Of a DNA stretch of 64,000 nucleotides, positions 1 to 64,000 are shown piece after piece. A model generated the notes under the pieces. The model saw only the letters and a list, made by a program, of their open reading frames with translations, did not search any database and was not told the DNA's origin. The position numbers were made by a program, and so were the translations under genes. Source of the stretch: Candidatus Endomicrobiellum porotermitis (GTDB taxonomy: Bacteria; Elusimicrobiota; Endomicrobiia; Endomicrobiales; Endomicrobiaceae); assembly GCA_031289055.1 (NCBI GenBank), contig JAITQE010000003.1:26585-90584 (forward strand), given 5' to 3'. Position 1 is the stretch's first letter. Every line of letters begins with the position of its first letter.

Positions 1-77
1 TTCTTAGCGAACTTGGCGTAAATATTGAAAAGGGCAAGGCTGTAGCTGCCGCTGAAGAGGAATTGTTGAAAGCATAA
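1..77 (+). CDS. 3' end of an unidentified CDS (...LSELGVNIEKGKAVAAAEEELLKA*), cut by the window edge
   Basis: Frame 3 is open from the window start to TAA at 75-77. 24 aa is too short to assign a family. Confidence 0.3.
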   Translation, partial: LSELGVNIEKGKAVAAAEEELLKA

Positions 78-99
78 TATTTGAAACTACAAAATAAAA

Positions 100-294
100 A
101 TGGCAGGCAAAATGTGCAAGATCCTAATGGCTTACGACAATACCGAAGGACTTGACGCATTACTTTCAAATAAAGAATTCAAAGTAGACATACATAACAA
201 ACCTTCTCAAGAAGAGTTGACTCTTAGATTTCTTTACAAAAGGAATTGTAAGAAACGCTGTCAACGCAAAAAAATAAATCTAGAAACTTTCTAA
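100..294 (+). CDS. Small hypothetical ORF, possibly a truncated relic of a CheY-like receiver domain
   Basis: 64 aa. CKILMAYDNTEGLDALLSNKEFKVDIHNKPSQEEL loosely follows the receiver N-terminus pattern (kILivDD...l...L...f.V......eal). The acidic pair is degenerate and the ORF stops early. Confidence 0.2.
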   Translation: MAGKMCKILMAYDNTEGLDALLSNKEFKVDIHNKPSQEELTLRFLYKRNCKKRCQRKKINLETF

Positions 295-437
295 TTTTGC
301 TATCCGTCCGGGTCTAATCGTACAGTCGCGCTATTATGAGTTTATCGGATAGGAGAAAAAAGAAGGATTTCAAGAGCGAAAAGTGGAACCTAAACGATAA
401 ACTTAGGCGACGTTCAATTATTAAGTTAAATAATTAT

Positions 438-1568
438 ATGATAAAAGTTTGTTATATCATCACTAAACTTGAACTTGGCGGATCTCAGAAAGTAGCGTTG
501 CATGTTGCAGAAAACATTAATAAGAATGTTTTTGACAGTTTTGTAGTAACTGGAATTGGCGGGGTTTTAGACTCTGATGCATGCAAAAATTCAAGACTTT
601 ATCAATTAAAAAATTTTGTCAGAGAAATTTCTCCATTAAGAGATTTGAAAGCTATTTTTAAAATTTACTTAATCTTAAGAAAAGAGATCCCTGATATAGT
701 CCACACGCATTCGTCAAAGGCTGGGGTTATAGGAAGAATCGCCGCTAAGCTTGCAGGAATAAAAGTTGTTGTTCATACTATACATGGGTATGGTTTTAAT
801 GAAACACAGAATTGGTTTGTTAAAAGATTTTACGTTTTTCTTGAAAAATTTTGCGCCTTGCTTTCAGACAAACTGATTGTTGTAACCAAAGAAGATATAA
901 AAAAAGGGCTGCATTATAAAATTGCTAAAGAAGATAAATTTGTTCTTATAAGAGCGGGCATAGATACGGCGTTTTATAATGATTTTGTTCCAAACCCAAA
1001 ATTTAAAGAAAGATTAGGGATAGATAAAAATTCAAGAGTCGTTGTTACGATATCGCCGTTTAAACCGCAAAAAAACCTTAAAGATTTTATCAAAACCGCA
1101 TTTTTGCTAAGATCAAGATTTAAAGATGTTATATTTTTAATGGTCGGAGACGGCGAACAAAGAAAAGAACTTGAGGATTTGATAGAGAGTTTAAATTTAA
1201 AAAATAAAGTTTTTATGCTTGGTTGGAGAGCGGATATTGCCGAAATACTTAAAGCAAGCGATATTTTTGTTTTGACATCGCTGTGGGAAGGGTTGCCATG
1301 CTCTATTGTTGAGGCTATGTGCTGTTCTAAGCCAGTTGTAGCAAATGCTGTAGATGGAGTAAAAGAAATAATTGTCAATGGAGAAACTGGTTTTTTAATA
1401 GAGCCGAATAATTATGCAAAAACTGCCGAAAAGATTATGTATTTATTAAATGATGAGACGGCTTTAAAAAATATGAGCGCAAAAGCTTGTAATTCTATAG
1501 GTCAAGAATACAATATAAGCCGCAATCTCAAACAACACGAAGAATTATACTTAAAACTGAGCTGGTAG
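438..1568 (+). CDS. Glycosyltransferase, GT-B fold, family 4 (GT4)
   Basis: MIKVCYIITKLELGGSQK N-terminus. C-terminal EX7E-type region LTSLWEGLPCSIVEAMCCSKPVVANAVDGVKEIIVNGETGFL. ATG at 438 preferred over the ORF-track start at 336. Confidence 0.85.
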   Translation: MIKVCYIITKLELGGSQKVALHVAENINKNVFDSFVVTGIGGVLDSDACKNSRLYQLKNFVREISPLRDLKAIFKIYLILRKEIPDIVHTHSSKAGVIGRIAAKLAGIKVVVHTIHGYGFNETQNWFVKRFYVFLEKFCALLSDKLIVVTKEDIKKGLHYKIAKEDKFVLIRAGIDTAFYNDFVPNPKFKERLGIDKNSRVVVTISPFKPQKNLKDFIKTAFLLRSRFKDVIFLMVGDGEQRKELEDLIESLNLKNKVFMLGWRADIAEILKASDIFVLTSLWEGLPCSIVEAMCCSKPVVANAVDGVKEIIVNGETGFLIEPNNYAKTAEKIMYLLNDETALKNMSAKACNSIGQEYNISRNLKQHEELYLKLSW

Positions 1569-1615
1569 TTTTTTAACTTAACTTTACAACTATTTGCGTA
1601 ACGAAGTTTGTCGCT

Positions 1616-1646
1616 CCCTTAGTTTATCTATCCGATAAACTAAGGG
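1616..1646. repeat. Perfect 13-bp inverted repeat (CCCTTAGTTTATC-tatcc-GATAAACTAAGGG)
   Basis: Read directly from the sequence. No U-tract follows on either strand. Confidence 0.8.
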
Positions 1647-1919
1647 GGGACTAAACTATGAATTTTGCAAATATTTTACATTTTGCTCCCTTTCCTGCCG
1701 TGTTTATGAAATATACTACTAAAATCGTATTCCAAAAAGTTTCCATTCAGTGGATGTCGCTTGAGTTTATAACATAGTGTCCATTTTAACCCGATAAGCT
1801 CAGATCTTGATAAAAATGCTATTTATAAATAAACAAAAAAGTATTTGAAGAAGCAGTAAACGGAAAGGTCGTATAAAGTTAACGAGTTAGATAATAAGTA
1901 ATTTAAAAGGATGTTTATT

Positions 1920-2555
1920 ATGAAAAAAAAACGTTTTAAAAAATTTAGTTGTATAGGTTTTTCAATCTTATTTTTGATGAATTCTGTTCTATTAAGAGCT
2001 GAAGATTTATCAAATGAAGAGATAAAAGAACTTATCTTAATGATTGACGAAATTGAAAGCACAACAGCGGAAGCGGATAGGGCGGCGGTAGAGAAGAAGA
2101 AGCAAGAAGAGTTAGCAAGGATGGAAATAGAAGCCGCAAAAGTAAGAGCGAGAGAAGCTGCGGATAGGGCGGCGATAGAGAAGAAGAAACAAGAAGAGTT
2201 AGCAAAGGTGGAAATAGAAACTGCAAAAGTAAGAGCAAAGAAAGAGGCAGAAGCTGAGAAAGCCAAAGCTGAAACAGAAAAAGCCAGAAGAGAAGCTGAG
2301 AGGCTTAAAGCAGAAGCGAAGGCTCAAGCAAAGGCTGAAAAAGAAAAGTCAAAGAAAGAAATAGAAGAAGCAAAGAAGAAACAAAAGGAAGAAGAAGAGA
2401 GGGCTAGAAGAGAATTTGAAAGACTTAAAGCTGAAGCGGAAAAAGCAAAGAAAGAAGCTGAAAAATTAAAAGCAGAAGCTGAGAAAGCGAAAGTGGAAGC
2501 GGAAAAAGCGGAAGAAGAAGGTCAAGTGTTGTATTTAGGAGTAGAAGTTAAGTAG
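1920..2555 (+). CDS. Secreted Lys/Glu/Ala-rich coiled-coil protein (TolA domain-II-like low complexity)
   Basis: Signal-peptide-like N-terminus KKKRFKKFSCIGFSILFLMNSVLLRAED, then about 170 aa of AEAEKAKxEAE-type helical repeats. AAAAGGA lies 8 nt upstream of the ATG at 1920 (ORF-track start is 1911). Confidence 0.6.
   Translation: MKKKRFKKFSCIGFSILFLMNSVLLRAEDLSNEEIKELILMIDEIESTTAEADRAAVEKKKQEELARMEIEAAKVRAREAADRAAIEKKKQEELAKVEIETAKVRAKKEAEAEKAKAETEKARREAERLKAEAKAQAKAEKEKSKKEIEEAKKKQKEEEERARREFERLKAEAEKAKKEAEKLKAEAEKAKVEAEKAEEEGQVLYLGVEVK
2073..2237 (+). repeat. Tandem duplication, 87-bp (29-codon) unit, 2 copies inside the KE-rich CDS
   Basis: 2073-2159 and 2160-about 2237 align with a handful of mismatches (ADRAAVEKKKQEELARMEIEAAKVRA / ADRAAIEKKKQEELAKVEIETAKVRA). 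Confidence 0.85.
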
Positions 2556-2604
2556 TTAATAAGGCGCGATTTTGCCAAATTGACAAATAAAATTAGGAAT
2601 AAAA

Positions 2605-3273
2605 ATGATGGAGAAACCAAAAAACGTGTTTCTTTATATTTTAGCGTCAATAGCAATCCATATAATAATTTTCTGTTTAATTTTTTATCAGGGAAAAAGT
2701 AGAGAATTACCTGATTTAGTAGAGGTATCGTTTGATTCTCCGAATCCTCTGCCTGATCCTGAGATTCCTACTAGAGAATAACCGAAAGCGCCTGAAATAG
2801 AGGAAGAGCCTGAGGAAATTCCTAAACCGGTGGAAGAAGTTCCTGAGGATGAACCGCCAAAACAGGAGTTGCAGAAAAAGGAAACTTTGAAGAAAAAAAA
2901 GAAGATTGTTTCCAATGAAAAGAGCGATATAAAAGTTGCTGATGAAGATGACGGCGACGCTATAGAGCCTGAAGATTTAAAAGTTGACGCTGAGATATTT
3001 AAATTCCCTCAATATGCAAGAAGCATACAGAAAAAAATAGTCGGAGCGTGGAAATATGATAAGTGGAATAACCTAAGAGTTGAAGTATTCTTTAGAATAC
3101 ACAGAGACGGATCAATTTCCGGCGTAAGAATAAAGAAGTCGTCGGGAAATGCAAGTTTTGATGAGAATGGCGTAAATACTATAATTAAAGCCGCTCCATT
3201 TGACAAGCTTCCAGATGGATTCGGTAACGATAAATTAAGGTTCATATTTGTATTTCAAAAAGGTAAAGTATAA
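2605..3273 (+). pseudogene. TonB/TolA-like energy transducer interrupted by an in-frame TAA (2779-2781)
   Basis: ATG at 2605 gives a TM anchor (VFLYILASIAIHIIIFCLIFY) and a Pro-rich start. TAA at 2779 is in the same frame (frame 1). The Pro/Glu linker then continues (PKAPEIEEEPEEIPKPVEEVPEDEPP), followed by a TonB_C-like domain (YARSIQKKIVGAWKY...GSISGVRIKKSSGNASFDENGVNTIIKAAPF). Confidence 0.75.
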
Positions 3274-3312
3274 ATAAGTTGTAGTGTAAAAATGAAAAAA
3301 GGAGAATGTAAA

Positions 3313-3948
3313 ATGTTTGAAGGAAAAAGTTTAATTGAAATATTAAATATGGGAGGCTTGGTTTTATATGTTCTATTAGGAACATCAATATTATCGCTTA
3401 CCGTAATTTGTTATAAATTGGTCGAATTCTGGAAAAAAACGCAAATAAAGAGAACAACGTTTGTTCCAACTTTGTTTGACAGTATAAAAAATGGCAGCTT
3501 GGAAAAAGCTATAGATTATTGCAACTCTGTCAATTCGCCTATGTCGTCGGTTTCAAAAGCTGGAATAGTTGCTTTTAAATCAGGCGAAAGTTTAGGCGAG
3601 TTCATGGACAGAGAAATAATGATTCAGACAGTAGAATTAGAGAGATACACAACGATATTGGGAACTGTTGGAAATATAGCGGTGTATATAGGGCTATTTG
3701 GAACAGTATTGGGTATTATATCAGCGTTCCACGATATGTCTGCAATAGGATCTGGAGGAATTACCGTTGTTATTGGCGGCGTTTCGGAAGCTTTAATCGC
3801 GACAGCCATAGGGTTGTTTGTCGCAATACCCGCGTCAACAGCTTACAACTTTTTTACAAAGAAAATAGATAAATTTATAGTTGATATGGAATATTGCGCG
3901 TCTGCAATAGAAGACAAATTTAATTTGAATAAGGGAAATAACAAATGA
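3313..3948 (+). CDS. MotA/TolQ/ExbB family proton channel
   Basis: Three TM segments and [13 protein letters not shown] motif. GGAGA lies 8 nt before the ATG at 3313 (alternative start 3292). Confidence 0.85.
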
Positions 3949-4349
3949 GATTAAAAGCGAAGAAAAACACGGTAAAGTCAGAGATAAACATAGCTCCATT
4001 TACTGACGTTGTCTTGGTTCTTTTGATTATTTTCATGATAGCGACGCCAGCGTTAATGCAGTCTAAAATAAATGTTAATTTGCCGAAAGTAGAGTCAGCA
4101 GACAGCGAAAGCGCATCTACAAATATAGAAGCTTTAATATCTGAAGACGGGATAGTAGCTATAGATGGTAAAGAGATAGAATTGTCAAATGTAGAAAAAG
4201 TTATAAGGAATTTACTTAAAGAAGACCCGGGTAAATCAATAGTAATAAAAGGAGATGTAAAAGTAGAGTACGATTACGTTATACAGTTTATGGATAGAGC
4301 AAAAAAGGCAGGAGCAAGAAAATTTGCTCTTGCTGTTGATACTAAATAA
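3945..4349 (+). CDS. ExbD/TolR biopolymer transport protein
   Basis: [18 protein letters not shown] signature. ATGA overlap with the upstream gene. Confidence 0.85.
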
Positions 4350-4451
4350 GTTATTTGCAAATCAAACGTTAACTTAAAAAAATATAAGCAATCTGGCGCA
4401 ATTTTGTATAATATCATAATCGTAAATTTAGCATAGGATTAGGATAAGTTT

Positions 4452-5711
4452 TTGAATTATTTTATTGAAACAATTGGCTGTCAGATGAACGTGTGCGAGT
4501 CTGACAAATTAAGGCTCGCGCTTTCAACTTGCGGAGCTTTAAAAGTAGACGTTTTGCAGGAAGCGGATGTAGTAATACTCAACACGTGTTCCGTTAGAGC
4601 GCAGGCAGAGCAAAAAGCGTTTTCTTTTTTGGGTAGAGCGGAAGAGTTTAAACAAGAAAATCCCGGCGTTAAGATAGTTGTTGTCGGCTGCATGGCAGAA
4701 AGAATAGGTTCTAAAATTAAACGCCGCTTTAAAAACGTTGATTTGATAGTAGGCGCTAAAGATATAGATAACGCCGCCGCCAAAATTGCAGATTTGTGCG
4801 ATATAGGCTATTCTCTTTTGAAGAAAGTTGAAGATTCTTCTTTCAACGTTGTAAGATACGTAACAATTATGCGGGGCTGCGATAATTATTGCTCTTATTG
4901 CGTGGTGCCGTTTGTTAGAGGCGGAGAAATAAGCCTTAATGCTTTAGATATAATAGAAGAATGTTCTTTGGCAGTAAAAAACGGCGCTAAAGAAATAATG
5001 CTTTTGGGACAAAACGTAAATTCTTATAAATACAAGGACGTTAATTTTACTTCGCTGGTAAAAAAAATTACGGAAATCAACGGTCTTGAGCGTATAAGGT
5101 TTATGACTAATCACCCAAAAGATTTGAGCGACGAACTTATAGACGTGATGGCAACGGCTTCTAAAGTTTGTTCGCATATTCATTTGCCAATGCAGTCTGC
5201 GTCTAATAAGATTCTAAAGGCGATGAATAGGAAGTATACTTATGAGCATTATGTCGGCTTAGTAAAAAAATTAAGAGCGGCAGCACCCGACATAAGCGTA
5301 ACAACCGATATTATAGTGGGTTTCCCGGGGGAGACTAAACAAGATTTTGAAGAAACTTTGAAAGCCGTAAAGGAAATAAGATTTGGCGGACTATACGCTT
5401 TTAGATATTCCCCTCGCCCCAACACAAAAGCCGCAAACATGCTTGACGATATTCCTTTGGAAGAAAAAAGGAGGCGACATACGCTAATACTTGAAGAATC
5501 TAATAAGATTTCTGTTGAAATAGTCGCTTCAATGGTTGGCAGCGTTCAACAGGTTTTAGCCGAAAAAATAGAAAATGGCGTTATAGAAGCAAGAACAAGA
5601 AGCGGACGCAAAGTTTTTGTAAAAAATAGAAACGAAAAAGATTTGGGCAGACGCTTAAACGTTAGTATAAAAGAAGCTAAAATAAATTCTTTATTTGGCG
5701 ATATTATATGA
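4452..5711 (+). CDS. miaB: tRNA-i6A37 methylthiotransferase (radical SAM MTTase)
   Basis: UPF0004 N-domain Cys residues (CQMN, NTCSVR, GCMA), radical SAM motif CDNYCSYCVVP, TRAM-like C-terminus. TTG start. Confidence 0.85.
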   Translation: MNYFIETIGCQMNVCESDKLRLALSTCGALKVDVLQEADVVILNTCSVRAQAEQKAFSFLGRAEEFKQENPGVKIVVVGCMAERIGSKIKRRFKNVDLIVGAKDIDNAAAKIADLCDIGYSLLKKVEDSSFNVVRYVTIMRGCDNYCSYCVVPFVRGGEISLNALDIIEECSLAVKNGAKEIMLLGQNVNSYKYKDVNFTSLVKKITEINGLERIRFMTNHPKDLSDELIDVMATASKVCSHIHLPMQSASNKILKAMNRKYTYEHYVGLVKKLRAAAPDISVTTDIIVGFPGETKQDFEETLKAVKEIRFGGLYAFRYSPRPNTKAANMLDDIPLEEKRRRHTLILEESNKISVEIVASMVGSVQQVLAEKIENGVIEARTRSGRKVFVKNRNEKDLGRRLNVSIKEAKINSLFGDII

Positions 5712-6253
5712 ACAAATTTGTAGTTTGGTCTGCGCTGATTCTAGCGGTGTTTTTTCTGGTAAATGTCGAGCATAGAGTAGGGTTATTGGATAAAAAACGC
5801 TATGACGACTATATAAATGAATACTCAAATAAATTTGGAGTAGACGCTCTGCTCGTTAGGTCGGTTATAAAGAGAGAGTCCGATCTAAATCCCGAAGCGG
5901 TTTCTAATAAAGGCGCTGTGGGGTTAATGCAAATTATGCCTAAAACGGCGCGCGAAGTAGCTGTAGAGTTGAGCGTTTCCGACTATTCTTCAGACAAACT
6001 AAAAGATCCTCAAATAAATATAATGTTTGGAGCGTATTATCTAAGAAAACTTTTAGATTATTACAATAACAATCTAATATTGGCTTTGGCGGCGTATAAT
6101 GCGGGAATCGGCAACGTTGACATGTGGCTTAGAGAAATTCCCGACTTATCGGTAAACGCGGAAAAAATGCCTTTTAACGAAACAAAAAACTATGTCAAAT
6201 CTGTAATGTTTATTTATAAAATTCACAAATCCATATCGCAAATAAAAATCTAG
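5708..6253 (+). CDS. Lytic transglycosylase (SLT domain), membrane anchored
   Basis: ESDLNPEAVSNKGAVGLMQIMPKTA and AYNAG motifs. N-terminal TM segment. Confidence 0.85.
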   Translation: MNKFVVWSALILAVFFLVNVEHRVGLLDKKRYDDYINEYSNKFGVDALLVRSVIKRESDLNPEAVSNKGAVGLMQIMPKTAREVAVELSVSDYSSDKLKDPQINIMFGAYYLRKLLDYYNNNLILALAAYNAGIGNVDMWLREIPDLSVNAEKMPFNETKNYVKSVMFIYKIHKSISQIKI

Positions 6254-6262
6254 GTTATATTA

Positions 6263-8836
6263 ATGAATAAAACGCCTTCCGAAAAATTGACGCCGTTAAT
6301 GAAGCAGTACTACGATATTAAAAACAAATATCCGGGCGTGATTTTGTTTTTCAGGCTTGGAGATTTTTATGAAATGTTTGGGGAAGATGCCGCGCAGGCT
6401 GCTCCTGTTTTGGAAGTTGTATTGACAAAAAAAGCAGGCGTGCCAATGTGCGGCATCCCTTATCATTCTGTGAATTCCTATATAAGAAAACTTATAACAA
6501 AAGGATTTAGAGTTGCCGTTTGCGAGCAGCTTGAAGAATCAGGCGCTTCAAAAGGCATAGTGAAACGAGGCGTTACGAAAGTTATAACGCCGGGAACAGT
6601 CTTGGAAGATACGCTTTTAGAGTCGAAAGAAAACAATTTTCTGATGGCTGTTGTTTTTGACGAGTACGCAATCTCTGCGGCTTTTGCGGCTGCCGATATT
6701 TCAACGGGAGAATTTTTTACTTCGGAGACTTCTTTAAAACTTCTTGATACTGAAATATCAAAATATAACCTCGGCGAGCTGGTTATATCTTCCAGCGCTG
6801 TAAAAAATAAACGAATTCAAGATTTTGCAACAAGCGTTAAAGTCCATATTTCGTACGTAGATGATTGTTTTTTTGATTTTGAAAACTCAAAGAAAACAAT
6901 AGTAGAACATTTCGGCGAAAGAGCATTTAAAGAAATCGGATTAAGTCAAAAAGAAATTTTTCGCGCTTGCGGCGCTTTGCTTTCTTATATAAAAGAAATG
7001 CAGCCGCAAAGCGTAGGGATTTTTTCAAATATAAAGTATATAAATAATTCGGATTTTATGTATTTAGACGCGGTTGCCATAAAAAATCTAGAGCTGGTTA
7101 GCTCTTTGGCAAGCGGTAAATTTGAAAATTCTTTGCTCTCAGCAATAGATTCCACCAAAACGCCTATGGGGGCAAGAACAATACGCCGATGGCTTACCAA
7201 ACCTCTCTTAGACGTATCCAAGATAGAAAATAGACAAAATGCGGTAAAATTTTTTATAGAAGAATCGGCTGTAAGGAAAGATATTGTAGAAAAATTTAAA
7301 TATGTTTCCGATATTGAAAGAATAATTGCAAGAACATCATCCGGAACTGCAAATCCAAAAGATTTGTCCGCTCTGAAAGATTCTCTAAAAGTGATAAACG
7401 AGATTTCTAAGATTCTATCCGGGACCAAAGGATTGATTCTTAATATTCCTGACAATATTCAGATTATAGAAAAGATTTCCTCTTACATAGTTGACGAGCC
7501 GTCCGTATCTTTAAAGGATGGAAACGTAGTAAGAAACGGCGTTAATTCTGAACTTGATGAATTAAGGAAAATATCAACCGACGCTAAAGGATTTATATCA
7601 AATCTTGAAGCTAAAGAAAGAGAATCTTCTGGAATAAATAATCTTAAGATAGGGTATACTTCCGTCTTTGGCTATTACATAGAAGTAAGCAAATTCAATG
7701 CGACTTTGGCTCCAAAACATTATGTTCGCAAACAGACTGTTGCTACCGGCGAAAGATATATAACGGACGAATTAAAAGCATTGGAAGAAAAGATACTTTC
7801 TTCTCAGGAAAAAATTCTTAGGCTTGAAAGCGATATTTTTAACTCTTTAAGACAGGAGCTTTCTCTCTATACGTCTCATATTTTAAAGACATCGCGAATT
7901 ATTTCAGAGATAGACGTGTTTTGCGGGTTTGCTTCAAACGCTTTGGAATACAATTATGTCCGTCCAAAAATTTCAAACACTAAGAACCTTTCTATCAAAG
8001 ACGGCAGGCACCCCGTTGTTGAAAGAATATTAAAAAACGGCGAGTTTACGGCAAACGACGTTTCTTTTAACGAAAAATCAAGAATAATGATTCTTACAGG
8101 CCCCAATATGTCTGGAAAATCAACTTATCTTAGACAGACGGCGCTTATTGTAATAATGGCTCAGATAGGATCTTTTGTTCCTGCGTCTCAAGCTGAGATA
8201 GGAATTGTTGACAGAATATTTACGCGTATAGGCGCTGGAGATAATCTTGCGGGCGGAGAATCGACTTTTATGGTTGAAATGGCTGAGACTGCGAATATTT
8301 TAAACCAATATACGCAAAGAAGTCTTATAATTTTAGATGAAGTAGGAAGAGGCACGTCTACATACGACGGAATGTCTATAGCATGGTCAATAATAGAATT
8401 TTTTGCAGACGTTAAAAGAAAGGCAAATGACGGCGCTAAAGTTTTATTCGCGACGCATTACTTTGAACTTACGGGACTTTCAGAAACTCTAAAAGGCGTT
8501 GTAAATTTTAGCGTTGACGTTAAAGAATGGAACGGCGACGTTATCTTTTTGCATAAAATAATTGAAGGAAGCGCCGATAAATCTTACGGTATACATGTGG
8601 CAAAAATTGCAGGTTTGCCTCATCAAGTGATAGAAAGAGCTTATAAGATTTTAAACAGGCTTGAAGCAAATTCCGCATCCGAGTCAAAAGATAATGACCG
8701 CCAAATAGAGTTTTTCCATAACCGTGAACCGCAAGAGCCGCAGATTTTAGTAGAATTAAGGGGCGTTGACATAAATACATTAAGTCCAGTTGACGCTTTC
8801 AATCTTGTTAGAGACTGGAAGGATAAGTGCAGATAA
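6263..8836 (+). CDS. mutS: DNA mismatch repair protein MutS
   Basis: TPLMKQYYDIK, FYEMFGEDA, Walker A GPNMSGKST, DEVGRGTSTYDG. Confidence 0.95.
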   Translation: MNKTPSEKLTPLMKQYYDIKNKYPGVILFFRLGDFYEMFGEDAAQAAPVLEVVLTKKAGVPMCGIPYHSVNSYIRKLITKGFRVAVCEQLEESGASKGIVKRGVTKVITPGTVLEDTLLESKENNFLMAVVFDEYAISAAFAAADISTGEFFTSETSLKLLDTEISKYNLGELVISSSAVKNKRIQDFATSVKVHISYVDDCFFDFENSKKTIVEHFGERAFKEIGLSQKEIFRACGALLSYIKEMQPQSVGIFSNIKYINNSDFMYLDAVAIKNLELVSSLASGKFENSLLSAIDSTKTPMGARTIRRWLTKPLLDVSKIENRQNAVKFFIEESAVRKDIVEKFKYVSDIERIIARTSSGTANPKDLSALKDSLKVINEISKILSGTKGLILNIPDNIQIIEKISSYIVDEPSVSLKDGNVVRNGVNSELDELRKISTDAKGFISNLEAKERESSGINNLKIGYTSVFGYYIEVSKFNATLAPKHYVRKQTVATGERYITDELKALEEKILSSQEKILRLESDIFNSLRQELSLYTSHILKTSRIISEIDVFCGFASNALEYNYVRPKISNTKNLSIKDGRHPVVERILKNGEFTANDVSFNEKSRIMILTGPNMSGKSTYLRQTALIVIMAQIGSFVPASQAEIGIVDRIFTRIGAGDNLAGGESTFMVEMAETANILNQYTQRSLIILDEVGRGTSTYDGMSIAWSIIEFFADVKRKANDGAKVLFATHYFELTGLSETLKGVVNFSVDVKEWNGDVIFLHKIIEGSADKSYGIHVAKIAGLPHQVIERAYKILNRLEANSASESKDNDRQIEFFHNREPQEPQILVELRGVDINTLSPVDAFNLVRDWKDKCR

Positions 8837-8837
8837 A

Positions 8838-10619
8838 ATGCCGATAAATATTCTTTCGCAGGAAACCGTCAATAAAATCGCCGCTGGCGAAGTTGTAGAA
8901 CGACCTCTAAATGTCGTCAAAGAGCTTGTGGAAAACTCTTTAGACGCTTTTGCGTCTTCCGTAACTGTAGAAATAGAAGAAGCTGGTAAAAAACTTGTAA
9001 GAGTTTCCGACAATGGTTGCGGTATGGATAAAAAAGATTTAGAGCTGTCTATATTAAGGCACGCCACAAGTAAAATAGAAAACTTTGAAGATTTATCTCA
9101 TATATGCACAATGGGTTTCAGAGGCGAAGCTCTGTCTTCCATAGCGGCGGTGTCTAATTTTGATGTAAAAACAAGAAAAAAAGGCGAATTATCCGGTTGG
9201 AAGCTTTCAAGCAACGGCGGGAAAAATGTAAGCGTTGTTCCATGTTCAGGGTCGGAAGGAACAATAACCGAAGTCAGAGATTTATTTTTTAATGTTCCTG
9301 CGCGACAAAAATTTTTGAAAAGCGATTCAACTGAGCGTTCAAGAATTATAAGTTCTTTTGAAGAAGCTGCTCTTGCAAATCCGGAAATATCTTTTAAAAT
9401 GCTTTCTGAAAATAAAACTGTTTTTTCATCTTCTAAAACGGACGATAAACTTGAAAGAATTTCAGATATATTAGGCAAGGATTTTGCAAAAGACCTAATT
9501 AATATAAAAATAGAACACCCAAAAGTAATATTGGATATTTATTTTACCGGAAGGGACAATTCTCTCGCCAATAAGAAATTCCAACACCTTTTTGTAAATT
9601 CGCGTCCAGTAAATTACCCTAGGCAACTTATTTATTACGTTTACCAAGCTTACAGGGAGTCTATGCCTCGCGATAGACACCCGGGAATTTTAATCTACAT
9701 TACAATTGATCCTTCCGAGATGGATGTGAACATACATCCTACCAAAAGAGAGGTAAAGTTTGCCGACGAACAAGGCGTATACGACATTATTTACAAGTCT
9801 CTAAAAAATGCTATTATATCGCATGCTCACCCTGAAATAAAAATAAATTCCGAACCGAAAGAAACAGAGATTTTAAGACCGCATACTGGAAGTAATTTTA
9901 AGTATCGACATGAAAAAAGCCGTTCTTTTAGCAATGGCGGCAGCGTTGTCGCTGAGCCAATATCAAAATACAATCCTAAAAATTATTCAATAGATAAGTA
10001 CGCTAACGTTTTTGCAAAGCAACAAGAGTTTGTTTCTGAAAAGTTTGACGAAAATATAAAAGTTTTGGGACAAGCGTTTAACGCATATATAGTTGTTGAA
10101 AATAAAGGCGAGCTGTATATTTTTGACCAACACGCTGCGGCTGAAAGGATAAGATATGAAGTCTATCTTTCTCAGATAAAAGCTCAGTCTTTAAGAGTGC
10201 AGCAGCTTCTTATCCCTGAGACTTTTGACATGTCTCCGAGCGGAGCGTCGGTTCTCAAGGCAAATATTGCTCTGTTTAACGAACTTGGGATAATTGTTGA
10301 AGAGTTTGGTCAAAATGTTTTTAGAATTACCGCCTATCCCTCGTTGCTTGGCAACGTAGCGATTAAACAAATAGTTAAAACTATAGTTTCAGATATAGAA
10401 GAAGATAAAAATGCCGAAATAAAGGAAAAGACGGATAAGATTATCCGTTCCGCATGCAGGTCTAGTATTAAGGCGGGAGACAGCGTGTCTTTTGTTGAAA
10501 CTAAAAAAATGATAAGCGATCTTTTCAAATGCGACCATCCCTTTACTTGTCCCCACGGCAGACCTACGGCTTATAAAATTTCTTTAAACGAACTAGAAAA
10601 ATTTTTTAAGCGGAAATAA
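8838..10619 (+). CDS. mutL: DNA mismatch repair protein MutL
   Basis: MPINILSQETVNKIAAGEVVERP, DNGCGM, GFRGEAL, C-terminal CPHGRP. ATG at 8838 preferred over the ORF-track start at 8790. Confidence 0.95.
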   Translation: MPINILSQETVNKIAAGEVVERPLNVVKELVENSLDAFASSVTVEIEEAGKKLVRVSDNGCGMDKKDLELSILRHATSKIENFEDLSHICTMGFRGEALSSIAAVSNFDVKTRKKGELSGWKLSSNGGKNVSVVPCSGSEGTITEVRDLFFNVPARQKFLKSDSTERSRIISSFEEAALANPEISFKMLSENKTVFSSSKTDDKLERISDILGKDFAKDLINIKIEHPKVILDIYFTGRDNSLANKKFQHLFVNSRPVNYPRQLIYYVYQAYRESMPRDRHPGILIYITIDPSEMDVNIHPTKREVKFADEQGVYDIIYKSLKNAIISHAHPEIKINSEPKETEILRPHTGSNFKYRHEKSRSFSNGGSVVAEPISKYNPKNYSIDKYANVFAKQQEFVSEKFDENIKVLGQAFNAYIVVENKGELYIFDQHAAAERIRYEVYLSQIKAQSLRVQQLLIPETFDMSPSGASVLKANIALFNELGIIVEEFGQNVFRITAYPSLLGNVAIKQIVKTIVSDIEEDKNAEIKEKTDKIIRSACRSSIKAGDSVSFVETKKMISDLFKCDHPFTCPHGRPTAYKISLNELEKFFKRK

Positions 10620-10632
10620 TCGGAAATTAAAT

Positions 10633-11514
10633 ATGGAAAACATAGGGGTAATAATTATCTCAGGACCTACTGCAAGCGGAAAAACAAAAAAAGCCGTTGA
10701 AATTTGCAAAGAAATAAACGGCGAGATAATCTCTTGCGACTCAAGGCAGGCGTATAAATATTTAGACGTTGGGACAAATAAAGACGGGATTTTTATACAA
10801 GACGGCGTTCGTGAAGTTGACGGAGTATTCCAATACTTGACCGACGTTATAAATCCAGATAAAAGTTATAACGCGATGGAATTTGTTAAAAACGCAGATT
10901 TAAAAATATCTGAAATCGCTAAGAATGGAAAAGTGCCTGTTATAGTTGGCGGCACCGGATTATATATAAAAGCTTTGCTTTACGATCTTGACGATATGCC
11001 AAAAGCCGACGACTCTCTGCGAAAAGAATTGAAAAATAAATCTCAAAGGGAATTGTACGAGAGTCTTTTAAAATTAGATCCCGCTGCGGCTGAGAAAAAT
11101 AAAAAGAATCCTCAAAGATTGCTTAGGGCTTTAGAAATTAACATTCTTTCGGGAAAAACTACAGGCGAGCTTATTAAACCCAAAGCTCCAAGATATAAAT
11201 TTAAGCACTATAGTCTTGTGGTTGAGAACGATATTCTTTATGATAGAATTAACTCAAGATGCAAGCTAATGATTGAAAACGGGATGGTAGAAGAGACCCG
11301 TAAGGTTTTAGATATGGGTTACGATAGAAATTGTCCCGCTTTGAGCGGAATAGGATATAAATATGCAGTGCAATATCTTGATAAGAATATTTCAAAAGAA
11401 GAGTTAATAATGGAATTTTCAAAAGATACGAGACATTACGCTAAGCGCCAAAAAACTTGGTTTAAAGTTCAACCTGACGTTGAATTTGTATTAGAGTTTA
11501 CGCATGGAGCATAA
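10633..11514 (+). CDS. miaA: tRNA dimethylallyltransferase
   Basis: GPTASGKT P-loop, SCDSRQAYKYLDVGTNK, GGTGLY. Confidence 0.9.
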   Translation: MENIGVIIISGPTASGKTKKAVEICKEINGEIISCDSRQAYKYLDVGTNKDGIFIQDGVREVDGVFQYLTDVINPDKSYNAMEFVKNADLKISEIAKNGKVPVIVGGTGLYIKALLYDLDDMPKADDSLRKELKNKSQRELYESLLKLDPAAAEKNKKNPQRLLRALEINILSGKTTGELIKPKAPRYKFKHYSLVVENDILYDRINSRCKLMIENGMVEETRKVLDMGYDRNCPALSGIGYKYAVQYLDKNISKEELIMEFSKDTRHYAKRQKTWFKVQPDVEFVLEFTHGA

Positions 11515-13036
11515 AATTCTTGTAAAAAACGCGGGAAAAATTTCCTTTGGAACAACGCTTTCAAGAATTCTCGGATATATAAGAGATATGCTTGTCGCCA
11601 ATTTGTTTGGAGCGGGCATATTTGCCGACGCCTTTTACGCTGCTTTTAGAATACCGAATCTTTTTAGGCGCATATTTGGCGAGGGATCATTTTCAGCGGC
11701 GTTTGTCCCTGTGTTTAGCGAATATTTGCATACAAAAGATAAAAGCGAAACGCAAAAATTTTTGAATATTGTTTTTACGGCTTTGCTTTTGATTATTGTC
11801 GCAATATCAATTTTGGGCGTATTTTTTGCTCCGGCGCTTGTAAAGATAATAGCTTTGGGGTTTACAAACGATCCAGAAAAAATGCAGCTTACAATAGAGC
11901 TTACAAGATTGATGTTTCCGTTTATTCTTTTTATTTGCCTTGCCGCTTTTTTGCTTGCAATACTTAATACCTTGCATTCGTTTTTTGTACCGGCGTTTGC
12001 GCCGTCAATGTTAAGTTTTTCGGAAGTTTTTTATATGTTGGCGATTGCCCCTGCGCTTGTTTCTGGGAATCAGATTAAGGGGCTTGCCGTAAGCGTTATA
12101 GCAGGCGGAGCTTTGCACTTTTTTGTTCAGTATTCCAAACTTAAAAGCCTAGGCTGGCGACTAAAATTTATGTTGGATTTAAAACACTCCGGAATAAAAA
12201 AGATAGCTTTGCTCATGCTGCCGTCTTTAGTTGGATTATCTGCGGATCAGATTAACGCTTTTGTGGATAATATTTGCGCATCGTTTCTTTCTCTTGGCTC
12301 TATAACTGCTTTATACTATTCCAATAGGGTTATGCAGTTGCCTCTTGCTATTTTTGGCTTAGCTTTTGCCACTGTTTCTTTACCAGCTATGTCAAAAGCT
12401 TACGCTCAAAAGGATATGACGACTCTTAAGAATTCTCTTAATTATTCCGTTAGATTTACAAATTTTGCTTTGCTTCCGTCTGCCGCGGGGTTAATGACTA
12501 TAGGACTTCCAATAATTAAGATGTTGTTTGAACGCGGAAGGTTTGCCTACGCAGCGTCTATTATGACTGATAATGCTTTATTTTATTATTCTTTAGGGCT
12601 TCCCGCTTATGCGTCGGCGAAAATTTTTGCTAACGCGTTTTATTCTTTCCAAGATACTAAGACGCCTGTGAAAACAGCCGTATGGGCTATGGTATTGCAT
12701 ATCGTTCTATGCGTAGTCTTGATGCGTCCTATGGGGGTGGGCGGTCTTGCTCTTGCAACGGCTTTATCTTCTTATTTTAATTTTATACTGCTTGCGCTAT
12801 ACTTGAGAAAGCGTATAGGAAGACTTGGCTTGAGACTAATAATCTTTTCTTCTTGTAAATCGTTAATTGCTTCAATAATTACCGCCATTGTCGCTTGGAA
12901 CGCTTGCAAGGCGTCCGACAATTTATTTATTTCAGTCCCTACCGCCATAGTTTTGAGTTCGCTTGCATTTGTTGCGTCGGCATATATTTTGAGATGCGAA
13001 GAGCTGAAAACATTTAAAAGCGTATTTAGCGGATAA
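11504..13036 (+). CDS. murJ: Lipid II flippase MurJ (MviN family)
   Basis: 510 aa polytopic protein. N-terminus SRILGYIRDMLVANLFGAG..DAFYAAFRIPNLFRRIFGEGSFSAAFVP is typical of MurJ. Confidence 0.9.
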   Translation: MEHKILVKNAGKISFGTTLSRILGYIRDMLVANLFGAGIFADAFYAAFRIPNLFRRIFGEGSFSAAFVPVFSEYLHTKDKSETQKFLNIVFTALLLIIVAISILGVFFAPALVKIIALGFTNDPEKMQLTIELTRLMFPFILFICLAAFLLAILNTLHSFFVPAFAPSMLSFSEVFYMLAIAPALVSGNQIKGLAVSVIAGGALHFFVQYSKLKSLGWRLKFMLDLKHSGIKKIALLMLPSLVGLSADQINAFVDNICASFLSLGSITALYYSNRVMQLPLAIFGLAFATVSLPAMSKAYAQKDMTTLKNSLNYSVRFTNFALLPSAAGLMTIGLPIIKMLFERGRFAYAASIMTDNALFYYSLGLPAYASAKIFANAFYSFQDTKTPVKTAVWAMVLHIVLCVVLMRPMGVGGLALATALSSYFNFILLALYLRKRIGRLGLRLIIFSSCKSLIASIITAIVAWNACKASDNLFISVPTAIVLSSLAFVASAYILRCEELKTFKSVFSG

Positions 13037-13050
13037 GAGGACAAAAATTC

Positions 13051-14352
13051 GTGCTTAAGCGCGGAAATAAAAAACTTGAACAGATTCCCAAGCTTCCTGG
13101 CGTTTACATAATGCGCGACGGAATAGGAAATATAATATATATCGGCAAGGCTAAGAGTCTAAAAGACAGATTGTCGTCGTATTTCAATGCGGATATAAAT
13201 TCAAAATCGGCCGCTATTATAACAGCCATGCGCAAGATAGATTATATTTTGTGCGCTTCAGAAAGAGAAGCGTTGATTGTTGAAAGACAATTAATAAATA
13301 AGATCAAACCATACTTTAATTCTATGTGGAAAGACGATAAGTCTTACCCGTATATAAAGTTTTCAGCAAGCGAGGATTTCCCGCGTTTAACGTTTACAAG
13401 AAAGAAAATTCACGACGGCTCTTTGTATTTTGGACCATATCCTCAGATTTTTTACATTAAGAAACTTATTCGCTGGCTTATAAAGTTTTTTAAAATTCGT
13501 CTTTGCAAGTTAAACTTTACGCAGCGCGAACTTCCTGAAGAAAAGAAGGTTAAATCTTGCATATACTATCACACGGATATGTGCTATGCCCCGTGTATGG
13601 GTAAGATTACCACTAAAGACTATAAAAATAAAATAAAAGACGTAGAATTGTTTTTGAACGGAAAGTTTAAAAGGCTAGAAGACGATTGGCAAACGCGCAT
13701 GTTTAATTTAAGCGATAATATGCGCTACGAAGAGGCTAAAGAAGTAAGAGATAGGCTCTATGCTATTCAAAATATGTCCGAAAGGGTGATGATTAGCGAA
13801 ATTACTCAAGACGAAATAAACGAATCTGTTCAAAGAGCTGACGGCATAAATGAATTGAAAAGCGTTTTGGGTTTGAAAAACTCTCCTGCCGTTATAGAGG
13901 GTTTTGATAATTCAAATATACAAGGCGCAAATGCCGTCGCTTCTATGGTTAGATTTCACAATGGTATTGCGGATAAAAAAAACTATAGGCGTTTTAAAAT
14001 AAAAACGGTGGAAGGCGCCGATGACTTTGCCACCATGCGGGAAGTTGTTTTTAGAAGATATTCATCGTTAATTAGAAAAAATGAAAAACTTCCCGATTTA
14101 ATTCTAATAGACGGCGGAAAAGGGCAGCTTGGAGCGGCCGTAAGCGCTTTGGAAAAACTTCAAGTTAATACGCCTATAGTTTCGTTAGCGAAAAAAAATG
14201 AAGAGATTTTTTTTCCTACTAAAGACAAAGCTTTGGTTCTAAGCAAACACTCAGAAGCGTTAAAACTTTTGCAGTCTGTAAGGGATGAATCCCACAGGTT
14301 TGCGTTAAATTACCACAGAAAACTTAGAGAAAAAAATTTGTATAAAATTTAA
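13051..14352 (+). CDS. uvrC: Excinuclease ABC subunit C, short form lacking the C-terminal (HhH)2 domain
   Basis: GIY-YIG (PGVYIMRD..IIYIGKA), UVR motif (MRYEEAKEVRDRLYAIQ), RNase H-like endonuclease domain (IEGFDNSNIQG...LILIDGGKGQL...RDESHRFALNYHRKLR). Ends a few residues after that. GTG start. Confidence 0.85.
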   Translation: MLKRGNKKLEQIPKLPGVYIMRDGIGNIIYIGKAKSLKDRLSSYFNADINSKSAAIITAMRKIDYILCASEREALIVERQLINKIKPYFNSMWKDDKSYPYIKFSASEDFPRLTFTRKKIHDGSLYFGPYPQIFYIKKLIRWLIKFFKIRLCKLNFTQRELPEEKKVKSCIYYHTDMCYAPCMGKITTKDYKNKIKDVELFLNGKFKRLEDDWQTRMFNLSDNMRYEEAKEVRDRLYAIQNMSERVMISEITQDEINESVQRADGINELKSVLGLKNSPAVIEGFDNSNIQGANAVASMVRFHNGIADKKNYRRFKIKTVEGADDFATMREVVFRRYSSLIRKNEKLPDLILIDGGKGQLGAAVSALEKLQVNTPIVSLAKKNEEIFFPTKDKALVLSKHSEALKLLQSVRDESHRFALNYHRKLREKNLYKI

Positions 14353-14371
14353 TAGCAATTGGTTTTAAAAT

Positions 14372-16546
14372 ATGAAAATATGGTTTATACGTCGTAAAAT
14401 TTGGCACTTGATAGTAGTAGCTCCTTTATCTTTTGCGATTCTAAAGTCAGTCTCTTGGCTGTTTAATAAAGAAAATTCAATCTATACAATTATATCAATT
14501 GTAATATTCTTACTTATATTGAGTATATGGATACTAATCAGAAGAACTAAAAAGGATACTTCTCAATCATATCCAATGCAAATGCAAGACCAAATTTTTG
14601 CCGACGCGCCTATTACTACAGAAAAAGAAGACATTTTAAATAGGAAAAATTTTGTTGAAAATCTTAAAGATATAATATCTGCCCATCCGCTTGATGAACA
14701 AAGCGTTCGTATATGCATAGATGCAAAATGGGGAGAGGGTAAAACGTCTGTATTTAATTTGTTGAAAGAAAGATTAAAGGAAGAGAAAAATACTATATGC
14801 ATAGATTTTAATCCGTGGTATTACAATAATGAAGAATCGGCTTTAAAAGGTTTGATAAAGTTGTTAGGCAACGCTGTTTCTAATCAGCCTCCATATCCTA
14901 GAGCAAACGACGATATTGATGAGCTTATTAAAGCTATAGCGGGAGGCGCTTGTAATAAATTTTTAGGAATTCCTTTTGGAACGCTGTTTAAAGAAGATAA
15001 AGATATTCAAAAATCGGTAACATCTATTTCAGAATCTGTTAAAAAAACAAAAAAGAAATATGTAATTTTTATAGATGATTTAGATAGACTTGATGCGCCT
15101 GCAATAAAACCCATATTAAAAATGATTATGGTAATGTCAGAAATTAAAAGTCTTATTTTTGTAATTGCAGCAAGCACTGAGCATATTTGTGCTGACGACA
15201 AAATAAGCAAAGAATACGTTGAAAAAATAATGACTGTTATCTTGCCGCTGCCTATTTTTAACCGTATAGAAATAAGAGAATATTTTTGTAAGAAATTTGA
15301 TGAAATAATAAAAGGGGAAAACTTCCCACAAGAAGAAAATAAAATAATAAAAGACAGGATACAAAGAACTTTCTTATCGCTAAAAAAGTTATGTACTTTA
15401 CGCAATATTAAGAGAGTGTTAGAAACATTTAAATTGTTACATAAACCCTTAGCGGGAGAGGTTGATGTTGTAGATTTTATTTTCATTGTATATTTATATA
15501 TATATTTCCCAAAGATAGTAGAAGAGATTTACAAAAATAGATATGAATTTGTTAAAGATTTTTCTCTTCCTGCTAGAGATAAGACAGATAAGACAGCTGA
15601 GGGACGTTTTTTTCAGAAGCGTATGATAAATAAAGAAAATAATAGAAATACTTATTTTGAAGAACTCATAGGTTCATATCCGCGACAAGATGATAAAGAA
15701 GATTTGCAAGTTATTTTATATGCAATGTTTCAAAAATTTAAACTGAGTAAAAGTTATTTGGAAGTTGAATATTGCGAACATCCAAAAAGTATTTATGATG
15801 GAAAATATTTTTCAAAATATTTCCGTTTTTGTATAGATAAAACGGACATTTCAGATAAATTGATAGAAAAATATATTTGTAAATGGAAAGAAAGCAAAAA
15901 CCCAGAGTCTTATATACGCAAAATTTTTATTAAATGCCGTCAGAACGACGATAATATTAATATTTTCTTTAAAAAATTGGACGATAAAAGGGATATGGCA
16001 GGCCCAGAGTTGTTAAAAAAGATAACTAAAGTGTATTCTCTTATTACTAATTATGATAAGTCTTTTGTTGAGTTTATTATTAATAATTTTAGTGGTGATA
16101 AAGTATTTCTTGAAGATATTTTACAAAATATGAAAAGTTTAGTATGTTGTTCTACTCTTGTCGAGCACTTAAAAAATGATTATAATGATTATTATGAAAA
16201 GGTATTTTTAAAAAGATTAAAAGAATTAACTCCCGAACAAATATTAAAGTGTGAAAATTATGATACGAATTTAACACGCGAAATACATTTTATGATATTT
16301 TCATATATAAAAGGATCTGAAGATGTTTTTAGAAAAGAATATGCGCCTATTATAGCGGCTGATAAACGCTTGATTTTAAATTATATGCAACAACAAAGCT
16401 GGACTTTTAGTTTTCTGAATAAGCTGTGGGGAGAAGATAATTATAAAAAAGCTATTTCTTTTTTAGAAAAACAAAACTTGACGGAAGAGGAAGAACAAAT
16501 TTTTAGCGATTTCAAGAAAACGAATGAGAAAGATGCAGATACCTGA
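14372..16546 (+). CDS. KAP-family P-loop NTPase with two N-terminal TM helices
   Basis: Walker A in the KAP form AKWGEGKTS, FNPWYY, Walker B VIFIDDLDR. Hydrophobic helices at about aa 10-30 and 36-56. About 400-aa helical C-terminal region of unknown type. Markedly AT-rich. Confidence 0.8.
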   Translation: MKIWFIRRKIWHLIVVAPLSFAILKSVSWLFNKENSIYTIISIVIFLLILSIWILIRRTKKDTSQSYPMQMQDQIFADAPITTEKEDILNRKNFVENLKDIISAHPLDEQSVRICIDAKWGEGKTSVFNLLKERLKEEKNTICIDFNPWYYNNEESALKGLIKLLGNAVSNQPPYPRANDDIDELIKAIAGGACNKFLGIPFGTLFKEDKDIQKSVTSISESVKKTKKKYVIFIDDLDRLDAPAIKPILKMIMVMSEIKSLIFVIAASTEHICADDKISKEYVEKIMTVILPLPIFNRIEIREYFCKKFDEIIKGENFPQEENKIIKDRIQRTFLSLKKLCTLRNIKRVLETFKLLHKPLAGEVDVVDFIFIVYLYIYFPKIVEEIYKNRYEFVKDFSLPARDKTDKTAEGRFFQKRMINKENNRNTYFEELIGSYPRQDDKEDLQVILYAMFQKFKLSKSYLEVEYCEHPKSIYDGKYFSKYFRFCIDKTDISDKLIEKYICKWKESKNPESYIRKIFIKCRQNDDNINIFFKKLDDKRDMAGPELLKKITKVYSLITNYDKSFVEFIINNFSGDKVFLEDILQNMKSLVCCSTLVEHLKNDYNDYYEKVFLKRLKELTPEQILKCENYDTNLTREIHFMIFSYIKGSEDVFRKEYAPIIAADKRLILNYMQQQSWTFSFLNKLWGEDNYKKAISFLEKQNLTEEEEQIFSDFKKTNEKDADT

Positions 16547-16853
16547 AAATATTATTAAGAAAATGAGTAAATATCCAGCTTTTTATGTTAAAGTTTGGAC
16601 TGCTTGCTTTAACATACCTGCGGGTAAAACGTTGACCTATAAACAGATTGCGGAAAAAATAGGCGCGCCGAAAGCCGCGAGAGCCGTAGCTTTAGCGCTG
16701 TCAAAAAATCCGTTTGCTCCCATAATTCCTTGTCATAGAGTTATAAGAAGCGATGGAAAACTTGGCGGCTATTCCGCCTACGGCGGAATAAAGAAAAAAT
16801 TGGAAATGATTAAATACGAGACAGAAACAGGAAAAGACGCTTCATTGGATTAA
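16524..16853 (+). CDS. MGMT/Ogt-like methylated-DNA-protein-cysteine methyltransferase (C-terminal DNA-binding/active-site domain only)
   Basis: IPAGKTLTYKQIAEKIGAPKAARAVALALSKNPFAPIIPCHRVI contains the PCHRV active site. The true start may be the ATG at 16563. Confidence 0.8.
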   Translation: MRKMQIPENIIKKMSKYPAFYVKVWTACFNIPAGKTLTYKQIAEKIGAPKAARAVALALSKNPFAPIIPCHRVIRSDGKLGGYSAYGGIKKKLEMIKYETETGKDASLD

Positions 16854-16933
16854 AGATACTCATAGAAATGCTGTTATGAACATGTGAAACAATAAATATT
16901 GATAAACTTTCGGATAATTTATAAAATCTTTCT

Positions 16934-17575
16934 ATGACGATTTCTAATCTTGAAGAAATAAAATGCCCTCAAGGACATCTCTTCGAGGCCAGTTTGCTTT
17001 CCGCTATAAGCGTTGCGGGTAACCCCGAATTAAAAGAAGCTTTGATAGCGGGCGAAATTAACCTACTGTCATGCCCTGTCTGCGGCGAAATGTTCTATGC
17101 CGAATGTTTTATACTCTACCACGATAGCGAAAATGAGCTTATAGCTTTTGTGTATCCGTTAAGTTTTCAAGAACAAGCTGCTCAATGCAAGACAAAAATG
17201 AAGAAAGAGTTTGATCTTGCATTGGCAAATTTTGAGGACAAGCGTAAAATAAACTATGAGCCTATTCTTTTGTTTGGCATTGAAGATTTGGTTTTGTTGC
17301 TGCGTTCAGAACAGAATATTGAAGACGAAGAATCTATTTTAAAATATATCGCGCCAAAATTATCTCTAAAAATCGTAAAAATATCTCCAAGTCTTTCGCG
17401 GAAACTTGGAATTCCGAAATTGCTTCCTATGCCTAAAGATCTCAAAGAACTAGACGCAAAAGCTTTAACGGATAGTTTGCAAACTCTTATTAAATATAAT
17501 CCTAACCTTTTGCATTATTGCGAGTTGTTGGAGAAAATATCAAAACGTAGAATAAACGTTTCAGATATAAAATAA
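16934..17575 (+). CDS. CpXC-like zinc-ribbon domain protein (hypothetical)
   Basis: IKCPQGHLFEA...NPELKEALIAGEINLLSCPVCGEMF resembles the CpXC domain layout. The first motif is degenerate. Confidence 0.4.
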   Translation: MTISNLEEIKCPQGHLFEASLLSAISVAGNPELKEALIAGEINLLSCPVCGEMFYAECFILYHDSENELIAFVYPLSFQEQAAQCKTKMKKEFDLALANFEDKRKINYEPILLFGIEDLVLLLRSEQNIEDEESILKYIAPKLSLKIVKISPSLSRKLGIPKLLPMPKDLKELDAKALTDSLQTLIKYNPNLLHYCELLEKISKRRINVSDIK

Positions 17576-18165
17576 TGGCAATCCCATTTTTACGAACCGG
17601 ATCCCTGATTCTTTCCGCCGCCGCATTGTGCTTGATGCTCTCATCTGCGCTGTTTGCCGATATGAAAATCACTAAAATCAAAAAAAACGCCGAGTCTTAC
17701 GAGATTGTTTTGAACAATGATATTAAAATTTTGAATATATTTTTAAGAAACGATCGTTTGGCATTCCCTCAATATAAAGGCAAACGAAAAATTTATCAAC
17801 AATTTTCAATTTTAAAAAGGGATTTTAGAAATTCTTTGTTAGACGCTTTAACGCGTAATAAAACGTTTTCAGGGGAATGCATAACGTCCTTTAAAGTTAA
17901 TAAGATGTCAGTTCTAAAAAACAATAGCGCCACGAAAGCGTTTGCTTCCGTGATTTTTGGCGATGATATAGAAGTTGAATGTCGTATTGTTAGCGGTAGA
18001 AATAGCTTATGGGTAGCGTGGCCTTCAAATTTAAAGAACGATATTTGGGTGAAGAATTTTATGTTTATCAATAAAAACTTGCAAAAACAGGTTGAAAAAA
18101 AGTTGATTACAGAGTATACTTCTGTTATGCGGTTGGACGCTAATTATGCAAAAAAAATAGAATAG
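17575..18165 (+). CDS. Signal-peptide-bearing protein with two SpoVG-like domains
   Basis: N-terminal hydrophobic leader ending ALFA/D. The C-terminal half (KAFASVIFGDDIEVECRIVSGRNSLWVAWPS...FINKNLQKQVEKKLITEY) parallels SpoVG ([29 protein letters not shown]...INSGTRSKIQDAVLTEY). The first half is more weakly similar. TAATG overlap with the upstream gene. Confidence 0.5.
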   Translation: MAIPFLRTGSLILSAAALCLMLSSALFADMKITKIKKNAESYEIVLNNDIKILNIFLRNDRLAFPQYKGKRKIYQQFSILKRDFRNSLLDALTRNKTFSGECITSFKVNKMSVLKNNSATKAFASVIFGDDIEVECRIVSGRNSLWVAWPSNLKNDIWVKNFMFINKNLQKQVEKKLITEYTSVMRLDANYAKKIE

Positions 18166-18284
18166 GCATAAATACGTTGCGTATTTCCCAATCATTGCCA
18201 TTCCTATAAAATAAATACTTTATTACTTTTCAGGAAGTATTTTCAGCGGAATTCTAACTTCTATCGCTATTGTCGCGGGGTTAG

Positions 18285-18413
18285 CGGGGTTTTGTTTCAT
18301 TTAGCGCTAAAACTCAAGCGCCCCGTGAAGAATTTCTGAAAAATGCCGATAAAGCGCTTTACGAAGCAAAAAAACAAGGAAAAGACAAAGTTGTGCTGTA
18401 TGAGGATATATAA
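18285..18413 (+). pseudogene. Relic of the C-terminal end of a GGDEF (diguanylate cyclase) domain
   Basis: A start-less open frame reads ...VSFSAKTQAPREEFLKNADKALYEAKKQGKDKVVLYEDI*, matching the canonical GGDEF tail (ll..AD.ALY.AK..GkN.v). A stop lies at 18282 and nothing recognisable lies upstream. Confidence 0.55.
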
Positions 18414-36233: not shown

Positions 36234-38849
36234 ATGCTGAAGAAAGCAACAAATGTCAAATCGCCGCGGATAGACACTCCAGAATCTCTTAATGCTCTTG
36301 TTGAACGCGTGAAAAAGGCGCAGGAAATTTATTCTGGCTTTACTCAAGAGAAAGTTGATGAAATTTTTAAAGCCGCAGCTATTGCGGCTAACCAAGCAAG
36401 AATTCCCTTAGCAAAGATGGCCGTTGAAGAAACCGGCATGGGAATAGTCGAAGATAAGGTTATCAAAAATCATTTTGCTTCCGAGTATATTTACAACAAA
36501 CATAAAGATGCCCGCACTTGCGGATTAATAAGCGAGGACAAAGCCAACGGAATTAAAATAGTAGCAGCTCCAGTCGGCGTCATCGCGGGAATAGTCCCTA
36601 CTACAAATCCTACGTCTACGGCAATATTTAAATCTTTAATCACTTTAAAAACAAGAAATGGAATAATTTTCTCTCCTCACCCGAGAGCGAAAAACGCCAC
36701 CATAGCGGCTGCAAAAATAGTTTTAGACGCGGCTGTCAAAGCCGGAGCTCCAGCCGACGTCATTGGTTGGATAGACGTTCCTTCTCTTGAACTTACAAAT
36801 TTATTGATGACGCATAAAGGCGTAGCTACAATTTTTGCGACGGGCGGTCCGGGAATGGTTAAAGCCGCATATTCTTCTGGCAAACCAGCTTTGGGAGTCG
36901 GAGCGGGAAACACTCCGGCTGTTATTGACGAGACGGCAAATATTCAGATGGCGGTGTCTTCAATTCTTATGTCAAAAACATTTGATAATGGAATGATTTG
37001 CGCTTCCGAGCAGTCAATAATAATAGTAAAAGACGTTTATGATTCTGTCATAAAAGAATTGACTTTTCGCGGAGCTTACGTGCTAAGCGAACAAGAGAAA
37101 GATAAAGTGGCGAAAACCATAATTATTGACGGAAAGATTAATGCGGCTATTGTAGGGCAGCCGGCTTGTAAAATAGCCGAAATGGCGGGCGTGAAAGTGC
37201 CGAAAGACACTAAGGTTATCGCGGGCGAAGTCAGCGAGATCTCTTTGGAAGAAGAATTTGCCCATGAAAAATTATCTCCTGTAATAGCCGTATACAAAGC
37301 TGATAGTTTTGAAGATGCGACGGAAAAAGCTTATCAGCTTGTAGATCTTGGCGGAGCGGGACATACGTCGGTTCTCTACACAGACGAAAGAAAGCAAGAA
37401 AGAATAATTTATTTTGCCAAGAAACTTCATACTGGTCGCGTCTTGATTAATACTCCGTCGTCTCAAGGCGGTATAGGAGATTTGTTTAACTTTAAGTTGG
37501 AACCGTCTTTAACTCTTGGTTGCGGTTCTTGGGGAGGAAATGCTGTGAGCGAGAACATTGGCGTAAAACACTTGTTGAACTACAAGACTGTGGCTGAAAG
37601 ACGCGAAAATATGTTGTGGTTTAGAGTTCCTCCAAAAATTTATTTTAAAAGAGGCGCTACGGATTTGGCGTTGCGCGAATTGCAGGGCAAGAAAAGAGCT
37701 TTCATAGTTACTGATAGATTCCTTTTCAACTCCGGAGCGATTTACAATATAACTAAGGTTTTAGAAGAAATAAATATTGATTATCAAATATTCTTTGATA
37801 TTAAACCCGATCCTACAGTCTCGACGATAAACGAGGCTTTGTCTATGCTTAGAACTTATGAGCCGGATGTTATCATCGCTTTCGGCGGCGGTTCTCCTAT
37901 AGACGCGGCTAAGATTATGTGGTTGATGTATGAGAATCCCGATACGGATTTTAAAGACGTAGCTATGCGTTTTATGGACATAAGAAAGAGAATTTGCAAG
38001 GTGCCCGCGCTTGGAGCGAAAGCGCAGTTAATAGCTATACCTACTACTTCCGGAACAGGTTCTGAAGTTACTCCGTTTGCCGTAATTACGGAAGATTCAA
38101 CGCATATCAAATACCCTATAGCCGATTATGCTTTGACGCCTAACATGGCTATTATTGATCCGAACTTTGTGGATTCTATGCCTAAAGGTCTTTGCGCCGC
38201 TTCGGGAATAGACGCTTTGACTCATGCCGTTGAAGCCTATGTTTCTGTGCTTGCCACAAACTTTACAAACTCTCCGGCTTTAGAAGCCGTAAAGCTTGTA
38301 TTCAGATATCTTCCTCGTTCTTACTCAAAAGGCGCCGGAGACCCGATTTCAAGAGAGAAGATGCATTATGCTTCCGCTTTGGCGGGCATGGCTTTTGCTA
38401 ACGCTTTCTTAGGTATTTCACATTCTTTGGCTCACAAGTTGGGCGCCGCATTTAATATACCCCACGGAATTGCAAACGCTTTGGTTATCAATCAGGTTAT
38501 AAGATATAATGCAACCGATAAGCCGAGAAAGCAGGCTATATTTCCTCAATATAAGTTCCCTAACGCAAAGGCTAAGTACGGTCAGATTGCCGACGAATTA
38601 GATCTTGGCGGAAAGAATGACGACGAGAAAGTAGAGTTATTGATTAATGCGATAACAAGGCTGAAAAAAGATATTGACATTCCTCTTTCCATAAAAGAAG
38701 CGGGAGTACCCGAAAAAGACTTTAACGATAAACTTGAAATTCTTGTAGAGCAGGCTTTTGACGATCAATGCACAGGAGCAAATCCAGTTTATCCGTTGAT
38801 GGAAGATATTAAAGAAATTTTTGTAAAAGCATATAACGGAAAGATTTAA
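36234..38849 (+). CDS. adhE: Bifunctional acetaldehyde-CoA / alcohol dehydrogenase
   Basis: 871 aa. ALDH domain (ICASEQS) plus iron-ADH domain (GGGSPIDAAK, HSLAHKLG). Confidence 0.95.
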   Translation: MLKKATNVKSPRIDTPESLNALVERVKKAQEIYSGFTQEKVDEIFKAAAIAANQARIPLAKMAVEETGMGIVEDKVIKNHFASEYIYNKHKDARTCGLISEDKANGIKIVAAPVGVIAGIVPTTNPTSTAIFKSLITLKTRNGIIFSPHPRAKNATIAAAKIVLDAAVKAGAPADVIGWIDVPSLELTNLLMTHKGVATIFATGGPGMVKAAYSSGKPALGVGAGNTPAVIDETANIQMAVSSILMSKTFDNGMICASEQSIIIVKDVYDSVIKELTFRGAYVLSEQEKDKVAKTIIIDGKINAAIVGQPACKIAEMAGVKVPKDTKVIAGEVSEISLEEEFAHEKLSPVIAVYKADSFEDATEKAYQLVDLGGAGHTSVLYTDERKQERIIYFAKKLHTGRVLINTPSSQGGIGDLFNFKLEPSLTLGCGSWGGNAVSENIGVKHLLNYKTVAERRENMLWFRVPPKIYFKRGATDLALRELQGKKRAFIVTDRFLFNSGAIYNITKVLEEINIDYQIFFDIKPDPTVSTINEALSMLRTYEPDVIIAFGGGSPIDAAKIMWLMYENPDTDFKDVAMRFMDIRKRICKVPALGAKAQLIAIPTTSGTGSEVTPFAVITEDSTHIKYPIADYALTPNMAIIDPNFVDSMPKGLCAASGIDALTHAVEAYVSVLATNFTNSPALEAVKLVFRYLPRSYSKGAGDPISREKMHYASALAGMAFANAFLGISHSLAHKLGAAFNIPHGIANALVINQVIRYNATDKPRKQAIFPQYKFPNAKAKYGQIADELDLGGKNDDEKVELLINAITRLKKDIDIPLSIKEAGVPEKDFNDKLEILVEQAFDDQCTGANPVYPLMEDIKEIFVKAYNGKI

Positions 38850-38869
38850 TAATTTTAGAGCAGGAAAAA

Positions 38870-40327
38870 ATGAATAACAGAAATCAGGAAATTGGTTTAA
38901 AAAAAGAAGTATTGGAAAGAATTATCAGGGCTTTTTTATCAGATAATTTTGAAGAGTCCGCTCGCCTTATTCCTTTTGAAATGCGGCCTAAGGGATATGA
39001 AGTTCGTTACAGATGCTGCGTTCATAAAGAGCGCGCGATTCTTAGGGATAGGGCGATAGCGTGTCTGGGGTTTTCTATAGAAGAAGACGACGAAGTTACA
39101 AATTTGTCAAATTATGCAAAAAAAGCTCTTGAACGCGAGCATCTTGACGACAATCCTTTGACTCTTGTTGAAACAGCCTGCAAAGGTTGCGTTCCCAACA
39201 GAATTTGCGTTACAGACGTATGTCAGGGCTGCGTTGCAAGTTCTTGCAAAACCGCGTGTAAGTTTGGAGCAATAAGCATAGTAAACGGTAGGTCTAAGAT
39301 AGATCCTGCTAAGTGCAAAAACTGTAAAATGTGCATATCTGCATGTCCGTACAACGCTATAGTAAAAATAGCGGTGCCTTGCGAAGACGCTTGTCCTGTA
39401 GACGCGATTAAAAAGAACGAGAACGGCACGGCTAAGATAGATTACAACGTCTGCATATCGTGCGGCAAATGTATGATGGCGTGTCCTTTTGGCGCTGTTC
39501 ATGAAAAGAGTCAAATAGTTGATATTTTGAAAAATATAAAAGGCGGTAAAAAAGTTGCCGCTATGATGGCTCCGTCAATAGTCGGTCAATTTCAAGGGTC
39601 CGTATATCAGTTGAAATCTGCGTTGAAAAAAGTTGGATTTTACGATGTTTACGAAGTCGCCGAAGGCGCCGACATTACCGCTAGAAACGAAGCTCGTGAA
39701 TTTGACGAGCGTATGGGATCCGGCGAGTCGTTTATGACTACTTCTTGTTGCGCGGGATACGGTCAGTTTATAAAAAAACATTTTCCAGAAATCAAAAAAT
39801 TTGTTTCAACTACAAAAACTCCTATGCGCTATATAGCCGAGAAAATTAAAGCCGAACATCCTGATTACGTTACTGTTTTTATAAGCCCGTGCGTTGCAAA
39901 AAAGAATGAAGCTTATGAAAATAAGGACGTCAATTATGTTTCCAATTTTGAAGAAATTGCGGCTTTGTTATCTGCAAAAGATATTAAGGTTTCAGAATGC
40001 GCTGAAGAGAAATTTGAAGTTGAAAGTTCAAAACAAGGGCGTAACTTCGGAGTTATGAGCGGAGTCGCGGGGGCCGTGGCAAAACTTTTGGGAGACAAAA
40101 AAGATATTATTATAAAACCTCATGTAATCAATGGGCTAAATAAAGACAGTATCAAGTTGTTAAAGAAGATGACAAAAGACAAGAAATTTCCAGACGGCAA
40201 TCTTGTTGAAGTAATGTGTTGCGAAGGCGGTTGCATTAGCGGAAACGCCACAATGCGCGCTCCTAGCGTCGCCCAAAAAGCCATCAAGACTTTGTGCGAT
40301 CAAAGTAAAGACATAGAAATGAAATAA
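38870..40327 (+). CDS. [FeFe]-hydrogenase-like protein: multi-[4Fe-4S] N-terminus plus H-cluster domain with variant motifs
   Basis: Ferredoxin motifs CKNCKMCISACP and CISCGKCMMACP. H-cluster motifs: L1 TSCCA (canonical TSCCP), L2 SPCVAKKNE (canonical MPCxxKxxE), L3 EVMCCEGGCISG. Confidence 0.8.
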   Translation: MNNRNQEIGLKKEVLERIIRAFLSDNFEESARLIPFEMRPKGYEVRYRCCVHKERAILRDRAIACLGFSIEEDDEVTNLSNYAKKALEREHLDDNPLTLVETACKGCVPNRICVTDVCQGCVASSCKTACKFGAISIVNGRSKIDPAKCKNCKMCISACPYNAIVKIAVPCEDACPVDAIKKNENGTAKIDYNVCISCGKCMMACPFGAVHEKSQIVDILKNIKGGKKVAAMMAPSIVGQFQGSVYQLKSALKKVGFYDVYEVAEGADITARNEAREFDERMGSGESFMTTSCCAGYGQFIKKHFPEIKKFVSTTKTPMRYIAEKIKAEHPDYVTVFISPCVAKKNEAYENKDVNYVSNFEEIAALLSAKDIKVSECAEEKFEVESSKQGRNFGVMSGVAGAVAKLLGDKKDIIIKPHVINGLNKDSIKLLKKMTKDKKFPDGNLVEVMCCEGGCISGNATMRAPSVAQKAIKTLCDQSKDIEMK

Positions 40328-40341
40328 CCTCTGTTTTAAAA

Positions 40342-40367
40342 ATGCCGCGCAATTTCCCGCGCGGCAT
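40342..40367 (+). terminator. GC-rich hairpin (ATGCCGCGC-8 nt-GCGCGGCAT) 15 nt after the hydrogenase stop
   Basis: 9-bp perfect stem. No good U-tract on the + strand (CTAAAA); T4 on the opposite strand. Confidence 0.4.
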
Positions 40368-40384
40368 CTAAAATCCATATCGGA

Positions 40385-40553
40385 ATAAATAAAACCGAGA
40401 GGAAAGTTATTGAGGCGATAGAACGGAGCAGCAAACTTTCAGCCGGATAACTATCAAAAATCGTCGGCGTATTATAGAACGACTTAGAGAACAAGGCGTT
40501 CTTATAGAGAAGGCAGTAAAAAGTCGGGGATATTGGATAGTTAGGAAAATATA
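40385..40553 (+). pseudogene. Relic of a winged-helix C-terminus (...GYW.V-type HTH tail) with stops and a frameshift
   Basis: Frame A reads TERKVIEAIERSSKLSAG*LSKIVGV. A shifted frame reads RIIERLREQGVLIEKAVKSRGYWIVRKI*. Together these resemble the common elA..lgvS.rTi.R.l..L.e.G.i...G..k.GyW.v tail. Confidence 0.35.
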
Positions 40554-40564
40554 ATGGGGAAGGT

Positions 40565-41545
40565 ATGTCTAAAATTTTGCTTACTGGCGCGGCAGGTTTT
40601 GTAGGCAGCCACATTGCCGAAGCGTTAATAGAAGCTAATCATAATGTGATATGCGCTATAAGGCAAACGTCAAATTTAAAATGGATTAAAAATCTCCCGC
40701 TTGAATATAAATACGGTTCTTTAAACGATAAGAATTTTTTGGAAAAAATTGTAAAAGACGTTGATGTTGTCGTGCATTGCGCAGGGATTGTCCGCGCTAT
40801 GAGTAAGGAAGAATATTTTAAAGCGAACGTAGAAAACACAAAAAGTCTTTGTGAAGCGATTTTAAGGAATAATCCTAATTTAAAAAAGTTTGTGTTTATT
40901 TCTTCGCAAGCCGCAATGGGCGCGTCGCCCGCCGGAAGCATCAGGAAAGTTACGGATATTCCCGAACCTGTTTCCGACTATGGCTTAAGCAAAATAGAAG
41001 CGGAAAAAGAGTTAAAGAAAATGCTCGGCGGAAAAGTCCCTTACGTCATTTTTCGCCCTGCGGGCGTTTATGGACCTAGAGACAAAGATATATTTATATT
41101 TTTTAATCTTATACGTAAGCGCTTGAGGCCTGTAGCCGCAAAGAAAAGACTTTTACAATTAGTGTATGTTAAAGATGTCGCGAAGTCCGTATCATTCTGT
41201 CTTGAAAATAAAAAGACTGACAATAATATTTATTACCTTGCAAATTCGTCCGCTTACACTTGGACGGATATTGGGAAGATAATTTCGTATTCAGTTGGCG
41301 TTAAAGCCTTGCCTTTGCCGACTCCCGACATTGTTTTCAAAGCGGCGGGATTTATTATGGAAGTGCTTTCAAGAGTAACCGGAAAGCCCGCAACGTTAAA
41401 CAAACAGAAAATTGCCGAGATGCTTCAAGATTTTTGGATTGCTGATACTTTTCCCGCGGAAAACGACTTAAATATTAAATTTACCAATCTTGAAGTCGCC
41501 TCTCAAATTACGTATAATTGGTACTTGGAAAATAATTGGCTTTAA
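40565..41545 (+). CDS. NAD(P)-dependent epimerase/dehydratase-family SDR (extended SDR reductase)
   Basis: ILLTGAAGFVGSHI Rossmann motif, catalytic YGLSK. Confidence 0.85.
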   Translation: MSKILLTGAAGFVGSHIAEALIEANHNVICAIRQTSNLKWIKNLPLEYKYGSLNDKNFLEKIVKDVDVVVHCAGIVRAMSKEEYFKANVENTKSLCEAILRNNPNLKKFVFISSQAAMGASPAGSIRKVTDIPEPVSDYGLSKIEAEKELKKMLGGKVPYVIFRPAGVYGPRDKDIFIFFNLIRKRLRPVAAKKRLLQLVYVKDVAKSVSFCLENKKTDNNIYYLANSSAYTWTDIGKIISYSVGVKALPLPTPDIVFKAAGFIMEVLSRVTGKPATLNKQKIAEMLQDFWIADTFPAENDLNIKFTNLEVASQITYNWYLENNWL

Positions 41546-41570
41546 ACATAAAATGCAAGGGGGTGTCGCG

Positions 41571-42758
41571 ATGAGTGCAGACGTTTTTGAGAAATGTTTT
41601 GGGTTCCACGCTGCCGACGAGCTAAAGCAAACCGGTTTCTATCCTTATTTTCATAGAATTGAGTCTCAGCAAGGACCTGAAATCATAGTTAACGGCAGTA
41701 AGAAAATAGTCGTTTGTTCAAATAATTATCTTGGGCTTGCAAACCACCCTAAAGTTATAGAATCTTCAGTTCTTGCCGCAAAAAAATACGGGACTTCTTG
41801 CACAGGGTCAAGATTCCTCAACGGAACAAACGACCTGCATGAAAAAGTTGAAAAAAAATTCGCCAAATTCGTAGGTAAAGAAGAGTCGCTTCTTTTTACT
41901 ACGGGGCATCATTCAAATTTGGGCGCAATTTCGTCCCTTGTCGGAAAAGGCGAAGTTGTTGTGACAGATAGATTAGACCACGCTTCAATTATAGACGGTT
42001 GCCGTTTGTCTTTTGGGGAAATGACAAGATTTAGACATAATGACATGAGCGATTTAGAAAGACAGCTTTCTAAACATCAAGGAAAAGGAATGTTGATAGT
42101 TGTAGACGGCGTTTTTAGCATGGAAGGCGATATTACAAATCTTCCAGAAATCTCAAAACTTGCAAAAAAATACGGCGCAAGAATTTTTGTTGACGAAGCT
42201 CATTCTTTAGGTGTCTTGGGCAAAAAAGGCATGGGAACAAGCGAATATTTCAATATGCAGGATGACGTTGACGTTATTATGGCGACAGCTTCCAAGTCTT
42301 TGGCTTCAATCGGCGGATTCATAGCCAGCAATTCAAAAGTTGTAAATTATATAAAACATAATGCAAGAAGCATGATTTTTACGGCTAGCCTTCCTCCTGC
42401 GTGCGTTGGCGCTATTGATATAGCGTTAGATTTGGTTATCGCGGAGCCTGAAAGAAGGATAAAACTTATGCAGACGGCAAGCAAAATTAAAGAAGAATTT
42501 AAGGCTATGGGGTATAACGTTAATAATTCTCAATCGCCGATTATTCCTTTAACGGTTGGAAATGATTTAGTCGCTTTTAAGATGTGGAGAATGCTTTTTG
42601 ACGAAGGCATATTTGCTTCTCCCGTAGTAACTCCTGCAGTTCCAGAAGGTCAATCCATAATAAGAACAAGCTATATGGCTACGCACACTGACGATCATTT
42701 GAATTTTATACTAGAGAAATTTAGAAAAGTCGGCAAACGTCTTGGCGTGATAGCGTAA
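41571..42758 (+). CDS. Alpha-oxoamine synthase (PLP), serine palmitoyltransferase-like
   Basis: FYPYFHRIES, NNYLGL, TGSRFLNGT, DHASIIDG, RFRHNDM, DGVFSMEGD, DEAHSLG, TASKSL (PLP Lys), FTASLPP. AAGGGGG RBS before the ATG at 41571. Confidence 0.85.
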   Translation: MSADVFEKCFGFHAADELKQTGFYPYFHRIESQQGPEIIVNGSKKIVVCSNNYLGLANHPKVIESSVLAAKKYGTSCTGSRFLNGTNDLHEKVEKKFAKFVGKEESLLFTTGHHSNLGAISSLVGKGEVVVTDRLDHASIIDGCRLSFGEMTRFRHNDMSDLERQLSKHQGKGMLIVVDGVFSMEGDITNLPEISKLAKKYGARIFVDEAHSLGVLGKKGMGTSEYFNMQDDVDVIMATASKSLASIGGFIASNSKVVNYIKHNARSMIFTASLPPACVGAIDIALDLVIAEPERRIKLMQTASKIKEEFKAMGYNVNNSQSPIIPLTVGNDLVAFKMWRMLFDEGIFASPVVTPAVPEGQSIIRTSYMATHTDDHLNFILEKFRKVGKRLGVIA

Positions 42759-42778
42759 TTTTGCGCGAGAAATATGCA

Positions 42779-43894
42779 ATGAGGATAGTAAAAGCCGACA
42801 CTAAAAAGCAGTTAAAGCAGTTTGTTAAATTTCCTTGGAAAATTTATTCAAAAAGCGGCAAGTGGGTCCCTCCGTTAATTTCTTCCGCGAAAGGGATTAT
42901 TTCTGAAGGTAAAAACCCTTTTTGGCTACATGCTAGAAGACAATTGTTTTTAGCTTATGAGGGCAACAATAATAATGTCATCGGTAGAATTGCGGCGATA
43001 ATAGATTATAATTATATATCTTTTCAAGACGATAAATGCGGTTTCTTCGGTTTTTTTGAATGTATTGATGACGTCCAAACCGCTAAATCTCTTTTTTGCG
43101 CGGCTCAAGAATGGCTAAATGAACAGGGTGTTAAAAAAATGATCGGTCCTATGAATCCGTCTACAAACGACAAATGCGGGTTTTTGTTAGAGGGTTTTGA
43201 TCTTCATCCAAGCCTTATGATGCCTTACACGCCCGAATATTACTTGAAGCTTGCCGAACGGTCCGGTCTTAAAAAAATAAAAGAATTGTACGCTTACGAT
43301 ATGACCGTTTCTGCCGATTCAAGACTTAAAAGGCTTGAACATGTTGTTGAAATGGCTAAGAAAAAACTTCCAGGATTGAAAATTAGAACCATCGGCAAAC
43401 ATTCATACGAAAAAGATTTAAAAGTTGCCATATCGATATACAACAGAGCTTGGGAGAAGAATTGGGGGTTTGTCCCTTGGAGCTATGAAGAATTTGTCTC
43501 TATAGCTTCAAAGTTGAAAATGATTATAGATCCCGAAATGGCAGTTATTGCAAGCATAGGGGAAGAACCTATTGGAATGCTTGTTCCTCTGCCTGATTAT
43601 AATCAAGTGTTAAGGAAGCTTAACGGAAAGATTTTTCCTTTTGGAATCTTTAAATTTTTGTACTATAGAAGAAAAATTGACGCTTTAAGGCTTATGGTTA
43701 TGGGAGTTGTAAAAGAGTATAGGCGCAAGGGGATAGAAGCCGTTATGTATGAAAAAAGTTTAAAGAATGCTCTAAGAATAGGTTACAAACATTGCGAGCT
43801 TTCTTGGGTTCTTGACGATAATATAATGACGCAGCGTACGGCAGAAATGATGAACGGCAGAGTTTATAAGAAATATGCCGTGTACGGCAATTAA
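42779..43894 (+). CDS. Large GNAT/FemAB-like N-acyltransferase
   Basis: About 370 aa. PMNPSTNDKCGFLLEGFD..PSLMMPYTPEYY and C-terminal GVVKEYRRKGIEAVMY (acyl-CoA-binding R/Q-x-x-G-x-A-type motif). Alternative TTG start at 42761. Confidence 0.65.
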   Translation: MRIVKADTKKQLKQFVKFPWKIYSKSGKWVPPLISSAKGIISEGKNPFWLHARRQLFLAYEGNNNNVIGRIAAIIDYNYISFQDDKCGFFGFFECIDDVQTAKSLFCAAQEWLNEQGVKKMIGPMNPSTNDKCGFLLEGFDLHPSLMMPYTPEYYLKLAERSGLKKIKELYAYDMTVSADSRLKRLEHVVEMAKKKLPGLKIRTIGKHSYEKDLKVAISIYNRAWEKNWGFVPWSYEEFVSIASKLKMIIDPEMAVIASIGEEPIGMLVPLPDYNQVLRKLNGKIFPFGIFKFLYYRRKIDALRLMVMGVVKEYRRKGIEAVMYEKSLKNALRIGYKHCELSWVLDDNIMTQRTAEMMNGRVYKKYAVYGN

Positions 43895-44022
43895 CAGCCA
43901 TGCAGATTCGGGAGCGGATATTGGTGGTTTGATTGGACGGATTTCGCGACGGGATGCCATTCCTTGTCGGCAAGACTTGTAAACCATCGCGGGAAGATTG
44001 TCGCAGAATCTAACGAGAGGAA

Positions 44023-44253
44023 ATGCAAGGTATGTTAAAGGAAAAGAATACTTTATGCGGAAGTTTGGGAAAAGCGTGTTTGTTTTCCGCGGCGTTATGC
44101 AGCGCATTTGTTCTTGCAAGAACTTTTTTGCAAAATGACGATAAGGCTGCTAAAAAGTACGTAAAAAGATTAAGAAAAGCTTACGACGGACTATCCCCGG
44201 AAGATTATTCTGAAAACGGAAGTGCAAAATTTAAACTTACAGAGAAATTTTAA
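44023..44253 (+). CDS. Small hypothetical membrane/lipoprotein-like ORF coupled to smc
   Basis: 76 aa with one hydrophobic segment (CLFSAALCSAFVLA). TAATG overlap with the smc start. Confidence 0.3.
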   Translation: MQGMLKEKNTLCGSLGKACLFSAALCSAFVLARTFLQNDDKAAKKYVKRLRKAYDGLSPEDYSENGSAKFKLTEKF

Positions 44254-47200
44254 TGTATTTAAAGAAGGTGGAAATTTGCGGTTTCAAATCGTTTGCCGAT
44301 AAAACAATATTGGATTTTAAATCAGGTATCTCAGGAATTATAGGTCCTAACGGTTGCGGTAAGTCCAATATATCGGATTCTATTCGTTGGTGTCTTGGAG
44401 AACAGAGAGCCAAATCTATGAGAAGCTCCAACATGCAGGAGGTTATATTTGGAGGGACTCAGACTAGAGCGACTACGGGAATGGCGGAAGTTTCTATCAC
44501 TTTTGATAATTCTCAAAATATTTTGCCTGTTGATTATTCTGAAGTTGCCGTTACGAGGAGATTATTTAGAAGCGGCGAGAGCGAATACTCCATAAATAAA
44601 GCTCAGTGTAGACTTAAAGATATAAGAGATATGTTTTTGGACACAGGCATAGGCTTCGACGGATATTCTATAATTGAGCAGGGTAAGGTAGATTTTTTAA
44701 CTACGGCAAAACCGGAAGACAGAAGGGAATTGTTTGAAGAAGCCGCCGGAGTTTCCAAATATAAAGTAAGAAGAGAAGAAACTTTAAGAAGACTTGAGAA
44801 AATAGATGCAGATATGTCGCGCTTATCAGACACATTGGCTATACACAAGCAACAGATAACCGCATTAGACATAGCCGCTAAAAAAGCAAAGCAATATAAG
44901 AAGTATCAAGAAGATCTTGCAAAGTATGAAGCGGCGGCTTTAGTCCAGCATATATCTTACGGTAATAATGAAATAGCAAGAATAAAAACAGAGCTTGACC
45001 CTAAAATAAAAGAATTTGAATCTACAAATACTTCAATGATTCGGCTTGACGCTGAAATACAGGAAACGCGTTTGTCTTTAGATGAAAAGAACGAGTCGTA
45101 CGTAAGCGTAAACAAGGTTTTAAGCGAAATAAAGATGCAGATAGGCGTGGCAGATCAGATAATTCAACACGCCATGCAAAGAGAAGCCGAAATAAAATCT
45201 GAAAAAGAAAGGCTTGAGCAAGAGTTAGTCGCGAACAAAGGAAAGGCTGTGCAAATGGAAGAACAGCTCAAGACTTTAAACTCGGACGACGGAACTTTAG
45301 CCGACGATTTGGTTAAATATGAAGCGGATTACAGAGAAAAAGAGCGTCGGTATAATTTAGTAAAAAGCAGGCTATCAGAATTAGAAACTAGAGAAAATGA
45401 AATAAGAGAAAAACTATCCCGGCTTGAGTCTGAAAAAGAGCAACAGATTAATTTAAAAGCAGAACTTTCCGAAAGCAGAATACATCTTGACGCAAACGCG
45501 GCTTCTTTACAAAGAATAATTTCTAGGCTTGAAAACGATGTTGATCCTACTCGTCAAGAAATAGTCGCCATAGAAGCCGAGCTTGAATCAGCAAACGCTT
45601 CCGTCGGCTCTTTTGAAGCAAAGAAAGAAGAGATAAATAAAATCATTTCAGAGAATGAAGAGAAATGTAAATCGTTGGAAAATCTTCTTCTGCAGTATAA
45701 AGAATCTTTGGCGTCAAACGACTCTCGCGCGGCTGCTTTTAAGGAATTTGACCAGCGGGATCCCGTGAGGTCTTCAATAAGAGCCGTTCTCAGTTTGGGC
45801 AATTTGGCAAGAGGTCCTATAAGCAACATTATTGATGCTGATGAGGATAAGCGGGAATTAGTTGCTTCTGTCCTTGGCGAAAAGTTGAATTATCTAGTTT
45901 GCGATACCGTTGAAAAAGCCGAGCAGGCTATTAAATTCTTGGAAGAAAATGGTTTAAGTCGGCTTTCATTTATTGTAACCGATAAGATTTCAGATTCAGT
46001 CCAAGTCTCTACAATAGGTTTGCCTCAAGGATACACCGAGCTTATAAAATGTTTAAGATATAATTCTTCTGATGAGAAAATAGTTCGGTATGTTTGTTCC
46101 GGCGCTTTGGTTTCTGGAAATAAGGTTTATGGTAACGTTGTTGTTTCTGGCGGAGGAAAAACGTCTTTTGAAAAACCTGTGCTAATTGAAGAGCAAATAA
46201 AAAATCTTCAAAACAAGTCGGAAGAATTAAGGATGGATATTTCTAAAACGCAATCTGAAATTGAACGGATATATGAAAATCAAATTAATTTGCGTTTAGA
46301 AAAAGAAAAACGGGGGTTTGATGCTATTAAGGCGAAGACTCAAATAGAAAGTAAACGCAGCCAAATAGAAGAAAAGAGAAACGATATAAAAATCATCGCC
46401 GAAGAAATAAACAAGCACAAAGAAGAAATAAATGCAAAAACAGAGGAATTGAATTCCTTTAACGAAAAAATATCCGTTTTTGAAACAAAGCTTGCCGAGT
46501 ATGAAGATGAAGAAAATAGGCTTTGCGAAGAATTAAAAATTATAGAAAACGATACGCTTGCGGTTAGGATGGAAGAAGAAACTTCAGCTCCATTGATGAT
46601 GGAAACAAGAAGCGTTTGGGATAAAAAAGCTGCGGAGTTTGAAAATAAGCGTCAGGGACAACAATATTTGGCGGACAATATTGCGAATATAAAAAAGCAG
46701 ATAAAGTATGCGGAAAGCAAGATTGTTGAAAGCGATGAGAAACTTTCTGAGCTGCTTACTTCTCAAGAAACAGAGACGGTTAAGATTCAGCAATTGTATG
46801 AAAGCCAAGCTCAAAAGGAAGCGGAAATTCAGCTTTCTTTAACCGACAGGCAGACTACGCAAGATACGTTAGATTCAAAGACTAATGAATGGCATGACTT
46901 GCGCGATAAGGTTGACGGATTAAATAACGAAGTCAATGCGATGCAAGTGGATTTAAAGAATTTTGAATATCAAAAAAATGACTTGGAAAAGAGGCTTGCC
47001 GAGACATACGGCAAGACCTATGAAGAAATCAAGAACGATTTTGACGGCATAGAAGTAAATAATGAAGAAATTACAAAAATAAAGAGAAAGATGGAATCTC
47101 TAGGATCTGTTAACCTTGCCGCTCAGGAAGAGTACGATGCTTTGGAGCAGAGGTATAATTTTCTTTTGACTCAACAACAGGATTTGCTTAAGTCAAAGAA

Positions 47201-47750
47201 TGATTTGCTTGAAGTTATAAAGAAAATAAATCAGTCTACAATAGAAAATTTCAAAAAGACTTTTGATATTGTAAGAGATAATTTTAAAGCCCTTTACAGA
47301 AAGTTGTTCGGCGGAGGCGAAGCCGACTTAATGCTTACCGATGAAAGCAATTTGCTTGAAAGCGGCGTGGATATTTACGCTCAACCTCCGGGAAAGAAAT
47401 TGCAGAATATATCTCTTTGTTCGGGAGGAGAAAAGGCTTTAACAGCCGTTGCTTTGTTATTTGCTTTTTTTATGGTTAAGCCTTCTCCTTTTTGTATTCT
47501 AGACGAGGTAGATGCGCCTTTAGATGACGCAAATGTGGGCAGATATAACGCGATGATTAAAGATTTTTCGTCAAAGACGCAGTTCTTAGTTGTAACGCAT
47601 AACAAACGCACAATGGAAATGGCGGACGTTCTTTACGGAGTAACAATGGAAGAACGCGGCGTTTCAAAAATAATCTCGGTAAAGATGAACAAACAAGACG
47701 AAGTTGACTCTACAGTGTTCAAGAAGCATAACAATTGGAACGCGGTTTAA
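44253..47750 (+). CDS. smc: Chromosome partition protein Smc
   Basis: 1165 aa. GPNGCGKSN Walker A, long coiled coils with a hinge, signature LCSGGEKALTAVALLFA, Walker B ILDEVDAPLD. Confidence 0.95.
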   Translation: MYLKKVEICGFKSFADKTILDFKSGISGIIGPNGCGKSNISDSIRWCLGEQRAKSMRSSNMQEVIFGGTQTRATTGMAEVSITFDNSQNILPVDYSEVAVTRRLFRSGESEYSINKAQCRLKDIRDMFLDTGIGFDGYSIIEQGKVDFLTTAKPEDRRELFEEAAGVSKYKVRREETLRRLEKIDADMSRLSDTLAIHKQQITALDIAAKKAKQYKKYQEDLAKYEAAALVQHISYGNNEIARIKTELDPKIKEFESTNTSMIRLDAEIQETRLSLDEKNESYVSVNKVLSEIKMQIGVADQIIQHAMQREAEIKSEKERLEQELVANKGKAVQMEEQLKTLNSDDGTLADDLVKYEADYREKERRYNLVKSRLSELETRENEIREKLSRLESEKEQQINLKAELSESRIHLDANAASLQRIISRLENDVDPTRQEIVAIEAELESANASVGSFEAKKEEINKIISENEEKCKSLENLLLQYKESLASNDSRAAAFKEFDQRDPVRSSIRAVLSLGNLARGPISNIIDADEDKRELVASVLGEKLNYLVCDTVEKAEQAIKFLEENGLSRLSFIVTDKISDSVQVSTIGLPQGYTELIKCLRYNSSDEKIVRYVCSGALVSGNKVYGNVVVSGGGKTSFEKPVLIEEQIKNLQNKSEELRMDISKTQSEIERIYENQINLRLEKEKRGFDAIKAKTQIESKRSQIEEKRNDIKIIAEEINKHKEEINAKTEELNSFNEKISVFETKLAEYEDEENRLCEELKIIENDTLAVRMEEETSAPLMMETRSVWDKKAAEFENKRQGQQYLADNIANIKKQIKYAESKIVESDEKLSELLTSQETETVKIQQLYESQAQKEAEIQLSLTDRQTTQDTLDSKTNEWHDLRDKVDGLNNEVNAMQVDLKNFEYQKNDLEKRLAETYGKTYEEIKNDFDGIEVNNEEITKIKRKMESLGSVNLAAQEEYDALEQRYNFLLTQQQDLLKSKNDLLEVIKKINQSTIENFKKTFDIVRDNFKALYRKLFGGGEADLMLTDESNLLESGVDIYAQPPGKKLQNISLCSGGEKALTAVALLFAFFMVKPSPFCILDEVDAPLDDANVGRYNAMIKDFSSKTQFLVVTHNKRTMEMADVLYGVTMEERGVSKIISVKMNKQDEVDSTVFKKHNNWNAV

Positions 47751-47947
47751 TGACAAAAATAAGTCTTGTAAAATGCGACGATTAATAATAAAGCGGATAA
47801 TGCCGTTAGGGAAGTAATTAATCTTCTTGGCGGCATATCTGCTTTTATAAAGCCCTCTTGAACGTATTCTTAATAATCAATCTTCCAAAACTTAAAACTC
47901 ACATGCTTATGGGTTTTTCGGCGGGCATAAAAAACTTTTACGGATAA
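47750..47947 (+). pseudogene. Heavily deleted relic of a DUF362-family gene
   Basis: Reads MTKISLVKCDD***, then a shifted frame KADNAVREVINLLGGISAFIKPS*, then another frame INLPKLKTHMLMGFSAGIKNFYG*. These match the DUF362 N-terminus and its central ...lPklKtH....alKN.fG block, with most of the gene missing. Confidence 0.5.
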
Positions 47948-47990
47948 GAAAAGCTTTTTTGCAAAAATTTTTATCAAGGATAATTAATAG

Positions 47991-48881
47991 ATGGCTAAAA
48001 GAACCAAATTCCAAGATTATGCCGAATATATTGCGCTTAAAATAGTCATCTTTTTTATAAGATTGTTTCCTTTTAAGCTTGCGGTTAACGCTGGCGAGAC
48101 GATAGGTGTCGTTTTTTACTATATCGTCAATTTCAGGCGCTCTCACGTTATAGATATGCTTACGCAATCGTTTCCCGAAAAGTCTAAAAAAGAGATAAGG
48201 ATTATAACAATAAACACTTATAGAAATTTTGCAAAGACAGTTGTTGAAATTATTTTTTTCCCAATTATGTCAGACGAAGAAATAAAAAAACTTCTTGCCT
48301 TTACGAATGAACACTTAGTGGAAAAGTCATACTCTGAAGGCAGAGGGACAATTTTTATGTCAGCTCATTTGGGTAATTGGGAGCTGACAGCTTTGGCTTA
48401 TTCAAAAATATATCCTATGTCTGTGGTGGTTGCAAATCAGTCTAACTTTCTTGTAGACAAAATGATGGACAACGTCCGCACTAATCAGGGGTTCGCCACT
48501 ATAAGCAGAGATGGAATGGCTTTCAGGGACGTTATGAAAGCGTTAAAAAGAAATGAAATAGTCGCATTTCTGGCTGACCAAGACGCTGGTCCTCAAGGCG
48601 TTTTTATTCCGTTTTTCGGAAGATTGACGTCAACGCCGAAAGGGGCGGCTCTTTTTGCTCTTAGAGCAAAATGTCCAATTATAATAGCTCTTGGAATAAG
48701 ACAAAAAAACGGCATAATGAAAGTTGAATTTGCAGAAGTTCCAATGCCGAACTCCGGCGATTCAAACAAAGATATAGAAATTATAAATGCGTTTTATTTG
48801 AAAAAACTTGAAGATATTGTCCGTCGTTATCCGGAACAATGGTTTTGGTTTCATCGTAAGTGGAAAACCCGACCCGAATAA
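47991..48881 (+). CDS. LpxL/HtrB-family lipid A (Kdo2-lipid IVA) late acyltransferase / lysophospholipid acyltransferase
   Basis: N-terminal TM segment, HLGNWE catalytic motif, C-terminal PEQWFWFHRKWK. Confidence 0.8.
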   Translation: MAKRTKFQDYAEYIALKIVIFFIRLFPFKLAVNAGETIGVVFYYIVNFRRSHVIDMLTQSFPEKSKKEIRIITINTYRNFAKTVVEIIFFPIMSDEEIKKLLAFTNEHLVEKSYSEGRGTIFMSAHLGNWELTALAYSKIYPMSVVVANQSNFLVDKMMDNVRTNQGFATISRDGMAFRDVMKALKRNEIVAFLADQDAGPQGVFIPFFGRLTSTPKGAALFALRAKCPIIIALGIRQKNGIMKVEFAEVPMPNSGDSNKDIEIINAFYLKKLEDIVRRYPEQWFWFHRKWKTRPE

Positions 48882-48902
48882 AAGCGTTCGCGCATGCAAA
48901 AT

Positions 48903-48931
48903 TTGACTAGCTATAATTTTTTGAGTATAAT
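48903..48931 (+). promoter_or_regulatory. Near-consensus sigma70 promoter (TTGACT-17 nt-TATAAT) for the tRNA gene
   Basis: TTGACT at 48903-48908 and TATAAT at 48926-48931. The tRNA starts at 48960. Confidence 0.7.
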
Positions 48932-48959
48932 GCTTCCGTCGGTTGACAATAATATAAGC

Positions 48960-49033
48960 GGGCCTGTAGCTCAGTTGGTTAGAGCGCTCGACTCATAATC
49001 GAACGGTCGTAGGTTCAAGTCCTACCAGGCCCA
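48960..49033 (+). tRNA. tRNA with CAT anticodon: elongator Met or lysidine-type Ile2 (not initiator)
   Basis: Cloverleaf folded by hand: acceptor GGGCCTG/CAGGCCC, D arm GCTC..GAGC, anticodon loop CTCATAA, T arm GTAGG-TTCAAGT-CCTAC. CCA is not encoded. Confidence 0.9.
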
Positions 49034-49106
49034 ATTAAGATATAAATAACTCTTGAGCAATCAGGAGGTTTTTTATTTTGTAAATTTGCTATAATCCTCC
49101 CGTCGC

Positions 49107-49181
49107 GGGTAGTTAGCTCAGCGGAAGAGCGTTCGCCTCACACGCGAGAGGTCGCGGGTTCAAACCCTGCACTACCCACCA
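49107..49181 (+). tRNA. tRNA-Val (CAC)
   Basis: Acceptor GGGTAGT/ACTACCC, anticodon loop CTCACAC, T arm GCGGG-TTCAAAC-CCTGC. CCA is encoded. Extended -10 (TGCTATAAT, 49087-49095) lies upstream. Confidence 0.9.
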
Positions 49182-49266
49182 GAATAGTTAAAAAATAAAA
49201 TAACTAACAGCAAAGCTGTTTGAATAATAGAGAGAAAAACGCGCGGAATTTGGAGTAGACCGCCAA

Positions 49267-49578
49267 TTAATTCTTTTCTGAAAAATCAATAATTCGTTTT
49301 GCTCTATTTAATACTAAATCGTAAGTTAATATATTGATATTGTGATATAGGGAATTAAGCAACCTAAATTGTTCTTTTTTCTTATCGTCCCAATCTTTTG
49401 AGCGACCATAAATCAAAGTAATCCTTGGTTTTGATATATTACAGCCCAATTCTTCAGCTTTACGTTTTGAGTCTGATATTCTTTCCGCAGCCTGTAAATA
49501 TCTCGCGCATTGCATCGTTGCTTCAGTTAATAATGACACAGGATTGTTTTCCTTTGTCCAAAATTCAACAGTTGGCAA
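49267..49578 (-). pseudogene. C-terminal fragment of a PD-(D/E)xK-type nuclease (DUF4263/Shedu-like tail)
   Basis: 103-aa ORF. TEATMQCARYL (QxxxY-like) then ITLIYGRSKDW....FRLLNSLYHNINILTYDLVLNRAK resembles the C-terminal third of DUF4263-type nucleases. The N-terminal catalytic part is absent, and its 5' end overlaps the methylase relic. Confidence 0.35.
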
Positions 49579-49589
49579 TTTTAATTCAA

Positions 49590-50261
49590 TAATATCAAGA
49601 AACCCATCAAAACTTTTAACTTATCAGGGATCAAAGAACAAATTAACTTATTGGATTTGGGATAATATAAAGGATTTAGATTTTAAGACAGCATTAGATG
49701 CTTTTGGCGGAACAGGTTCAGTTTCTCACTTATTGAAAAGAAAAGGCAAGCAGGTTTTTTATAATGATATTTTGAAATTTAATCACATTATCGGAAAAGC
49801 GTTAATTGAAAATGATAGTACAAAATTAACAGATGAAGATATTGATTTTTTTCTATCGGAAAATAAGAATAAGCAAGATTTTATTTAGAAAACTTTCAAA
49901 GGAATTTATTATACTGATGAAGAAAATGTTTGGCTTGACAATATAATTTATAATATCAACCAGTTAAATGACGAATATAAAAAAGCGATTTCTTTCTTTG
50001 CTTTGTTTCAATCTTGCATAATAAAACGACCTTATAACCTTTTTCATAGAGCCAACTTGTATATAAGATTATCTAATGTTAAACGGAGTTTTGGTAATAA
50101 AACAACATGGGATAAGCCATTATGACGGAATGCCGAGTATTCAAGAATTATTTGATATTGTAGATAAATATAAAGACAAAGTATCTGCGATTTACAGTAG
50201 AGGTTACAAATACGCCTTGTCTAACTCTGACGTAAAAGAAGTGCCAATTATTGGTCAATAA
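49590..50261 (+). pseudogene. D12-class (Dam-like) N6-adenine DNA methyltransferase relic: no start, in-frame TAG (49886-49888), frameshift/deletion near 50100-50125, no DPPY motif
   Basis: LTYQGSKNKL...ALDAFGGTGSVSHLL...VFYNDIL (motifs X/I), then DFI*KTFKGIYYTDEEN...FQSCIIKRPYNLFH. The frame changes to ...MPSIQELFDIVDKYKDKVSAIYSRGYKYALSN..., a typical C-terminal block. Confidence 0.6.
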
Positions 50262-50508
50262 GTTCAAAATTATTCCCTTTTTTCTATACTATTCCGTCAT
50301 CAGTTTCGGTTTTTTTACTAAAGGCAACGGTTCCGCCGTTGGCGTCGCGGCAAGCCAAGAGCGCTTTATGATTTCAACTTTTTGTGCTAAAATATGTCCT
50401 AGCGTCTTGAATAGAGATGCATGTCATACGGTTATATATTTTTCAAAAATTGCTTATTTTTCTTAATTTAGCTTATATCTATAAATCAAAGCGAAACCCG
50501 GGGGATAG

Positions 50509-51228
50509 ATGGAAGATTTAAAGCAAAATTTGGCTTTGTTGCTTGAATTGCAGAATTGCGACGTAAAAATTAGCGATGCCAACAAGCAAATAAGTCTTGC
50601 GCCCGGTTTAATTGAACAAAAGAACAGGATTTTAGACGATAAAAAAGCCGAATTAAGAGAAAAAAAGAAAAAGTATGCGGAGTTAGCGTCGTCGACGAAA
50701 GAAAAAGAATTTTTACTTGACGATAAGGAAAAAGGTATAAAAAAATATTTTGTGGAGCTTAATGCCGTTAAGTCTAACGATATTTATAAAATTTTACTTT
50801 TGGAGATAGAAAAAGCAAAAGTTGATAAGAGCGTTCTTGAAGATGAGCTTTTGGCGCTTATGGAGAATGTAGATGAAGAATATGCAAAAATTAAAGCCGC
50901 TGAAAACGAACTTCAAAAATTTGAAGAAAATATAAAGAAAGAAATAACGGATATAGAAAATAACGTTAACAAGCTTATGGAAGAAGTTGTCGCACTGGAA
51001 AAGATAAAAGAAGAGCGCAAATCAAAAGTCAACAAATCTATTTTGTCTCATTATGATAGATTAAAAACTGGACGCGATGGTCGCGGAATGGCTGTTGTTG
51101 ACGGAGAAAGTTGCGGCTGCTGCGGTATGGTTTTAAGAACTCAGCTTATCAATCAAGCTCTTAAAGGTCAAGATCTTGTGTTTTGCGATAATTGTTCCAG
51201 AATATTGTTTAAGAAAGACGCTTTATAA
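50509..51228 (+). CDS. Coiled-coil protein with a C-terminal C4 zinc ribbon (COG1579/DUF164-like)
   Basis: LLLELQNCDVKI.. coiled coil, then CGCCGMVL...FCDNCSRIL. Confidence 0.75.
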   Translation: MEDLKQNLALLLELQNCDVKISDANKQISLAPGLIEQKNRILDDKKAELREKKKKYAELASSTKEKEFLLDDKEKGIKKYFVELNAVKSNDIYKILLLEIEKAKVDKSVLEDELLALMENVDEEYAKIKAAENELQKFEENIKKEITDIENNVNKLMEEVVALEKIKEERKSKVNKSILSHYDRLKTGRDGRGMAVVDGESCGCCGMVLRTQLINQALKGQDLVFCDNCSRILFKKDAL

Positions 51229-51566
51229 AGACGGATACGCAACCGCTTTGCAGTCTTATAGACATGTAAAGAGGAAAGTCCGAACTTTAACCTCGGGGAT
51301 TATCCTTGAGGTAAACGGTAGCAGGCAATCCCTGTCGCCCGCGAGGGTAGAGGTGCGAGCAGAGACGCTTTTCTTAGAAATAAGAGAGTATCCTTGTAAA
51401 AGGATAAGTTTTCGCGGAAACGCGGAAGGTGAAACGGCCAAATCCTTACCGGAAAGCAAGGCTGAAGTATGGCCGCTTGACTGTTAAAAGCGATTTTAAC
51501 AGCAGAGAAATGGTTGCGCTTTCAAGTTTTTTGAAAGACAGAATTCGGTGTATAATTCGTCTTTAT
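51228..51566 (+). ncRNA. rnpB: RNase P RNA, bacterial type A
   Basis: P4 5' strand AGAGGAAAGTCCGAAC, GGTAAACGG, GGTGAAACGGC, P4 3' strand ACAGAATTCGGTGTATAA. P1 pairing AAAGACG (51227-51233) with CGTCTTT (51558-51564). Confidence 0.9.
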
Positions 51567-51593
51567 AAGGCGATTCTTAGAGGATAAAATTCA

Positions 51594-51948
51594 ATGCAAA
51601 TTTGGGCTTGCGTCGCCATAGGTCTTGCTGGCGGAATACTGAGCGGTCTCATGGGCGTCGGAGGGGGCATTGTTTTAATACCTCTTACTGGTGTTTTTGT
51701 TGAAAATGACTCAGCATCAAGCCCAAGGAACGTCTCTTGCCGTGATTTGCTTAAGTTTCGGTTCCATGCTGATTTATTATAAAAGAGGACACATAAATTT
51801 TAGTATTGCCGCTTTGATAGGCTTAGGTTTTGTCGCCGGCGGTTTTCTAGGCTCTTATCTTGCGGATTTTTTACCCGAGCATATTCTTAAAAAGTGTTTT
51901 GCGGCTTTGATGATAATAATAGCCGTAAAGATGTTGATTTCAAAGTAG
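51594..51948 (+). pseudogene. Short TSUP (TauE/SafE) family membrane transporter with a 1-nt frameshift (about 51684-51691)
   Basis: GGILSGLMGVGGGIVLIPL in frame 3 continues as (L)VFLLKMTQHQAQGTSLAVI... in frame 1. Removing A51687 gives the seamless IPLLVFLLKMTQHQAQGTS. Confidence 0.65.
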
Positions 51949-51960
51949 GAATGCGCGAAA

Positions 51961-52839
51961 ATGTACCACGTCTCTGTAATGCCTTTAGAAACGTCGCGGT
52001 ATCTGGTTAATAATCCAGAAGGTTTATACGTTGACTGCACTTTCGGAGGCGGAGGGCATACTTCTTATTTGCTTAACAAATTTGAGAAGCTTAAAATAGT
52101 AGCTTTTGACTGGGACGAAGACGCCTCAAACAGATTTATTTCCCAAAAGGAAGATTTTGCCGACAGAGTTGTATTTATTAGAGATAACTTTAAAAATATT
52201 AAAAACGCTTTAGCTAAAATTAATATAAGCAAAGTTGACGGTATTTTAGCTGATATTGGCGTTTCTTCAAAACAGGTTGGCGATTTAGATAGAGGCTTTT
52301 CTTTTAACTCAGACGTTCTTGACATGAGAATGGATAAGAGAAACGCTTTGACGGCAAAGGAAATTGTAAACTCTTATTCTCGCGACGATTTAGCCGATAT
52401 TTTTTATAAATACGGAGAAGAATATAAGTCAAGACAGATTGCAGACGCTATTATTTTACGTAGGAAGAGAGGAATAATAAGCGCGGCTTTGGAGCTGCGA
52501 GACATAGCGGGTTCTGTTAAAAGATCTGAAGGAAAAATAAATCCAGCTACAAAAGTTTTCCAAGCGTTGAGAGTTTTTGTAAATGACGAGCTTGGTAATT
52601 TAGAAGCGTTATTGTCTAACGCTCCAGAGTTGTTAAATCAAGACGGCAGAATAGTTTTAATCAGTTTCCATTCTTTGGAAGACAGAATTATAAAACAAGA
52701 TTTTAAGAAAAACGCGGCGGCGGGCATATACAAAATACTTACTAAAAAAGTAGTTACAGCTTCTCAGGAAGAAATCCATTTAAATCCAAGAAGCAGAAGC
52801 TCTAAAATAAGAGCTGCGGAGAAAATAAATAATGCGTAA
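51961..52839 (+). CDS. rsmH: 16S rRNA (cytosine1402-N4)-methyltransferase
   Basis: HVSVM, DCTFGGGGHT, DIGVSS, FHSLEDR. Confidence 0.95.
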   Translation: MYHVSVMPLETSRYLVNNPEGLYVDCTFGGGGHTSYLLNKFEKLKIVAFDWDEDASNRFISQKEDFADRVVFIRDNFKNIKNALAKINISKVDGILADIGVSSKQVGDLDRGFSFNSDVLDMRMDKRNALTAKEIVNSYSRDDLADIFYKYGEEYKSRQIADAIILRRKRGIISAALELRDIAGSVKRSEGKINPATKVFQALRVFVNDELGNLEALLSNAPELLNQDGRIVLISFHSLEDRIIKQDFKKNAAAGIYKILTKKVVTASQEEIHLNPRSRSSKIRAAEKINNA

Positions 52840-53083
52840 GCCGTTTTTCTTGGGAATATCGTTAATTGTTACGATTTTTGTTTATCTTTGGCAACAAAAT
52901 ATGTCAATGAGATTGGCTTATAAAGTGAGCGCTTTACAATCTGATTATGACAAATTAAATTCTGAAAACGATATTTTAAGATTAAAAATAAATTCAAATC
53001 TCGCTTTAGAGAAAATGGATAAAATTGCCAAAGAAAAGAATCTTTTGCGACCGGATGAAAAACATATAATTTATGTTGATTAG
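52832..53083 (+). CDS. ftsL: Cell division protein FtsL-like
   Basis: 83 aa with a single TM segment then a coiled coil. Conserved position between rsmH and ftsI. Confidence 0.7.
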   Translation: MRKPFFLGISLIVTIFVYLWQQNMSMRLAYKVSALQSDYDKLNSENDILRLKINSNLALEKMDKIAKEKNLLRPDEKHIIYVD

Positions 53084-54782
53084 GCTCTTTAAAAATGAGG
53101 AAGAAAAAAATAGAATTAACAGAAAGACTGTTTTGGCGTTTGCGACGCTGACGGTCTTTTTTCTTTTATTTGCAAAACTTGCCTACTTACAGATATTTCT
53201 TCACGGAAGAATAAATCGCGCTGTGGATAAAATGGTTAATCGCGAAAGTGTGGAAGTTCCTAAACGAGGAGATATTCTTGATGCAAGAGGAAATATATTG
53301 GCGACAAGTATAAAAAATTATACAGTTTTTCTTGATGCGAAAATGATAGAAGATTTTGAAACGTTAAAAAAAGTATTGTCTGAAAATGGGATAAAAATAA
53401 AAGAAAAGAAAATATGCGATTTTAAAAACGCGTCTTATATTCCGATAGCTTTTGACGTTGATTCTTTTACCGTTGAAAAAATAAAAAGAACAAAGCTTAA
53501 AGGCGTCGGTTTTGAAACGAAATATACCAGACAGTATCCGCAAGGACGGCTTTTAGCGCATATCCTTGGCATAACGGGTTGCGACGGCGGCGGTCTTGAA
53601 GGCGTTGAGAAAATATGTAATGCGAATCTTTCTGGAGAAATCGTAAAAACTAAAATAATTAGAGATGGGCGAGGGCAAATAATCCGTAATAAATCGCTTA
53701 ATATGGAAGAAATTTGCGGGTGTAATATAGAGCTTACTATAGATAGAAATATACAGTTTATAGCTGAACAAGAGCTTAGGAAAGCCTTTGAAACGTATAA
53801 AGCTAAAAAAGCTATATGCATAGTTCAAAATCCGAAAACCGGAAAAATTCTTGCTATGGTTTCTCTTCCGGATTTTGATTGTTCGGACAAAATTAAAGAT
53901 GTAAAGCGTTTAAGAAATTCTGCAATCAGCGATATATATGAGCCCGGATCAACGTTTAAAATAGTAACGGTAGCCGCCGCTTTGGAAGAAGGCAAGATAA
54001 AAATTTCCGATATATTTTATTTGGAAAACGGCAAGTTTAAAATAGCCGGGCATACGATAAAGGACGATCATAAAATAGAGGGAAGCGCCACTTTAAGTAG
54101 AACTTTTGAAATGTCGTCTAATATAGGAATGATAAAAATAGCTCAAAGATTAGGCGGCGACATATTTTACGACTATATAAGAAAATTTGGCTTCTATTCG
54201 TTGACGGGCATAGATCTGCCCGGAGAGGCTAAAGGTCTTTTAATGGATGTAAAGAAATGGAATGCTTTAACTCTTCCCAATATTTCGTTTGGGCAAGGCA
54301 TAGGCGTTTCAGCTCTTCAAATAATAACCGCTTTCTCGTCATTGGCAAACGGCGGCGTTTTATTAAGACCTTTTGTAATACAAAAGATAATAAGATGCAA
54401 TTCCGAAGAGGAAATTTTTGAAAAGAAAGAAATAAGAAGAGTCGTTTCCGAAGATACGGCTAATGTCATGAAAAAATTGTTAAAGAACGTCGTTGACATG
54501 GGAACGGGAAAAAGCGCGAAAATCCAAGGATATACGGTCGGCGGAAAAACTGGTACGGCTCAAAAAGTAGACCCTTCAATTAAAACTTATTCTAGTAAAT
54601 ATTATACCGCTTCATTTTGCGGTATGGTTCCGGCGATGAAGCCTGAGTTTGTAGTTTTAGTAATTATAGACGAGCCTAAAGGAAGCGGTTATTACGCCGC
54701 GTCGGTGGCTTCGCCTGTTTTTGCCAATATTTCCAAAAGAATCGCCGAATATTTACGTATTGAGAAAGACGATGTAAGATAA
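53073..54782 (+). CDS. ftsI: Penicillin-binding protein (class B transpeptidase, FtsI/PBP3-like)
   Basis: TM anchor, STFK, SSN, KTGTA motifs. Confidence 0.9.
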   Translation: MLIRLFKNEEEKNRINRKTVLAFATLTVFFLLFAKLAYLQIFLHGRINRAVDKMVNRESVEVPKRGDILDARGNILATSIKNYTVFLDAKMIEDFETLKKVLSENGIKIKEKKICDFKNASYIPIAFDVDSFTVEKIKRTKLKGVGFETKYTRQYPQGRLLAHILGITGCDGGGLEGVEKICNANLSGEIVKTKIIRDGRGQIIRNKSLNMEEICGCNIELTIDRNIQFIAEQELRKAFETYKAKKAICIVQNPKTGKILAMVSLPDFDCSDKIKDVKRLRNSAISDIYEPGSTFKIVTVAAALEEGKIKISDIFYLENGKFKIAGHTIKDDHKIEGSATLSRTFEMSSNIGMIKIAQRLGGDIFYDYIRKFGFYSLTGIDLPGEAKGLLMDVKKWNALTLPNISFGQGIGVSALQIITAFSSLANGGVLLRPFVIQKIIRCNSEEEIFEKKEIRRVVSEDTANVMKKLLKNVVDMGTGKSAKIQGYTVGGKTGTAQKVDPSIKTYSSKYYTASFCGMVPAMKPEFVVLVIIDEPKGSGYYAASVASPVFANISKRIAEYLRIEKDDVR

Positions 54783-54863
54783 AAATAAGTGCGTTTGCCT
54801 CTGAAAGATATGTATAAATAAAATGCTATACTTTTGCCGAGATAAAATTTGAAAGGAATAACA

Positions 54864-56399
54864 ATGAGACTTAAGGACATATTATCCGACGATATGAAAA
54901 TTTTTGTTTCAGGAGATTTAGACGTTGAAGTTTCAGGCATATCTTACGATTCAAGAACAGTTAAAAATGGGTATGTTTTTTTCGCTTTGCCGGGTCATAA
55001 TACCGACGGATGTAAACATATTGGCGAAGCAATAAAAAAAGGAGCTTCCGCAATTGTAAGTCATTCAAATGTTGAAACATGCCAGCTTCCTTTGATTATC
55101 GCCGAAGACATTTTTAGGTTTATGTCTATTTTCTCAGCTAAGTTTTATAATTATCCGGATAGAGATTTAAACGTTATAGGCGTAACTGGAACAAATGGCA
55201 AGACTACAGTCGCTTATATGATAGACAGCATATTCTCTCACGCCGGCGTTGATTGCGGAGTTATGGGTACGATTAACTACAGATATGGAGATAAAGTTGT
55301 TGAAGCCCCAAACACAACGCCTCAAGCTCCTGATATTTACAGGATTATGCGAGAAATGCTTAACGCGGGAGTCAAGCATATTGTTATGGAAGTTTCTTCC
55401 CACGCGTTAAGTTTGGGAAGAGTTTACGGCATAGATTTTGACATTGCCGTTTTTACGAATTTAACTCAAGACCATCTAGACTTCCATAAAACTATGGGCG
55501 GCTATTTTGAGGCTAAGTCTGCGTTGTTTCGCTCTTTGGGAACAGCCGAAAAAAAAAAAAATAGAAAATTCGCTGTGATAAACATTGACGATAAATACGG
55601 TAAAACGCTCGCCGATATCGGTTTGAACGCCGAAAAAAAGCTTTATTGCGCGTTAAATAACTTAGCAGCGGACTTTAAAGCCCAAAATATTGACGTTTCA
55701 AGTTCTGGCAACAAGTTTGATTTATTATACGCCGGTAATACCGCTAAAATAAACATAAAACATTTTGGACTTCATAATGTCTATAACGCTTTGGCAGCTT
55801 TAGCCGCTTCTATTTGCAGCGGTATTGAGCTTCGCAAAGTTGTAGATGGTTTAAATAACGCAATGCAAGCTCCGGGAAGACTTGAGCGGGTTGACACAGG
55901 GAGGGGCGGTTTTGAAGTTCTTGTAGATTACGCGCATACGCAAGACGCTTTGAAGAATGTTCTTCAAGCCGTAAAGAAAATTAAACATAAAAGAATTATA
56001 ACTGTTTTTGGCTGCGGCGGCGATAGAGACAGAACAAAAAGACCTATAATGGGGAAAGTTGCGGTTGAAACGAGCGATTTTGTTTTTGTAACATCGGATA
56101 ACCCGAGGACTGAGGATCCAAATCTTATAGTTTTGGATATAGAAGCAGGTATAAAAAGAGTCTATAAAACTAACTATAAAGTTGTAGTTGACAGAGAGGA
56201 AGCTATAAAAGAGGCAGTTATGATGGCAGATAGAGGCGATATTGTTTTGTTAGCTGGCAAAGGTCATGAAACGTATCAGATAATAGGTTTAGACAAGATC
56301 CATTTTAGCGACGTAGAAATCGCTATAAAATATATAGAATTAAAAAATCAGAAAGAAAATATTTCAAATGAGCCTAAACAAGAGGAGTTTAGTTTTTAA
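54864..56399 (+). CDS. murE: UDP-MurNAc-L-Ala-D-Glu:meso-diaminopimelate ligase
   Basis: GVTGTNGKTT. DNPRTEDP (the DNPR motif indicates meso-DAP). ATG at 54864 preferred over TTG at 54849. Confidence 0.95.
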   Translation: MRLKDILSDDMKIFVSGDLDVEVSGISYDSRTVKNGYVFFALPGHNTDGCKHIGEAIKKGASAIVSHSNVETCQLPLIIAEDIFRFMSIFSAKFYNYPDRDLNVIGVTGTNGKTTVAYMIDSIFSHAGVDCGVMGTINYRYGDKVVEAPNTTPQAPDIYRIMREMLNAGVKHIVMEVSSHALSLGRVYGIDFDIAVFTNLTQDHLDFHKTMGGYFEAKSALFRSLGTAEKKKNRKFAVINIDDKYGKTLADIGLNAEKKLYCALNNLAADFKAQNIDVSSSGNKFDLLYAGNTAKINIKHFGLHNVYNALAALAASICSGIELRKVVDGLNNAMQAPGRLERVDTGRGGFEVLVDYAHTQDALKNVLQAVKKIKHKRIITVFGCGGDRDRTKRPIMGKVAVETSDFVFVTSDNPRTEDPNLIVLDIEAGIKRVYKTNYKVVVDREEAIKEAVMMADRGDIVLLAGKGHETYQIIGLDKIHFSDVEIAIKYIELKNQKENISNEPKQEEFSF

Positions 56400-57793
56400 T
56401 GGAGATTTTTCAGCTTAGAGATTTAATACGATCCATAGACGGCGAATTTATAATAGGGGATCCTAATCTTTTAGTAGAAGGCGTTTCTATTGATTCAAGA
56501 ACTATACGCAAAGGAGAAGCATATTTTGCGATAAAAGGCAAACGCTATGACGGTCACGATTTTATAAAAGAAGTTGTTGATAAAGAAGCTTCAGCAATAG
56601 TTTACTCAAGCGATAATTTAAAGCATTTTACTTCTTTTTCAAAGTTTCCGTCAATGATTAAAACCGACGACACTCTTGCCGCTCTTGGAAAATTTGCAAA
56701 ATGTTATAGGAGAAAATTTAAGAATGTAAGCATAGTCGGCGTTACAGGTTCAAACGGAAAAACTACAACAAAAGAAATCTTGTTTTCAATTTTAAATCAG
56801 AAAGGAAAAACGCTTTCAAATAAAGGAAATTTCAATAACAGAATAGGACTTCCTCTTTCAATATTTAATTTAACTTCTCAATATCAATACGCGATTTTTG
56901 AAACCGCCACTTCGCTTTACGGCGAAATTGAAATATTGTCGGATATTTTAATGCCGGATGTCGCGGCAATTACAAATATAGGTTTCTCGCATTTGGATAC
57001 TTTTGTTTCCCCCGAAGACGTTTTTAAAGAAAAAAAATATTTGTTTGAAAATGTAAAAGAAAACGGTTGCATAATTGTAAATACCGACGATAAATTTTTA
57101 AAAACTATAAAAGACGGCGGCGGGCGCAAAATTATTACTTTCGGCGCGGATTCCTCAGCCGACGTAACCGCTGAAAATATAAAGTTATTCCCTGATCAAA
57201 CAGTTTTTGATATTTGTTTCAATAAAGAATCTTTAGAAGTTTTTATGCCTGCGCGCGGAAAATTCAATGCGCACAATGCTTTGTGCGCCGCCGCGTGCGC
57301 AGTAGGACTGGGACTATCTTTAAAAGATATAAAAACCGGCATTGAGTTGTTTGTTCCTCCTAAAATGCGTATGGAGACTGTTTCTGCTAAAAACGGGGCG
57401 ATATTGATAAACGACGCTTATAATGCAAACCCTTCTTCAATGAGAAATTCAATAGACGCGGTATTGCAAAGTTATCCCGATAAAAAGGTAAATTTGGTTT
57501 TAGCGGATATGCTTGAGCTTGGCGATAAAACCGACGAATATCATTTTGATCTCGGAAAGTTTATTGGAGATAAAAAAATAAATTCCGTGAATCTTTTTGG
57601 GAATATTATTTTTAATACTAAAACTGGTCTTGGCGATAAGAAAAATGTTTTTTATTCTAAAAACTCAGACGAACTTTTGAACAATCTTAAAAATATTGAT
57701 ATTGATAAAAGTTCCGTATTTTTGTTTAAAGGGTCCAGAGGAATGAAGTTAGAGGAAATTTTTGCGAGCTTTTACGATTTTTTAGAGAGGTAG
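56399..57793 (+). CDS. murF: UDP-MurNAc-tripeptide:D-Ala-D-Ala ligase
   Basis: GVTGSNGKTTTKE, DAYNANPSSM. Confidence 0.95.
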   Translation: MEIFQLRDLIRSIDGEFIIGDPNLLVEGVSIDSRTIRKGEAYFAIKGKRYDGHDFIKEVVDKEASAIVYSSDNLKHFTSFSKFPSMIKTDDTLAALGKFAKCYRRKFKNVSIVGVTGSNGKTTTKEILFSILNQKGKTLSNKGNFNNRIGLPLSIFNLTSQYQYAIFETATSLYGEIEILSDILMPDVAAITNIGFSHLDTFVSPEDVFKEKKYLFENVKENGCIIVNTDDKFLKTIKDGGGRKIITFGADSSADVTAENIKLFPDQTVFDICFNKESLEVFMPARGKFNAHNALCAAACAVGLGLSLKDIKTGIELFVPPKMRMETVSAKNGAILINDAYNANPSSMRNSIDAVLQSYPDKKVNLVLADMLELGDKTDEYHFDLGKFIGDKKINSVNLFGNIIFNTKTGLGDKKNVFYSKNSDELLNNLKNIDIDKSSVFLFKGSRGMKLEEIFASFYDFLER

Positions 57794-57799
57794 AATAAA

Positions 57800-58885
57800 G
57801 TGTTATACCATATTCTGTATAGCTTAAGCGACATATTTACGCCTTTTAATATATTTCAATATATTACCTTTAGGGCTGGCGGGGCGGTTCTGACAAGCAT
57901 TTTGATTTGTTTTATAGTCGGTCCTTATATTATAAGAGAATTGACAAAATTTAAAATCAAACAAGTGGTAAGATCCGACGGTCCCTCAACGCATTTATCC
58001 AAAAAAGAAACGCCCACAATGGGCGGTCTTATAATATTATCATCTGTTGTAATATCTGTTCTTTTATGGGCAAGATTAGACAATCGGTTTATTATTTGGC
58101 TTTTAATAGGATCTATTTGGTTTGGTTTTTTTGGTTTTTGCGACGATCTTTTAAAATTAAAAAGAAGAAATACAAAAGGTCTTTCCGCGCGAGGAAAACT
58201 TTTAGGACAGACTCTTTTTGCAGCGGCGCTTGCGGCGTATTTAAGTTTCTTCCCTCAAAATCCAGACTTTACAACTTTGGTAAATATTCCTTATGTTAAA
58301 AGTTTTTTTGTAAATTTTTCTTTCTTGTACACGCTTCTTGTTATGGTTATGGTTGTAGGCAGTTCTAACGCTGTAAATTTGACAGACGGACTTGACGGGC
58401 TTGCCATAGGGAATATAGTTATAGTAGCTTTTACTTTAGCTCTTTTTGCCTATTTCGCGGGACATGTAAAAATAGCTGATTATTTAAAAATTATTAACGT
58501 ATCTGGAGCGGGGGAAATTTCAGTGTTTTTGTTCGCCGTTATGGGATCTGGATTAGGATTTCTTTGGTACAACGCCCACCCCGCTCAGGTTTTTATGGGC
58601 GATACTGGAAGTTTATTTTTAGGCGGCGTTTTAGGTATGTCGTCAGTGTTTATAAAACAGGAGCTTATTCTCGTTTTACTTGGCGGTATTTTTGTTGTAG
58701 AAGCTTTATCGGTTATTATTCAAGTGTCTTATTATAAAAGGACAAAAAAAAGGATTTTTAAAATGGCGCCTTTGCACCATCATTTTGAAATGCTGGGACT
58801 TTCCGAAACTAAAGTTACAATAAGATTTTGGATAATCGGAATAATGCTTGCAATATTATCTTTCGCATCGCTTAAGTTGAGGTGA
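57800..58885 (+). CDS. mraY: Phospho-N-acetylmuramoyl-pentapeptide transferase
   Basis: KETPTMGG, NAVNLTDGLDGLA, FMGDTGSL, APLHHHFE. GTG start. Confidence 0.95.
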   Translation: MLYHILYSLSDIFTPFNIFQYITFRAGGAVLTSILICFIVGPYIIRELTKFKIKQVVRSDGPSTHLSKKETPTMGGLIILSSVVISVLLWARLDNRFIIWLLIGSIWFGFFGFCDDLLKLKRRNTKGLSARGKLLGQTLFAAALAAYLSFFPQNPDFTTLVNIPYVKSFFVNFSFLYTLLVMVMVVGSSNAVNLTDGLDGLAIGNIVIVAFTLALFAYFAGHVKIADYLKIINVSGAGEISVFLFAVMGSGLGFLWYNAHPAQVFMGDTGSLFLGGVLGMSSVFIKQELILVLLGGIFVVEALSVIIQVSYYKRTKKRIFKMAPLHHHFEMLGLSETKVTIRFWIIGIMLAILSFASLKLR

Positions 58886-58888
58886 GCC

Positions 58889-60202
58889 ATGCGTAAAAAT
58901 TTAGGCGTTTTAGGACTTGGCAAAAGCGGCATTGCGGCAGCAAACCTTGCGGTAAAGTTGGGTTATAACGTATTTGCTAGCGACGCCGGAAGCAAAAGAG
59001 AGATAAAGAAATTAAATAAGAAAATTAATACGGAATTTGGCGGGCATTCCGACAAAATCTTAGATTCTAATGTTGTCGTAAAGAGTCCTGGGATTCATTC
59101 TGATATTCCTATACTAAAAAAAGCCGTTAAAAAGAAAATTGGCGTTATAAGCGAGCTTTCCTTTTCTTTAGGAAACTCAAAATATAAAAAAATTATTGCC
59201 ATAACAGGAACTAATGGCAAAACTACAACTACAGATTTAACGGCTAAAATAATAAAATCGGTTTATAAAGACTCTATAGTTGTCGGCAACATAGGCGCGC
59301 CTTTGGCAAATAAAGCTTTAAGAACTGGGGAAAATACGCATATTACAATGGAGCTTTCAAGTTATCAACTAGAAGATACGCCAAATTTTAGACCTGATAT
59401 TTCAGTTTTATTAAATATTACTCCGGATCACCTTGAACGTCATAAGACTATGAGCGCTTATATAAAGGCAAAAGAGAACGCGTTTATAAACCAACGGCGC
59501 GGAGATTTTGCAATATTAAATTATGACGACAAAATATGCAGAAGAATAAGCTCAAAAGTTAAAGCGAATTTAATTTATTTCAGCAAGAAAGCGTTAAATA
59601 AAGGTGTCTTTTATAACAATGGTAAAATAGCGATAAAAGTCGGCAAAAAATATTTTGAAATAGAGCCTAAAATCAATATGCTAGGAAGCCACAACATAGA
59701 AAATATTTTGGCGGCAACGGCGGCGGCGTATGTCGCCGGCGTAAATCCAAAAGACATAGAAAAAGTTATTTCAAAATATAAAGGCGCGGAACACAGAATA
59801 GAGTTTGTTAAAACTGTAAACGGAGCGGATTACTATAACGATTCAAAATCAACGAATATAGATTCAACAAGGGTTGCTTTGGAATCTTTTGATAAAAATG
59901 TTTTGATTATTATGGGCGGGAGAGATAAAGGTTTTCCTTATTTGCCTTTAAAGAAACTTGTAAAAGACAAAGTCAAAGCAATTTTCCTTATAGGCGAAGC
60001 TTCTAATAAAATAAGAAAGGATTTAAGCGGGATCACTAATTTTTACGATTGCGGCAATATAGAAAATGCGGTTAATAAAATTTATAAAATTTCAGCGCCG
60101 GGCGATACGGTATTGCTTTCCCCGGCATGCGCTTCTTTTGATCAATTTAAAGATTTTGAAGAACGAGGAAGCGTTTTTAAACAACTTGTGCGCAAGTTAT
60201 AG
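58889..60202 (+). CDS. murD: UDP-MurNAc-L-Ala:D-Glu ligase
   Basis: GLGKSG, ITGTNGKTTTT, DSKSTN. Confidence 0.95.
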   Translation: MRKNLGVLGLGKSGIAAANLAVKLGYNVFASDAGSKREIKKLNKKINTEFGGHSDKILDSNVVVKSPGIHSDIPILKKAVKKKIGVISELSFSLGNSKYKKIIAITGTNGKTTTTDLTAKIIKSVYKDSIVVGNIGAPLANKALRTGENTHITMELSSYQLEDTPNFRPDISVLLNITPDHLERHKTMSAYIKAKENAFINQRRGDFAILNYDDKICRRISSKVKANLIYFSKKALNKGVFYNNGKIAIKVGKKYFEIEPKINMLGSHNIENILAATAAAYVAGVNPKDIEKVISKYKGAEHRIEFVKTVNGADYYNDSKSTNIDSTRVALESFDKNVLIIMGGRDKGFPYLPLKKLVKDKVKAIFLIGEASNKIRKDLSGITNFYDCGNIENAVNKIYKISAPGDTVLLSPACASFDQFKDFEERGSVFKQLVRKL

Positions 60203-60210
60203 GCTAGGAT

Positions 60211-61308
60211 ATGTTTAAAATAGATTTTAAGAAATCAGATCGTACGCTTATAGTCTTGATATGTTTGTGCGTTATTTTTGGAACGGTCATGGTTTTTTCT
60301 TCTAGCTTTATTAGCGCGTATGTCAGATGGTCTAGTCCATACAAGTTTTTTTTGAAGCAAATGTTGTGGCTTTTAGTGGGTTTTGGAGCAATGTTTACAA
60401 CGGCTTTTATAATCAACTATAAGTTTTATAAAAAACATGCAAAAGTAATTTATATTCTTTCTTGGCTTTTGGTTGTAGCCGCGTTGTTTTTTGGAGTATC
60501 AAGGCTTGGGGCAAAACGATGGCTGAGTTTTGGCTTCTTAACTATTCAACCCTCTGAATTTGCAAAACTAGCGATAGTTATAATAATTGCCGATTTTATA
60601 TCAAGAAAGAAGGACATGATTGAGAAATTAAAAGGTCTGATAGCTCCGTTGGCAATAATTCTTTTTATGTTGTGTCCTATTGCATTGGAACCTGATTTGG
60701 GTACGCCTATTCTGATAGCTGCAGCGTGTTTTGCTATGCTTTTTTGCGCAGGTCTGCAAATTAAAGTCGTTCTTTTTAGCGGGACAGTTGGCGCATTGTT
60801 GATTGCTGAAGAAATAATCAGAAAACCGTACAGACTTGCAAGGTTCCACGATTATTTAGCGTCTTTTATAAATATTGACGCTGCTTCATATCAAGTGAAA
60901 CAGTCTTTAAATGCTTTAGGCGCTGGCGGATTTTTTGGCAGAGGACTAGGTAAAAGCGAAATGAAACTTATGTATCTACCTGAAGCTCACACCGATTTTA
61001 TTTTTCCTATTATTGGAGAAGAGCTGGGTTTTTTTGGCGCTTGCGCCGTTGTTTCTTTTTTTATCTATCTGTTTTTTAAAGGCATAAAGATGAGTAAACA
61101 TATGCCTGATGTTTTTTCTGAATATTTATGTTTAGGCATAACGTTTGTTATTGTTTTTCAAGCAGTTATAAATTTGTCTGTCGCCACGGGAGTATTTCCA
61201 GCAAAGGGGCTTCCCCTTCCCTTTATATCTTTTGGCGGAACGTCTCTTGCTATAAGTATGGCTGCTGCTGGAATATTGATAAATTTATCGCGTTACGGTA
61301 AAAGATAA
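60211..61308 (+). CDS. ftsW: SEDS-family peptidoglycan polymerase FtsW
   Basis: QPSEFAKL, PEAHTDFIF, GLPLPFISFGGTS. Confidence 0.9.
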   Translation: MFKIDFKKSDRTLIVLICLCVIFGTVMVFSSSFISAYVRWSSPYKFFLKQMLWLLVGFGAMFTTAFIINYKFYKKHAKVIYILSWLLVVAALFFGVSRLGAKRWLSFGFLTIQPSEFAKLAIVIIIADFISRKKDMIEKLKGLIAPLAIILFMLCPIALEPDLGTPILIAAACFAMLFCAGLQIKVVLFSGTVGALLIAEEIIRKPYRLARFHDYLASFINIDAASYQVKQSLNALGAGGFFGRGLGKSEMKLMYLPEAHTDFIFPIIGEELGFFGACAVVSFFIYLFFKGIKMSKHMPDVFSEYLCLGITFVIVFQAVINLSVATGVFPAKGLPLPFISFGGTSLAISMAAAGILINLSRYGKR

Positions 61309-61314
61309 AACGGA

Positions 61315-62406
61315 ATGAAAGCAAATAAAAAGAAAAATATTATCATTGTGGCAAGCGGCACAGGCGGGCATATATACCCGGGCATAGCTTTGGCTAAAGA
61401 GTTTCAAAGCAAAGGCTACAATTCTATTTTTTTTATAAATAATAATTCTGCATCTCTTGAAATCTTAAACAACAGCGGTTTTCAATACGTGGCTTTTAAT
61501 ATGGTTGGAATGCCTACAAAGTTTTCATTTTCATTCGTAGTGTTTTTAGTTAGATTAAAAATTTCTTTTTTTAAAGCTTTAAAACATATTTTTTATATAA
61601 GCCCCTTCGCTGTTATCGGAACGGGAGGGTATCTTGCCGTTCCGGCGTTATTTGCCGCTAAAACTTTAGGAAAGAAAACTTTTATACACGAACAGAATAC
61701 AATTCCCGGAAAAGCTAATATGCTTATAAATAAAATAGCAGATGAAACTTTTGTAAGTTTTAGTTTTTCTGAAAAATACTTTAAAAATAAAAACCTTGTT
61801 ATTTCTGGTTATCCGGTCAGGAAAGATATTTTTGCCGTGTCAAAGAACGACGCTTTAAAATGGCTTAGTTTAAATGGCAATATTTTTACGATTTTAGTTT
61901 TCGGCGGCAGTTTGGGGGCGGCCAAGTTGAATGAAATTGCGCGTAAAGCTCTTTTGCGTTTTGCTTCAAGTAATGAAATGCAAGCGATTCATATAACTGG
62001 CGCAAAAGATTTTACAAGGATACAAAAAATTGTCGGAGTACGCGCGGATTACAAAATATTCTCATATATGCACAATATAGCGTACGCTTACGCTGCGTGC
62101 GATATGGTTATATCGCGTTCAGGAGCGGGAACTGTTTTTGAGCTTAAGACTTTGGGAAAGCCCGCTGTTTTAATTCCCTACCCGTACGCTACAGACAATC
62201 ATCAATATTGGAATGCTAAAGAAATTGAAGAAAAAGGAAGAGTCACAGTAATTGAAGAAAAAGATTTTACAGAAAGAAATCTATTGGAAGCCGTTGAATT
62301 TCTTAAGATAAACGCAAAGAAAGCCGCCTTAAAAGACGTTGTGAAGCCGCCGCAAGAAATAATATATGAGGAAATAATTAAACGTATAAAATATGGAAAA
62401 GTTTAA
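61315..62406 (+). CDS. murG: Lipid II synthase MurG (undecaprenyl-PP-MurNAc-pentapeptide GlcNAc transferase)
   Basis: [27 protein letters not shown]. Confidence 0.95.
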
Positions 62407-64000
62407 ATTAGTATCTAACTTCAAACCTTCGGGCGATCAGCCTCGCGCAATAGACGAGCTTTATCATAATTATCTTAAAGGTAAAGACTCTCAAGTTTTG
62501 CTTGGCGTCACAGGTTCAGGCAAAACCTTTGTTATGGCTAACGTAATAGAAAAGCTCCAAAAGCCTACTCTTATAATTTCCCCAAATAAAATTTTAGCGG
62601 CTCAAACTTACGCCGAGTTTAAATCCTTTTTCCCAAATAATGCGGTTGAATATTTTATTTCTTATTATGATTACTACCAACCAGAAGCTTATATTCCTTC
62701 AAGCGATACGTATATAGAAAAAGACGCTTCTATAAACGACCATATAGACAGACTTAGACTTAAAGCCACAACGTCTCTACTTGAAAAAAAGGACGTTATT
62801 GTGGTGGCGTCGGTTTCATGCATATACAATCTTGGTTCGCCAAAAGACTATCAAAACATGTGCGTTGAAATTATTGCGGGTAAAGAAAAATCAATGAAAA
62901 GTTTATTATCCGAGCTTGTGGCAAGTCGCTATGAAAGAAATGAAGCTGAGTTTATAAGAGGGCGTTTTAGGGTTAAAGGCGATACGGTTGAAATTTTTCC
63001 CGCTTATCTTGAGACCGCTGTAAGGGTTGAATTTTATGGAGACGAAATAGAAAGTATCAAAGAGTTTAATCCTCTTACAGGAGCGGTAATAAACAAAAAA
63101 GACAAGGCGTACATATATCCTGCAAAGTTGTTTGTTACAGATAGAGAAAAGATTGAAAGAGCCTTGAAAAATATACAGATTGAATTGGACGAACGCCTTA
63201 AGGTTTTAAAAGCTCAAAATAAGCCGTTGGAAGCTCAGAGGCTTGAGCAGAGAACAAAGTATGATATGGAAATGTTGAGGGAAACAGGATCTTGTAATGG
63301 CGTTGAAAATTATTCAAGACATTTATCTGGAAATTCTGAAGAGGCGAGACCGACTACCCTTATAGATTATTTTCTGCAGGATAACGGCGATTTTTTAATG
63401 ATAGCCGACGAGTCGCACATATCTCTACCGCAAATTAGGGGAATGTACGAAGGCGATAGGAGCAGAAAACAGACTCTTATAGATTTTGGTTTTAGACTTC
63501 CGTCTGCGCTTGATAACAGACCGTTAAGATTTAACGAGTTTGAACGGCTTGTAAAAAAAATCATGATGGTGTCCGCCACGCCTGGAACTTATGAGCTTGA
63601 AAGAAGTAAAAAGAATACGGTTGATTTAATTATACGTCCGACAGGTCTTGTGGATCCTAAAGTTATCATTCGTCCGATTGAAGGACAAGTGCAAGACTTG
63701 ATGAGCGAAATCAAAAAAACGGTTGATAGAAAACAAAGAACATTGATTACTACTCTTACAAAAAAAACTGCTGAGGATTTAGCATTTTATCTTAAAGAGA
63801 AAGGTTTTAAAGTTGAATATTTACATTCAGAAATAGAAACGTTGGAGAGAATAGAAATCCTCAAAAATCTTCGTTTGGGCAAGTTTGACACTTTAGTGGG
63901 AATAAATCTTTTGAGGGAAGGGTTGGATTTGCCTGAAGTGTCTCTTGTGGCTGTTTTGGATGCCGACAAAGAAGGGTTTTTGCGTTCTGAACCCACTCTT
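62393..64000 (+). CDS. uvrB: Excinuclease ABC subunit B (5' 536 codons; continues beyond the window)
   Basis: Not in the ORF track because there is no stop in the window. [46 protein letters not shown], and helicase motifs up to [12 protein letters not shown]. Confidence 0.95.

Follow-up and report, generated by a model that had tools for sequence, protein, structure and literature searches.

The window analyzed here is a 64,000-nucleotide stretch of the genome of Candidatus Endomicrobiellum porotermitis, an Endomicrobiaceae endosymbiont. It contains an intact gene for a KAP/PifA-like P-loop NTPase, located between uvrC and ogt in a co-directional string with the order mutS-mutL-miaA-murJ-uvrC-KAP-ogt. 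The features of the locus are as follows:

13051..14352, + strand: uvrC, the left flank, in the short 433-aa form usual for the lineage (TIGR00194, 8.8e-121)
14335..14352, + strand: cassette-linked 3' tail of uvrC (...NLYKI and stop), from tail comparison and junction alignments
14372..16546, + strand: KAP/PifA-like NTPase gene, intact, ATG start, 724 aa (ORF list, Pfam, PADLOC, and AlphaFold2, AF2)
14399..14536, + strand: N-terminal transmembrane (TM) hairpin (aa 10-55), a predicted N-in/C-in anchor and possible effector (hydropathy, AF2)
14627..15556, + strand: KAP P-loop NTPase core and helical lid (aa 86-395), with no TM insertion (Pfam, AF2, Foldseek)
14723..14749, + strand: Walker A motif AKWGEGKTS (aa 118-126), with W120, G121, G123, and K124 invariant
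15062..15088, + strand: Walker B motif VIFIDDLDR (aa 231-239), with D235, D238, and R239 invariant
15557..16012, + strand: post-NTPase helical region common to PifA-like proteins (aa 396-547), including a YF.KYF...D.SD motif (hhalign, PADLOC)
16013..16543, + strand: family-specific all-helical C-terminal region (aa 548-724), a putative sensor or interaction module, outside the hhalign match
16303..16314, + strand: 12-nt in-frame indel polymorphism between the window and the near-identical assembly L001
16524..16546, + strand: 23-nt overlap of the KAP 3' end and the ogt start
16524..16853, + strand: ogt, the right flank, methylated-DNA-protein-cysteine methyltransferase (PF01035, 1.6e-30; TIGR00589, 7.9e-27)

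A 19-nt spacer separates uvrC from the KAP gene. At the other end, the KAP stop codon (16544-16546) lies within the longest Ogt frame, which opens at 16524, an overlap that a first-pass annotation had already described. The same annotation took uvrC to be truncated, but UvrC is 426-447 aa long in every Endomicrobiaceae locus examined, with or without the KAP gene. No terminator-like site was found on the + strand at either KAP boundary when positions 8000-19500 were scanned, which places the gene inside the co-directional repair-gene string; uvrC contains the sole + strand match in that interval, and shuffling predicts the same number of matches. Transcription of the KAP gene probably continues from the repair genes upstream, and its translation is probably coupled to that of ogt. 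No partner genes were identified, both flanks being core genes, and no neighboring defense genes occur within the window, so there is no defense-island context. The exact window protein is absent from the gene-position index, which holds an allele that is 4 aa shorter (P0001). Compared with L001, the window has no mismatches and three indels in 22 kb. One of these is the 12-nt indel, at a site where the window protein is already ~16–25 aa shorter than those of L002 and L003.

Base composition sets the gene apart. It has 28.5% G+C and a GC3 of 22.4%, the lowest values among the 51 window ORFs scored, all of 120 aa or more (mean 37.3% G+C, sd 3.0), with z scores of -2.9 for G+C and -3.05 for GC3. 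The gene had been described as strongly AT-rich on the basis of hand counts on two 60-nt lines within it (20.0% and 25.0%) and one in uvrC (46.7%), all of which are exact. AT drift under relaxed selection was considered as the cause and is insufficient in the window, where non-ORF DNA has 35.2% G+C. Broken copies of the gene in other genomes are even lower (21% in L009), which indicates that drift contributes in those copies.

Assignment to the KAP family, proposed in the first-pass annotation from motifs alone, is upheld by Pfam KAP_NTPase (PF07693), which matches aa 91-357 with E = 3.7e-32 and 112.2 bits against a cut-off of 20, covering profile positions 1-290 of 293. The motifs are all present as described, including FNPWYY at aa 146-151. 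Nine columns, all retained in the window protein, are invariant among 59 homologs (W120, G121, G123, K124, W149, D235, D238, R239, and K285). The AF2 model (mean pLDDT 85.2, pTM 0.78) places NTPase core strands at 112-117, 141-146, 229-234, 261-267, and 289-292, and Foldseek matched this core to ORC/Cdc6, 2qen, and RdrA at E of about 1e-4. A search of solved structures by sequence produced no match, and a search of a viral structure library produced only generic KAP and AAA+ proteins.

Two TM helices are predicted at the N-terminus, one weak (aa 10-28, KD 1.68) and one strong (aa 37-55, KD 2.83), and in the AF2 model they form a helical hairpin (H2-32 and H36-61). Basic residues border both ends of the hairpin (MKIWFIRRK... 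and ...IRRTKKD), consistent with an N-in/C-in topology and a cytoplasmic NTPase. The hairpin is kept in L003, and in L002 as well if its upstream in-frame start is used. No TM helices were found inside the NTPase domain by hydropathy or AF2; TM-grade helices are confined to aa 10-55, and amphipathic helices make up aa 154-225, between Walker A and Walker B. Two or four TM helices are inserted in the NTPase domain of eukaryotic and some bacterial KAP members, but not of all. PifA also has no such insertion, so its absence here is no bar to membership in the family. The N-terminal TM pair had been noticed in the first reading of the sequence and regarded as unusual; the pair stands, whereas N-terminal TM modules proved frequent in this subfamily, with 3-4 N-terminal TM helices in about one-third of the 60 nearest homologs scanned. 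Apart from the hairpin, a possible effector, the KAP protein has no effector domain.

The C-terminal 400 aa had been set aside as unnameable. This holds for only about 180 aa, since the alignment with PifA-like proteins extends to residue 547. Neither Pfam nor a PDB sequence search matched the C-terminus, and Foldseek comparison of its AF2 model to the PDB produced nothing significant (best E = 0.11, helical-repeat proteins only) and no enzymatic fold. When aa 380-724 were searched with phmmer, 1.84 billion representatives yielded seven matches, all from the same family. From N- to C-terminus, the modeled architecture runs through a predicted N-in/C-in TM hairpin, a disordered linker, an intact KAP NTPase, the helical stretch in common with PifA, and a helical C-terminus of ~180 aa. 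Only this last part and the hairpin are specific to the family.

The gene had been put forward as an orphan defense candidate. It is a single gene and matches a known defense family, PifA, and is thus not an unclassifiable orphan. PifA (PDLC02361) was the best PADLOC match (3.3e-35, 120 bits), with aa 190-528 aligned to profile positions 147-479; PADLOC matches to QatA and PDC-S20 were limited to the P-loop. Comparison of A3 with A6 (PifA-like proteins) using hhalign gave a probability of 100% and E = 8e-45 over 441 columns, aligning aa 72-547 with positions 5-479, and BLASTP against the real F-plasmid PifA gave 4e-15. The match is not end to end. Real PifA scores 963 bits on the PADLOC profile and covers positions 2-718, whereas the window protein ends at position 479, leaving the C-terminal ~250 residues of PifA unmatched; these and the last ~180 aa of the window protein do not align. 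The two proteins have in common a KAP P-loop NTPase followed by ~150–190 aa of homologous helical region with a YF.(K/R)YF...D.SD motif, and both are single polypeptides of similar length (741 aa in PifA, 724 aa here) without a separate enzymatic effector domain. They differ in that identity is only 20% and in that PifA has no predicted TM helix. Their contexts differ as well. In F, pifA is on a plasmid and directly preceded by the repressor gene pifC; here there is no pifC, uvrC is upstream, and the position is chromosomal, between uvrC and ogt, and syntenic across genomes. The Pif system of F-like plasmids excludes T7, is triggered by gp1.2 or gp10, and involves a membrane permeability lesion. 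PifA reportedly acts at the membrane.

Other defense systems with KAP proteins are more distant. QatA has a similar KAP P-loop N-terminal region (NCBIfam NF041923, 1.3e-12, aa 86-189), but the match extends over the N-terminal 100 aa only, scores 47.2 bits against a cut-off of 600, and comes with no qatBCD neighbors. RdrA of RADAR gave one of the best structural matches (Foldseek E = 3.3e-4, TM 0.33/0.29), in the ATPase fold only, and no RdrB adenosine deaminase is encoded in the neighborhood. The nearest homologs outside the close family are uncharacterized KAP proteins of 810–900 aa (P0005-P0008, P0015-P0017, and others; 22%–27% identity, E of 1e-37 to 1e-24). These also have an N-terminal TM module before the P-loop, and they match the PifA profile over ~560–620 positions. 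Unlike the window protein, which has two TM helices and Walker A at 120, these homologs carry 3-4 TM helices, their Walker A lies at 155-220, and their C-termini have no detectable relation to its last ~180 aa. Metagenome scans for further close copies found none with the single protein and only distant KAPs with a 4-sequence alignment. The protein matched 153 plasmid records, and carriage by phage was limited to one weak match among 50,697 records.

KAP NTPases had been described in the first reading as mostly uncharacterized, a view overtaken by experiments from 2025–2026 in which single-gene proteins that combine a KAP NTPase with an unknown C-terminus block phage (PMC13552941, PLoS Biol 2026). 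This activity requires Walker B as well as the C-terminal region (PMC13552941). The window protein has the same architecture, a KAP NTPase and a C-terminus with no known domain or structural match, and no partner gene. One of these proteins, EF_KAP, was compared by description. It is likewise a single gene with an N-terminal TM helix and a KAP NTPase, its Walker B is near residue 240 (D246/D247; D235/D236 here), and in both proteins a C-terminal region of ~320–330 aa has no known domain or structural match. Mutation of the equivalent Walker B residues (D246A and D247A) abolishes defense by EF_KAP, which is reported not to work through abortive infection (PMC13552941). EF_KAP differs in having a second TM helix within its NTPase domain, whereas both helices are N-terminal here, and in being linked to a small serine recombinase; no recombinase is near the window gene.

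We compared the interval between uvrC and ogt across relatives. The two genes are directly adjacent in most relatives and in two Omnitrophota genomes. The KAP gene is therefore accessory, as the first-pass annotation had supposed, and not a core gene. The KAP gene or its remnants fill the slot in 10 loci from nine lineages with a patchy distribution on the tree, and the ranking of KAP distances follows the species topology. An ORF of ~718 aa in the same slot of a basal Endomicrobium was considered as a distant KAP and rejected, as it is an unrelated 7TM-GAF-HATPase histidine kinase. The uvrC tail REK(S/N)LY(K/E)(I/S)* occurs in all eight KAP-bearing or remnant loci with a visible uvrC end and in none of 28 others. 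The cassette entered a single time at the uvrC-ogt junction in flagellate-endosymbiotic Endomicrobiaceae, and the last ~5 uvrC codons were rewritten. Mobile-element signatures were sought at the cassette ends, and only AT-rich chance repeats were found.

These patterns bear on whether the protein is a membrane-associated NTPase that serves the neighboring repair genes, for example by regulating or localizing UvrC or Ogt, and has no role in defense. The shared strand and string with mutS-mutL-miaA-murJ-uvrC and ogt, the tight junctions without terminator-like sites, and the use of the same slot wherever the KAP gene occurs are in line with a repair role. We nevertheless consider it highly improbable, given the adjacency of uvrC and ogt without a KAP gene in most Endomicrobiaceae and in two Omnitrophota genomes, the unrelated histidine kinase in the slot of basal relatives, the repeated loss of the KAP gene while uvrC and ogt are conserved, and the fact that no repair-related domain was found with Pfam, NCBIfam, or Foldseek.

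One locus, L006, records how the cassette can be lost. Its sequence matches that of L003 at 99%–100% identity outside a tract of ~130 nt, which has the empty-site haplotype. A simple deletion was rejected because both retained flanks carry the foreign ~130-nt haplotype; the filled allele was replaced by an empty one, and the KAP gene was lost via allelic replacement. Whole slot alleles thus move between lineages through homologous recombination, with L006 as the direct case. Endomicrobium endosymbionts retain and express competence and recombination genes (PMC8809381). Such exchange, together with KAP synonymous divergence below that of the flanks and the plasmid matches, would also fit a selfish or addictive cassette that spreads by transformation-mediated recombination without benefit to the host, its NTPase excluding competing DNA or punishing cassette loss. 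KAP NTPases are typically plasmid-borne and prone to pseudogenization, a further point for such a cassette. It is a rather improbable explanation, however, as the locus has no toxin-antitoxin partner, recombinase, or terminal repeats, the only resolved exchange event removes the cassette and does not spread it, and the KAP distances follow the species topology.

The cassette is eroding in most carriers. Among the nine KAP lineages, two have intact copies and another two run off the end of a contig; in the remaining five the gene has frameshifts or deletions or survives as a stub. Restriction-modification and CRISPR defense systems undergo rapid, random decay in Endomicrobium (PMC5174739), and the decay of the KAP gene follows the same pattern. 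Within the KAP gene, dN/dS ranges from 0.66 to 1.37, compared to 0.05–0.18 for the flanks, and is near 1 on every branch. The window branch is no exception: its omega is about 1 (10 synonymous changes, 40 nonsynonymous), compared with 0.08–0.21 in the flanks; uvrC is under strong purifying selection (dN/dS of 0.05 between the window and L003, omega of 0.08 on the window branch). The intactness of the gene had been read as an argument for selection. With dN/dS of ~0.7–1 and five broken lineages, intactness is weak evidence for it, and because most orthologs are dead, selection on the window copy may already have relaxed.

The length of the open frames bears on the same question. In the KAP gene, 5.85% of possible substitutions give a stop codon, and the ~81 substitutions estimated for the window branch would yield ~4.7 stops under neutrality, so the probability of an open frame is ~0.01 with frameshifts uncounted. 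On the L002 branch ~15 stops would be expected under pure neutrality, and this ORF is open as well. The open window and L002 ORFs support past selection. Divergence at fourfold sites in the KAP gene is 2–3 times below that of the flanks, and two candidate causes of this low dS were rejected: compositional saturation (saturation pS of ~0.82 for the codon usage, observed 0.35) and a locally lower mutation rate (broken copies in close pairs are at 0.76–0.96 of flank fourfold divergence).

Taken together, these data allow a reading of the window copy as a relic that is not yet broken. It would have had a function once, selection would have lapsed in the intracellular symbionts, and the ORF would be open for want of time and now useless. 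The broken lineages, their near-neutral divergence, the omega of the window branch, and the decay of defense systems in this lineage (PMC5174739) are all as expected of a relic, as are the in-frame deletions accumulating in the C-terminal domain, seen in the residues missing relative to L002 and L003 and in the 12-nt indel between near-identical strains. The stop counts for both open frames speak against it, as does the retention of every invariant catalytic residue and of the TM hairpin. Both observed indels are in frame, and omega may be inflated by the anomalously low KAP dS. We regard a relic as possible but doubtful.

On balance, the gene probably encodes a membrane-anchored P-loop NTPase of the PifA-like branch of KAP proteins, carried as a single-gene accessory cassette, and is a candidate phage or foreign-DNA (anti-phage or anti-plasmid) exclusion factor by analogy with PifA and the validated single-gene KAP proteins. 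Lineages of these termite-gut endosymbionts exchange it as an optional cassette between two DNA-repair genes, and most relatives have a broken copy or none; as a defense gene it is plausible, though of an ordinary class. In such a factor, the helical C-terminal array would sense an invader protein or a membrane-proximal event, and the KAP domain would couple recognition to NTP binding and hydrolysis, probably with oligomerization. Output may occur at the inner membrane via the TM hairpin, through permeabilization or a block of DNA entry or egress. Since EF_KAP is reported not to act by abortive infection, the membrane-permeabilization step, which is taken from PifA, is speculative.

A more elaborate version of exclusion can be drawn from the same locus, with the uvrC-ogt junction as a fixed slot whose filled (KAP) and empty alleles are shuffled by natural transformation between diverged, obligately intracellular lineages, maintaining a presence/absence immune polymorphism despite genome reduction. 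The KAP protein would then be a self-contained sensor, switch, and membrane effector with the N-terminal TM hairpin as its sole output module, a minimal PifA-type system in which the family-specific C-terminal helical array changes quickly because it tracks invader proteins. We think this unlikely in its entirety, and the candidate exclusion factor as described above is the reading we retain.

The KAP protein is new, but its kind, a PifA/KAP-type single-gene candidate, is already known. If active, it would be a compact, membrane-anchored, PifA-related single-gene defense candidate from the Elusimicrobiota, a phylum without a tested candidate of this kind, and would add a further case for how KAP NTPases link sensing to membrane output. 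The main interest of the locus is evolutionary rather than mechanistic. A few genomes show several stages in the fate of an accessory gene, from a single insertion through open copies in two lineages, frameshifts, an internal deletion, and a stub to clean removal by allelic replacement. Located in a shrinking endosymbiont genome, the locus provides direct sequence evidence of ongoing chromosomal allele exchange among these intracellular bacteria.

The reading frame at 14372-16546 (+), which starts with ATG and codes for 724 aa, is an intact KAP-family P-loop NTPase (KAP), as the first-pass annotation had typed it. Residues 91-357 match the Pfam KAP_NTPase model (E=3.7e-32; 112 bits, cut-off 20), and the three motifs quoted in that annotation are all present.

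KAP motifs
aa 118-126, AKWGEGKTS
aa 146-151, FNPWYY
aa 231-239, VIFIDDLDR

All nine invariant columns of a 59-homologue alignment (W120, G121, G123, K124, W149, D235, D238, R239, and K285) are kept. The two N-terminal hydrophobic helices that had been described correspond to segments at aa 10-28 and 37-55, for which AlphaFold2 gives two helices (H2-32 and H36-61) that form a hairpin. Basic residues flank this hairpin ahead of helix 1 and behind helix 2, which predicts an N-in/C-in membrane anchor with a cytoplasmic NTPase. The hairpin is kept in KAP of the relative L003 and, given an in-frame upstream start, in that of the relative L002. Earlier hand counts of G+C on three lines were exact, and KAP has the lowest G+C (28.5%, z=-2.9; GC3 22.4%) among the 51 window ORFs of 120 aa or more that were scored (mean G+C 37.3%). 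The gene sits inside a co-directional gene string, with a 19-nt spacer after uvrC, a 23-nt overlap of its 3' end with the longest Ogt frame, as had been stated, and no terminator-like site at either boundary.

Although KAP had been considered an orphan, it can be placed. PifA is its best PADLOC match (3.3e-35; aa 190-528 on profile positions 147-479), while the QatA and PDC-S20 models cover just the P-loop region. BLASTP aligns aa 70-382 with the PifA of the F plasmid (minus strand of L054, 12449-14671, with pifC immediately upstream) at E=4e-15 and 20% identity. Comparison of a close-family KAP profile (A3) with a profile of PifA and soluble PifA-like proteins (A6) gave a probability of 100% and E=8e-45, aligning aa 72-547 to positions 5-479 of 731 and including a conserved post-NTPase motif, YF.(K/R)YF...D.SD. 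PifA homology therefore takes in all but the transmembrane (TM) hairpin and the final ~180 aa. Of the ~400-aa C-terminal region previously described as nameless, the part up to aa 547 is PifA-homologous and the last ~180 aa are not. These ~180 aa appear restricted to the close family: when 1.84 billion cluster representatives were searched by phmmer with aa 380-724, seven proteins came back, all close family, one being the near-identical allele of assembly L001 and the others shorter fragments or a truncated copy. The AlphaFold2 model of aa 396-724 (mean pLDDT 76) had no significant PDB match (best E=0.11); weak matches were helical-repeat and solenoid proteins, and no enzymatic fold was found in this comparison. 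The full-length model (mean pLDDT 85.2, pTM 0.78) matches ORC/Cdc6-type ATPases, archaeal ATPase 2qen, and RdrA of RADAR via the ATPase fold. KAP was rejected as RdrA, as the likeness runs through that fold, and as QatA (47 bits against a 600-bit cut-off).

A scan of the 60 closest homologues turned up two recurrent architectures. Proteins of the first are soluble and PifA-like in layout, with about 715-730 aa and Walker A near residue 49; those of the second have 810-900 aa and 3-4 N-terminal TM helices, and include the best matches beyond the close family (P0005-P0008). An N-terminal TM pair is thus less unusual than had been supposed. PifA itself is homologous over aa 72-547 and soluble, whereas KAP carries the hairpin. 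We have high confidence that KAP belongs to the PifA-like branch of the family, and it would work like the members of that branch. A Pif system proper is ruled out, since the locus differs in lacking pifC, a plasmid context, and homology in the C-terminal third.

The uvrC-ogt junction (the slot) was compared using one genome per species, where a scan with UvrC gave about 45 Endomicrobiaceae loci plus outgroups, and locus content was read by tblastn with nine window proteins and ORF inspection. The Endomicrobiaceae concerned are Elusimicrobiota of termite guts and include many flagellate endosymbionts. The synteny comparison proposed in the first-pass annotation found the slot without KAP in most relatives; in most genomes ogt directly follows uvrC (gap 15-116 nt), and the two genes also adjoin in two Omnitrophota genomes. 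The slot of a basal, putatively free-living Endomicrobium clade holds a histidine kinase with 7TM (HisKA_7TM), GAF, and HATPase domains, about 713-720 aa long (Pfam domains determined in L016, L019, and L030) and not related to KAP. Three states of the slot are therefore on record: kinase, empty, and KAP.

Histidine kinases in the slot
L016: 10802-12958
L017: 11385-13535
L019: 11269-13428
L020: 6706-8868
L022: 2464-4605
L030: 11287-13434
L037: 11275-13428

The adjoining uvrC had been called truncated, but it is neither decayed nor cut by KAP. UvrC has 426-447 aa across Endomicrobiaceae (all loci L002-L044), so the 433-aa window copy (13051-14352) is the normal short form of the lineage; the two Omnitrophota copies are apparently short too. 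Matches of this form to the UvrC family models stop at about position 511-534, so that, compared with the canonical protein of ~600 aa, its C-terminal part and about 90 mid-protein residues are missing; it is nevertheless strongly conserved (dN/dS about 0.05). Elsewhere, in L027, uvrC is followed directly by a gene for an AAA_14/DUF4143 ATPase (8541-9905), and ogt was not found in that locus. L060 carries a HepT/NTase_sub_bind and Pol-beta nucleotidyltransferase pair (HEPN-MNT-type toxin-antitoxin genes, 1241-1967) between ogt and a CpXC gene, which shows that variability extends past the slot on its immediate downstream side.

Among loci with flanks, KAP or its remnants were found in this slot only.

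KAP copies by locus
Window and L001: intact; a single strain, with 0 mismatches over 22 kb
L002: intact; about 746-752 aa using the upstream start, 52% identity
L004: first ~28 codons, then contig end
L003: frameshifted, 559 + 221 aa
L009: 1.4-kb multi-frame pseudogene
L005: internal deletion, aa ~143-650
L007: 60-aa C-terminal stub
L060: frameshifted
L059: C-terminus at contig edge, then decayed ogt
L055: 1.9-kb contig without flanks; in-frame stop and frameshift

In L059, a diverged lineage, ogt persists as out-of-frame fragments (595-737) right after the KAP C-terminus. On a neighbor-joining MurJ+UvrC tree, carriers form two sister clades with cleanly empty genomes interspersed; L006 differs very little from L003, L007 and L008 are sisters, and all four genomes grouping closest with L002 have an empty slot. 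These empty sites and the repeated loss of KAP make a repair-associated NTPase a very improbable reading. The original description of the family by Aravind et al. in 2004 is said to have noted sporadic distribution, horizontal mobility, and frequent pseudogenization, and the behavior of KAP here matches those traits. There is a further parallel in R-M and CRISPR systems, which are documented to decay rapidly in Endomicrobium symbionts (PMC5174739); neither that study nor a 2024 comparative study of these symbiont genomes mentions KAP. Mismatch repair seems to be decaying in L003, where mutS lies in three ORFs (1896-4467) and mutL in two (4446-6256); window mutS (6263-8836) and mutL (8790-10619) are intact.

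KAP had been argued to be under selection because it stays intact among decayed genes. Some nearby genes are decayed, such as a family-4 glycosyltransferase (MraY/WecA-like) split into two ORFs (21445-22017 and 22027-22479; profile positions 3-108 and 121-157), probably a pseudogene; its L003 copy is called as one 336-aa product. Evidence on selection itself is mixed. Nei-Gojobori dN/dS of window KAP is 0.66 against L002, 0.74-0.76 against L003, and 1.37 against L055, compared with 0.05-0.18 for flanking genes. On the outgroup-polarized terminal branch of the window, 40 KAP changes are nonsynonymous and 10 synonymous (omega about 1); mutL, miaA, murJ, and uvrC, scored in like manner except that L004 served as sister, give 0.08-0.21 on this branch. 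The anomaly lies in low dS rather than dN, which against L002 is 0.31, slightly above mutL and miaA (0.27). Fourfold-site differences are 0.27 for KAP and 0.58-0.66 for flanks against L002, and 0.14 and 0.31-0.55 against L003; synonymous and fourfold divergence is thus 2-3 times below that of adjacent core genes. Compositional saturation (saturation pS for KAP codon usage about 0.82) and a lower local mutation rate (dead copies at 0.76-0.96 of the flank fourfold rate in close pairs) were rejected as causes. Lateral spread of alleles after the lineage split would account for both low dS and un-ameliorated G+C (28.5% in the window, 28.4% at the L002 locus, 35.2% in window non-coding DNA), but KAP distance ranking still tracks species topology. 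Low synonymous divergence could reflect either such spread or methodological bias.

Stop-creating changes make up 5.85% of possible KAP substitutions. The window and L002 branches carry about 81 and about 260 inferred substitutions, for which neutrality predicts roughly 5 and 15 stops; both ORFs are open, which argues against pure neutrality. The window C-terminal domain is about 16-25 aa shorter than in L002 and L003, and a further in-frame 12-nt indel separates window and L001 at the same spot (16303-16314); both speak against full health. The step from intactness to selection is less secure than it had seemed, given omega about 1 and the decayed orthologues. These last two features would also suit a relic not yet broken, which we consider unlikely given the stop-codon arithmetic and retained motifs.

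The uvrC tail ...HRKLREK(S/N)LY(K/E)(I/S)* occurs in 8/8 KAP-type loci with a visible uvrC end, from both clades, and in 0/28 other loci, including L002's clade-mates, indicating that the cassette arose once and brings the last ~5 uvrC codons along. No terminal repeats were found at its ends and no recombinase gene adjoins it. L006 and L003 are 99-100% identical for >1 kb on either side of the slot, falling to 0.77 in the ~100 nt adjoining the junction on both sides, and L006 (11250-11380) lacks the 2.3-kb KAP pseudogene of L003 (9960-12340). L006 equals L003 until about 11 codons upstream of the uvrC stop and resumes at about ogt codon 16; the ~130-nt tract between is the empty haplotype of L008/L010, with uvrC tail HRHLR... 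and ogt start ...ATACCAAAAGATATTATTA. A simple deletion would not alter the retained flanks, so this is allelic replacement by homologous recombination, and L006 lost KAP through such replacement between endosymbiont lineages. A selfish cassette spreading through transformation is quite improbable, as an addiction module is absent and the single resolved exchange takes the cassette away. We hold with high confidence that KAP is an accessory, exchangeable cassette. Endomicrobium endosymbionts keep and express competence and recombination genes, and pilin and prepilin peptidase components have been tied to natural competence there (PMC8809381). The window encodes a pilin-like 136-aa ORF followed by an intact A24 prepilin peptidase (19000-20069). 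Upstream of a MotA/ExbB-family gene (3292-3948), the window also holds a 214-aa ORF rich in E, K, and A (1911-2555). This ORF contains tandem repeats of 87 nt (x1.9) and 21 nt (x4), has no Pfam match, and explains a strong purine skew at 2-3 kb.

Schmitt et al. reportedly found in 1991 that PifA leads to a membrane permeability lesion upon T7 infection. Four single-gene proteins combining a KAP NTPase with a region of unknown function block phage, and defense by one, EF_KAP, needs Walker B and the C-terminal region (PLoS Biology 2026, PMC13552941). Together these suggest a scheme by analogy, in which the helical C-terminal array of KAP would sense an invader-derived cue, the KAP domain would turn it into an NTP-dependent conformational or oligomeric change, and the TM hairpin, the sole candidate effector, would deliver the output at the inner membrane. 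Our confidence in a defense role is moderate. For the specific membrane output it is low, because EF_KAP reportedly acts otherwise than by abortive infection (PMC13552941). The most interesting by-product of the analysis is evidence that intracellular symbionts exchange alleles at one fixed slot.
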